Assembly: GCF_964204645.1 (NCBI RefSeq)
Contig: NC_134029.1
Coordinates: 12,798,850 to 12,862,849, forward strand
Length of the DNA stretch: 64,000 nt
From: Tubulanus polymorphus
Lineage: Eukaryota > Animalia > Nemertea
Direction: 5' to 3'
Shown: positions 1-64,000 of the stretch, one piece after another
Layout of the letters: each line of letters starts with the position of its first letter
Numbering within the stretch: position 1 is the stretch's first letter
Made by a program: the position numbers and the translations under genes
The notes under the pieces: model-generated
What the model saw: only the letters and a program-made list of their open reading frames with translations
The model's database searches: none
Told to the model about the DNA's origin: nothing

Positions 1-686
1 AACTGATATGACCGTGGAGAGCCTTCAGACTCTTCTGTTCGGCACAATCGGCTCCTAAATTGTTTTACTCAGATAATGCCAAGACCTTCACAAGCGGAGA
101 AGTCGAAATCAAACGCTTGCACAGAATGGCCACGCATGATGCAATGTTAAAACTATACACCGAGAAACGCATCAATTTTAGGTACCCGCCAGCACAGGCA
201 CCCTGGATTTCTGGCATCCACAAAAGATGCATCGGCATCATAACATCGGCGATAAAGAAAGTGCGCGGAAAAAGTATGGTCCAGCAAGAATAAGAAACTT
301 TACTGAAGGAAATTCAAAGTGAAGTGAACAATAGACCGATCACGTACATAAATACCAACATAAATGAGCTGGAGCCACTGTCACCGAATAAGATAATTTA
401 CTGCCGAGATATTGAGATCGTTCCGGACAGAGGTTCGGACAGTGACGACCAATGGCATGCTGCTGAAGCCACATCGACAGGCTCCGCAACCTCGCACGGC
501 ACTGCACTCAAATTTTAGCAAATTTCCGAAATCAGTTCAAAAGTGAATACCTTGTGATGTTGTGTCAAATACATGCGTCACAACAAAAAAGGAAGAATGT
601 CAACCCGAGCGAGGTAAAAATCGGTGATGTGGTTCTAATCCACGACAACATCAATCTGCGATGCAAATGGAAGATGGGTGTAGTAA
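1..686 (+). pseudogene. BEL/Pao LTR retrotransposon integrase core and C-terminal region, decayed
   Basis: Translation gives YSDNAKTF...PPAQAPWISG...EVNNRPITY...EPLSPN...VKIGDVVLIHDN...KWKMGVV, typical of Pao integrase and the following C-terminal domain. It contains stops and frameshifts. Confidence 0.9.
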
Positions 687-2413
687 CAGAGCTGCCAACC
701 CCTGGAAATTGTTTTGAGGGACAGTGATCCCCATTTTATGGGACAGCCATCAATTTTCAGGGACATCTAAAAATTTCAGCATTTCAGCTTTTTAACTTAA
801 AATCAAGCACTTATCTTGTACCCAGGTGTAGAGAACTGCATCATGAATGAATGTTGAATGAAATTCAGACAGGAAATCTAACTCAATGCATGGAGAAATT
901 AAGTACTGACTGCTAGCAACACAGTGTTCACTTGCCATATTCAATCATTCCTGAGTACCCTCTGCTAGTGCCACATCGTTCACTTGCCATATTATATCAT
1001 GCCTAGCGTACTGACTGCTAGCGCCATAGTGAACACTTGCCTTATCATATTCACTTGCGGCGTATATCGATTACACTGCTAGCGAAAATAAATTGCCCAT
1101 GGGCAATGTGTGGTTTACCTTGAAAGCTAGAGGTTGTTTGGGGTAAGGGCATTGCTTGAAAAATTAATCTTGTACATATTGATGGTGACAAATAAACTAC
1201 TATACTATACTATACTATACTATTTTGTAGTCAAATAAGACCAAAAATATACCATTGTTTACGGTCCACGTCCAAAATTTCGTAGGGTACAGGTAGGCGC
1301 GGGAAACTATTTTATATTTTCAAAGAAATATTCAAAAAATATGAAAAAATATTCAAATAAAATTCATATGATGTCACATCACATATCAGAGGGTGGCTGA
1401 ATATTTAGTCTTGGAAACCTCTTCCAATGTATGGCCGCGGAATCTAAACTGGCTAAGTAAGAAATCGGCGTTTCAGATCGTTTTGAATCCTTGAATTTAC
1501 TACTACAATATTCAGACCTCGACCTATAGCTATAGTTTGCTGCTTAGTATTTTCAGGTCACAAGAAATTACAATTTATTATAAATTATATCAAACAGAAA
1601 ACACAGCGCTCATCTTCTGCTGATGAAATGTCAAACGCGCCAGCAAGCAAGCAGCGTTACAGTATCACTATAGTAGTGTATAACTGTACGACTGAGCGTG
1701 TGTTTGTGTGTGCAACAGACTATAGCACTCCGCGCGCACGTGGAGGCCTCGTGTAAGTGAATGTTTTCGATGTCAATCAAAACAATCACCGGGTATTAAA
1801 ATGAAACAATACCTATGGCGGATAATAATTACATTCTCACCAGCAATGAGCATTTGCAATTCGCAAGTATACGGCATCTAACATGCCTAGTCCAATGAAA
1901 CGTTTGCCATTCTATGGCTTTCCCATTATTTTAGTAGCGCTGGAATTCCCCGTATATCCCAAAAACAGCCAATCACATTCGCTCATAGAGACGACGCCCC
2001 CCAATCGAGGTCATTGCAATTTTATACGTGAGAGCTAAGAATTTTCCCGCCAAAAACAGTTTTTCGTAGAATTTTAACAATGTTGACCATGTCATTGACG
2101 GAGGTTCGTCATGTCTTCAATCGCATCGATTATACGTCGTTTAAGCCGAGAGCCAATGAAACAAATGCTCACATAAAAAAAGGACCGCGATTTTACATGA
2201 ATTGGCTCAATGCCAACTTCATATCGCTGACAAAGGTAAACCAAAAAGTCAACTTTCCATTGAAAACATTGAAATTAATATAAACCATCACAATTTCCGT
2301 GACAAAAGCTAATTGTTTAATAATCCGGAACATTTTAATGCTTCCCGGGACAGCGGGACTAACGATGAAATTCCATGAGCGTCCTGCAAAACGCGGGACA
2401 GTTGGCAGCTCTG
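687..2413. mobile_element. Non-autonomous DNA transposon (hAT-like TIRs) inserted in the Pao pol
   Basis: 13-bp TIR cagagctgccaac (687) / gttggcagctctg (2401-2413), with gggaca subterminal repeats at both ends. Flanks tagtaa/atgtaa form an imperfect 6-bp TSD. Pao coding sequence resumes right after the element. Confidence 0.75.
1085..2248 (+). repeat. Dispersed repeat; second copy at ~18362-19528
   Basis: Long colinear similarity from aataaattgcccatgggcaa to aaaggtaaaccaaaaag in both places. Confidence 0.85.
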
Positions 2414-2620
2414 ATGTAATCGTAGAAACCCCCAGGAACAGTCAGCCACTGTCAAAACGGTCAACAGTACGACACGAAGACCGATCGCAAGATTGGCACC
2501 TCTCGGTCATTGCGTGGAAGATCAGGGGGATAAGGGAAATGCAAAAAATTTGGCTATACCAAAAACCATTAAAACCAAAATCGTACCTCCTAACGCCGGG
2601 CTGCATGTGCAGCTAGTACG
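2414..2620 (+). pseudogene. Continuation of BEL/Pao pol C-terminus
   Basis: SATVKTVNSTTRRPIARLAPL matches the Pao terminal motif R-S-A-x-V-K-T...RP-I-x-K-L-x-P-L. Confidence 0.8.
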
Positions 2621-2832
2621 AAAATGCGTAGCGTCGAGCTCAGACTCTGATGGATATCAAGTGAAGATAATGTAGTCAGACTAGATCATGTTGACTGTAT
2701 TAATTAGTTTAGGAATATACTTGTAAGCATTAAGCATCGAATTGTTTGGCTGGGTTCGCACATGTGGTAGTTATATGTCATTTTTCTAACTTGAGAATTA
2801 TTCTAGAAACAATTAATTTTCCCAGCCGGGAA

Positions 2833-3023
2833 TGTCGAGAATATCTCACGACTCCTCGGTCTCACGCTTGTACGCTACAATATTTAGATAAGGTTATTTG
2901 GACATGTGTGACCCAGCAACCAGCCAGACTGTTTCTAAATGCTGAATAAATCTCTTCGGTTGTAGTATAGAATTCACAGCGTTCGGTTCAGTTATTCTCG
3001 TTCGGGTGTCACCCGCTGCTACA
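2833..3023 (+). mobile_element. Probable 3' LTR of the Pao element
   Basis: gccgggaa immediately precedes TGTCG, AATAAA lies at ~2945, and the segment ends ...CTACA (TG...CA). Confidence 0.55.
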
Positions 3024-3494
3024 TCTCCGGGCCTTGGACCCGTGATTTCCACTCAGAACGATATTTCTGAATGTAAAATAATCTGATGCACAGCCAATAG
3101 GTAGATCAACCGGACAAACGTACGCATCAAAACGGATTTAAAGGTTACTCGTCATCACTAGCAAAGTATGAATAAGCTTGGACATTTTAACTAACTTGTA
3201 CAACTAATTCTATGGTCCAGCAAAATAAACATTGAACCAGGCTCTCTCAATCTTTAGGTTATTTGACGCTGTTTTGTTTGAGAGCTGCAAACGCTGATAC
3301 AGCGAGTGTAGTACACACAAAATGAGGAGCATGCGCACTGCAAACAAGATTGCGGAAATTCTCTAGTGAAAAATCGCGTCCCAGGCAACCATCGCGGCCA
3401 AACATACTGATCATAAACATACAATTGTTTAAAAATCCATAGCAGCAAAAACAGTACAAATCTCATTTCTAATGAGTAACATATATTTATTAGA

Positions 3495-3536
3495 GAACAT
3501 TTTCGGGAGTTACATTATCCCCTCTTCAGGCATAGC
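3495..3536 (-). ncRNA. Decayed minimal hammerhead ribozyme-like core, copy 1
   Basis: Minus strand reads CUGAAGA-GGGG(AUAAUGUAAC)UCCC-GAAA-AUGUUC followed by AAUAAA. Stem I does not pair well. Confidence 0.5.
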
Positions 3537-4389
3537 GCAAGTGATTGAATTTACATATCATACTGGTATTTATATAGAATAAGACAAAGCTAATTACAAT
3601 GCAATTGTTTATCGGCACTTTATAGAGGATAAATCATGAATATGTACAAAAAAATATGTATAATATTTGGAAATTATTGCCAGTTTCAATGTTGCGCCAT
3701 TCTCGCATGATTTTCAACAACACGGACGTAACATGTGGTAAATCATGACTACCTACCACCCCTCATTATCGTTCCAAAACCAAACGTTCCGCACTGACTA
3801 CAAATTAGTGATTTAATTTTAGAAATGGCCATAATTTTAACTTAAGTTGTATACCCTTATTATCTTTGAATTGTGATTGCTATAATGTTTTTGTAAACAG
3901 CCATTAAGCCTCAATGTTTCGTCTGTAATTCACTGCAATAGTTATGTAACTACGCATATTTAGATGTTTTTGACTGCTGTATTCTCAATCGGGACAGTTC
4001 CTCACAAGCTTCTTTGCTGAATTATCATTTATTAACATCGCCATATCACATCATCTAGTTATATTGTACCTTGAAACACTAACAGCTGAAATAATTGAAA
4101 TTCAATGGTCCAGCAAAATAAACATTGAACCAGGCTCTCTCAATCTTTAGGTTATTTGACGCTGTTTTGTTTGAGAGCTGCAAACGCTGATACAGCGAGT
4201 GTAGTACACACAAAATGAGGAGCATGCGCACTGCAAACAAGATTGCGGAAATTCTCTAGTGAAAAATCGCGTCCCAGGCAACCATCGCGGCCAAACATAC
4301 TGATCATAAACATGGAATTGTTTAAAAATCCATAGCAGCAAAAACAGTACAAATCTCATTTCTAATGAGTAACATATATTTATTATAGA

Positions 4390-4431
4390 GAACATTTTCG
4401 GGAGTTACATTATCCCCTCTTCAGGCATAGC
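4390..4431 (-). ncRNA. Decayed minimal hammerhead ribozyme-like core, copy 2
   Basis: Same motif in the second tandem unit. Confidence 0.5.
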
Positions 4432-6749
4432 GCAAGTGATTGAATTTACATACCATACTGGTATTTATATAGAATAAGACAAAGCTAATTACAATGCAAT
4501 TGTTTATCGGCACTTTATAGAGGATAAATCATGAATATGTACAAAAAAATATGTATGATATTTGGAAATTATTGCCAGTTTCAATGTTGCGCCATTCTCG
4601 CATGATTTTCAACAACACGGACGTAACATGTGGTAAATCATGACTACCTACCACCCCTCATTATCGTTCCAAAACCAAACGTTCCGCACTGACTACAAAT
4701 TAGTGATATAATTTTAGAAATGGCCATAATTTTAACTTAAGTTGTATACCCTTATTATCTTTAAATTGTGATTGCTATAATGTTTTTGTAAACAGCCATT
4801 AAGCTTCAATGTTTCGTCTGTAATTCACTGCAATAGTTATGTAACTACGCATATTTAGATGTTTTTGACTGCTGTATTCTCAATCGGGACAGTTCCTCAC
4901 AAGCTTCTTTGCTGAATTATCATTTATTAACATCGCCATATCACATCATCTAGTTATATTGTACCTTGAAACACTAACAGCTGAAATAATTGAAATTCAA
5001 GTACAATTTCCAATATTGAAAATTCAAAAGGTGGCAATGTTTTTTTCTGCTGCTTCACGTAAACCCTGCGCAGTGGCGCAACTGCGCAGAGTGGGGCCAA
5101 TACGTCAAGTCTCATACAAGTGATTTTATTGAGTGATTTCTATGTATATTGAATTAATAACAAATTTATTAGATAGTGTCAGATATGTGAATATAATGTT
5201 ACAAAATACATAAATAATTGTACATTTGCATATTATCTCCACTCTGGTATAGGAAATCAACCAATGTGGTTTGATTTCTTCCTGCTGTCATAAATAAACT
5301 TGATCATATTTAATTTCGATCGTATGTTGTTTATTTAGGTTTATCTAGAGTGGGTGTTTACGGACGGTGAAAATTGTTAGGATCGGAACAGATTCGTCAG
5401 TGAGTGAGGATTCACTGTGGAGACTGCAGTCGCTTTGTGCGAATCTCCTTCACCTTAATTACAGATTCTCTTGCAGGAGCGATAGATAATTAAAGCATTC
5501 CAGGGTTCATAGTTATCAGGCCTTGGTAAAAATCAAGACCTATCATCACCTTTGAAAAGTGAAAATCAATACTTTTTTTTATCAAATACGCAAACCATCA
5601 ACAACTTTCACGCTGAAACTTGAGTCCTATATGGGCCTGTTTTTGTCACAGTAAATTTCTTGCTCACATTTTTATAACTACGATATACCGGTAGATATAG
5701 ACACTGTTATCAAAAATTTGCCAGTCTCCATAAACGAAGGATGAGACTCATGTGGATTGTGTGTATGTTGTTGGATTAATAGACCTAAAAAAAACTTATT
5801 CTGAAAAAATGTTTTGAGGATTAATTACATTTTTTTCAGTGACATTTTTATATGAAATATTCACTAAGATTTGGCCGAACATGCATCTAGAAGATTTCTT
5901 TTTTCAAAATCATCTTGGAGGAGGCCCCCTAAATCAATTCAACACTCCGTTTTATACTAATAGATTAAGCTCCGCAGAATCTAAAAACTAATTTATTGTA
6001 CTATTGAACGCCGCCTGGTGACCATACCTAAAACCCAATAACCTCGAAACACACCACAATTATAGAACATCTCATGGGCAACAATTTTGCAATGGATTGT
6101 GATAACAAAATATGCCTATGTATGAATACATGTAAAAGAAGGTACATTTTGAACATATGACAAGATAAAGCAGGGCCTAAATATTGCTTTAAATACATGC
6201 AAGTTAGACTAATTTTTAAAAAGTTTCATAAGGATGACCAGCAGAGCTACCCCCTTTGAAAATCAAGGATCAGCCCCTGCATATTGGGACTTAATATGAT
6301 GCAAGTGATTCCACACTAATCCAACTGTACTTTATCTGGAATTCACTGTATTAACTGTATTTTAATTTGCCCTAAACATTATTTATTTAGGCCCTACCTG
6401 CTGCAAACTCTCTGATATTTTCAGGTCTGTTCTTCAGAATGTCTCTAGAATAAAACAAGAAATTTCTCATTAGGACAGCCACAGTCATTGGTAGTAAACT
6501 ATTCATTATGTACATCTCAGCTTCTGTTGTGGTTATTATTGTTTAATACCTTCTTTTTTTGGGAAAAATTGTCATCGAGACAAATAAATATTATTTCTAT
6601 AAAATACAGAATAAATAAGTGATGATGATAGTTGAGCGTTACATGCATTTGCTGACAAAACCTTACAGTTATTGATCGTGGAACTTGAATAGGCCTACAT
6701 GTTATCCAAAGATGTAGACTTCGCCAATTCAATCGATGCCGAATTTAAT

Positions 6750-6917
6750 TTACTTTTCATGTGGCTTTTCAAAGCAGCTTCTCCCATGTTACTAACACTG
6801 AAACTTCGATGGCATATTTCACACCTGGCTTCCCTCATATCTTTACATTTATCGATCCATTGGCTATAATCGTCTCGCTTAAGCAAAAGAATCCTGAAAT
6901 CTACATTTTCCAGGCAT
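6750..6917 (-). pseudogene. N-terminal BED-like zinc finger of a hAT-type transposase, fragment
   Basis: MPGKCRFQDS(frameshift)LLKRDDYSQWIDKCKDMREARCEICHRSFSVSNMGEAALKSHMKSK resembles the W...C-x2-C...MG...SH N-terminus of invertebrate hAT transposases. Confidence 0.7.
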
Positions 6918-7052
6918 TCTTATAATCAGTAGATTTTGAGAGCTAGTAATAATAATAGTAGCCCAGTACATGTAATCAGAATTAACTGTAATTGAATACC
7001 ACTAGATACAGTAGGCCTAGTAGCAGTTTGTCACCACTGCTAATTTCAAACG

Positions 7053-7680
7053 AACAAGAGCCCCAAGGGGCACTATGGCAAGCCTGTCAGCTTTTCATAA
7101 AATGGCAAATGATGCATTCTGTGAGACGGTTCATTTGTCCTAATACACTCCCGGCGGTAGGCGGACTAGTCAATCCCAGGCTAATAATTTACACAATTCA
7201 ATCGTGTTTTCATAAGTAGCACAGACAGCGACTGGAGCTGGCAGGAACAAAAACCTCAGATAAATCTTTTCCCTTGGTCTTATTGATTTGAATGCGGAAT
7301 AGAATTGAATTTTATGAAATTTGCTCATTAAAACAAAATTGAATTGGATTTGCTGTTTTACTTTGTTCAATTAAGTAAAATTGACTTGGATTTGATATTT
7401 TTTGCAGAATAAAATTTGATTGAATTAGCAGTTTGAGCACATGGCTATTTAGCATATCAAGGTCATCCATCCATCCGAAAGCTATTTTTCCCTTTGCACT
7501 TTGCACAATAGTCAATGATATTTTCTGTAGTGCAAATAAAAATATTCCTCCCTAAAACCAAATCAACTAATGATTTCACAGAAATCGATATTGAAATACA
7601 ATTTATATCTTTAAAAAAAATCCGGAAGTAAAATGGTATACGATACCGCAGGTTCACGTGAACACCTGCTGATCAATGCG
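7053..7680 (+). repeat. Dispersed repeat starting AACAAGAGCCCCAAGGGGCAC; longer copy at ~25885-27100
   Basis: Shared 5' start with a small hairpin (gcccc-aa-ggggc) and a shared block ending ccggaagtaaaa...cacgtgaacacctg. Confidence 0.75.
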
Positions 7681-10159
7681 GCTAAGCCAATCATAAGCCG
7701 CGATCACACAAGCATTTTTGCCCCGGAACAACTGTTCAAGCTTGATGGAAGTCAAAACCCGGTCTACACAAATTTTGTATAACCAAGATTTTGAGGGGTT
7801 TCGTCTTTGAAAGCCCATAACTACCGTACAAAGCGTCGGATCTTTGCGATATAATGTTCTTCCGGTGCAAATAGCATTGTTTTTCACATGTGTAATTTTG
7901 AACAGTTAAAGGTGCTGCATAAAAAAAACCTCAAATAAATCGAATTTTTGAAACTTTTTGGTAAATTTCTCAAAAAATATGAAACCCACGGCTTTCAACT
8001 TTGCGCACCTTCAAGAAAAACCAATTATGAAATATATTTTCGCTTAATCCGTTCAATTCGCCCATTAATAGTGATATTACAGGCTACTGAAATTGCATAA
8101 AAATGTGTTACAAATAGCTTTGAGTGTAGTGTATTAAGCATACGAATGATTATTGATCAGCCAGACCGTTGACATAGGCTCGCTAACGCCAGCCAAGAAT
8201 GATGGCTGTTTTAGTGTAGGAAGGTAGCCTGCACAATTATAGAAATACATTAATTAATATCGATCAGGGAGGTGAACAACGTTATAACCTTTTGGCTGGC
8301 AGTAAACTATTATTATGAGGCACGTTATGAGGACGCAGGTCTTCGTTCTGTAGTGAAATAACAAAGGGTGGCCAAAACGAAGGACAGGGAGCGCGAGGGG
8401 GTGTCCCCCTGTTATGGGAGATTTTGAATTTTTTGTGCTTCTCGGATGCGATTTTAGGCACACTGGGACAGCTAATCATGGTAGACATTTATATAAACGT
8501 AGACAAAAACCTTAAAAAATATTCCAGTTTACGAGAAAATTTAATTCGGAATAGCAAGTATTTAGAGGTTGAATCAGTTGAATTTCATTTCAATTTGTTT
8601 TGTATACCGCGGCTACATTTCGATATGGTTTTACATAAACTGATGATGTTTAGATTAGAGTTCAAGGCCACCATGATGAAATGGAATATTAATTCATGTT
8701 AGCTAGGTGACACTAATATTACTAATTAGGGTTTTCTGTTACATCACAGAAAACCCTATTGATATTCGCGTGTTTATTATGGTTTCTGCTGCTTTCGCAG
8801 AAACCCTCTTGTAATTCTGTTGATTATTATTAGGGTTTTCTGTTATTTCACAGAAAACCCTATTGATATCCGCGTGATTATTATTATTATTATTTTCTTC
8901 CACACTATTTTTACTAAAAGAACAAAGGCTTTGTTACCTTGCCGCTGTTGTCGATACAATCCGTCTGATATCATTCAGCTCACTTCGATCTACAAATACT
9001 CCGTGCGTATTTTGAAGAATCATCGTTACAAAAGCACCGTCGGGCCGTAAACATCGAAAATTGAGCCCCATTCAAAGAGCCGACATGTTTTTGTAAGTCC
9101 TCTTTCCGAAATCTACCACACGTTTCATGTCATATCAATTATCAATTCAAGCATAAATTAACAAATTTATTACCCGAAGATTGCACATTCTGTCACGGTT
9201 TTTAAAAACTAATTTTAACAATAGCCCTTTTCCTCATCAAATCGTATTACCGATATACAGGAAATTTACTACTTTAGATTTTAAAAGCACTGTCGAGCCG
9301 TAAACATCGACGAATCGACGTGTGTCACTACATCGTCGTTCCGGGGATCAGCTGCAAGTTTCACCTCATCATGAGAATCAAATCGAGTACAAATTAATTT
9401 ATTACTACCAGTGATTTGGCTGCGGGCGTCAAGCAGTTAGCTTAGCAATACCTATTTTTCTTTATCAAATTAACCGTGTATTCACTAAGATAAATCATAA
9501 GTGTACCGGGGAGTCGTAGGCCTTAACAAAACACGCCGAAGAGATATAGCGGAGAAAAGCTGTTATGTCGACGAGGTATCAAAATAAAAGAATATATTAC
9601 TTTATTCGGCCGCGGGCTTTAACCTCTATATCAATACCATCAATACTCTTTATTTCCTACAGTACATACCGATCATTGTCAAATGCACAAGGTATTTACT
9701 AAATACAAGTATATAACACAATCCTTTCCGTATGCTGGACTCACACTTGACATTCGGAGCGTTTATCGAGTTTGACGCGGCTTTAGGCCTACCGGTACTG
9801 AGCTTTACTGTCTCAAACAAACACAGTATAATTGTTGCGTTTATTATTGGACTCATTGGATTGAACTTCAAAACAAAATTTACAATATTTAGGTGGGTTG
9901 TTATTCAATAGGCCAACGACCAATCTGTCCGGATGTTAGGCCTACGCATATACATAGGCCTACATAGGCTAGTAGCCTCTACTAGGATAAGCGTTCGCTG
10001 TGGGGGAAAAGAGATCGTTTGCTGTGTCGCTTGAAGTGTTTATCGAGTTTTACGCGGCCTTAAGGCTTTAGTATGGTGGCTGATAAGGGCCATGAATAAA
10101 AAAAACACGAATATGCAAATGAGGGCGGCATTATGACAAAACGACAAAACTAAAATAAC

Positions 10160-11398
10160 GCGACAAAACAATATTTTGGTTTTATCGCCCGCGACAATTA
10201 ATTTTTTTGGTTTTGTCGCCCGCGACAATTAATTCATTTGGTTTTGTCGCCCGCGACAATTCAATATTTTGGTTTTATCGCCAGCGAATATTCATCATTT
10301 TGGTTTTGTCGCCTGCGAATATTCAATATTTTGGTTTTATCGCCCGCGACAATTAATTTTTTTGGTTTTGTCGCCCGCGACAATTCAATATTTTGGTTTT
10401 ATCGCCAGTGACAATTCATTGTTTTGGTTTTGTCGCCTGCGACAATTCATTATTTTGGTTTTGTCGCACGCGACAATTCAATATTTTGGTTTTATCGCCC
10501 GCGACAATTAATTTTTTTGGTTTTGTCGCCCACGACAATTCAATATTTTGGTTTTATCGCCTGCGACAATTCAATATTTTGGTTTTATCGCCCGCAACAA
10601 TTCATTATTTTGGTTTTATCGCCAGCGACAATTAATAATTTTTAGTTTTGTCGCCCCATCAAATTCAATATTTTGGTTTTATCGCCAGCGACAATTCATT
10701 ATTTTGGTTTTATCGCCCACGACAATTCATTAATTTGGTTTTGTCACCCGCGACAAATCAATATTTTGGTTTTGTCGCCCACGACAATTCAATATTTTGG
10801 TTTAATCGCCCGCGACAATTTTTTTGGTTTAGTTGCCCGCGACAATTCAATATTTTGGTTTTATCGCCAGCGAAAATTCAATATTTTGGTTTTATCGCCC
10901 GCGACAATTCATTATTTTAGTTTTATCACCCGCGACAATTCATTAGTTTGGTTTTATCGCCCGCAACAATTCATTATTTTGGTTTTATCGCCAGCGACAA
11001 TTAATAATTTTTAGTTTTGTCGCCCCATCAAATTCAATATTTTGGTTTTATCGCCCGCGACAATTCATTATTTTGGTTTTATCGCCCGCGACAATTCATT
11101 AATTTGGTTTTATCGCCCACGACAATTCAATATTTTGGTTTAATCGCCCGCGACAATTAACTTTTTTGGTTTAGTTGCCCGCGACAATTCAATATTTTGG
11201 TTTTATCGCCAGCGAAAATTCAATATTTTGGTTTTATCGCCCGCAACAATTCATTATTTTAGTTTTATCACCCGCGACAATTCATTAGTTTGGTTTTGTC
11301 GCCCGCGACAATTCAATATTTTGGTTTTGTCGCCCGCGACAATTCAAGATTTTGGTTTTATCGCACGCGAAAATTCATTTTTTTGGTTTTGTCGCCCA
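10160..11398. repeat. 31-bp tandem satellite, about 40 units
   Basis: Consensus cgcccgcgacaattcaatattttggttttat. It explains the overlapping low-complexity ORFs at 10269-11014. Confidence 0.95.
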
Positions 11399-11623
11399 CT
11401 TTATTAGCTTTTGAATAATTAGGCCAATTAATAACGTAATCAAGACTTATCCTTTCGCCTATTTTGAAGTCGATTAATCTGATATAGTGTTGGATATTAA
11501 GGTCATTTTGGCAGATTCTTTTTTTTTTAAAGTGATATTAAAGCAATCATTCAAGTGATCCTACTTAATGAAAGATCACATATTATTTCTTTTTCTAAAC
11601 ATGTACGGAAGCTCATATGTCAA

Positions 11624-12030
11624 AAGCGATAAAGGGCCTCGAGTTGTCGCGTTCCAACTCGACAAGTCGCTATATTTATGTCGACATATCGCGATATATC
11701 GCGTCAAGTCGACGTGAATATGTCGACATATCGTGACATTTTCACGACAAATTTCGCTTTTTCGCCCATTTTCCACGGGACAAGCCGTCATTTGAAGACA
11801 CGTCGAAATGTAAGATGAGGACGCCAGTAATATGGCGACTGAGTTTCAAGTCGTCATGAATATGTCCAATTGTTGCGAGGAAAATGGTTGAGAAAATGAA
11901 ATATGTCGTCAAAACATCTCAATATGTCGACAAATTCATGTCGACATGAACCGATATATCGTGATATGTCGACAAAAACATTACGACTTTGTCGAGTTGG
12001 AACGCGACAACTCGAGGCCCTTTATCGCTT
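11624..12030. mobile_element. Foldback/MITE with ~45-bp inverted ends
   Basis: aagcgataaagggcctcgagttgtcgcgttccaactcgacaa ... ttgtcgagttggaacgcgacaactcgaggccctttatcgctt, with a gtcgac/cgatat-rich interior. Confidence 0.8.
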
Positions 12031-14099
12031 CCGTACTTCCGTATGTATGGGACCCGTACAAAACCGTCGCGACCTTTTGTCACGACGAAATTATGTCGAA
12101 CAAACGTGATATATCGCAATTTATCGACATAATTAAGTCGATATACCGTGTTTATATCACGATAAATCGTTATACGGATCACGCCTTTCACCAATGTCGA
12201 CGTCTGTATCTCAACATAACCGCGTACCATCGACATAATTATCACTCCTTTAGCTAAAATGTCGTGATACGTATGGCAATTTATTGAGACAATATCGCAA
12301 AAAGTCGACATAAAAATCACAACATTTTAAATAAAGTCTTCCTAGTTACATCGATATATTGAGATAGTTAACCTAATTTCAATAAGGGGACGCATACTTA
12401 ATGATGTTTAATGTTAGATGAATATGAAAGAAGAAATGAAGTTGGCAGAAAAATTAAAATGACTTTAGCATTTGACATCATTTATCATTTATCATTTGAC
12501 ATATTGAATTTTGGGGTTCAAGTAGAATGACCCCAAATGCTGGGCCACAATAATAGTGTTCGGTACATGGTCGATGAACTAAATAGGTCATTCGCATCAA
12601 TACTTTGTCACAATTGATTTGCGGTATATTTTGGATTACTGTGTATGTCATTTGTCAGGACATTAGACAGTAGACGACTTAGGATACTACCTAGCATGAC
12701 TCCACTAGTTAGACCGACTTATTCCAAGATGTGGCGTTCCGTTGATTGATAAGTTTTCGTTCAGAGATAACTGCTGAGCCATTTGGGCGACCTATCATTG
12801 ATACTGTTTCCTAATAGCCTGTTTAGTTAGTAATGGCTGATGTTGTGCCTTATCAAATGCTTTGTCGAAATCCACCGATAAACAGGATTCTAAGACAGCG
12901 GAAAACCCGTTATCTCTGCTTTGCTGCTATATTTATTATAAATGTTCCACTTTCCAGCCAAAGATTTTTCATAAAATGTAACTCCTTTCAGATTCGACTA
13001 CCAACAGCTTGTAAACGTAATTTTCAATTCAGTCAGAAATATAACTCAGCGCCTGACCATTTCGAATTTGCGTGTAGTAATCTATCATAAATTAATCCCG
13101 CATAATTACCGGGTCTAAACAGCGTCAAGAATAACGCAAAGAATCGTCATCCATTGAGAAAAGTGCACTCCGAAAAGCCTAAATTTTACCGGACGACCTT
13201 GAGCGTTAACTCAACCGTAAATGACGGATTCGGACTCACATTACTCCGGACACGTCAATTCTCGCTATCTGATTCATATATGAGCGATTCAAAAAGCCGC
13301 CATTTTGTTTTCGCAAATCATGTAATCGGACTGATATAAGTCCCGATCCGCCATTTCCTGTTTTTGTTTCATCTATCGTCACCATTTTGTACCATCTTCC
13401 GTTTGGCATATGAACTCAACATTACCTTAATCGCTTCAAAGACGCCGATGCCACATCAAGTTCGAATCCCGACAATGCAATAATTTTGTTACCTATATAT
13501 AATTCCCTCTTTGTGATTAAAGTTAATTAATGTTCATTGAATATACGTTGTTAAGGTCGTTTTCAAAGTTGTTATAGTTCAAACATATGTACAATATGTA
13601 AACTGTCACTAATAAATGAAAACAAAAAAACTTTTTCTAAAAATCGTAGTTTATTTCTGAATGCAAATTCCTCACTTAACAAATTGATGCATGAAAGTAG
13701 ACCAACCTACCGGTAGTATTAACGAAATTATGGATCAAAACGCGCAAGGAGAGCATGTGCGACAGACTAGTTCATGCAACTGCCACCAGGAGACTTTGAA
13801 AGAACCATATCTTCGGTTAAGTCATTTTGGTACATCGATACTTTTTACGTTGTAGCCCTTGTGTGTAGCTGGATCCATATATCCAGCATTTTGGTGACCC
13901 AGGTTGCGCTTCTTGGAAATAAGTCATATGTTATGAACTGTAGAATGATTTCGATGACGCTTCCCAGTGCGATATATGAACCAGTTGGGCAGAAACCCGT
14001 TATCGCTGCTATGCAGCTATATTTATCATTATTTGACAATTGACGTCAAAACTGCAAAGGCTTTCTTACCTTACCACTTTTTCTAATTCGAATTTTCGA

Positions 14100-16138
14100 A
14101 TTTTGATGAATCAATGTTACAAAAGCACTGACGGGTTGTAAACATCGAAAATTGAGCCCCATTCAATGAGGCGACATGTGATTTTAGTCGTCATCCCGAA
14201 ATCATCCGCAGGCTGGTCATCACTTCGATTGTCAATTCAAGTATAAAACACAAATTTATTGCCGCGAGACTTCACATTCAGTCGCAGTATTCAAACGGTC
14301 ATTTGAACAATTACCCATTTTCTTCTTAGGTACACGTTACCGATCCACATGATATTTACTACTCTAAATATTACAAGCACTGTCCAGCTGTAAATATCAA
14401 TGAATCAACGTGTGCCTATACATCACAGTTCCGCGGATCCGCTGCGAGTTTTCCTCGCCATGAGAATCAAATCAAGTACTAATAAATTTATTACTACCAG
14501 TGATTTCTCCGCGGGCTTCAAAAAGTTAGTTTAATAATATCTATTTTTCTTTACCAAATTTACCATGTATTTACTAGGATAAATCATTAGAGTACCGAGG
14601 AGTCGTAGGCCTAAACTAAACATGCTAAGAGGTGTAGCGGAGAAAAGCTTTTGTGTCGACGAGGTATCGAAATAAAGAAATTATTACTTTATTCGGCCGC
14701 TGGTTTTAACCATTTATCAATACTCTATTTTTCCTACAGTACATACCGATCATTGTCAAATGCACAAGGTATCTACAAGTATATAACACACTCCTATCCG
14801 TAAGCTGGACTCACGTTTGATATTCAGAGTAAGCATTTGCCGGGGGAAAGGATATCGTTCGCTGTGTCGCTTGAAGTGTTTATCAAGTTGTACGCAATCT
14901 TTAGGCTTTAGGCCTCCCGGTACTGAGCTTTACTGGCTCAAACAAACACAGTATAATTGTTTCGTTTATTAACGGACTCATTGGATTAAACTTCAAAACA
15001 AAATTTGAAATAAAATTCTGGCAACATTGCTACTATGTACAAAAGATTTCTTTTTCATAATCCGTTAATAATATCGATTTACCAATTGAATACCCCAGAG
15101 ACCTATCCCTGTCGAATGAGGTGTAGGAATACAATGTTTACGAGGGTTGAAATTCAGTAGGCCTAAGCCCATTCTGTCCGGATGTTAGGCCTTCGCATAT
15201 ACATAGGCCTACATAGGCTAGTAGCCTCTAGTTTAAAGCTAAGTTCCCTGTAAAGGAGGAATCAAAATTTATTAGAAGGCATGTATTAGTTATTAACTGG
15301 TTCCGACTTCCAATGATCAATCACAATTATCAATGATATTTTATTGACAAAAATGAAGATTTTTATTGAAAATTTCGTCGAAAAAAGTTGTTTTTGTTCA
15401 AACAATTTTTTGTAACGAAAGGTTTTTCGTTGGAATAAACTGTTCGATTGAACAGAATCGTTATCATTCGAACATCCATTTGAATAAAATTGTTTTTGCT
15501 CAACAATTTCTTTTGTCAGGACAAAAAGTTTTTCGTTTGAACAATAACATAGCTCTTTATTCGAACAAATTTTTTTGGTAGAATGAAGAAGTCTTCGTTC
15601 AAACGAAAAGCATGTTGTTCGATCAAACAGGATTATTTTCATTGCAACTAAATTTTCTTGTCGGAACATTAAGTTTTTTGTTCGAACAAGTATATTGTTC
15701 GATCGAAGCGTTTTTTGTTCCAAACAACACAATTTTGATGGAACTAAATGAGTAATCTTTATTAGAACAAAATAATCTTCTCACTCGAACACAAGGGTTT
15801 CAACCTCGGTTTTCTTTGTATCCAATATCCATATCATGCCTTTTAGGTTGAACCCCATCTTTCATGTTTCTACCGATGTACAGATCACAGCTAATTTAGG
15901 TCGTTTTGGAAATTCACTCGGTCCGGTACATTTTGGATTACTGTGTATATCATTTATCACGACAGTGAAGAGGACTTAGGATACTACCTTGCTTGACTCA
16001 ACTATTTGGACCGACTTATTCCAAGATGAGGCTATATTGACTGTTTGTCGACCTCCCGTTTAAAAAACCGTGTTGACCGTTGAACGGGATTCTAAGACTG
16101 TGCAGAAAACTTGTTATCGCTGCTATGCAGCTATATTT
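14100..16138 (+). mobile_element. Helentron-like element, copy B (5'-truncated), with degenerate gttcgaac-rich array at ~15370-15790
   Basis: Colinear with copy A and the inverse of copy C. Ends ttatcgctgctatgcagctatattt. Confidence 0.6.
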
Positions 16139-17095
16139 AGAATTTAGGATGGTGATAAAATAGTTTCTTATAGTTTGGTAATGTTTCAAAATCAACTAAT
16201 AGTAAAAATCAAAAGCGAAATAAAAACGGCGTGTATAATTCATTGCACAGTATTTATATAAGCCGCACTTATATCAATACACAGCAGTCTAAAGGCACAC
16301 AGCATTTGGTAAATCGCGACTCTCCCCTAGCATATAGGCCTCCACCCTTGTCTATCACTCGCCAATTGTTCTAACTCCTCCCACTTCAACTCTATTAGTT
16401 AAGATAGAATCAATCGCACGAAAAACAAGAACAAAACTCCAAAGTTGCTACTTCCGTTTGGGCCAACTGTTGGCGGATTTCTGCCATTTGGCGGGATATT
16501 TACATCCCTGATTGCTCCAATAAATATATTTCAAAGGTACTTACAAGGTTTTGCAATAGATGGCTCATGGGTATTATGAAAATTCTCCATGAAAATGCGA
16601 GACACCTGTGACTGTGTACATAGTGAAGGTGTGGTGGAAAGTCACCGCTGACCATGTAACACGTAACGAAAGTGTTAATAACAACGGTTGGCTTCATAAA
16701 ATTCAGACATTTGATGCATTTGAGTCACTACTTTGCACTTAAATCGCTGTTAGTATCACCCGTTTCTATAGAATAGCCATGTTGTTTTGGTTCGGGTTCT
16801 AAGATTGACGTCACACCTCTGGGTAGGGAAGGAATCAGCACAGCCGATCAAAAGTCTAATTTTTACAGTAGCCTAATTGTAGAATGCAGAATTCATTTAT
16901 TGACCACTTAACCATTAATTAGGTTATGGTTGATGATAAAAATTACTTTTAGCCATATTTCGGAAACCACTTCACGACTCTTAACATTTTGTTATCGGCA
17001 ACAGTGATTTTAATTATGCATCTTTTGACACAAAATTTGCTTCAATACCTTCAATGTCTTCAGGGTTTCGTTAATTCTCTTGTGGCCGAGAAGCA

Positions 17096-17569
17096 CAGTC
17101 AAAGCTCGTTATACCGCCATCCGTAATATCACCAAGAATTTCCTTGTGGACAGTTAATTTGATATCTATATGTATGTAAATAGCTCTCGTTATACCACCT
17201 CTCACCCTCTGCCAGAACGCCAACGAAATCATACAACCTCCTTTCATACTCATAGAAAAAACATTGTTAAACGGCTAATGATCTTTCATCATCGCTTCCA
17301 GTCTTCAGGTTAAGAATCGATACATGTGGTCGGCAGTATCACATATCTACTGTATAATTTGTTTCTATTATCTAAATGAAATGAGCTAAGACCTTTACCC
17401 TTTCCTTAATTAAGATAAACAAATGTCAACTAACGTCTAATCCTCGATTTGGTTAATAGCCATGTTGTGTATACTAGGTCAACTCTCACGATCCCATTTC
17501 GTTATACGGCCACATGCGTTATACCAGTTTTGACAGTCGCGCAGCTGGCATTATAACGAGCTTTGACTG
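17096..17569. mobile_element. pogo/Tigger-type MITE
   Basis: TIR cagtcaaagctcgttata / tataacgagctttgactg. TA follows the right end; the left flank is CA. Confidence 0.85.
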
Positions 17570-19556
17570 TACATGAATAAAAAGAGCTTACCCAAGAAAT
17601 CCTGCAATAAGACATTCTACTTCTGGATGGTTCCTCAAATATTTCTCATTTTCAAGTCTGGTATGTATCTGAAGAATATAATAAAATTCACATCATAATG
17701 ACATCATCATGCACAACCAAGTATCTTAAAAAGTATTTTTATGGGCTTGAATAGATAGCTCTGAATGTTACCTTTTCAAATATATATGGTTTATAGCAGT
17801 TTAATTGAGAAATAAGTGACTGGAAAGCAATTTTCAACTTTTGGGTCACGACATAAAAATCCCCCCAAAATAAGTGGCGTACGGGTATATTTATTATAAA
17901 AATAAGTTGCGGTCAAGGGGTTAAGGCATTGACAAGACAAATCTAAGCCAAAACTCCATTCGTATCGCCATACTTGCTAGTTTGGATACTTAATTGAATA
18001 GCCTACTCAGTTACATTCGTAACACGAAACAAATTATAAGCGAACATACGATACCTAGTCGAATGAAATGCTCGCCATTTCCTAATGGGCTTTCCCAATT
18101 ACATCGAAAGTTCCTGGAATTTCCTGTATATCCAACAAACAGCCAATCACATTCAATGTAGCTCAGGTAACAACGTCAACTCAGATAAATTGAAGTGAGA
18201 AAACTTAGGGGGTTTATAAAGTGAGGGCCAGTAGGTCGAAAAGTACATCCAGATAAGTCGCACAAAATATGGCAACACTTCCAGGAAGGATTGAACTTTA
18301 ATATATTTCAATTCCAAGTATGCAAATTCTCATATGTGAAAACGTGCCATTACTTAGTGCTAATAAATTGCCCATGGGCAAAGTGTGGTTTACCTTGAAA
18401 GCTAGAGGTTGGTTGGAGAAAGGGCATTGCTTGAAAAATCTTTTTAATTCGTGACTTCAAAGCTCTAGAAGTTTATATTGTATTTTATCTTTCTTAAAGA
18501 ATTATTTTGTAGTCAAATGAGACGAAAGATAAACATTTGTTTATGGTCTACGTCCATAATTTCGTAGGGTACAGGTAGGCATGGCATTGGAAACTATTTT
18601 ACATTTTCAAAGAAATATTCTTCACAATATGAAAAAATATTCAAATCAAATTCATATGATGTCACATAGAGGGTGGCTGAATATTGAGTCTTGGAAACGA
18701 AACCTTTTCCAATGTATGGCTGCGGAAGCTAAAACCGAGGCGTAGTATTAGATCGTTTTAAATCCTGGAATTTACCACTACAATATTCAGACATCGACCT
18801 ATACCTATAGTTTGCTGCTTAGTATTTTCAGGTAACAAGAAATTACAATTCATTACAAATTCTATCAAACAGAAAACACAGCGCTCATCTGCTACGACGA
18901 TTATTCAGCCTGTTATCATACCAAACGTGCACGCACCAAGCAGCGTTACAGCATCACCATATAGTAGTCTGTATGAGCATGTGTTTGTGTGTGCAACAGT
19001 CTAATGTTTAGCACTCCCGCACACGGAGACCTTGTATAGTGAACGTTCGCTTCACTACAATCTCGATCAACACATTCACAGGGTATTAAAATGAAACAAT
19101 ACCTCTGGCGATATGTGAAATAATTCTCACCAGCAATGAGCATTTAAAATTCGCACATATACGGCACCTAGTCCAATGAAATGTTCGCCATTAATGGCTT
19201 TCCCATAATTATTTTAGTAGCGCCGGAATTCCCCGTATATCCAAAAAAAAGTCAATCACGTTCGCTCGTAGAGACAACGCCCCCCAATCGAAGTAATTGC
19301 AATTTTATACGCGAGAGCTAAGAATTTTCTTTCGTCGTTTTTCGTCGAATTCTAACAATGCTGACCATGTCATCGATGGAGGTTCGTCATGTCTTCAATC
19401 GCATCGATTACACATTGTTTAAGCCGAGAACCAATAAAACAAATGCTCACATAAAAAAACGTACCGCGATTCTACATGAATTGGCTCAATGCCAACCTCA
19501 TACTGCTGACAAAGGTAAACCAAAAAGCAGTGTTTTTACGTGTTTTTCAAGAATAA

Positions 19557-19895
19557 GTTTTACTTAGTAGCCACTTCAGAACAATAAGCAATTAACGATA
19601 TCGGCTACTTTTCCAGTAGTATACATTTCAAATCAGTCACTCTGAAATAGTATTCCTTTCAATTCGGTTGGTTTTCTATAGTGGCTGTTTCAAAGACTCT
19701 ACTATTGAAAAGTGACCATTTTTAAACATCTGGTTTCGATAGTGCATACTAGCAGTAGAGGTGACTGTAAAACCACCCACCTGTTAACAGCGACTTTGTG
19801 ATAGTAACTCCTACCATAGCAGCTACTCTCAAAACACATCGTTCCTAAAAGTCAACTATTGAAAAGTGACCATTTTGAGATGGCGTGGTAATTTC
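19557..19895 (+). repeat. Dispersed repeat; inverted copy at ~30339-30713
   Basis: High-identity reverse-complement match (ttttacttagtag...gagatggc). Confidence 0.85.
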
Positions 19896-20334
19896 GGGTT
19901 ATAAATACACTGCAGCAACAGATGCTTCAGATTAGCAGTGATACATGACAGTATAAACATACTCAGAAACTATAGTGAATACTCTACTCACTGACACGCT
20001 ATAGTTTTGGGTATAGTTCTATTTAGAGTGACTCAGTTAAGATCTGAAGATATTGAAGATACTCTTTGAGGATGTGAAATGTAATGAGCGATTCCCAACT
20101 CTAACCAATAAAAGTCGAGATTGGAGTTAAATTTGTTTACAAATTGTCAATAAGTTATGTAGTTTTAAGATAAATCCAAATTTTCTTCTTTTCATGGCGA
20201 TATAATTCAATGAAGAATTCAATTATAACAAATGCAGCTATAATTTACGACTATATAAATTGTAAAAACTATTAATTGGTAAGGGAAGTGTACAATATTG
20301 TGCAATATTTTTAGGGCAAGGAAGTAATCTTATT

Positions 20335-20867
20335 GTTCCAATTTTTGTTCTAAAATCAGAATAATTTATATTTATATTAAATTCATTACAAATTATATAA
20401 AACTTTGATAAATTAATATTTTTATCTATTTCTTTAAAATATCTAGATCCTGGTAAAGGACATTCTAATTCATTCAATATTAATCTTATTTGAAAATAAG
20501 TATGAAATCTAAATAAACTTTGAATTAATTTAAATTTTGAATTATTTAAATGATCATTCCAACTAATTCCACATCCTGTTGTTGCGCAATAAACAGCAAA
20601 ATTTAATTGGTTCTGCCAATACTTTATATCAGATTTTAATAACCATTGTTTTTCATCTTTCAATTTTTTTTAATTGATTAAATATACATGAAATATATTT
20701 TCCATCTTTACATTAAAATTATTACTTTCAGTAACATAAATATCTAAATTAATTAATGAATTTAAAACTTCATTTCTATATGTACTATTTTTATTAAAAT
20801 CTATTGCTGGAATAATATATTCAATTCATCTATTATAGTGGAAAGCTTTTGGAAAACTAACTACCAT
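20335..20867 (-). pseudogene. Conserved uncharacterised Polinton-associated protein
   Basis: W..QLNFAVYCATTGCGIS..HL...FRFHTYFQIRLIL.EL..PLPG is a motif I recall from invertebrate Polinton-like elements. There are stops upstream of the tracked ORF. Confidence 0.55.
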
Positions 20868-20949
20868 TTATATGATCAAAAATTAACAATTTAATTATTC
20901 TTTTAATAATTTATCTTGTTCTTCAATTGTTATATTACCATTTAACTAA

Positions 20950-21315
20950 TAATATAATCTAATGTATTTTTAAATTATTTATTTCTTTTATATTAGATTT
21001 AATTTTTTCTTTATAACTTTTTATATTTAATTTTGAACTTATTCCGGTTACAACACTTGATGATAATCCTTAAACGCCAATTGATACAGCTAAAGGTGTT
21101 AATGGACTGAATATTGCTTTAAATGTCAATACCGAACTAATTGTAACTGAACCACTAATAATGAAATAAAATATGATTTTAGATTATAAACATTTTTTCT
21201 TTTTAACTTTTAAATCATTTTCAAATTCTAATATTTGTTTTTCCAAATATAATTTTAATTTAGTTTTATTTATATCATGAGGAATAATATCAATATTATC
21301 AACTTTGTCATCCAT
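20950..21315 (-). pseudogene. Small two-TM/coiled-coil protein of the Polinton remnant
   Basis: MDDKVDNIDIIPH...IIFYFIISGSVTISSVLTF...LAVSIGV*GLSSSVVTGIS..KEKIK: hydrophobic stretches flanked by charged helices, with internal stops. Confidence 0.5.
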
Positions 21316-21824
21316 TTATTTAGTAAAAAAATTACTAATTAGTAATAGAATGATGACCACACTCAAACGTGGTGAACGGATAATAAGATAAAATCCCACT
21401 ATTTACAGATTAAAAGAATTTAAAAACCAGAATTTATTTATTAAATCTAAAATATTTAAAAGACACGACGTTTCGATCTCACCCTATTAATTTCTTGCGC
21501 TAATGTTTCTAAATTATATAATCCAGGCTTAAGATAAAGATGAAACCATTAATTTTTTTTCTATCGTTTAAAAAAACTCTAAGTTCAATAGTTTTATTCG
21601 ATATATTGTAAAATGAGTTACATAAACTAATATTTACTAATTTCAAATCTACACAATTTCTAAATTCCCTATCTAATTGTACTAGTAAATTAAGTCATTT
21701 ATAATTTTTAAGTCTTCTAGAATCAACAAATATTCTACATTCTTTTAATTCAACCATTAATTATAACTCAAAAAAATTACCTCGAACCAAAAAAATTAAT
21801 TTAAAAAAAATTTTTCCAAAATAA

Positions 21825-22820
21825 ATGGACGAGAAGATAGAATGTGATATTTGTGGTGAACTTCAAAGAAAAAATAATATGGCTCGACAGATGAAAAAAA
21901 CATGATAAAAATTATAAACCCCCTAAAATAAACTACCCAAATTGCAATAAATTATTTTCAAGAAATTATGTTAAAAAACATCCAGAGAAGTGTAAAATTA
22001 ATAACTTAATGGTTATTGTTGATAGTTACGAAAGGAATAGTAATTCTGTTGCAACTGAACCTGAAATGATTTGGAATAGACCTTTATTATTTTATGATAA
22101 GAATAATATAAAGAATCATTTCTGTGAGCATTGTTGAAAATATAGCCCTGAAAATATAGAAGATTGGGAGAATCATCAATTTAAAAAAGCACAATTAAAA
22201 TATCTAGATGAAATTTTTAAAATATTTTCTATCATACAGCAGAATAAAAGCAATGGCTTGAAAAAATGAAAATGATCGAAAATGATAATGGTGAAATAAC
22301 TAAGAAAGATATAATCAAATCATTTATTCCATCAACATGTAGCACAAACGAGAAGAAAATGTATTTATATTTATTATTTACAATTATTATAAAAAACCAA
22401 AAAACAAAAGAAAACAGGGAAAATATAAAAGAAACATTCATAAAAATATTAAAATATTATGTGGATCATAAAATAACAGATTCAATTAATTATGAATTCT
22501 TTTTAAATAAGATTGTAAATTTTTTAAACATAGATATTATAATTCCATTTGATGAATTAACAAATAAAAAGAAAGAAAAAGAGCAAAATGAAATGTGGAA
22601 CAATATAGATCTTCATTTAAATGAGAAAAATGAAATGAAAGAACCTAAAGAAATTATAGAAAAACAATCAGGTGAAAATGAAGAACATCTAATGAATGAA
22701 AGTTATGAATATTTAATTGAATGTATTAATGAACAAAATATAGAACTTTTAGAAGATGAAGAATTAGAAGATGATGATTTATTTGTAATGAAACAATTTC
22801 ATAAAAATATTAATAATTAA
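21825..22820 (+). pseudogene. Zinc-finger/acidic-tail protein of the Polinton remnant
   Basis: MDEKIECDICGELQRKNNMARQMKK(H) C2H2-like start, disrupted, continuing into the 22266-22820 ORF. Its stop overlaps the PolB stop (convergent genes). Confidence 0.5.
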
Positions 22821-25800
22821 TGGCCATAAGGTAAAGTTTTTATTCCATCATCCAAAATATATCTTTTATCGTCGAATGGATTTAAACTAGTTTTTTCAAC
22901 TTCATTAATGTACACCTCGTGATCTTCTGATCTTAAACAATTCATTCTATGTTTCATTACAATTGAGTTATATAAACACTTTATATAATCTTGAAATTCT
23001 ATATGTTTATCAACCACATGCTTTGTTATTCCTTTTAACTTTTTTCGCTTCATGGTCTTTTGTTCTATAACTATACATTTTATTTCTTATCCTAACAAAT
23101 TCAATCATTTCATCACCCCCTAATTCATCTTTAAATTTACCAAGCTGCTTTTTATTTTCGTTACTAAATAATTCATGATCTTTTGGATAATTGCTAAAAT
23201 CGAAATGATGCTTTAATGCTTTTAAGTCTTTTGTTATGTCTTTTGTTTTGATTTTTAGTATGTATGCATCCGTATCGACCGCTATTAATGGGAACCCAGA
23301 ATTGAATGTTCCATCATCTATTGATAAATCATAAACATAATCCGATGGGTAATATATTTCAAATAAATCTTTAACTTCTTCTGTTAACTCATTTTCTACA
23401 TGGCTTAAATTAAAGCAATTTGGTTTAGATTTAATCCAATATTCATATTAAAACCTAATGAATTGCATAATATATTCAATCCTGATATAGCAACTTTTCC
23501 TTTCTGAGCTAAAGATATTGTTTTGCGGTTTTTGAAACCTTTTGAACAATCTGCTGCGTAGAATCCTATAAAATACCATTTTCTTAGATTATATTTTGCA
23601 TTTAATACATAATCTGGAACTATCTTTTCTTTTGATGAAGTATTACTTGTAACTATTGCATGAATATAGAATTCATCATTATATTTTGTAGCAAAATCTT
23701 TTGGATTATTCTGATAGTATTCTATAAACTGCTGATGATTTCATATGATCCACGATTCTAAATGTTTTATTTGGATAAACTTCTTCACAGTATTTCTTAG
23801 TTCTTTCTAATAATTTCAAATCTTGATTACATAAATACCAACAATATCTATTGCACCCAACATAATTATACACACCTGCTGAACCATCTCCCATAAAAAA
23901 ATCCTTTAATAAAATATTCTTTTACTTCTCATGTTTCTGGTTCTATGTTATAAATAGTATCAATTATTTCATCAAATGACATATGATTCACTCTTGGATA
24001 AAATCTTTTATGTAATAATTCATCTCGATTTTTATATCAGTTGGTTTTATTTCATCACCATTTCGTTTAATTAACCTGTGATCTTCAGTAACATCTACAA
24101 ACCCTAATTTGATTCAAACTATAAATCTTCTTATTCGTTTTATGTCTAATAATATTCTTTAATTTTTTCCATCCATTTCTTGTCCAAACATCCATTAATC
24201 CATTTATTTGTATTCTTTTTCACCATATGAAATATAACGTTCATTTTGACATTATTTTTGAAATTCTTCTGATTAATATTTGATTATTGTATTTTAATAA
24301 TATTGGAGTATCAGCTGTTACAGAATCAAAATATAATAATTCACTATGTTTTTCCCCGAAAAGTTGTTGTAAAACATTATAATAAAAATCATACATTAAT
24401 AATTTTGATATTTCTAAAACAGTTGAACCAACGAATATAGGTTTATTAAATTTCATTGACGTTCTTTTTAATTTACTGCTGTTAAATAATCTTCAAATCT
24501 TTTATTTCCTAAGTGTCTAGGACTTGATTGTAAATGTCTCAATCGTTCAGAATTATTTACAAATTCTATATCATTTCTATTTCTAATATTTTCACATGTT
24601 TTTCCATAAAAACGATTATTCATTAATTTAAAAAAATCTTTTTCAAAATCAGTTTTAGATATTGTTTTCTGTTGAGTATTGAAATCTATATATTTTTCTA
24701 ACCACTTCGATTGATTAAATTCAATATATCTATGTACTTTCTTTAATTTCATTCCTTGTCTTAGATAAAATTTTAACATTCTATAATGAACAATATACTT
24801 ATATTTATTATTTTGTGTTAATATTAATTTTTCTGTAAAAACATGGTCTTTCGGTTTTATTTTTTTCTGGTATTTACTTAGATAACTATCATCTACGGCT
24901 AAATGTTCTGGGCAATAAGGTAAGTTTCTTGTTTTAAACTTTATATTTTCAGGATATTCTAAATCAACTACAAAGAAATAACCAATTGGAACATCATCTT
25001 CTAAACTCATAATTGCGCTTTCCCAATTAGTTTTATCATCATTTTCAACTTCTGTTAATGCCGCGTTATTATAAAATCATTATCAACTAAACTTTTTGCT
25101 AAATAATCTAATGAACTTGCTAGAAATCTATAAGAATCTAAAAATCTAATGCAACCAAATTGAAATGAAATATAATTTTCAGATGTTTTAGCTAATAGTT
25201 TAAAATCCTATTTTCTTACATTTAAATCATTTATAGCATTATATTCTTCTATTTATTGATTAATGGCGCCTAATTTTTCTGATAATTGTTTTATAAATAA
25301 GTGGGTATCATACCCTGATAAATTATGAAATAATATTGGTACGAAATTAACTTTTTTAGCTTGTAAATTACAATCTTCATGAGCAGCTCGGCGATATTTT
25401 GAATTTAAATGATCATGATCTCTAACTTTTTTATCAAATGAATAAAATCGTTGTTCACATAATTCTTTATGTTTTAGTAATGCATTTTCTGTCATAGATT
25501 TAGATAAACATTTTCTACAAAGATAAATCTTAAGAAATGTTTTGTAATATCATCAATCTATAACATTTTCATCATCATAATATTCTGTTAAATATAAAGC
25601 TTCTAATGTATAATCTTTAATATTTTTACCTTTTGTCTCTGGTAATAGCATTAATTCATTAATACATTTATTTTTAAATTATTAACTTTTTCTAATTTAG
25701 GAATCATTTTAATAGTTACTGGATATTGATCAATCTTATATAATGTTACATATTTCCGGTACTCTGTTATTCTATAAACATGTTCTTCTGTTGGATGTTA

Positions 25801-25884
25801 ACAACTAATAATTGACCATAGAAAACATTTATTATCTTCATTTTGAACATTTATTACTGCTTTTGTTGTAAATGGTAATTTAAT
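22817..25884 (-). pseudogene. Protein-primed family B DNA polymerase (pPolB, Polinton group-2/adintovirus type), disrupted and intein-containing
   Basis: KAVINVQNEDNKCFLW; KVRDHDH..KYR.AAH..CN (EndoVII-like insert); FHNLSGYDTHLF (ExoII); RFLDSYRFLASSLD; VDLEYP; FFKLMNNRFYGKTCENIRNR (motif B); LLYFD|TDA (motif C); KLKGI; PFDDKRYILDDGIKTLPYGH. Confidence 0.95.
23274..24324 (-). mobile_element. Intein with LAGLIDADG homing endonuclease in the pPolB catalytic motif C (frameshifted)
   Basis: Block A SVTADTPILL; VWTRNGW..IIRHKTNKKIY; block B GFVDVTEDHRLI; block C GFFMGDGS; block D KIVPDYVLNA; block E FIGFYAADCS; block H QKGKVAISGLNILCNSLGF; block F YVYDLSIDDGTFNSG; block G PLIAVD followed by T(+1). 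Confidence 0.93.
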
Positions 25885-26697
25885 ACAAGAGCCCCAAGGG
25901 GCACAATGGCCAGCCTGTCAGATTTGCTTTTTATAAATGATGTAATCTGTGGGTTATATTTATCAATATACACTCCCTGCTCAATATCATTTACATAGTA
26001 AAATCGTGTGTTAACACAGACAGCAGGAACGAATGTAATATAGAAATACTAAGTTATTGTATTGTTCAACGCCCCCTGGTGGCCATAAAAAAAACCAATG
26101 AGCTTGAAACTCACCTCGATCATAGAACATGTCATGAGCTACAACTTTCCAATTGATTATAGTAGCAAAATATGCTCAAGTATCAATTATGATGTGGAAA
26201 AACTTTTTTTCCACCTACGAATGAGTACTGATAACCCCAAGATGGCTGCCAAGTGCGTCATAATTGCCTGGTCAAAAATACCCTCTCGGATATAAAAGAT
26301 CCCTTTCCAAAGAATACCCATTACAAATTGCAATGAAACATGGCGCACCATTAGAAAGCTACAGTACTCAGAATTCAGGCCAAAATTGACATTTTTGGGA
26401 ACAAAAAAGGTCACAGTACGGCCATCTTGAGTCCGATCGACTCAATTTTTCTCATGCCGATGGGCCCTCGGGGGAGACAAATATATACGAATGATCAAGG
26501 TTATTGATAAAAGTGTCTTCAAAATTTCCCTCGAAAACTTCAAAAATGTGTAAAAAGTGCTGATTTTGGCGAACAACAATGGCTGCCAGTCGGCCATCTT
26601 GAATCTGACAGGGCCAGTTTTGGCCTGAAGATGTGTCTAGGGTAGATACACGTATAAAACAAATATCAAGACATTACCTTGAAGCGTCTTCAAAACT

Positions 26698-26794
26698 TTG
26701 GAACTCTCATGAACTATCTAGATGGTTATCTCTCGACCTCAATAGCTTCAAGACCCATCTCAAAACAACTTTGTTCCATGCAGCATACCATTAA
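26698..26794 (+). mobile_element. 3' fragment of an L2/CR1-type LINE
   Basis: WNS...LNSFKTHLKTTLFHAAYH* resembles the ORF2 C-terminus of L2/CR1 elements. Confidence 0.5.
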
Positions 26795-28348
26795 CTCTCG
26801 GAAAGCGAATTGTATTTAACATTTTTTGGCAGAATAAAATTTGATTGAATTTGCAATTCGGGCACATGGCTAATTAGCATATCAAGGTCATACACCCGAT
26901 TTGGTAAAACCTTTTTTTCGCGAACCTTGCGCAATTGTCAAGGATGAATTTTCTGTAGAGCAAATAAAAATTCCTCCCAAACACCAAATCAACTAAAGAC
27001 TTCATAGAAATCAATCTTGAAATACAATTTTAAATCTCAAAAAAAAACCCGGAAGTAAAACAGTACAGTAGACGATACCGCGGATTCACGTGAACACCTG
27101 ATTTCTGTAAACGAAATGTTGGTTGTGACAAAATTGTTCAGACGGTTTTAGGTGGTAATAAGTACGGAAACGTAACGACCATGGTCGACTTAACCGATGA
27201 AATCAGGCCTATGTGATATCCAAATTTTGACTTTTTTATTCTCCAGACCTCCCTGATATAGAAATAAAAAATTTTGGTGGTACGAAAGTGCAATCACAGC
27301 GCCGACGGGGACAGAGCCGTGTCAGAGATCGGCGGAGTGAAAATTGAGGTGGACGAACACGAAGAAGTAGGCTATTGCGCTACTTGAATCACGAAAACTC
27401 CTGGCGCGGCCCCGACGCTTTTCGTTGATTAAGTAATACAAATATCATGCAATGGGTTTTCACAATCTACCGCTGCCGTATTTACCGGATTTCTATATCA
27501 CTCCAAAATTCAAAGAAACCTCGAAATATCGAACCGGAACACTTCCAGTAGATATCCGCGGCTGCCCAACCGGGAAACTTATTTGTTTCAATAGATATTG
27601 ATAGGATCCATCATCTTCACCCGTCAAGGGATTCGAACCCACTAAGCTAAAGCCATGCCAGAATCGGGTCGGGCCAATCACAGCGCTTGTAACAAACCAC
27701 ATTAGGCTTCTGTGGAATTTCCCAGTAAATGGGCCAATCAGCGAACACGTAGCGAACGCGGAAGTATTGTCGCGTGTTGATACATGACGTCATGCGCAAA
27801 AGCGCCAGTAATGAAATCGCGATAATTCACGTGAACAGCTGCTGATATTTTCAGATAAACCAATCACAGGGAAGACACAACTTCCTGATTGGCTGATAAA
27901 AATTGAAATTTTCCCGATTTAACTTTCGTGAAAAATGCAGAAAACATTTTTATGAGACCCTATTTCAAAATTCTGCTCGCTACGATTCCAAGAATGGATT
28001 ACGCTTAAATACGTGATTTGTTCGAATATGCCCTCACTTGGCAAGCAAAAGAGCCTTTTGTGTGGAAACCATGTCATTTAAATTCGCTCCATTTGTATAG
28101 TAATAGGCTCAGCCTACGGCTGGCCTAATAAGATGATGCTTTAATATCCTTTAATTCCATTCAATGTTTAACCAGACCCCTCAAAATATCTTTCTTCAAT
28201 ATGACGTTTGAATTCATTAAATTTCCTTCTTTTCATGGCGATGTAATTGAATAAAGAACTCAATTTGAACAAATGCAGCTATTTTCAAGCATAGGTCTGC
28301 ATTTATTTTTGATTTAAATTCTTAGATTAATGATGTCTTTGCATCTTA

Positions 28349-28568
28349 GGCTAAACAAAAATGATACCTTGTTTCTCCGCAGCAGCCGGGTCATTTTTGT
28401 AAAATATGATAAAATTTGTAAACAGTTCATTTCTATAGCGGCCGCGTCTGTTATGGTAAAATTGATCACGATTTTAAAAAAAGTAATGTATAGGGTAGAT
28501 AGGCGGCCAGCCAGTTCAACATTTAAGCTCAGCAGAGCGGAGAAACAAGGTATCAATTTTTTTTAGCC
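28349..28568. mobile_element. PIF/Harbinger-like MITE, 220 bp
   Basis: TIR ggctaaacaaaaatgataccttgtttctccg / cggagaaacaaggtatcaatttttttttagcc, with TTA on both flanks. Confidence 0.8.
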
Positions 28569-28796
28569 TTAAATTAAGATGTGCATTTCGGAGTGTTCGA
28601 ATTTCCCTGAATTCTAATTTCGCGAATTGATTTTTTTCAAACAAAATATGCTATATCCATGTGGATTTTTAACATTGTAAAGAAATCATCTAAATTGTGC
28701 CCATATTTGATCGAATTTAATAGAAGAAACTTTGTATGGTATTCAAGATTTCATTTGGATTACGGTAACGGCCTTTGGTGATCGTCCCTGGGGTCA

Positions 28797-29020
28797 TGAA
28801 TGAAGAAATCCCGTAATAGAATTTTAAATATGATAAAATTTGTTAAGGTGAAACCGCAACGTTTTGACTGTAGACTAACAGCCATCATCAGGTGGAATGT
28901 AGACATTCGTAGTGATAAGGGCTTTTAGTAAGATGGCTGTCAATCAACAGCTGAAACGTTGTGGTTTAACTATAATAAATTTCATGATACAAAATTCTAT
29001 TGTGGAATTTCTTCATTTAT
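28797..29020. repeat. Degenerate palindromic (foldback) element
   Basis: atgaagaaatccc..aatagaattt...aaaccgcaacgttt...acagccatc is mirrored by gatggctgt...aaacgttgtggttt...aaattctatt..ggaatttcttcat. Confidence 0.7.
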
Positions 29021-30774
29021 CGACAGTTAACACGCTTTAGAGTATTTTATTCGACTTCTTCGGGTCCTGTAGTCGTTTAGATCGAAAATTATTTACTAAT
29101 CGGCGAAGAAGGGATATAAAACCGTGTTGGTCGCTATGAGAGGGATTCCCTGTATATCTGCACCTTAAACCGGTACCTTTGTTAGTTCTAGCCCACATTC
29201 ACTTCCAAATTCAAGTATTGGTAACGTTGGTTTACGATAATTTGAGAAAAAGAGTTTAGTTGGAGAAAACTGATAATTCAGTTAATGAGTTAACTGATAA
29301 TCTTATAATTCAGCGATATTGGTTCAACGATTCAGCGAAGTTCAAACACCGTACATTTTGGCATGTTATTATATTGGCACCTTGAAATAAAGTTTCATAG
29401 AGATATTGCGGTGCTAAGTTTATCAATATTAAGAGGTAATTACTTTTGGTTTGTGGTCTTTTGGTGGCCAATGCAGTTTGTTCATTCGTTCATCAATCAC
29501 TGTCTAGTTAGCCAGTGTAATTGACCTGCTGACCGATAGCTGCTGCTGGGTTTTTGATAACCTATATAAACAATTTACTCAACAAAGTGGGAAAGTATGT
29601 GAAACTAGAATTACAGCATATTGCATTTCTTTCACATCTTAGGCCAAAAGAAGTTTTCTCTATCAAATGAAATTGCTGACTTCAAAATTACGTGAACATC
29701 TCAACACTGCACTTTTATACGCTAATCGTTTGATCATTTATAAGTTGGTAATTTCATTTCAACCAAACTGTATAACTACGAAATAAGATTTTGATTATGG
29801 TATCATTTCTAGCAAGCGATAAAATGATTCAATATTCATTAACGAACAAGCAGAGAACAGCGTGACAAAGTGAACATCACATGGATTATTTAAAAATCGT
29901 TTGTATCGAAATAAACAATTAATTCAAGGTTAATTCTAAGTATTTTTTTCGCAATTCATTTTTTGAACATATGATTTTATTTGTATATTCCTCTCTCATA
30001 TACCCTTAAAATCAAATTAAGCCTAAAAGACAAATTTATTTTTTTGTCTTGTCTTTCTTTTCTACAAAATCAAAGATTTATGAACGCACCAGAATGTTTT
30101 ATAATCGCAAATGTAAAGAATTCTAGGAATGGCACTATATTTTAGTATTAATGGATTTAATCCATGATGATGTTATATGAATGAATAGTTTTCCATTTTG
30201 TTGAGCGTAATATTATTTAGGGGATTCTTAGCATCTCAAAAACTTTGATTTTCTATTCACAGAACTGTATTCAAAGCATACAGAGTTCTGTATACAAAGC
30301 ATATAGGGTTTAACAGTACCTTTGAACCAGTCACGTATCACTGCAAATCTTTAACAGATGCTGCTATTTTGAACAGGAAATAACCATGCCATCTCAAAAT
30401 GGTCACTTTTCAATAGTTGACTTTTAGAAACGATGTGTTTTGAGAGTAGCTGCTATGGTAGGAGTTACTATCAATAAGTCACTGTTAACAGGCGGGTGGT
30501 TTAACAGTCACCTCTACTGCTAGTGTGCACTATCGAAACCAGATGTTTCAAAATGGTCACTTTTCAATAGTAGACTCTTCGAAACAGCCACTATAGAAAA
30601 CCAACTGAATTGAAAGGAATACTATTTCAGAGTGACTGTTTTGAAATGTATACTACTGGAAAAGTAGCTGATATCCTTAATTGCTTATTGTTCTCAAGTA
30701 GCTACTAAGTAAAAGTAGACGTTTGGGCTCAAAAGTATGATAGACATGTTCTTGGATTCAGCCTTTCAATTACT

Positions 30775-30936
30775 CTCACCTTACCCTAACCCTATCCCAA
30801 ATTGTGAAACGGAACCCTCTGGACCCTCTTCTCACCCTCTTGACACTAACCCTATCGAAACCCTAACCCTAAACCCAATAAAATGATTCTATTGTAACAT
30901 GATATATGGATCCGGCAAAAAGAAATAATCACTTCC
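30775..30936. mobile_element. Short element with TAACCC repeats ending CACTTCC (MULE-end-like), related to 52846-53052
   Basis: Same start ctcaccttaccctaacccta and same terminal cacttcc as 52846-53052. Confidence 0.55.
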
Positions 30937-31628
30937 TAATATTAACAAACAAACCCCATTAACGAAAATTCGGACCAAAACGTTGCACAGAGAGCAGGTG
31001 TGACAGAGAGCGGATATTGACATACATATCATAATGAGCTATGTTTTTCGTTCTACGATGAATATGCGCAACGAAATCGTCGTTTTCCGCCAGAAAATTG
31101 GCCAAAATAACCCAGCACGGCAAATAATGACGAATAATGATTCGAGGGTGCACCTTTACTATCCGTTACACAGCATATGATATGATATAAGTGTGTAAGG
31201 TATTCCGACTGTCTTTCTCACCTGAGGAACTACTTTTTAGTTTCTAGTGAATGCGCCCTCTGGTGCATGGAACATCGGGGACAGTGACATAGTGACATGG
31301 GGGACATAGTGTGACATTGGGGACAGTGGCATAGAGTGACATCGGGGACGGTGACATCTCCAGGATACATCTCCGGGGATATTTTTCCAGCTCTGCATCC
31401 CTCCCGCGCGCCCCTCCCCCCCAAACCGTTGACTTCTGCATCCAAGAAAACCATGCAGAAATGTCTAGAACACATAGCCAGGCATATGAGTTTTCAAAAG
31501 TGAAAATGTGATAACTATCAATCGCTATTCAAATCAATTATCTATTCCAATCGAATATATTTACATCCAAAAAGTTTACTTAGCATAATAGTCAATCATT
31601 TCTTTCAATTGAATATATCGGACATATA

Positions 31629-32236
31629 CCATATTTTCCGGCCAATAAGCCGAGGGCAGTTTTTTAGCCTAAAATACATGGATTTCATAAAGCTTCACCC
31701 AATAAGCCGAGGCCCTTCATCAGAGATTTTAATTCACTGATTTGTCAATTAGTTCGTCTTAATTAACGATTTAAGAGGCTGACAGTAGCGCCCGCCGATG
31801 TGTGAGAGTGCTGTGTATACTATCATCGCCGAGTGACTGTGCTATATATAGACTCACTCAGCTGATTACTATACACACAGCCATACACGCAGTACGCAGC
31901 TCACTGCTGATTTGCATATATACTTATGTATGAACTGACACGTGGTAGTACGATAAACTCGCGCGTTATATAAATGTATACCATTGCCGCTGTGCGGTGA
32001 TGGAACAATCAAAGTAAAAATAAAATAGTTCAAAATAGATTATAATTGGTAGTAAATAATGACCTCAAATAAATATCGACCACTTTTCTTGATTTTGACG
32101 ATCATTGAGAGCATTAGAGTGGCATAGATCGGGAAGTGATTTTTTATGTCAGATCGTATCCGCCCAATTAGCCGATCACGATATTTTGGGTAAAAATCTG
32201 AGGCTAGAAAATTGGCTTATTGGCCGGAAAATACGG
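31629..32236. mobile_element. pogo/Tigger-type MITE
   Basis: TIR ccatattttccggccaataagcc / ggcttattggccggaaaatacgg with TA TSD. Confidence 0.9.
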
Positions 32237-32361
32237 TATAGCATTTTTAGAAAAAGTATGCGGGCTAAAAAGTGTCATATTTAGATACGAGAATGTATAC
32301 AATAATAAATTTCATATAGCCTTAGTAAATTTCATATGGTATTAATCATGTATAATATTAT

Positions 32362-34266
32362 TCAGAGTGTATAGGATAAATGTAGTAATAATAATTCATG
32401 CTGGTAATGTTTTGGTAAACGCGTAATAAATTCAAATAAACAATCCTTCGAGAAATTTTCGCTGTAAAGCTGAATGTCGATTCCGGACTTGGAAATATCG
32501 TCATAGGGAAGTTGTACAGAGTCCGGATGCGATTTCATAAAGAACACTGATCTTCCCAGAATGTAAATTCGCCTGAATCCTCGTTCGGTCAACTGCTGTA
32601 ATTCCTAAAATAAAGTATCAGTAATCAGTAACTGATAGTTAAAGAGGATTATGGCAGCGTCAAATAAAATGACGGCCCAAAATAACAGCACAACGAAGGT
32701 ATAAAACATCTGACTAGTATTAATGATAATAATTACCTTTAACTCTGTGAATGTTGCGTACAGATTTGACAGGTCCTTGTGATGAAAGCAACGCCTTCGA
32801 TATCTTTTGCGGAAATGATGACACTCGAGGCGAGTGTATCGAATCTACAGCTTTGTGCTGTTCCACTGCCTGTAAATCAAAATGACAAATCTATTTTAGT
32901 TTAGTTAATATACATGTATTGTCGTAAATGTTTTGCGTGGGCTATGAACTTTTTGTTCATTGTTACATATAGCCTAAACTAATAGGGAAAAAATGGATTT
33001 TGTTTTCAGCCCCACGGTCTACATTGACAATAATACGTGATACATTGTACGAGATGAATCTGATTTTGGGAAATACATACCTCGAGAAATATAGCTTTCT
33101 GGTGCTGCATTGTTCTAAACACCGTTTTCGCAGCTTGCATTTGTTGTATTGGAATGATTTCTGAAATGGTTAATGCATTGGATCCCCTTATGGTGTGTAT
33201 CATCGCCTCAACAAATATATGCAGTAAAGCAGTGAGGCGATAAATGTGTGACGCATCCTTTGACGATGCCATGTGTATATCGCCGTTCTGTTCTTGGTTT
33301 TCTTCTGAAATTTGAAAATAAACGGAATTGGTGATATGAATGCATAGCCTTACTACAAAAGACCTTCAATTAAACCATTTAGCAACTTACCGATATTTTC
33401 GTGGTATCTGCGTTGAAGGTAATCGATGTTCTTTCCTGATTTCGTTGAACAAATTTTCACTTTCGTCCGATAATGTGTAAGTCACTGCATTGTTTAGGTG
33501 TGCATCATACACGGACTGAAGAATGCTTTTGAACCCGTTTTTCAAGGGGGAGTTCATCACTTCGCGATGCGCTCTAACGTTTTCTTCGGGTTGATGCAAT
33601 TCAGGTTTGCATACAGAATATAAATCTGTCCACAAAACCGTCCCCACCACACAATTGTACTAGTTCCACTAGAAGTGGTTCAGCCTGAACCATGACGATC
33701 ATCGACATTGATGTCTTACTGAATCCTCTTAGTCCGTTCGATAAAGTTTTAAGTATCTCCTCGACTTCCCCACATTTTGCAAAGCAACGCACGTTCAGTT
33801 TCGCCCTTTTTTTTGTTTCACGTTGATAGCTTTGAGGAGTCTACCTCCTTCTTCCGATGTGATTAGTCCGTAACCAGAATTTAAAGGCTGGTGTTTCTGC
33901 ACCCCAGCTACAGAATAAGTCTCCAAAATGAAGTTATTTCCTCCATTTGTATCGCTATAGTGATCCGAAAACAGTTCGATAATCCGCTTGAAACAATTCG
34001 ATTTGCCACATCCAGGATCGCCAACTATCATCATGTACCAGTTCAAAGGATCGATGAACCCAGCAGCTGCTGTACTGACAGTACTGACTGACTGTACTGA
34101 CGAGTGTTTGGTCCAGCAACCGATGCAATACACGATCCAATATCCCATTGGAATTTAATCGTATATGCACTCTGATAGAGTTTGAAGATACTACTTTTAG
34201 AATAACGTTTACTAGCCATGGCATGGAGAGTAAGTTTACTGTGAACTTTGAGCAAATTATGACCAT
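32362..34266 (-). pseudogene. Spliced DUF3987/YfjI-like P-loop ATPase (helicase) pseudogene
   Basis: PLNWYMMIVGDPGCGKS (Walker A), LITSEEG (Walker B-like), MIVMVQAEP, DGFVDRFIF and SKDASHIYRLTALLH. It has frameshifts, and GT-AG-like boundaries near 33390/33305, 33080/32870 and 32735/32605. Confidence 0.7.
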
Positions 34267-34566
34267 TTTATATGGTCAGTTAGCTATTCAATATTTCATT
34301 AACCAATGAAAATGGGTAGGCCTATTTAAGTGCGTCAATGAAATTTGACTGAGTTTGAAACTTGCCCATTTCTTTCATGACAAAGCATGGATTAATATAG
34401 CTGCCAAGCAGCGATGACGGGTTTTCTGCAAAGCCATTCAGAATGACGGAAATTGTAGTAAATTGAAATACCGATACATAGAATAAAATGTATTGACAGA
34501 TTCGAACCTAATATGCAACTGTCACAGGACGTTATTTTTTTGGGAGCATTCCTGTTCCTGTTCATT

Positions 34567-35080
34567 TGTAGTGTGGTGCCCTCTACTTTGGGTAATAAAT
34601 GTTAATATCAGTATTTTTAAATTGATCGTTCGTTTATTTAGGTGAGTTGTCTTCTATATTGTTTGTATATTATTATGTATATCCATGTATTGTTTATTGT
34701 AATGCATTGATTTAGGCCTGGCCTGGCCTGGCCCGGTTTATTTCCTAAGTTAACTAGATTCCCGCCATTTCTTGTTCCCGCCTTTTTTTTCCTTTATGAT
34801 TTGAATATTGGATCAGAGTATTATCATGTGACATGTAATGTAGCTGGCAATTAGTTATGTTAGGATATATAAATGTTTATTATATATATATTGAGTCGGT
34901 AGTGCTGAATTATTGGAGGCATTCATCTGGGTAATAAATGTTAATATCAGTATTTTTAAATTGATCGTTCGTTTATTTAGTTGGAGTCAGAATCAGCTGA
35001 TCGGTGCTGCATTGAGTGCGGTACTGCAAGTGGCAGCAGAACAGACGGGACTCGGGCAGTTGGAAATCCGCTCCGTGACA
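34567..35080 (+). repeat. Probable 5' LTR
   Basis: TGTA...GACA directly before the PBS, with an internal ~53-bp direct repeat (34589 and 34928). The start position is inferred. Confidence 0.6.
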
Positions 35081-35083
35081 TTT

Positions 35084-35099
35084 TGGGGCTCGTCCAGGA
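35084..35099 (+). promoter_or_regulatory. Primer-binding site, tRNA-Pro type
   Basis: tggggctcgtccagga compared with the tRNA-Pro complement TGGGGGCTCGTCCGGGA. Confidence 0.8.
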
Positions 35100-36098
35100 A
35101 ACTAAGAAGATTATCGAAGAGCGGAATCAATTGAAACTCAACCGTCCACTACGGACGCCAGTCAGCGATTACAAATTGGAATTTCGATCACCCAACAGTG
35201 TTGTGTAAACCCGGTACCGGTGTACAAGTCGACGTGAAAGGCTGCCTGGAGTATCGTGAGTATTAACACGGGTTTTACTCCCGAGTAGGAGCCTTGGATT
35301 TGGTGATTTAGCATTGTGGTGGTCAGTGTAATGCAGGTGTGCTGCTCGTATTGCATGTTGCCGTCCGACTAATACCTGTTGCGTGTTACTGTCCGAACAC
35401 TACGTGTTGCATGATACCGTCCGATTTAATACGTGTTGCGTGTTACCGTCCGATTAATATGGTTTGCATGCTATTGTGCGTCGAATTCGTGTTGCATGTT
35501 GTTATTTGTGTTGTGACGTGTTGCACAGAAGTCTTGTGCGATACAGATTTTGTTTAGTTGCTTTGCAAGGAATCCAAACTGGATTTAAGTGCACATTTAT
35601 TTGTTTACATTGTTTGCATGTGTAGCTCAGATTGGGTTTGCATTGAGATTGTGGTTGACTTACCTGTGGATCCGAGCGTGTGAGTTCTGTTCTACAGGGG
35701 TTGTGATAGAGAACGGTCTGTTAATTGGTTTGTGTAGCTGAGCTGAGCGGAGAACATTTTATTTGCGGTGCTTGATGCGATCATTTCTTTTTGCGTTGTT
35801 TTAGTTAAATGTAAATTTACTGCATGTTGTGATTGCTTTATTTTCTTTTTGTGTTTGCCTATTCTTAATTTGTCCATTAAAGCACACAATTAATTGTACT
35901 ACGAAATACCTTGTGAGATGGGTTAAGCTGTTAAGGTAGTTGAGAGTGGGACATATTATTGGTTTGTACAATTAACTGAGTGCGTATTAATTAGTTTTAA
36001 ACAAGTGTTAGAGTGCATTTGTTTAACCCTCTGTTTCTGTTCTATTGAGACTTGGTGAAACTAAATATCTGTGTTTTTGTGCTAATATATAGGAGAGA

Positions 36099-37472
36099 AT
36101 GCCCTCCTTGTGGGAACAAGCGGTTTTTGTTGGGGGTATTCAAGGGTTAACTAATCCGGTTGGATTTTGTCTGGAATACTTTCAGCCTTGTGGGGAAATT
36201 AGAACCTCTAGCCAGAACTCGGATGGGGTTTTTCTTATCTTTGATTCTCCAGATGCATGTTCTCAAGCGAGTTTAGCTGATAACAGGAGGATTCAGGCAG
36301 ATGGTAAGTCCATAACCCTACGGGTGCAGAATATTGATTCGTCCCAAGAGCGATTCTTGCGTCAAATATATCAGGCGGAAGAGGATCTGGACCAAATGGT
36401 AAGATCATTCTCAAACCTACCACCAGGGACTCAGAGTAAACTGGTTGACAAGTTGACGGCTTCGGTGATGAAACCCAAAAAAGAAACAAGCCTCGGTGAA
36501 TCGTATTCCGGTCCGACATTGAGGCCACCAGCACTCTCACAACCCCAATTTGAACCGAGGGTGAATGTGTCGGTGCAAGCACCAAGGGTCGGAATGTTTA
36601 GTGGAACGGAGAGCAAAGGAGAGATATCCTACGCCCAATGGCGCCAGGAAGTGAAGGCACTTGTTCGTGATGAAGCACTCGGTGATGCCACCCGGATGAG
36701 GATAATTCGTGCATCATTAAGGGGAACTGCATTACGGGTGTTAACCAATCTATATGATGAGGAAAATGAAGTTACGGCAGCGGATGTTCTTGATCAGATG
36801 GAACTCAAATACAGGGAGGTGCAAACGGCGGAGGAGTTGATGATAAGATTTCACTCAGCGAGTCAAGGAGACAAGGAAACGATAGCGGATTGGTCCACAA
36901 CAATCGAGGAGATAGCTGCGCAAGTGAAAGCTGCGGGACATGGACCTACCTATATAAATGACGAGACACTAAAGGTACAGTTTTGGCCAGGGTTACAAAA
37001 TATGCAAGTTAAGATGTCGACGAGAACATATAAAGAGCCAGGTTATTTGTTTCGTCAACTAGTCAGGCAGGCTCGGAAGGTGGAGAGTGAAATGGGTAGC
37101 GAGATAGGCCGCACTTCTATCAACTCTTACCGGAGAAAGAAGCCGTTCATTCAGCAAGTTCAGGGGGTTGCCGTGGAAAAGACGGAATCGAACGAACTAG
37201 CTGAACAATTAAGGAAATTGACTGAGCACTTAAAGCGAATTGAACGTGAGCTGGAAGCCGTCAAGGAAGGGCGGCTGGAACAACGGAATTGGCGCGGGAG
37301 GCGATGGCAGACTGGCCCAAGACCGCCTAATCCGATTGTGCCCATGGAGGAAAGTGTTGGCAATGCGGTGATAAAGGTCATATGCGACGTAGCTGTCCGT
37401 CATTGCCGGGAAACGAGGAACCGCTCGGATCAGGAGGCAGGAGACGGGCGGAAAAGGAGGACAGCGCCTTAA
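36099..37472 (+). CDS. gag: PNMA/Ma-like Gag; the zinc knuckle is now out of frame
   Basis: FSG..KGEISYAQWRQEV...IRASLRG.A is a PNMA-type capsid motif. CWQCGDKGHMRRSC lies in another frame at ~37355-37400. Confidence 0.85.
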   Translation: MPSLWEQAVFVGGIQGLTNPVGFCLEYFQPCGEIRTSSQNSDGVFLIFDSPDACSQASLADNRRIQADGKSITLRVQNIDSSQERFLRQIYQAEEDLDQMVRSFSNLPPGTQSKLVDKLTASVMKPKKETSLGESYSGPTLRPPALSQPQFEPRVNVSVQAPRVGMFSGTESKGEISYAQWRQEVKALVRDEALGDATRMRIIRASLRGTALRVLTNLYDEENEVTAADVLDQMELKYREVQTAEELMIRFHSASQGDKETIADWSTTIEEIAAQVKAAGHGPTYINDETLKVQFWPGLQNMQVKMSTRTYKEPGYLFRQLVRQARKVESEMGSEIGRTSINSYRRKKPFIQQVQGVAVEKTESNELAEQLRKLTEHLKRIERELEAVKEGRLEQRNWRGRRWQTGPRPPNPIVPMEESVGNAVIKVICDVAVRHCRETRNRSDQEAGDGRKRRTAP

Positions 37473-37479
37473 CCTATCA

Positions 37480-40400
37480 GAGTTAATTGGAGGGCCTAAC
37501 GAGATTAGCGCTCAAATAAATGGTCGTGAATGTAGAGTCCTGATCGACACAGGTTCGATGGTCTCAACCATCTCGGAAGACTTTCTACAAACTCTCCAAG
37601 ATGGTGAGGTGTATCCTTTGTCCGACATCGAACCCAAGTTTCAGGTGCACATGGTAAGTTGAAAGGTGTTACCGTTTAAGGGTAAATTTACTTGGGTAAA
37701 TTTAAAATGTGAAGGTGATGATTTGGATATTTTGGCTCTAGTTGTACCGTCAACAATTTATCACCGAGAAGTACCCGTTTTGGTTGGAACCAATGTCTTA
37801 CGTCGGCTCAAAACTCCATCGTTTGTTACCCAGCTAGCAATGGAAGCCCCTCTCGTCCGAACGACGCAAACTTTATGCGTCCACGCTAATTCGGAGGTTA
37901 CCGTGCATGGGCAAGTCCGAACTGCTTGTCGTGGTGGACTGATGATGGTAGATGGAAGCGTAGTTAACGTTCCTGGCAGTTTAAGTGTCATACCGACTGT
38001 TACCGAAGTACCGTCAGTCAAATGTTGCAGGATTTCGGTGCGACTTAGGAACAGTAGCGAGCGGGATATCACTATTCCTCATAGAGCAGTGATTTGTGGA
38101 GTGGTTCCGGTGACTGAAGTGGAGACCTCGGACTCTGAAGAGGATGTGAAAGTCGAAGTGGAGTCTGGAAAACATTCGTGGGTGTCTGACGAAGAGTTTA
38201 TAGCGGGTGTCAACTTGGCGGGAGCAAAAACAGAGGAAGAAAAGGAAATGCTCCGGGAATTGCTTGTAAAATGGAAGCATGTTTTCGCCGCAAATGACCT
38301 GGACTTGGGTACGGCGAGACTGGCCGAGCACACCATCCATCTTACAGATGAAGAACCAGTAAACCTTCGGTACCGTCGTGTTCCTCCTGGGATGGTGGAG
38401 GAAGTACGCCAGCACCTACGAATGATGTTGGATGCCGGAATAATCCGTTCATCCAGCAGTCCCTATTCCAGTCCGGTCGTGTTAGTACGGAAGAAGAACG
38501 GGGAATTAAGGTTCTGCGTTGACTACCGGGATTTGAATCGAAAAACCGTTCCCGACCGTTATAGTCTGCCCAGGATTGACGAGGTTTTGAATAATTTGGC
38601 CGAATGTGATCGTTTTAGTGTGATCGATCTTAAGTCTGGATACTGGCAGTTGAAGATGGCGGTTTCTTCGAATTCAACAAGATGCCTTTTGGCTTAACAG
38701 GGGCCCCGGCATCTTTTCAGCGACTGATGGAAAGGACCCTCGGAGATTTAAACTTGAAAACCTGTTTAGTATACATTGATGATGTAATTGTATTTTCCAA
38801 AGGTGCTAAACAGCATATGGAACGTCTGGAGGAAGTATTCGAGCGTCTAGAGAAGGCCGGGCTGAAAGCTAAACTGAGTAAGTGTGTTTTTTTACAGGAC
38901 GAGGTATCTTATCTTGGGCACCGCATATCCAAGCGAGGCATTGAGGCCTACCCCGCCAAGATAGCAACCGTCCGGGATTGGAAGCCACCTGAGACCGTAT
39001 GACTATCTGTATGGGCAGCGTTGCGTAGTTGAAACAGACAACAACCCACTCACCTACGTCTTGAGAACCGCAAAGTTAGACACAGTAGGGCATCGTTGGT
39101 TACAGGCGTTATCGGTGTATGATTTGGAGCAAAATTATACGCCTGGGAAATCCATGGGAGATGCAGATGCTTTGAGTAGGAAGATAAACCGCGAGGTAAT
39201 TGTAGCCATGGCTTCATCTACGCATACAGCCACAGTTCCTTTGAACGTCACCGAAGGAAGTGTTACGGACGTTTTCAGTGAGCTCCCTAAACTCAGGCTA
39301 GCTGAACTACAGGACCAGGATCCGGTGATCACGAGACTCAAGCGACTCATCGTCGGAAAAAACCATTCCGTCCAATGGATCGCGCCGAACAAAGATACCG
39401 GAAATATTTTCCGTCGCTCATAATTGAGGAAGGTTTGCTTGTGAGAAAGAAAACTGTGGATGGTTTCGGAGTTACTCAAGTGCTGGTACCGGTGGAGGAG
39501 AGCGGGAATATTCTTCATTGGACCCACGATGCACTTGGACACGTTGCTCGAGATAAGACATGGAAGGCGGTAAGTTCACGTTTTCTTTGGCCAGGAATGT
39601 TTACGGATGTGGAAAGATATCTGGGGAGTTGTAGAAGATGTGTTGTGCAGAAGGCCAGAGATCCCCGTGCACCTCTCGAGTCAATCCTCTCAAGTGAACC
39701 TCTTGAGTTACTATGTATGGACTACCTGAAAATCGACCCATCTCAAGGGTATGAAAATCTCCTCATTCTCACTGATCATTTCTCGAAATACTCCGTTGTA
39801 ATACCTACGAAGAATCAGTTAGCTCAGACAGCAGCGCGGGCGATATACGACAACTTCATTGTGCGGTATGGGATTCCAAAAACCCTCCATAGCGATCAGG
39901 GACGGAATTTTGAAGGAAAAGTGGTGAGCGAACTATGTGAAATTCTTGGAATCGTGAAAAGTCGTACGACGCCATATCATCCGCAAGGGAATGGTTGTGT
40001 GGAACGTATGAATGGAGTACTTTTGTCACGATTGAGGCTATTAGATCCTACTCACAGAGCAAAATGGAAGAACCATCTCAATACAGTAGTCTGGCAGTAT
40101 AACTGCACTCCTCATTCCACGACTCAATATTCTCCTTATACTTTGATTTTCGGTAGGGAACCTGTCCTGCCGGTTGATCACGTGTACGGTTTGGATGTTT
40201 TGACCTGTCGAACAAAATTTGGGGAAGATCTTCAAAGGGAAATTCAAGAGACATGGCAGACTGCTTGTGGACACATAGAAAAGCATGGGGAAAGAACCGG
40301 GTGGTATTACGACAAGAAGGTCACCGGAAGACCAGTCTCCGTTGGAGATTTAGTGCTAGTTCGGAATATGGGACCTCAGGCGATGGGTAAGCTGGCTGAC

Positions 40401-40925
40401 AAATGGCGCGACGAAGAGTATTGCGTGGAGGCCCAACCTAACGAAGATTTCCCGGTGTACATTGTGAAAAGTCTGTTGACCGGAAAGCGCAGGACGCTTC
40501 ATCGAAACCTATTGCATCCGCTGGCTTATCCATTACGGGATGAAGCTCAACAGGAACCAACTGTAAGGCGACAGGAAAAAGAAAAAACAAACCGTTTTAT
40601 TGGAGACGTCGACGATACATTAAAAGATGTGGAGGTAGAGGTATCTGTTCCCATTCACACTTCAGAGAAGATTTCTGTCGGTGATGGGGAAGTTGAAGTT
40701 TTACTGACGGCATCCGTGGCAACGGAACAAAATCGCACTTCAGTCACCCTCGGATCTGAGGAGCACGATGAAGGGGAGATCGTCCCGGAATCCGATGGCG
40801 AGGTAAGTATAGACGTCGAGGACAATCGGGAAGTTGAAATGGACGCAGAGGAATCAGAATCTAAACCGCCTACTCCTCCTCGCCGTTCTGGAAGAGAGCG
40901 CCGGATGCCCGCTACGGTTTACTAG
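37480..40925 (+). pseudogene. pol: Gypsy pol (PR-RT-RH-IN), disrupted
   Basis: LIDTGS protease; PVVLVRKKNGELRFCVDYRDLN; MPFGL; YIDD; TDNNPL; HHCC; D-D-E integrase (LCMD, HSDQG, VERMN). Deletions at ~38660 and ~39000. Confidence 0.95.
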
Positions 40926-42660
40926 CAGTGATTATGTGGTATGCGGGGGTACAGAATAAGGAACCTCAACTTGAGATCATGCAAGATTGGGAGGAACGTG
41001 CTGAATTATTGATGCGGGTCGCAAAGGACGAATCGATCGCTGCAAATCCCTTAATACTCGCGTCTTTGATAAGTCTGATAAATAAGTCGCCTGATTAATA
41101 CATTCAGTTTTGCTTTGTTTTAACCAACATGTGCTTGTATTTTTACGGTACGCGGACGTACAATCAACAAATATGAATTTATTTGACCAGGCATTTATTT
41201 TGGCATTCAAACATCATGATACTGTATTATCACCATGCTTAAAAATGGTTCTGTCCTGTAAAGAACTCATCTTAAGCACCTGCTGAGTCAATAGATTGAG
41301 TGAATTTACAGATAAGAACGTATTATGATTTGGAATAGATTTAAGAAGTTAAATCTTTTTATTGAAATATTTGAATAAATACATATATTGTAGTGTAGAT
41401 TCAATCAATAAATTATGAATTGATTAGGTCTGGGTTTCCGGCTGATGTTGATTTTGGCTTTTATGGATTACAAATTCTATAGTGACAAACAATTTATACC
41501 TGCAACATGTGTGTAAATCAAACCTATTCCACTAGTTGCGTGTGTTTCCTAATAAACGGGAGAGTCACTCTTGATCTGAGTTATTAGAAAAATGTTCATT
41601 TAGTTATAGAAATTCATTGCCTTTTTGAAAATTCTATAATAATATTTGTTCTTTCCTAATTTTTATTACTGTATGAACCAATGATACGCTTTGTAAATAT
41701 GATGTAATAAAATAAATTCGAATTTGAATTAAATTTGAATATGAGAATCGCGCATAACTTGTGTTTTTTCAACTTGTCTCTTGTTAACAGTTCCAGAGTT
41801 TCAATTACAATCAAATCCAAATTGGCTGAAAAGTACATAGGACTAAATGAAATGAACTGTTAGTCACTGCAAACCTTTTCCAGTGTTATGTCGATCGTGT
41901 TGAATCACTTTGCTTGAGTTGAAAGAATCAGATCTTCTATGGTGCAACATAGGTCGAAGAGAGATATCTTGGTGTTGACTGTCCTTGACCAATTACCTTC
42001 ATGTGTTTATTTGTACATTGGAATCAGCATCATAACCATTTGAACTGCAAAATGTTCATACAACATGAAAACTTACAATACATGCATACAGTAATCAAAC
42101 TTTCACCGATGTTGGATATTTGAATGAACATTAGGCTTATTACAGTATTCTAAAGCAGGAAATAATAAGCCCAGTCAATAGGCCCTATTCCCATTAGTAC
42201 AACTGTATAATGCGCACAGCTGTACCGTACACTTATCAGTCAAGATTGGAGAAATCGGTATACCAAACCTTCGTACAGCAAAATGTACAGGCCTACAATA
42301 ATTTCTGGTATACAAGCCGTGACCACATGAACGTTTTGGATCTAGGTTTGACTATTAATGTCAGCAGGTCAGAGAAGGCCTGAGTAAAATTTAATCGCAT
42401 GGCTCAAATCAATTAGCCTTTCTGCGTGTGAATACTTCACTGTATTGTTTTAAAAATAGGCCTATCGAGTGAATTAGTGCATAGACTGAATTAGACTTTA
42501 GGCTAGTCCTGACCAAATCCTATCCATGTTATAATGGCACCAGTTATAGTAACATCACTGTAGGGCCGACGAGAGGGAAAAAGTTGTGTTTGTAGTACAC
42601 TGTAGGCTTATTGTGCATGGTAGGCTTATCGTACTCACTTAATACTTAAAACGCTGTTGG

Positions 42661-42977
42661 TACCTGTACGTGACTGTACGGTGATTTCTACAGGTTAGCC
42701 GTATGTGAGTACGTTGACGCTCAGACTTGCAATATTGGGATTCGAAACCAAACGAAAATGAAATCCAGTAGTAGTCCAGTGATTTACCCACTGTGCCACA
42801 GAACGTAACTGCAGGGTGGATGAAATTTGATTTACAAATAGCCTAGCCTCACTTAACCCAAACTCTATTCTTTCACGCATGCGCGTTTGCAGATTATAGG
42901 AACTCACGTATGGCGTTTGTAGGGAACTCACGTACGGTTAACCTGTGGATATCACCGTACAGTCACGTACAGGTAAC
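42661..42977. repeat. Inverted-repeat element; right arm duplicated at ~43035-43085
   Basis: tacctgtacgtgactgtacggtgat ... atcaccgtacagtcacgtacaggta. Confidence 0.75.
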
Positions 42978-43867
42978 ATCTTTGTACTTAAAATGGTATT
43001 GGCTACTAGGAACTCACGTACAGCGTTAGTAGGGAACTCACGTGCGGTTAACCTGTGAAGATCACTGTACAGTCACGTACGGGTAAAAACTACGTACTTA
43101 AAATGGTATTGGCTACTATATAATAGGCCTGTAGACAAATAAATATCGGTAGGCATTCTTAGCTTCCACACTTCATAACCGAACCAACTGACCAACCAGT
43201 ATATTTTAGTCCCAGTCGAACCTACCAGCACAGGCCTAACACTGTTTGTCAACTGTGTGTACCGTAGTAGGCTATCGATAATCACCTGATACTTTTCTGT
43301 CGTTGGTTTTCTCTCTGAGACGTAATTCTAGTAGCTACCTGCGACTCAACGACCTTGATTTAAACTTGATCAATTCAAAATTTATTTATTGAGGCTTTTG
43401 GTTACATGAACTGATAAGCAATATACTTAAATGAAATAACCGGAATAACAAGAAATCAATAATATAAGAGAGGTAACAAACAAATGCCCGTAAACCTGTC
43501 GGACTCGCGAACGCCGGGCTCGTATACTCTTTTACTCGGACCCGCTGAGCAATAAATTCATAGAATTGACTTTGAAATTGATTGTGGAGAAGAGAGGGAA
43601 TAATTCGATAGCTCTTCCTCAAAAAGAAGAGAGAAATGTCAGAAGAAAACACAACACGGCTACTAATTGAACGGGGCCAAATTTCCGATGTTTACAGCTC
43701 GACAGTGCCTTTATAATGTGGATTTATCAAAATTCCCATGCAGTATCTGGAGATTGAAGTGAGCTGTATGATATCATACGGATTGTATCAGTAACAGCGG
43801 TAAGGCAAGGAAGCCTTTGCACTTTTAACAAAAACTGAGTTGAAAAGGGAAAAAGAAAAATAAATAG

Positions 43868-46800
43868 CCTATAGCTGCAAAGCAGCGATAATGGGTTTTC
43901 TGCACAAGTCTTAGAATCCTGTTCAACGGTGGATTTCTACGAAGCATTTGATAAGGCACAACATCAGCCATAACTAAAGAGGCTATTAGGAAACAGTATC
44001 GATGATAGGTCGCTCAAATGGCTCAGCAGTTATCTCTGAACGAAAACTTTTAGCCGAAATCAACGGAACGCCTCATCTTGGAATAAGTCAGTCTAACTAG
44101 TGGAGTCACGCAAGGTAGTATCTTAAGTCCTCTGCTGTTTAATGTCCTGACAAATGACAAACACAGTAATCCAAAAAATACCAGACCGAGTAAATTTCCA
44201 AAACGACCTTTACACGCTGTTCGACCAAAAAACTTAATGTTCCAACAAGAAAATCTTGTTCGAATGAAAACAATTCTTTTAACCAAAACTTTTCTTCATT
44301 CTGACAAAAAATGTGTTCGAATAAAAAGCAATGTTATTGTTGAAATGAAAAACTTTTTGTCCCGGCAAAAAAATTTGGTTGAGCGAAAACAATTTTTTTC
44401 GAGCGTATGTTTGAATGAAAACAATTCTGTTCGATTGAACGAAATACTTAATACTTTTGGTTCGGAAAAAAAACTTTTTACAATATACTTGTTCGAACGA
44501 AAAACTTAATGTTCTGACAAGAAAATTCGGTTCAAATTAAAACGATTCTGTACTGTTGTTCGAACGAAAAACCTTTCGTTTGGACAAAAAAAAGTTTGTT
44601 CAACTTTGTTCTAACGATTTACTCAAATTGGTTAAATCGAACAAAATATTATTAGTTCGAACGAAATACATTCTATTCCGAAAGAATCTTCAAGCGAAAG
44701 GTCTTTTGAACGAAAAAAAAAGATATTTCTGGGGCTCTGCAGTAACTTAAAGCCGGACGTAGGTCGACCTTGTGACGCGATGCGATCCTCGTGTTGCATC
44801 ACAAGTTTCGGTGCAAGTCGGTTGCCATACGATTGTCAGCGACTGTGTGCGACTAGTTTCTACCAGTCGCAAGAGCGCGTAGGTCGGTTGTGACAGTCGT
44901 GTCGTGTCGCAGAAAGTAGAACACGTGTGACTCCTTGTGACTGGCGTTGCTGACAGTCGCAGCCCATCGCAATGGAGCGTAGGTCGATGAGTCGTGACAA
45001 TCGTTGCTGGCGGTCGCAGTGAGTCAAAAGCCGTCGCATTAGGAATTAATGAAATACCAGTTTCATTTATGATGAAAAAACTCAAATGAAAAGTATGGCT
45101 TATAAAGCTGTCTGCTCAGAAAAAAATTTAAAAAAAAATCTTCATCTTTGCCAATTAAATTGATAATTGTGATTGATCGTTGCAAGCCAGAACCAGTTAA
45201 TCACTAATTAACATTCATTTTAATAAATCTGATTCCTCCTTTACAGTGAACTTAGCTTTAACCTAGTAGAGGCTACTAGCCTATGTATATGCGTAGGCCT
45301 AACATCCGGACAGATTGGTCGTGGGCCTATTGAATAACAACCCTCCTAAATATCGTAAATTTTGTTTTGAAGTTCAATCCAATGAGTCCGTTAATAAACG
45401 CAAGAACAGACCTGCCAACATTGAATTTTTCAAGATAGTATCATTTTTCAAATTTGCCAGTATTTTTTAGATTTTGCCAGTGACCCACTAGACTTGATAT
45501 GACCTTTGCCAGTAACATTTTCAATATGGCCAGTAACGAATTTTCGGATTAAAATCAGAATATAGAATATTAAAACTACTAGACTAAAGAAATTAATTTT
45601 TAAAAATGCATTTATTTTATTTTCTTTCACAATGACGTGAAATATCATTTAATCCATGTGAGATCACTATATCGATTTGACATATCGTACATCTTGCATG
45701 ATATTTTACTTAATTTCGATGCTATGAAACATGGATATTGTGCGCTGTACGATTTTTTATACTTCTGTTTCCGATATTTCTTAATCATACGTTTTCTACT
45801 GCCTGTTACCGCAGTATCAGTTTCAGATTCCGACTCCGAAGAAGACGGAGAAACCCTCCGAATTTTCCAGATTTGACAAAACGTCGTGAACTTCGTCCGC
45901 CATTTGCAACATTCATGACAATTTGAGCGATGAAAATTACTCGTTGTAACCGAAAATTCGCTAGACTGGTTCCCGGCTGTATGGAAACTTCGTGACAATT
46001 ACTCAAATAAAAACCAAATTTCCCCGTAATAAATGTTAATAAACCATTAAAATACCGATTATGTACTGCAAAATTACCTTTATTGACATAATATAAGGAG
46101 ATTTTTATTGAGGCCGTATTTATTTGCTCATTCCCGTAAAGAACGATATCGGAAAAAAGCGTATTCCATTGCCTGTGCCAGTAACGCCATATTACCGCGG
46201 GTAGCACCGGAACAGAATACGGCAAAAACGTAACGGTTGGCAGGTGTGCAAGAATTATACTGTGTTTGTTTGAGACAGTAGAGCTTAGTACTGGTAGGCC
46301 CAAAGGTTGCGTACAACTCGATAAACACTTCAAGAGACACAGCGAACGATCTCCTGTCCCCCGGCGAACGCCTACTCCGAATATCAAGCGTGAGTCCAAC
46401 TTACGGATAGGAGTGTGTTATACACTTGTATTTAGAAGATACCTTGTGCATTTGACAATGATCGGTATGTACTGTAGGAAAAATAGAGTATTGATAAATG
46501 GTTGAAGCCCGCAGCCGAATAAAGTAATAATTTCTTTTATTTTGATACCTTGTCGACACAACAGCTTTTCTCCGCTACATCTCTTCGGCGTGTTTAGTTT
46601 AGGCCTACGACTCCCCGGTACACCTATGACTTATCCTAGTACATACACGGTAAATTTGGCAAAGAAAAATAGATATTGTAAAACTAATTGTTTGAAGCCC
46701 GCGAGAAATCACTGGTAGTAATAAATTTATTTGTACTTGATTTGATTCTCATGGCGAGGAAAACTCGCAGCGGATCTGCGGAACGACGATGTATAGACAC

Positions 46801-47318
46801 ACGTTGATTCATCGATAGTTACAGCTCGACAGTGCTTGTAATATTGAGAGTAGTAAATATCATGTGGATCAGTTAAGTGTACCTATGAAGAAAAATAGGT
46901 AATTGTTAAAATAACCGTTTGAAGACCGCGACTGAATGTGAAGTCTTGCAGCAATAAATTTGTTTATCTATACTTGAATTGATAATCAGCCTGTGGATGA
47001 TTTCGGGATGACGACTCTAAAATCACATGTCGCCTCATTGAATGGGGCTCGATTTTCGATGTTTACAGCCCGACAGTGCTTTTGTAACGTTGATTCATCA
47101 AAATACGCACGGATTATTTGTAGATCGAAGTGAGCTGAAGGATATCAAACGGATTGTATCGGCAACAACGGTAATGTAAAAAAGCCTATGTACTTTTGAC
47201 AAAAAAAGTGGAAAAAAATAGTAATAATAATAATAAGAAACACACGAATCTGCGATGTAACAGAAAACCCTAATAATAATCACGCGAATTTCAATAGGGT
47301 TTTCTGTGAAGTAACAGA
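43868..47318 (-). mobile_element. Helentron-like element, copy C, with nested insertions
   Basis: Reverse complement of the copy A and B blocks, with both termini present. Confidence 0.65.
45407..46248. mobile_element. Non-autonomous DNA transposon with 6-bp TSD (hAT-like TIR)
   Basis: TIR cagacctgccaac / gttggcaggtgtg with perfect TSD caagaa (45401-45406 and 46249-46254). The empty site is visible in copies A and B. Confidence 0.85.
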
Positions 47319-47399
47319 ATTAGTTAGAATGAAAACTAGATTTTGATAATTACAGGCCCGTACTAACAGTTGCAGCACACTAACAGACTAGTTAATGTA

Positions 47400-48056
47400 A
47401 CGTATTTTCCGGTGTATTAGTCGAGTTTTTAAGACCAAAAATCATGTCCAAAAAAACGTAGATCGACTTATACACCGGCTACACTTTCGATATCGTTTTA
47501 AACTGAAGATGTTTAGAGTTCAAGGTCGCCATGATGAAATGGAATATCAATTTATGTTAGGCTACACTCATATACCAATTAGAATTTAGGATGCTGATAA
47601 AAATAGTTTCTTATAGTTGGAAATATTTCAAAATTAACTAATGTTAAAAATCAAAAGAGAAAGAAAACCGCGTATATTCATTGTACAGTGTTTATATAAG
47701 CCGCGATGCTGTGGCAGCGTGCCAATGATCAATACACAGTCAGTCTAATAATAGACTACAGGCGCGCGGCATTCAACGTATACACTATACATTCAACACG
47801 TGGATACAAACAATGAGCACTAATCCGGTAATTTAATATAAGAAACAACAGATCCCAATGATTTAATAATGCAGTTAGTGGTAAAGACTCTCAACTACTA
47901 TGAGAATGACATCGGCACTGTTTTCAATGTGACATATGTAAACACATGAAAAATCAACTCGACTTATACACCGACTATAGCCCTAGCACAACTTTTTAAA
48001 CTGAAAATTTGACCTCGACTTATACACCGGGTCGACATGTACACCGGAAAATACGG
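47400..48056. mobile_element. pogo/Tigger-type MITE
   Basis: TIR (a)cgtattttccggtgta / tacaccggaaaatacgg with TA flanks. Confidence 0.85.
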
Positions 48057-48348
48057 TAGTGAATACTGTACAGAATAATCCATGAGTTCAATGAAGCCAC
48101 GTGCTAGTGGTAATTATATTTCTACATTAGTTTACAGCTAACCTGTTTGTTCATTGCAGGTGTTCCATAACATTTCGTTATCAAAGTTTTGTCAATAGAA
48201 ATGAAGGGGCATGACCGGTTGAATTATAGGCCAAATTATAATTAAGGTTGTATAGAGTTAGGCCTTAGGCTCATTTTTAAATTCAAGATCATTTTGCAAA
48301 ATTGAACATACAACATGAATTGGCCAGAAAGTAAAAGATTGAAAAACG

Positions 48349-49250
48349 ATGATAGTTGGAGTTGCAGTTGTGAGAGATGACAAAAAAATCATCACCTATA
48401 GAGAACTGATTGGAACAATCCTGAGTACAAGATGTGGAACTATTGACTGGTTAATGGATCAAAAGTTGATTGGAGTTTCTCATCAATGTCCAGTTTGCAA
48501 TGGCGAAATGAAATTGTCATTGGTCGTCAGCAGAAAATCTGCGAGTGAAGGATGGCGATGGAGCTGCTGAAAACGTGTTGAGAGTGTGTTGCACCAACGG
48601 TTCAAGTCGCTTCGAGCAAACAATTGGTTTTTGAAATCTAATTGAACGATCGCAGAGATATTAGAAATAACGTATTGGTTATTGCACGGAGTCCAGCAGA
48701 CTGTCATACAGACTGAAATGGGCTTATCAAGCAAAACTATTGTCGACTGGGCTAGCTTTTTCCGTGAAGTTTTGCAAACTTGTTGTTTTTGACAATTGTA
48801 AAGCGATAAGGCGGACTGGGATCAATAGTGGAAATCGATGAAAGCAAGTTCGGAAAACGGAAATTCAACCGAGGCCGATGCGTAGATGGGCAATGGGTTT
48901 TCGGCGGCATTGAGAGAGAAATTTTTAAGAATGTGTTCATGGTCAGTGTCGATAAACTTGATAGCGATACAGATACCGATGATCGAAAAGTGGATACTAC
49001 CAGGAACAAAAATCATGAGCGATTGCTGGAAAGCGTATTCCAGCCTGAATCAACGCGGTTTCAAGCATTTGACCGTTAATCATAGTGTCACGTTTGTAGA
49101 TCTGGATACAAACGACTAATCTCATAGAGAATCAATGGCTAAATGCGAAGAAGAATTTCCCAAAGTATGGCACAGTGAAGATCCATTTCGATTCGTATCT
49201 TGGACATTACTTGTGGCAATGTCGTGTTGGGGATGATGATCCATTTCTTA
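48349..49250 (+). pseudogene. Merlin (IS1595/ISXO2-like) DDE transposase, disrupted
   Basis: CPVC..GWRWSC zinc ribbon; VEIDESKFGKRKFNRGR..GQWVFGGIER; IMSDCWKAY; HLTVNHS..FVD; IENQW. Confidence 0.92.
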
Positions 49251-49730
49251 AATTTACAATCAAATAAATGTACCATAAAAAGGTTGATTACAATGATGGA
49301 CTAGTAGGCCTATGTGTATGTGTTTTTAATTTGTAATTAAAATTTTCATTGAATTGTCGGTGATTGACTGTTAACCAAGTATTAAGATTATTTGATTTGT
49401 GGATAGTTGAAAATAAATAATGTAATTAATTTCTTTAGTTGTAAATAAATTCTATTTTTCACCTTCATATCTATTTCTGTAATCAAATGAATAATTGTGA
49501 ATAATTGTAAATATAAAAATTGACTTTTTATAGAAATGATTGTTTTTATAGAAATGAATGGTGGATTGTAAATAAAATGCGTCGCAACTTGTATTAGGCC
49601 TATATGTATTCTATTTCTTTTCATTTTTTGGAGGTCATAATTTCCAAAGTGCTGGATGAAGAATGAATTAAATCTAATTTCATTAAACATCCCCTGTTCT
49701 CCTTAGTCAGTCGTGTAGTTTCACTCATTG

Positions 49731-51594
49731 TAGGGATTTCAGGTTGAAAATTTCTATGTGTCCTATGTGTCATTCTAATAACTTAAAATGAAGAAGGGGA
49801 TAGTATAAGCATACAGAATCAAAATTGGTCTAGCGGTTCAAAAGTTATAAGCAATCGAAGGGTGGAAATTTTAGGTATCTTTGACATTCGATTGCGCAAT
49901 ACACTTTAGCCTAGTTCATTTCCAATGAAAGTATCGTACAGGAAGTGTTTAGGTTTTGCTGCTTTTTAGCCAGATAAAGGAATTAAATTCAACATTAAAA
50001 CCAATATAACTCCCAGAATTTGTATCCGTTTAAAACCAAACTTGGTCAGTATGTTGTCTATACAAAGTTTGTTTAGAATCATGAAAGTAATTGCACAAAT
50101 ACGCAAATTAGGCTAATTTAGGCCTACTGATTAATTAATTAATACCCACTACAATAACCATTAACACATAATACTATAGTTTATTTCTCAAGATAAATGA
50201 TACTTAAGACATGGAATATCAATTTTGAGATAATATACTGAAGATATCGTGCATCCGGGTGATACCGGTTACCACGGTTACCATAAGGTAAGTATCAAGG
50301 CGGTCATCTTGAATCTAAATAATGTTTAATGTATTTAGTTGATTCGATACGGCCTCATAGACCGTTATTATTTGAAATAACTAATCTTACTGGATAAGTT
50401 CAATGTTTTAAAGCCTTCTGAAATAAAAGATACTAATAATATCATTATATTTCAGATAGGCCTACTCACTTGCCGCAGAAGAATAGGATAAAGCGTTGAA
50501 GAGATCTTCTACATGGTTTTCCGAAATTAAATCAAATTGAAATGAATGGAAATGCCTTTGTTATTCTTTAGACCCTAACAGACTTACCCATGAAATATCT
50601 ATATCATGATATCTCAAATTGAGGCTCGAGGAATGGTGGCCATCTTGTTTTGCGTCGATATTTCACGGAAAGTCAATTTTAACAAAGTATGTCATGTTTG
50701 GTATCTAATTAAAGGTCTCCTTCTAGGCAAATCATTCGAATGAAAAAGAAAATTGATAATATAATCCTCTAGAATCTGTTTGACTAACCATTGGTTGGTG
50801 GGTATTTTTAGGCCTACCAGCAGCAGTTATTTAGCGAAAGGGTCAACTGGAATTGAATAACCATGAACAAATGAATGACAACTAACTGCTTTTCAGAGGG
50901 ATATCCTAGTATTCAAGATGAAATATCAAAATATGAAATGACTACTTTATTACCTAAAGGTGAAACAGATGGGAAAAATAAAATTTCTTTTTAGCAAAAA
51001 ATGAGCTAAAACTTTAGACAAAACTTGGATTCTTGTGCAAAGTTTTTAAATTGGGTAGGCCTTATCATTATTTGTCTTATATATTGCCGATTTCATAATA
51101 AAGTGGTGTTTTACTTGCTAAATTGATATTTAGAGTGGTAAAAATGAACCAGGAAGTGTTTTGATTGATCAGCTGGCAGCCGGTGTGGAGCCGGTAGTGA
51201 CTCAGATGTAAACAATTTGAAGCGCCTTTCTGACTTTAGGTCAAAATCCGCGAAAGACTACTAAATCAATCTTACAAGTAATAATTGAAAACAATATAGG
51301 CCTATATTGATTCGCATGCTTTTTTAACGCGTTTGAAAAATGCATGAACAAACATGGCCGCCATCTTGTTTCCTAGAAATGAGCCGACGCCCGCTGAACT
51401 ACGACTTATTTCACCGTAACTATGCAAGATACACTCATTTAATTTACAACACAACAAATAACCGGTAAATTGAGTATACTGAGCAAGTTTGGCTTTAACC
51501 GAATATAAAATACGGTTTTTATGAGCGATTGAAAATTTGAAGCATGGAAAACGCTAATTATGACACATTTTGATCACGTCACCTGAAATCCCTA
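49731..51594. mobile_element. Non-autonomous DNA transposon with TIR TAGGGATTTCAGG (Academ-like)
   Basis: 13-bp TIRs at both ends with flanks ttg/tag. The superfamily is inferred only from the TAG start and an apparent 3-bp TSD. Confidence 0.6.
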
Positions 51595-52845
51595 TAGGTT
51601 GATTAAAATACGTAGATTTACGTATCTACGTAAATTCACGTACTGTACATTAATTTACGTATTTAGCTATTGAGAAAGTTTGCAAGTTTTCGCCGTTATA
51701 CACGCTCTTTGATTTTGATGTTTTATCCCAACTCCATTGCATTTAAAGTTATTCCTGAGTGATAAGAATTAAGGAAAAAATAAAAGAACATTCAGGGACT
51801 ACACATTCCTGCTGCAACTGGCATTAAAGATCGTTAGATTGGTATGAAAAATGGTGAAATTATAAGGGTGGCAGCACCAGCTGGCTTAAAGTTTTTGCGG
51901 GGAAAACCAGGTTTCAATATCATTTTCGACAACAGGGTGAAGAATATCTTCATTTAGGAGTTCTATTGATAAAAAATTTCACTCAATTTTGAAATTTTTT
52001 GCTTCTTAAGATTTTTCACAGGTTTCAAATTGACAAAAACAAGTGAAATAGGGCAAGTCAACTAATCGGAAGATTCAATGATAAATGTTGTTTTATACAG
52101 GAGTTTTGTTTTTTATTTGTATTTTCAATATTCACTATAAAATCTGAAGCTTTTTTGAGAATAAGTACTTGCTATGCATCAAATTAGTGACCATAGTACT
52201 CCCATTATGTCTTCAAAAATTTGTGCTGACAAAACGCCACGGTAGATCATCAAATGCCACGGCAGAAATCAGCAGAACTTAGCCCTCCACCCCTTTAAAC
52301 ACAAACTGTGTTCCCCGACCGCAAGATCTCTTACGCAACAGCCTCCAAAATATGGCAGTGATGGGTAAAATACAACCACTGTCTTACGTCAACCCGTCAC
52401 CCCTATTAACACAGTTAAGATAGAAATACCAAACTTTTTCTAAAAGAACTTCAACCATTGGTTAATATCATGGAGTGAAAGCCAATCAGATGTGCCGTCT
52501 GATACAGGGTGTACCACTGGCCATAGGGGGTATAGGTTATGCTTTGACCTACGTAAAATTACGTACATTACGTATCTTACATCACTCTGTCACTGTCACT
52601 GATTCCCCCATAATTGTTCTGCTGGCGTATTGATATACGGCGAATCACACGACTTCTCACATATTAGTAAAAATAGTAGACTTGCACGGCTGTTTGGGGT
52701 AGGCCTAGTCTAGTACCTAGCCGTCGTTCTACAAACAACGTCTAGGGCGAAAGTGCTCATATAAGGTTAATTTTCGTCCCTCATTTTGAAGGACGAGGCT
52801 TTGAGCGTCTATTTCACCCCTTAAAACATTTTCACTACATATAGC

Positions 52846-53052
52846 CTCACCTTACCCTAACCCTAGGGGTAAAACCGACCCTAATCCTCACCCTAACCCT
52901 AAACCTAACCCTCTGGACCCTCTAGACCCTAACCCTATCAAAACCCTAACCCTACACCCAATATAATGATGTTATTATATTTTATTACTATATAGCCATT
53001 GGCAAAATAGCGTTTACTAAAATAATGCCGCATTGGCAAAATATCCACTTCC
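52846..53052. mobile_element. MULE-derived mini-element with TAACCC repeats
   Basis: 52994-53052 is the exact reverse complement (59/59) of 61379-61437. Confidence 0.75.
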
Positions 53053-54382
53053 AACCAGGCCTAATTAATCTTTAGTACAAAGGTTTGATTTGACACTAAA
53101 ATCAGTTGTTGCATTGCAACTAACAGGAGTTAACCTCTAGGCCTATATGATACTTTAGCGTCAGACGTTGTAGGGAACCGTAACAACGACTGGTATTCAG
53201 AATAATGTCTATTTCAACCTGACTTGAGAGCATTCTGGGTGGCCTAGCTCAGTCAGTTTTGGTAGTACATACCTTATAGAAGTCATACTTATAGAAGGAC
53301 CAGAATGCATTAGCAGCTGACCTAGTCTAGTACCTAGCCGTTGTTCCTGAAACAACGTCTAGGGCGAAAGTGCTCATATAAGGTTAATTTTCGTCCCTCA
53401 TTTTGAGGGAGGCTTTGAGCGTCTATTTCACCCCTTAAAACACCATCAACTTACCTCAAACTGACTGTTCTGTAATCAGATGGAAGTTAAATATTGTTTG
53501 TGCATAAATTTGTAATCCTAAGTAGCTTTTGACAATCGTAGTAGCTCAAAACTTTTGACTAGTCGCCTCAAAAAACAGTTGAAGTGAAGCAACATAACAA
53601 ATATGGCGGCTTTTCGTGGTGCATGATGGGAGTGTTAATTATGGATTCGAACTTAAACTTGGACTGACATTGATGCCAATGCAGATATTATTCTTGTTTT
53701 AAATTATCATGGTTAAAATTTACCAAAATTTATGCGTTTTATCAACAAAAAATAACATTTAGAGTAATTTTAGAGAGACATATTGAATTTTCACATTTCA
53801 TTAATTTAGTCCGTATTGGAAATCCCGATAGTGGCAATCAATTCAAATCAAATCAATAAATTCTCCGGTTCGCGATTTAAATCATCAAAAATTTTGTTAT
53901 AAAACATGTTTTCAAAGTCAACAAGGTAACTAATTTATTTATTTTAGTACAAAGGTTTGATTTGACACTAAAATCAGTTGTTGCATTGCAATTAACAGGA
54001 GTTAACCTCTATATGATACTTTAGCGTCAGACGTTGTAGGGAACCGTAACAACGACTGGTATTCAGACTACAGCTGACCTAACATATCACGGTGAGATTT
54101 AAGAATAGGTGACTATAGCGGGTGGTACTCCCGTAAATTGTCTATAGATGGTACCAGGCGATACTTAGCAATCCAAAAGGGACTGGTGGATAGATGGCGG
54201 TGCGACATAGCCTACATGATGATAAAAAGAGAACGTGGCTTTTAGGACTGACAACTCTACAGTTCTACACCTCGACACCTCAACAACTGACAAAGATATA
54301 GAGAGAGCGTGGTTTTTGTACAGACAACTCTACAGCTCTACGACTACACCTCAAAAAATGTTGAACAGATTAAGATAAAAGA

Positions 54383-54796
54383 TGAGTGAGTGTACAGTGT
54401 ACCATGTACTTTGTACTGTGAGTGTGAGAGAGTGAGTGTGTACGGTGAGTGAGAGTGGGTGTGTACTGTGAGTGTCAGTGAGTGACAGTGTTTGAGTGTG
54501 AGTGAGACTGTGAGTGAGTGTGAGCGTGCACAGTGAGTGAGAGTGAGTGACAGTGTTTGAGTGAGACTGTGATTGAGCGACTGTGAGCGTGTATGGTGAG
54601 TGAGAATGAGTGTGTACTGTGAGTGTCAGTGAGTGAAAGTGTTTGAGTGAGAGTGTACTGTGAGTGTCAGTGACCGTAAGCGTAAGCTGTACTGTGAGAG
54701 TGAGTGTGTAGTTTGAGTGCGAGTGTCTAATAATTTAGTGTGAATGTAAGTGTGTACTGAGAGTGAGAGTGAGTGTGCGGTACTGGAGTGTGTGTT
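54383..54796. repeat. (GT/GA)-rich compound microsatellite
   Basis: gtgagtgt-type low-complexity run. Confidence 0.9.
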
Positions 54797-55388
54797 AAGA
54801 TCGTAGGTTTGATAGCTCATTTAATCTGATGCATTAAATTTGAGGATTGTATTAATTGTGTTTTATGTAGGCCTACCGTACGTAAATAAAATGAGCAGTT
54901 ATGAATTGGTTATCGATGAGTTGTTTGTGGTTGTTTCATGAAAATCGGGGGGGAGGGATATCTTCACCAAGTCCTTGTTCTTTGGGATGTGAATTGTGAA
55001 TATGGAGGTGCCCCCTCATTTGTTGTCTCTTCCTTTTTGTGTGGTGTCTGTTTTTGTTACCGTAATGTTGTTTTCCATTTATTGAAAGAACGGGTGTTAA
55101 ATTACAGGTTGAAATTGTATCATTGGCGGCTTTTCCGTTGCGCCTGCTGGACACCCCGCTTCACATGATAGTAGTCGAACGGTTTTTGGTGGCAATTAGT
55201 GTGACATCATGCCATGGTGGGCCGTGTTCGTTTATTTGTCATTATATTGACGGATTAGTTTGGGTTGTTGTGGTTTCTAAGTAGTCTATTACTTTGACAA
55301 AAAACCGTCGGCTGTTGTAGTAATTAATGCGAATTACAGTGGAGGTAATTATTTAGATGGCGGGTTGATATAAGTTGTGTTAACAACC

Positions 55389-56697
55389 TACTGTCTGTCA
55401 CACCTACTCTCCGTGCGACGTTTTGGTCCTTAATTTCGTTAATAATCGGTTTATCTACCTTTATTACGCATCAATTTGTTCAGTGAGGAATTTGCATTCA
55501 GAAATACAGTCAAACCCGCTTTATTCAGATCACTCGGGACCCCTAAAATTCGTCCGAGTTATGTGAAATCCGAATTAAATAGATAGCCTTTTGTGTAGCA
55601 ATTTACCATGCCTCTACCATTGAAAATGACAACAATGAATGTTGCACTTTAAATCGAAACAAAATATCAATTATTATTCTATGTATAAACTATATGCCAT
55701 CGCAATATAAACAGTCTCAGTCTTTTTTCACAAAGAAGGCAGAAATCAATGTCTGCTTGGCGAGTTTCGGGACGTCCCGTCGAAGAAAGTTCTCATATTT
55801 CAGAGAGAAAACCAATACTCCATCAACGAATTTCTCGTCGGTTGACTTGGCCAGTGCAAATCTGTTTAGAACATCCAAAGCCCCATGAACGTCGGTGACA
55901 CTCGGGTTGGGATTTAATATTACAGCGCACTGTAAGGCCTACTATCGCAACAATCAATACCGTTAGCCTATTCTAATAGACTGTTTGCCCGATCGTATAC
56001 TGTATATATTGCAACGCAGCGACGCGTAATGCAGCACATCACTATGACTATCGAGCGTGGATTGCATCATGTTGCGTCGCACGGCACTGCCGCTGTGCTC
56101 TTTTCGATATCAAAATTTATCATCCGAATAAAGTGGTAAGATTTGAAAGGATATGGACAAATGGGACTTGAAAATTCATCCGGAATAACCGAAAATCCCA
56201 ATAATACGAACCGAATTAAGTGAAATTTTTTTAAATATTATAATAAAAAAAGGAAGGGACTTTTAAAAATCATCCGAGATACGTCAAAATCCGAGTAAAA
56301 CCGATCCGAATAAAGCGGGCTTGACTGTAAACAACAATTTTCACTAAAGTTGTTTTTGTTTTCATTTATGAGCGATAGTTTACTTAGCATACGCTCGCGA
56401 AATGCTGAAAAATCAGCTACGCGGACGCTCGGAAACGTTACAGTGACGTCAAAACCTGCTCATTAGCATATCAAAATACAGTAGGTGGCGCCGTTTTTCA
56501 GCATTACGCGAGCATATGCTGGGTAAACTATCGCTGATAGATGAAAACACAAACAAATTTATGCCAGTTCACATGATTTATTTCTGAATGCAAATTCCTC
56601 ACTGAACAAATTGATGCATGATATTTACAGATCAACCGATTGTTAACGAAATTACGGATCAAAACATCGCACGAAGAGCAGGTGTGACAGACAATAG
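55389..56697. mobile_element. Foldback element with long TIRs, interrupted by a pogo MITE
   Basis: tgtctgtcacacct...aatttcgttaa...gaggaatttgcattcagaaata is mirrored at 56575-56697. Related ends occur at ~13650-13770 and ~30960-31010. Confidence 0.8.
55507..56327. mobile_element. pogo/Tigger-type MITE, nested
   Basis: TIR cagtcaaacccgctttattc / gaataaagcgggcttgactg with TA TSD. Confidence 0.9.
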
Positions 56698-56720
56698 TCC
56701 CCTATTCTTGAATCTTCTTA

Positions 56721-59047
56721 TAGGGATTTCAGGTCACGTGATCAAAATGTGTCATAATTAGCGTTTTCCTCGCTTCAAATTTTTATTCACTTACAAAAAA
56801 CGCATTTTATATCAGATTGAAACCAAACTTGCTCAGTATACTCAATTTACCGGTTATTTGTTGTGGTGTAAATTTCATGAGTGTATCTTGCGTAGTTACA
56901 GAGGAATAAATCGTAGTTCAGCGCGCATCGCCGGATTTCTAGGAAACAAAATGGCGGCCATGTTTGAACATGCATTTTTCAATCACGTGAAAACCGCATG
57001 CAATTTTTTAGGTCAAATCCGCAAGCCCACTGCTGATTAGCTGATTATTTGACCTCAGAACATTTTAAAAACATTTCTCGGCTATAACGTAGTGATGCGT
57101 ACTTTTTTGCCCGGCCGTGTTTTTGCTATTTTCAAGCGATGAACGTATTTCAAAGCTTCAATAAGCGAAAATTATAATAATTGACAAAAAGTACACCCAT
57201 ACGTTTCAAAATTGAATACTTAATTAATCATTTTCTGTAATTACTTTTATGATTGATTTAGTAGTCTTTCGCGGATTTTGACCTAAAGTTGGCGAGGCGC
57301 TTAAAATTGTTTACATCCGGGTCACTTCCGGCTCAACACAGGCTGCCAGCGGATCAATTAAAACACTTCCTGGTTCGTTTTTGCTACTCTAAATGGCAAA
57401 TTAGCAACTAAAACGACAATGTTACTCATTAAATTCATTCTTTATTAAGAAATCGGCCAAGTTTAAGTAAAATAATGGCTATCGAATGGCAAATTTTTTA
57501 GTATTTTCCATCAGAATCCAGGCCTTGTCTTGCTCAAATTTTTTCCCAACCAAAAATTTACTTTTCCCGATCTCCTTTGCCTAATAAGTTGAAATATTCG
57601 TCTTGACTATTAATGGAAATGCTAGGATAGCTCCTGAAATGAATATTTACTTATTTGTCTTTCTTTTTTTGACTCGAGGCCTCCTAGTCCAAGGCCTACC
57701 ACTGCAATGTAACTGCCGCCAGTAGTGCAGTAGGCCTAAAACACCCAATCAATGGTTTTTCGAGCCAAATGATGTTGGTCACCTAAATCTAACCTCTTAT
57801 AGGCCTACGTAGGTCTATCCTCTTGATGTTGTTGAATATATTATTCAAAATCAGAAAAAAACTATGTAACAAAGGCCTTGAGATTTTGCGTTTTAGTAAA
57901 AAAGACTTTCGGCTCCCGAAACCTCCATCAATAGGCAAACCAATACAGCTTTGATGACTATGAGGTATTAATGTTTCATGGGTGGCCATACTGATGAGTG
58001 AAACATTTTATGTTAGGAATATTTTCACGTTGTGAAATGATAGATGTGAATACGGTTGTCCTAATGTTCATGATTGTGCATCTTATCTTCTGGGATCAAT
58101 ATTTACAGACTAATACTTTGTCTCATACATTCACGAGCTAGTTTGTCACCATTCTTATTCATTAGAAGAAACTTCCTGGAAAAAGACCTTTCATTAGATA
58201 CCAAACATGACATACTTTGTTGAAATTGGTCACTTCCGATGAAATATCAACATAAAACAAGATGGCCGCCTTCTTGCGAGCCACAATCTGAGATATCATG
58301 ATATAGATATTTTTTCGAGATGCCTTTTAAGGATCTCTGAAAGAATAACAAGGGTTTACACATTCATTTTAATAGATTCATTTTTTCTGAACTTGATAAA
58401 TCTCTTCAAATGCTTGTCTGATTCTTCTGCGGCAAGTGAGGATCTGAAAATATAATGATTATTATTAGTATCTGAGCATCTCAAAATGCAGGAATATGAT
58501 CTTAGGAACATTGAGATATTCTAGAAGAGGAGTTATTGCTAACAATATAGGTCTAAAGGCCATATCGAATGAGTTATTTACAATTAAGTGGAAGTTAATT
58601 AGATTCAAGATGGCCGCCTCAATACTCACCTTTTGGTTACCACGGTAACCGGTATAACCTAGAAGTTCGATGTCTTCATTGTATTTACCTCAAAATTGAT
58701 ATTGGATGTATTCCAGTATCATTTATCTTGAAAAAGAAACTCTCATATAGTGTATTAATGGTATTGTAGTGTGTATTAATTAACTAATAAGTATGCAAAT
58801 TAGCCTAATTTACATATTTGCATAAATACTTCTAGAATCTCAAAACTCTTTTTACCGACGACATACTGAGCAAGTTTGGTTTCAATCAGATAGAAATTCT
58901 GGGAGATATATTAGTTTTAATGTTGAATTTACTACTTTAATCAGGCTAAAAAGCTGTAAAACCTAGACACTTCCTGTCTGACTCTTTAATTGAAAATGAA
59001 CTAGAGTGTATTGCGCAATACAATGACAAATATACCCCAAATTTCCA
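56721..59047. mobile_element. Second, inverted and diverged copy of the TAGGGATTTCAGG element (one end missing)
   Basis: Colinear reverse-complement similarity with 49860-51594. Confidence 0.8.
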
Positions 59048-59299
59048 GGTAAGCGATTTTTTCTACCGGCCACAGTTAGGTTTCGCTCTGCGCATGTTCT
59101 GAATATACCGGAAGTAAACAAACCGTGACGTACGCGGAAGTAAAGTTCAGCACATGTTAGTCGCAATTGAAATTAATTCTTTTCTCTCTTTCTTCTATTC
59201 TATATGAAATACGTGTGCCACAAATGATGTTTTTTCATGTCAAATGTATTTTGGACAAAAAGGAAGATCCAATACTCAGAACAGTAGTTGCCAAATCTG

Positions 59300-60926
59300 G
59301 TAGTCATCTCTTGACCGATGAGGGATTGCGGTCCTTGAAATTAAATTCCTATGTTACTACTAGTGAGTAAGTAGTGTGTTGTTTCGGAAGATCTTAAAAC
59401 TCATCTCATACAGTTCTAGACAACATGTATTGTTACTGGATAATAAATCATCCCATGTGCATTTTTTCATTGAACTTTATATCAATATCTTTTGCTCTTT
59501 ATTCAGGTGATGAACAATGGCCCTAGCCCTTGAAGCTGAAAAAAGTATGTATGACTGTACGGTTATTGATTCTTATATAGGCTAATAACCCCGATTGTCG
59601 CAGGAAACAAATCACGATACAAAAATAATCTGTTCAAGAAAGTATGTAGGCCTAGTACTTTGATAACTTTTCTCGTTTTTCATTTACTCTTGAGACTCCT
59701 CATAAAATCTATTTGATTACTAGATAAATTTTGAAAACAAAGATATGATCATTGGCGGCTACAACAAGGATGGTAATCATTGGGTTCTGGTTGTAAGTAG
59801 AATTATAATTATTTGATAATTTCGGTATTTATTTGTCAAATATTAAGTATTTAGAAATAATGCATTTTTTTATTCATATTAGATGATCAAGCCCAAAAAC
59901 TATGAAATCGTCTAGGCCCTACCTTGATCCGTTTGGAGCATCTGATTTTAAAAAAGCTCAAGCACTGAAGAATATTAAGTAAGAAATCATTATGAAAACT
60001 GCGTTATTCTCTATCGATGTCAATGTATTATGTATAATTTCCAAACTATTTCTCATCTCACTGTAAGGTCTTACTTGACTTACTGAGCCACAGCCCTTGG
60101 TAGACATGACATTGATGATATTGAATGGTCCATAATCGAACCGCCTCACCAGAAACAACTTGATGGGCATAGTTGTGACGTGCTGACTATTTTGGTAGGA
60201 TTGATTTGTTTAATTTCAATATTATTGATTATTGTTCAACAAATCTCATTCAATTACATATGTGTATTCAACAGTATGCTGGCAGTGTTCTTCAAGGTAC
60301 CGACACAACCCATATTTCAACAGTAAATGCAAATTCACATCGTTGGACATCAGCCGCTGCACTAGTTAATGAATCAGGTAGGCCCTCGACCTTACAGTTA
60401 TTAAATTCAAAGTTCATTATAATGCAATCCTTTTTTATTTTAATGCCAGTGCTCGCTAAATGCCATTTCAGAGAACCAAATTGCCCAATCTAACTCAAAT
60501 TTGATGAAAGTTCCATTCTTTATAATGCCAATTTTGTTATTATGCCATGTTTTCCATTTGCCGCAACAGTGTTCTAATAGCCTACTGTATAGGCTTACAC
60601 AAACTGATTGGCTATCTTTCTCCTTTTATCCTAGATGATATAAGTAACATATGCCATGTCTGTGGAAATGAAAATGGCAAGTCTTCTGATTGGGTAAGTA
60701 TAACTTGAATAGATTTAGGTGAGATAAATTAAAAAGACCAAAAGAATATACAATGTACCAAGGGAATTATGGCTAGTAATTGCAGGGAGGGTCAAAGTCA
60801 TGTTTTGTGTTTTGATTGTTAAGACAGAAGCACCCACAGATAAATGAACATTAATCAATATCAATATACAGTTCTGTTATTTCTTTTCTAGGAGGAATGT
60901 AGTTAGTTACCTAATCGTTGGTGGTA
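59300..60926 (+). pseudogene. Multi-exon Ulp1/SENP-like cysteine protease plus PHD-like finger, decayed
   Basis: Small GT-AG exons: LTDEGLRSLK; IIGGYNKDGNHWVLV; IV(ins)YLDPFG; PHQKQLDGHSCDVL; YAGSVLQG; DDISNICHVCGNE..DW; EECS*. The H-D-Q-C order is that of peptidase C48. Confidence 0.7.
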
Positions 60927-61378
60927 AGCTTTTTATAATCGGATGGGCTTATACCAACGTTAGGGATGACAAGGACCAAAACACAGTTGAAAAAAGTAAC
61001 ACTTCAAAAATATACTTTCTATTCACTTCAGTCCACAATTAATGGCTTAATTCACAAACTAACACAGGTACCTTTCGAAATAATCCAATTTTATGTATGT
61101 TTCGAGTGATTAATCAACATTATTTTAAAAAAATTAATTAATTTCTCCACAAATTTCGCCATTGGCCGCCATTTCTCTGTATTGCACATGTGGCATGATA
61201 AGACAAGGGGACCTACAAGGATTTATATAAAACTTCCGAGAAGAAACGACAATTTTTATTTTTGATGGTTTTCCAACTTTTATTTCAAGTCTTCGTGTTT
61301 TCCATAATAAATAATGAAATAATAAATTTCTGGTAAAAGAAAAATGTGAATAAGTGTTGATTTTTTAATTTTTTTTAA

Positions 61379-61437
61379 GGAAGTGGATATTTTGCCAATG
61401 CGGCATTATTTTAGTAAACGCTATTTTGCCAATGGCT
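61379..61437 (+). repeat. Left TIR of the MULE element
   Basis: GGAAGTGGATATTTTGCCAATGCGGC... starts 125 bp upstream of the transposase ATG; an exact inverted copy lies at 52994-53052. Confidence 0.75.
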
Positions 61438-61503
61438 CGTTCTGATTGGCTGAAATATATTGTGACGTCATACGGGATTTTCCGACACTAATTCCAACTA
61501 AAA

Positions 61504-64000
61504 ATGGCGCGTTCTTCAACTTCGTCGGGGATTTTCAAAGTTGGAGACAAATTTTCGTCTTTTGACGATGTTTTGGCTGCTATAAAGTTGTTCGAAGATG
61601 AGCAACTTATGTCGTATTGGCGACGTCACACTCGTTTACTGGATGGCGCACCAAAGAGTACACCAAAGACAAATGAGAACGCTATAAAATACTATCAAGT
61701 ATATTATCACTGTTTGAAAGGGGGAAAGAAACACAAGACATGCAGCAAGGGCTTGAGACCAAACCAGAAGTATGTATATATCACTAAGGTCTATCACTAA
61801 ATTGATTTTGTGGTTACTACTTAGAATCTCATGTACAGTGGGATCGGACTTAGAACCAGGATTGGACTTTGAGTAGGCCTACTGAAAATTCTTCATTATT
61901 CCTTCTCTCATTATTTTCCATTTTTACGTTCTAATTATATCCACATAATAAACACATAATGCTAAAAAAAAGTTGGCAAAATCAATATCTAAGATGTAGA
62001 TTGCCATTAGAAGTTTAGATGGCAATATTTATGTCTTGATATTTAGGGATTATTATTGGAATGCGACTGTCTTGTTGTGCAAAGATATTTTGACAGCTGA
62101 GCAACCACTAGCGCCATCTATCGAACATAAATTGAAGCTTTTGTCAGCTTATAGAGCCACCAATATATAAGGACCAATATATAATGATATATAATAGAAC
62201 ATTAAGCTTTTCGGCGTTGGTGACTTAATATAATGAAGGAATAATGGATATGAATAATGAAAAAAAACCTCATCAACTTTTGACATTTGAGGTGACAGTA
62301 AACTGATACCTTAATTCTATAGGCTTTATAGCTGCAGTAAGACCATCACAACATTAATATGTTCGCAACATTATTTCTAGGTATCGTTCTTTCTAAAACA
62401 GCTTTAAACTCTCGTTCTCTGTTTTTTATGGGCCTTTTTAATCATGTTTTCCTTTCCCTGTATTTACAGGACATTCCGTCAAGATTGTGAATCATGTGTT
62501 CACTTCCGCGCTTCAAAGGATGGACAACATCTTGTGGTGACATATCTGAATACTACACATAACCATGAATGCACAGAGGGGGCATATGCTTTTATCCCTA
62601 AGTGTCGGAAATTAGATGAAAAAGAGACAATCGAAGTTAACAATATTCTAAAGACCAGACCGAACAAAAAAATCTTACAAGATCACATCAGGAGCATTTC
62701 TGGCAAGAAGTTAACTTTGCGTGATATTCAAAACCTACAGAAAAGATTAAAGGGGACGCCAGGTGACTTAGAAGAGATTTTAAACAGTCTCATTTCTGAA
62801 AGAGGTAATTATGATTCATTTCAGATTCATTTCAGTGATTTATATAGCGGCTTTGTTTACCTATCATAATTTTTTCCATTCTATCGGACTGTAAACACCA
62901 TTTTTTCACTTTGAATCTGGCTCATCTTTTTTGGAAAGGATTTTAGTTAGTTATACTGTGAAATCTCCTCTTTCGTTGGCTCCGTCAAGAAAGGGGGATC
63001 GGAATAATCGTTGCCACAGAACCTCTAAAATAACCTAAGATCACGCCGAGATTTACCTAACGTCTTGCTTGCTTTATTCAACACGCCAAAGAGAACACAA
63101 GAATCACTACACAATATGGTGTCACTAAAACGCAGATTTGGACTCGGTAAAAGCCGGATACCGGACTTTACCGGTCCATCACAATACTACGGACCCTATG
63201 AACCAAAGGCCTATAGGCCTACAATATACAGATAGGCGATATTGATAACTAACTTGCCAACTTTTATTTCCAGACGCTACGGTAGAAGTCGTCAGTGATG
63301 ATACCGATATGCTTCGCGCGATATATTATCAGGATAATATCATGAAAAAGAAATTCAAAAAGTATCCAGAACTATTGATAGCAGATGCTACTTACAAGCT
63401 TAATAATCTACGAATGCCAGTTTTTCTACAAATAGTGGTTGACGGAAATGGAGAAAGTGAGATAGTGTCAGTTTTTTTGATCGTCAGCGAAGATCAGGGA
63501 ACGTTAGAGATGTTGCTTGAGATATTTAAGAAACATAACCCTGCCTGGACAAGAACAAAAACTGTTCTTACCGATAAGGACATGACAGAGCGTGCCGTGT
63601 TTAAAAATCTGATGCCTGATGTTAAGTTACAGCTGTGTTTGTTTCATGTCCTCAAATCAATGCGAAGAGAAATACATTGTGAGAAAATGGGCATCCGCAT
63701 CGGAGAGAAAAATGCTTGTCTAGAAATAATTCAAAAAATTGCGTATTCAAAAAATGAAGAAGAATATACGAGCAACGTAGACAAACTCAATAATACTCGA
63801 ATACAGCCCGTTATCGACTATTACAGACATTCTTGGCATGATATCAGATCTGAATGGGTGTTAGGTCTGAAGCAATCCTGTCATTATGGCAATAATACAT
63901 CTAACAGAATTGAAAGCATAAACCAAAAACTGAAGCAGGTTGTGGCGCGATTTTCGAATTTAGAGAATTTCTTTCATGATCTCAAGCTTGTAATTGCTTG
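61504..64000 (+). CDS. MULE/Mutator transposase (ZSWIM3-like), 3 exons (61504-61769, 62470-62804, 63274-end), runs off the window
   Basis: Phase-consistent GT-AG introns; FAR1-like YYHC...C..HNH domain; ADATYKLNNLRMP, VDGNGESEIV, VLTDKD, LCLFHV and NRIES. No stop codon in the spliced frame. Confidence 0.92.

Follow-up and report, generated by a model that had tools for sequence, protein, structure and literature searches.

A decayed LAGLIDADG intein in the catalytic motif of a Polinton-type protein-primed DNA polymerase, from an intein family of likely giant-virus origin

The window analysed here, which is the whole stretch of 64,000 nucleotides, contains a Polinton-like fragment in which the gene of a protein-primed DNA polymerase (pPolB) is interrupted on the minus strand by a decayed intein. 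Its features are as follows.

20240..25900, no strand assigned: Polinton-like fragment, approximate extent, 5.7 kb; GC 21-27% versus 32-49% elsewhere
20238..22820: AT-rich decayed frames of the element (20238-20939, minus strand; 21830-22820, plus strand), with read depth like that of the rest of the element
22817..23273, minus strand: pPolB C-extein from Thr +1, 80.7% identical to intein-free P0001; frame break near 23045
23274..24324, minus strand: decayed intein of site c (pol-c), bearing a tandem LAGLIDADG endonuclease
23274..23294, minus strand: intein block G, last residue non-canonical in the window copy
23295..23339, minus strand: intein block F
23453..23506, minus strand: endonuclease block H
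23543..23566, minus strand: block E, second LAGLIDADG motif, acidic residue kept
23597..23626, minus strand: endonuclease block D
about 23880..23903, minus strand: block C, first LAGLIDADG motif, acidic residue kept, frame break across the motif
24078..24098, minus strand: intein block B (TxxH)
24295..24324, minus strand: intein block A, Ser at position 1 (24322-24324)
24325..25073, minus strand: pPolB N-extein, core through motif B to YFD, 83.9% identical to intein-free P0001; frame break near 24475
25061..25893, minus strand: remnants of the upstream part of pPolB, covering the exonuclease region and its EndoVII-like insert (P0002 290-753; P0001 22-147, then 329)

The polymerase is itself incomplete, with about 290 N-terminal residues absent and about 180 internal residues deleted near 25061-25073; on relatives of its upstream region, PF02945 scored below or near the cut-off. 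The decayed frames at 20238..22820 gave no Pfam match at threshold and none to 26 Polinton-like loci, and no terminal inverted repeats, no target-site duplication and no integrase, ATPase, protease or capsid gene were found in the truncated 5.7-kb fragment. A search with the N-extein recovered 416 relatives among 811 candidates, and PF00136 was present in none of the best 120. The closest relative among the matches listed, P0001, is intein-free and carries the motif YFDTDS; more distant relatives (33-45% identity) lie in the 26 loci, seven of which were scanned for genes and yielded a double jelly-roll capsid in four, an rve integrase in four, an A32 ATPase in six and a virophage capsid in one. 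Because the loci of its relatives carry integrase, ATPase and capsid genes, the window polymerase is best placed as Polinton-type, and this assignment of the exteins, rather than one to the PF00136 polymerases of giant viruses, is supported by their 81-84% identity to P0001 and by the lack of PF00136 among the 120 listed matches. The earlier note, made from the sequence alone, had likewise grouped the exteins with pPolB and not with RNA-primed PolB of nucleocytoplasmic large DNA viruses (NCLDVs). Polintons/Mavericks and adintoviruses (Starrett 2021, PMC8502044) share this pPolB class, whose relatives lie beside PLA2-like genes as well as those for an rve integrase, an A32 ATPase and a double jelly-roll capsid; the window copy differs in that its 5.7 kb include neither such genes nor terminal repeats, and the word "intein" is missing from the accessible text of that paper.

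The catalytic motif of the polymerase is interrupted as YFD|insert|TDA on the minus strand. Six-frame reading gives an insert of 1,051 bp (23274-24324, minus strand), equivalent to 350 codons and one base; the upstream reading ...ELLYFD passes into the insert from 24324 (LLYFD | SVTADTPILL), and at the other junction (...FPLIAVD | TDAYILKIK) the polymerase resumes at Thr, 23273. The intein-free polymerase P0002 is alignable to 24322 and again from 23276, and P0001 likewise again from 23276. Blocks A, B, C, D, E, H, F and G are collinear and spread over three minus frames, and the coordinates first given for the split motif and its 1051-bp insert, with the blocks in this order, were confirmed.

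Pfam intein and LAGLIDADG families matched none of the five single-frame pieces over the insert, and nothing relevant was found in 11 pieces of the window. Since Pfam was blind to the window's own pieces, we tested the insert independently with a profile made only from giant-virus inteins. This profile matched three minus frames between 23283 and 24324 (E 1.5e-36, 1.6e-21 and 1.5e-16), and the rest of the window gave nothing better than E 0.14. Shuffled sequence (300 shuffles in each of three frames) reached at most 7.5 bits, compared with 125, 73 and 57 bits in the real frames, and the match is not due to chance. Rfam returned no matches, and a protein search with the endonuclease piece of the window confirmed 0 of 58 candidates. 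The intein that the earlier note had read from its blocks was recovered in three frames by the giant-virus-only profile, but not by Pfam, and NCBIfam intein_Nterm gave only a weak match to the window (E 0.024), under its cut-off.

Several features of a class 1 intein are present in the window copy, namely Ser1, TxxH in block B, Asp in block F and Thr +1 (23271-23273), and both LAGLIDADG catalytic Asp residues are kept. The insertion lies between YxD and TD[S/A] of PolB motif C and is kin to site-c inteins, which defines it as a pol-c allele (site as described in PMC549080). It is 58.7% identical to the intact intein of P0014 (202 of 344 aligned residues) and 40-41% identical to two aligned giant-virus-type inteins. 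The pol-c inteins of giant-virus PolB (Mimivirus; Ogata 2005, PMC549080) and those at site III of archaeal PolI are described as having the same YxD|TD site, Ser start and Thr +1, and as likewise comprising about 340-360 residues with Hint and tandem LAGLIDADG domains. Unlike those of giant viruses, the intein in the window resides in a protein-primed polymerase of the PF03175 class, not PF00136, and is a pseudogene in a repeat-rich nuclear genome, likely that of an invertebrate.

The description of the intein as full-length holds for its length, but not for its reading frame. Frameshift-aware alignment to seven intact inteins indicates 5-7 frame breaks and 1-3 stops in the insert, with breaks near 24111, 24025, 23892, 23710 and 23435; certain alignments place a further two around 24200-24250. 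Block G ends with Asp in the window and with Asn in all 147 other inteins of a comparison set selected partly on this terminal Asn, as it does in all six intact pPolB relatives. In 91 of 93 reads the terminal codon differs from that of the window, so the change to Asp seems peculiar to the window copy. A Cys in block E replaces the Gly found in all six intact pPolB relatives, and the single open frame that joins the intein to both exteins in P0014, P0035, P0139, P0160, P0164 and P0165 is broken in the window. Judged by its sequence, the window copy is a full-length pseudogene, dead together with its host gene.

Intact inteins of 337-354 residues occupy the same site in six other pPolBs (P0014, P0035, P0139, P0160, P0164 and P0165). 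Pfam LAGLIDADG_3 (PF14528) scores above cut-off in all six, and Intein_splicing (PF14890) does so in two and reaches E 1e-5 or better in the other four. The same intein start is present in four of the best 120 extein matches (P0014, P0035, P0051 and P0100). Queried with the P0014 intein, 2,604 candidates yielded 1,302 matches, and the 120 listed consist of 114 PF00136 polymerases, five pPolBs and one topoisomerase. A profile of 32 giant-virus relatives matches solved inteins and I-DmoI, and the best matches of a model of one such relative, L121 (pLDDT 82), are homing-endonuclease inteins; this was the usable model, the single-sequence fold of P0139 having reached a pLDDT of only 29.8. The pattern of the C junction was found in 11 metagenome and four viral loci, of which one is a pPolB (L128, which encodes P0051) and the rest are of giant-virus type. 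Among viral contigs, a junction pattern excluding Gly-type sites had no matches, scans with window pieces or P0035 confirmed 0 of 7, 0 of 3 and 0 of 6 stretches, and no pPolB intein junction was found; none of the 26 Polinton-like loci fetched with the polymerase alignment contains the intein. Both intact intein-plus and intein-free pPolB alleles, of the kinds that the earlier note had proposed to seek, do exist, in the six intact carriers and within the P0035 family, with no intact copy evident in the source species. These comparisons support a pPolB-resident intein clade, whose members occupy seven or more polymerases from two classes, rather than a one-off jump, and they suggest that the intein family as a whole is probably not dead, in contrast to the copy in the window.

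Separate trees were built for intein and extein, as quick searches with SH-aLRT support only. The intein tree comprises 79 of 148 rows, after removal of giant-virus rows more than 65% identical to a kept row, and takes its root from six site-A inteins; its sampling does not extend to archaeal or phage inteins. All seven pPolB inteins fall in one clade (SH-aLRT 100), in which the window intein is the sister of the P0014 intein (support 98), and the clade lies inside a 97-supported group together with 23 site-c inteins of giant-virus type, a label assigned from PF00136, from motif context and from contigs that IMG/VR names as giant-virus, and not from row-by-row taxonomy. The tree and the profile matches bear out the reading of the insert as a LAGLIDADG intein of the site-c allele, kin to giant-virus PolB inteins. 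A nested position of the pPolB inteins within the giant-virus site-c inteins is favoured; a tree that separates the giant-virus inteins from those of the pPolB clade loses 22.3 log units, yet it is not rejected (AU p 0.195), and the direction of donation is consequently unproven. The crossing from an NCLDV polymerase into pPolB that the earlier note proposed is thus favoured by the nesting and short of demonstrated.

It is conceivable that the pPolB clade is the sister or even the donor of the giant-virus site-c inteins, or that both descend from a shared unsampled source such as a phage or an archaeon. The AU result leaves room for this, as do the long stem of the pPolB clade (0.54) and a sampling that omits archaeal and phage pol-c inteins, but three nested starred branches of the tree (96, 97 and the site-A split) put the clade within the giant-virus inteins, the end motif FN[T/S/C]G[F/Y]xLI..N is common to only 57 of 133 giant-virus-type inteins, and giant viruses contribute by far the larger and more varied set of members. 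We regard such an arrangement as improbable, and a single entry into pPolB from a giant virus is the best, though unproven, reading of the tree. That jump would be older than the window copy and could have taken place in any host. The YGD motif of P0014 was considered as a co-converted giant-virus flank and rejected, as YGD also occurs in the intein-free pPolBs P0024 and P0134.

The extein tree (56 of 143 rows, with far rows thinned and P0160 omitted as too distant) places the carriers in scattered positions: the six carriers require five changes, and a tree that unites them in one clade is rejected (AU p 5.9e-6). The window polymerase is nested among intein-free polymerases, and its sisters are without intein. 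P0160 belongs to another pPolB class, and its extein is 23-28% identical to the rest, compared with 42-49% for its intein. Further evidence comes from the P0035 cluster, which has 136 members; of 40 members read, the 15 listed, each on a separate contig of 57 kb to 1.0 Mb, include seven with an intact intein, four with an empty motif and four without a visible motif. Three empty alleles differ from P0035 by 22-31 of about 1,190 residues, and 13-14 of these differences fall in residues 1001-1100, at the site. Outside positions -10 to +12, P0035 agrees at 66 informative columns with its own family in 60, with the other family in none and with neither in six; inside this interval, it agrees at six columns with the other family in five and with its own in one. 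Such a foreign flank tract is what homing accompanied by co-conversion of the flanks should leave behind, although ordinary recombination between the families could also be its source. The scattered carriers, the identity contrast of P0160 and the flank tract together make homing among Polinton polymerases likely.

An older origin must also be weighed, in which an intein that is real but no longer homing was inherited vertically from an early pPolB and was precisely lost many times. Within the window class, intein and extein identities are alike (59 versus 57% for the window and P0014; 69 versus 73% for P0035 and P0139), these two pairs group alike in both trees, and a single polymerase subclade (support 97, 30 rows) takes in all carriers of the class; such values also fit long co-descent with losses. 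The same history is already strained by P0160, whose intein is closer to the others than its polymerase is, and by near-identical plus and empty alleles whose foreign tract is confined to the site, and it would need at least five changes on the extein tree. We therefore rate it somewhat below the preceding alternative and retain homing as the likely explanation.

The setting of the locus was examined in one raw-read DNA run of a second study, of which about 12% was used; four other runs contain part of the stretch. Positions 22800-25300 attracted 7,615 reads, of which 63 have a likeness of 99% or more, 831 of 95-99%, 2,791 of 90-95% and 3,930 of under 90%, a spread that indicates many diverged copies in the source species. 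Read depth is about 200 within the insert, compared with about 450 in the adjoining exteins (410-470 in four adjoining bins). Contigs bridge the N-terminal intein junction, and among the joints listed, three reads and one contig pass over the insert to 24325 through a short diverged segment, the length of which would suit an empty site. Probably about half of the related copies are without the insert, with junction reads fewer than the depth step suggests; faster divergence of the insert could also lower its depth. If the 63 near-identical reads (about 4x) represent one locus, a rough estimate would be some tens of intein copies.

The window is dense with dispersed repeats, shows no CpG depletion (observed/expected 1.01) and contains a BEL/Pao remnant, a Gypsy element with a PNMA-like gag, and Merlin-type and MULE/ZSWIM transposases; BEL/Pao has been described as a metazoan subclass (PMC3118150). 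None of 112 frames in the window matched a non-transposon host family, save for a weak DUF3987 match. The host is accordingly likely to be an invertebrate, on the strength of transposon content and not of a host gene. Entry into an animal germline, as the earlier note proposed, is likewise probable, given the transposons and a decayed, multi-copy element. That the stretch instead lies outside an animal germline, in a symbiont, a free virus, a mis-join or a non-animal eukaryote, would suit the missing host gene and the fact that no read or contig among those examined spans the element-host junctions, but the least probable of the alternatives is this one, given the heavy decay of the window copy, the many diverged copies in the reads of a second study, the depth of the element-copy contigs (30-57, resembling the 31.5 of a flanking repeat contig) and the transposons named above.

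Inteins in eukaryotic nuclei have precedents. Nuclear scaffolds from Klebsormidium, from Tetrabaena and from a labyrinthulid have been reported to encode viral-like DNA polymerases with inteins, and inteins of Anaeramoeba are also described (Gallot-Lavallee 2023, PMC10710043); as in our case, the intein entered a eukaryotic nucleus inside an endogenous virus, with viruses as vectors and with homing between distant homologues. The hosts in that study are algae and protists, and polinton, metazoa and animal do not appear in its main text. Nuclease inserts of the HNH and VSR types are known in Polinton pPolBs (Jeong 2023, 10.1101/2023.08.22.554363; Krupovic 2024, PMC11071308), and Krupovic et al. 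suggested that they stem from intein invasions (PMC11071308). Those inserts are nuclease domains and not splicing elements, and "intein" is missing from the accessible text of Jeong 2023; the window pPolB, by contrast, holds a complete Hint-LAGLIDADG intein which splits the catalytic motif, so that splicing would be obligatory.

According to a review, metazoan genomes are without inteins (PMC8529194), and in a eukaryote-wide survey (PMC5784728) the records of inteins are confined to large DNA viruses, plastids and the nuclei of fungi and protists. No report of an intein, whether from a pPolB or from the genome of an animal, was found in the literature as far as its accessible text extends, which includes PMC12220804, 10.64898/2026.10.13.758929, PMC13768754, PMC3671162 and 10.1101/299784, and the novelty supposed at the outset stands to that extent; some supplements (of PMC10710043 and on bioRxiv) might list one. 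What we describe is an ordinary pol-c LAGLIDADG intein in an unreported class of host protein and, likely, an unreported host kingdom. Some intein-bearing iridoviruses infect invertebrates. Iridovirus inteins are among those recorded in the survey (PMC5784728).

We hold with good confidence that a family of LAGLIDADG inteins resides in the YxD|TD motif of pPolBs, that it likely originated in giant-virus PolB and likely homes among Polinton copies, and that the window copy is a decayed member. In an intact precursor, the Hint domain would fold, and Ser1, the terminal Asn and Thr+1 would excise the insert and restore the active site of the polymerase, with the block B His and block F Asp presumably taking part as in established intein chemistry. 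Because the insert divides the catalytic-aspartate motif, the element should replicate only if splicing works, and imprecise loss should be lethal. The tandem LAGLIDADG endonuclease is predicted to cut empty YxD|TD[S/A] alleles, and repair of the cut allele from an intein allele would copy the insert together with a short flank. Ogata et al. considered homing between such distant polymerase genes implausible (PMC549080). We speculate that a single jump from a giant-virus gene to pPolB took place when one cell was infected by both, perhaps with a virophage-like element as intermediary, and that the cell need not have been an animal's; between the two genes, the 18-bp motif is changed at little more than one codon, and as YxD|TDS is nearly the sole sequence common to RNA-primed and protein-primed PolB, it may have provided the one plausible bridge. 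Later moves between Polinton lineages would have followed, and the intein would have been carried with the element into the invertebrate germline, where multi-copy Polinton families may offer many homing targets within one nucleus.

On this preferred reading, true inteins would be placed in a likely animal genome, though in a virus-derived element and not a host gene, and the pol-c allele would extend from RNA-primed to protein-primed polymerases, whose genes share little beyond a six-residue motif. The intein would also record, in physical form, that giant viruses and Polinton-like viruses have been in genetic contact, and it would give the proposal of Krupovic et al., in which nuclease inserts of pPolB arrived by intein invasion, a concrete example. 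A bolder version, which in our estimation falls just short of probable, is a live cycle in which intact splicing and homing inteins convert endogenous Polinton polymerases of both pPolB classes in invertebrate germlines. If such a cycle operates in animals, no natural element that both splices proteins and homes would have been known from metazoans before these, and the P0035 family, with its mixture of intein and empty alleles and its fresh conversion tract, would represent a sweep in progress. Multi-copy families that hold both alleles would allow homing, decay and escape to be measured within a single genome.

The intact intein-bearing protein-primed polymerases (pPolBs) P0164 and P0165 are approximately 77% identical to a pPolB cluster of 39 members, among them P0279 and P0413-P0426, on contigs of at most 3.7 Mb. 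Among the 15 members listed, all seven that reach the insertion site lack the intein, and these seven display the unusual site motif ASDTDS.

A pPolB of the window's class is also encoded by a viral contig (L140:10170-12044; 37% identity) that carries a Sputnik-type virophage capsid gene; the intein is absent from this contig. Virophage-like elements would be a natural place for giant-virus inteins to be met. Several records whose labels name a bacterial or archaeal genome also contain Polinton-type polymerases (L146-L161, P0005 and P0011); these are probably mis-binned contigs.

Outside pPolB, three giant-virus-type PolBs (P0149, P0151 and P0153) hold paired intein-like blocks back to back at motif C, separated by only three residues. 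The type II topoisomerase P0158 holds several inteins, two of which group among the PolB site-c inteins in the intein tree; this placement makes non-allelic spread likely.

Within the Polinton-like element of the window, the bin at 21353-21669 shows a read depth approximately 10 times that of neighbouring bins and an opposite-strand joint at 21486; perhaps a brief stretch here matches a host repeat of high copy number. The window further contains the features listed below.

Other features of the window
1-800, integrase-DUF5641 remnant, which we take from its motifs to be BEL/Pao
10049-11300, tandem array with a period of 31 bases
33798-34154, DUF3987-like fragment (match below the cut-off)
36093-40925, slightly decayed Ty3/Gypsy element that includes a PNMA-like gag, a reverse transcriptase and an integrase
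48700-49300, Merlin/IS1595-type transposase remnant
61492-64000, MULE/ZSWIM transposase
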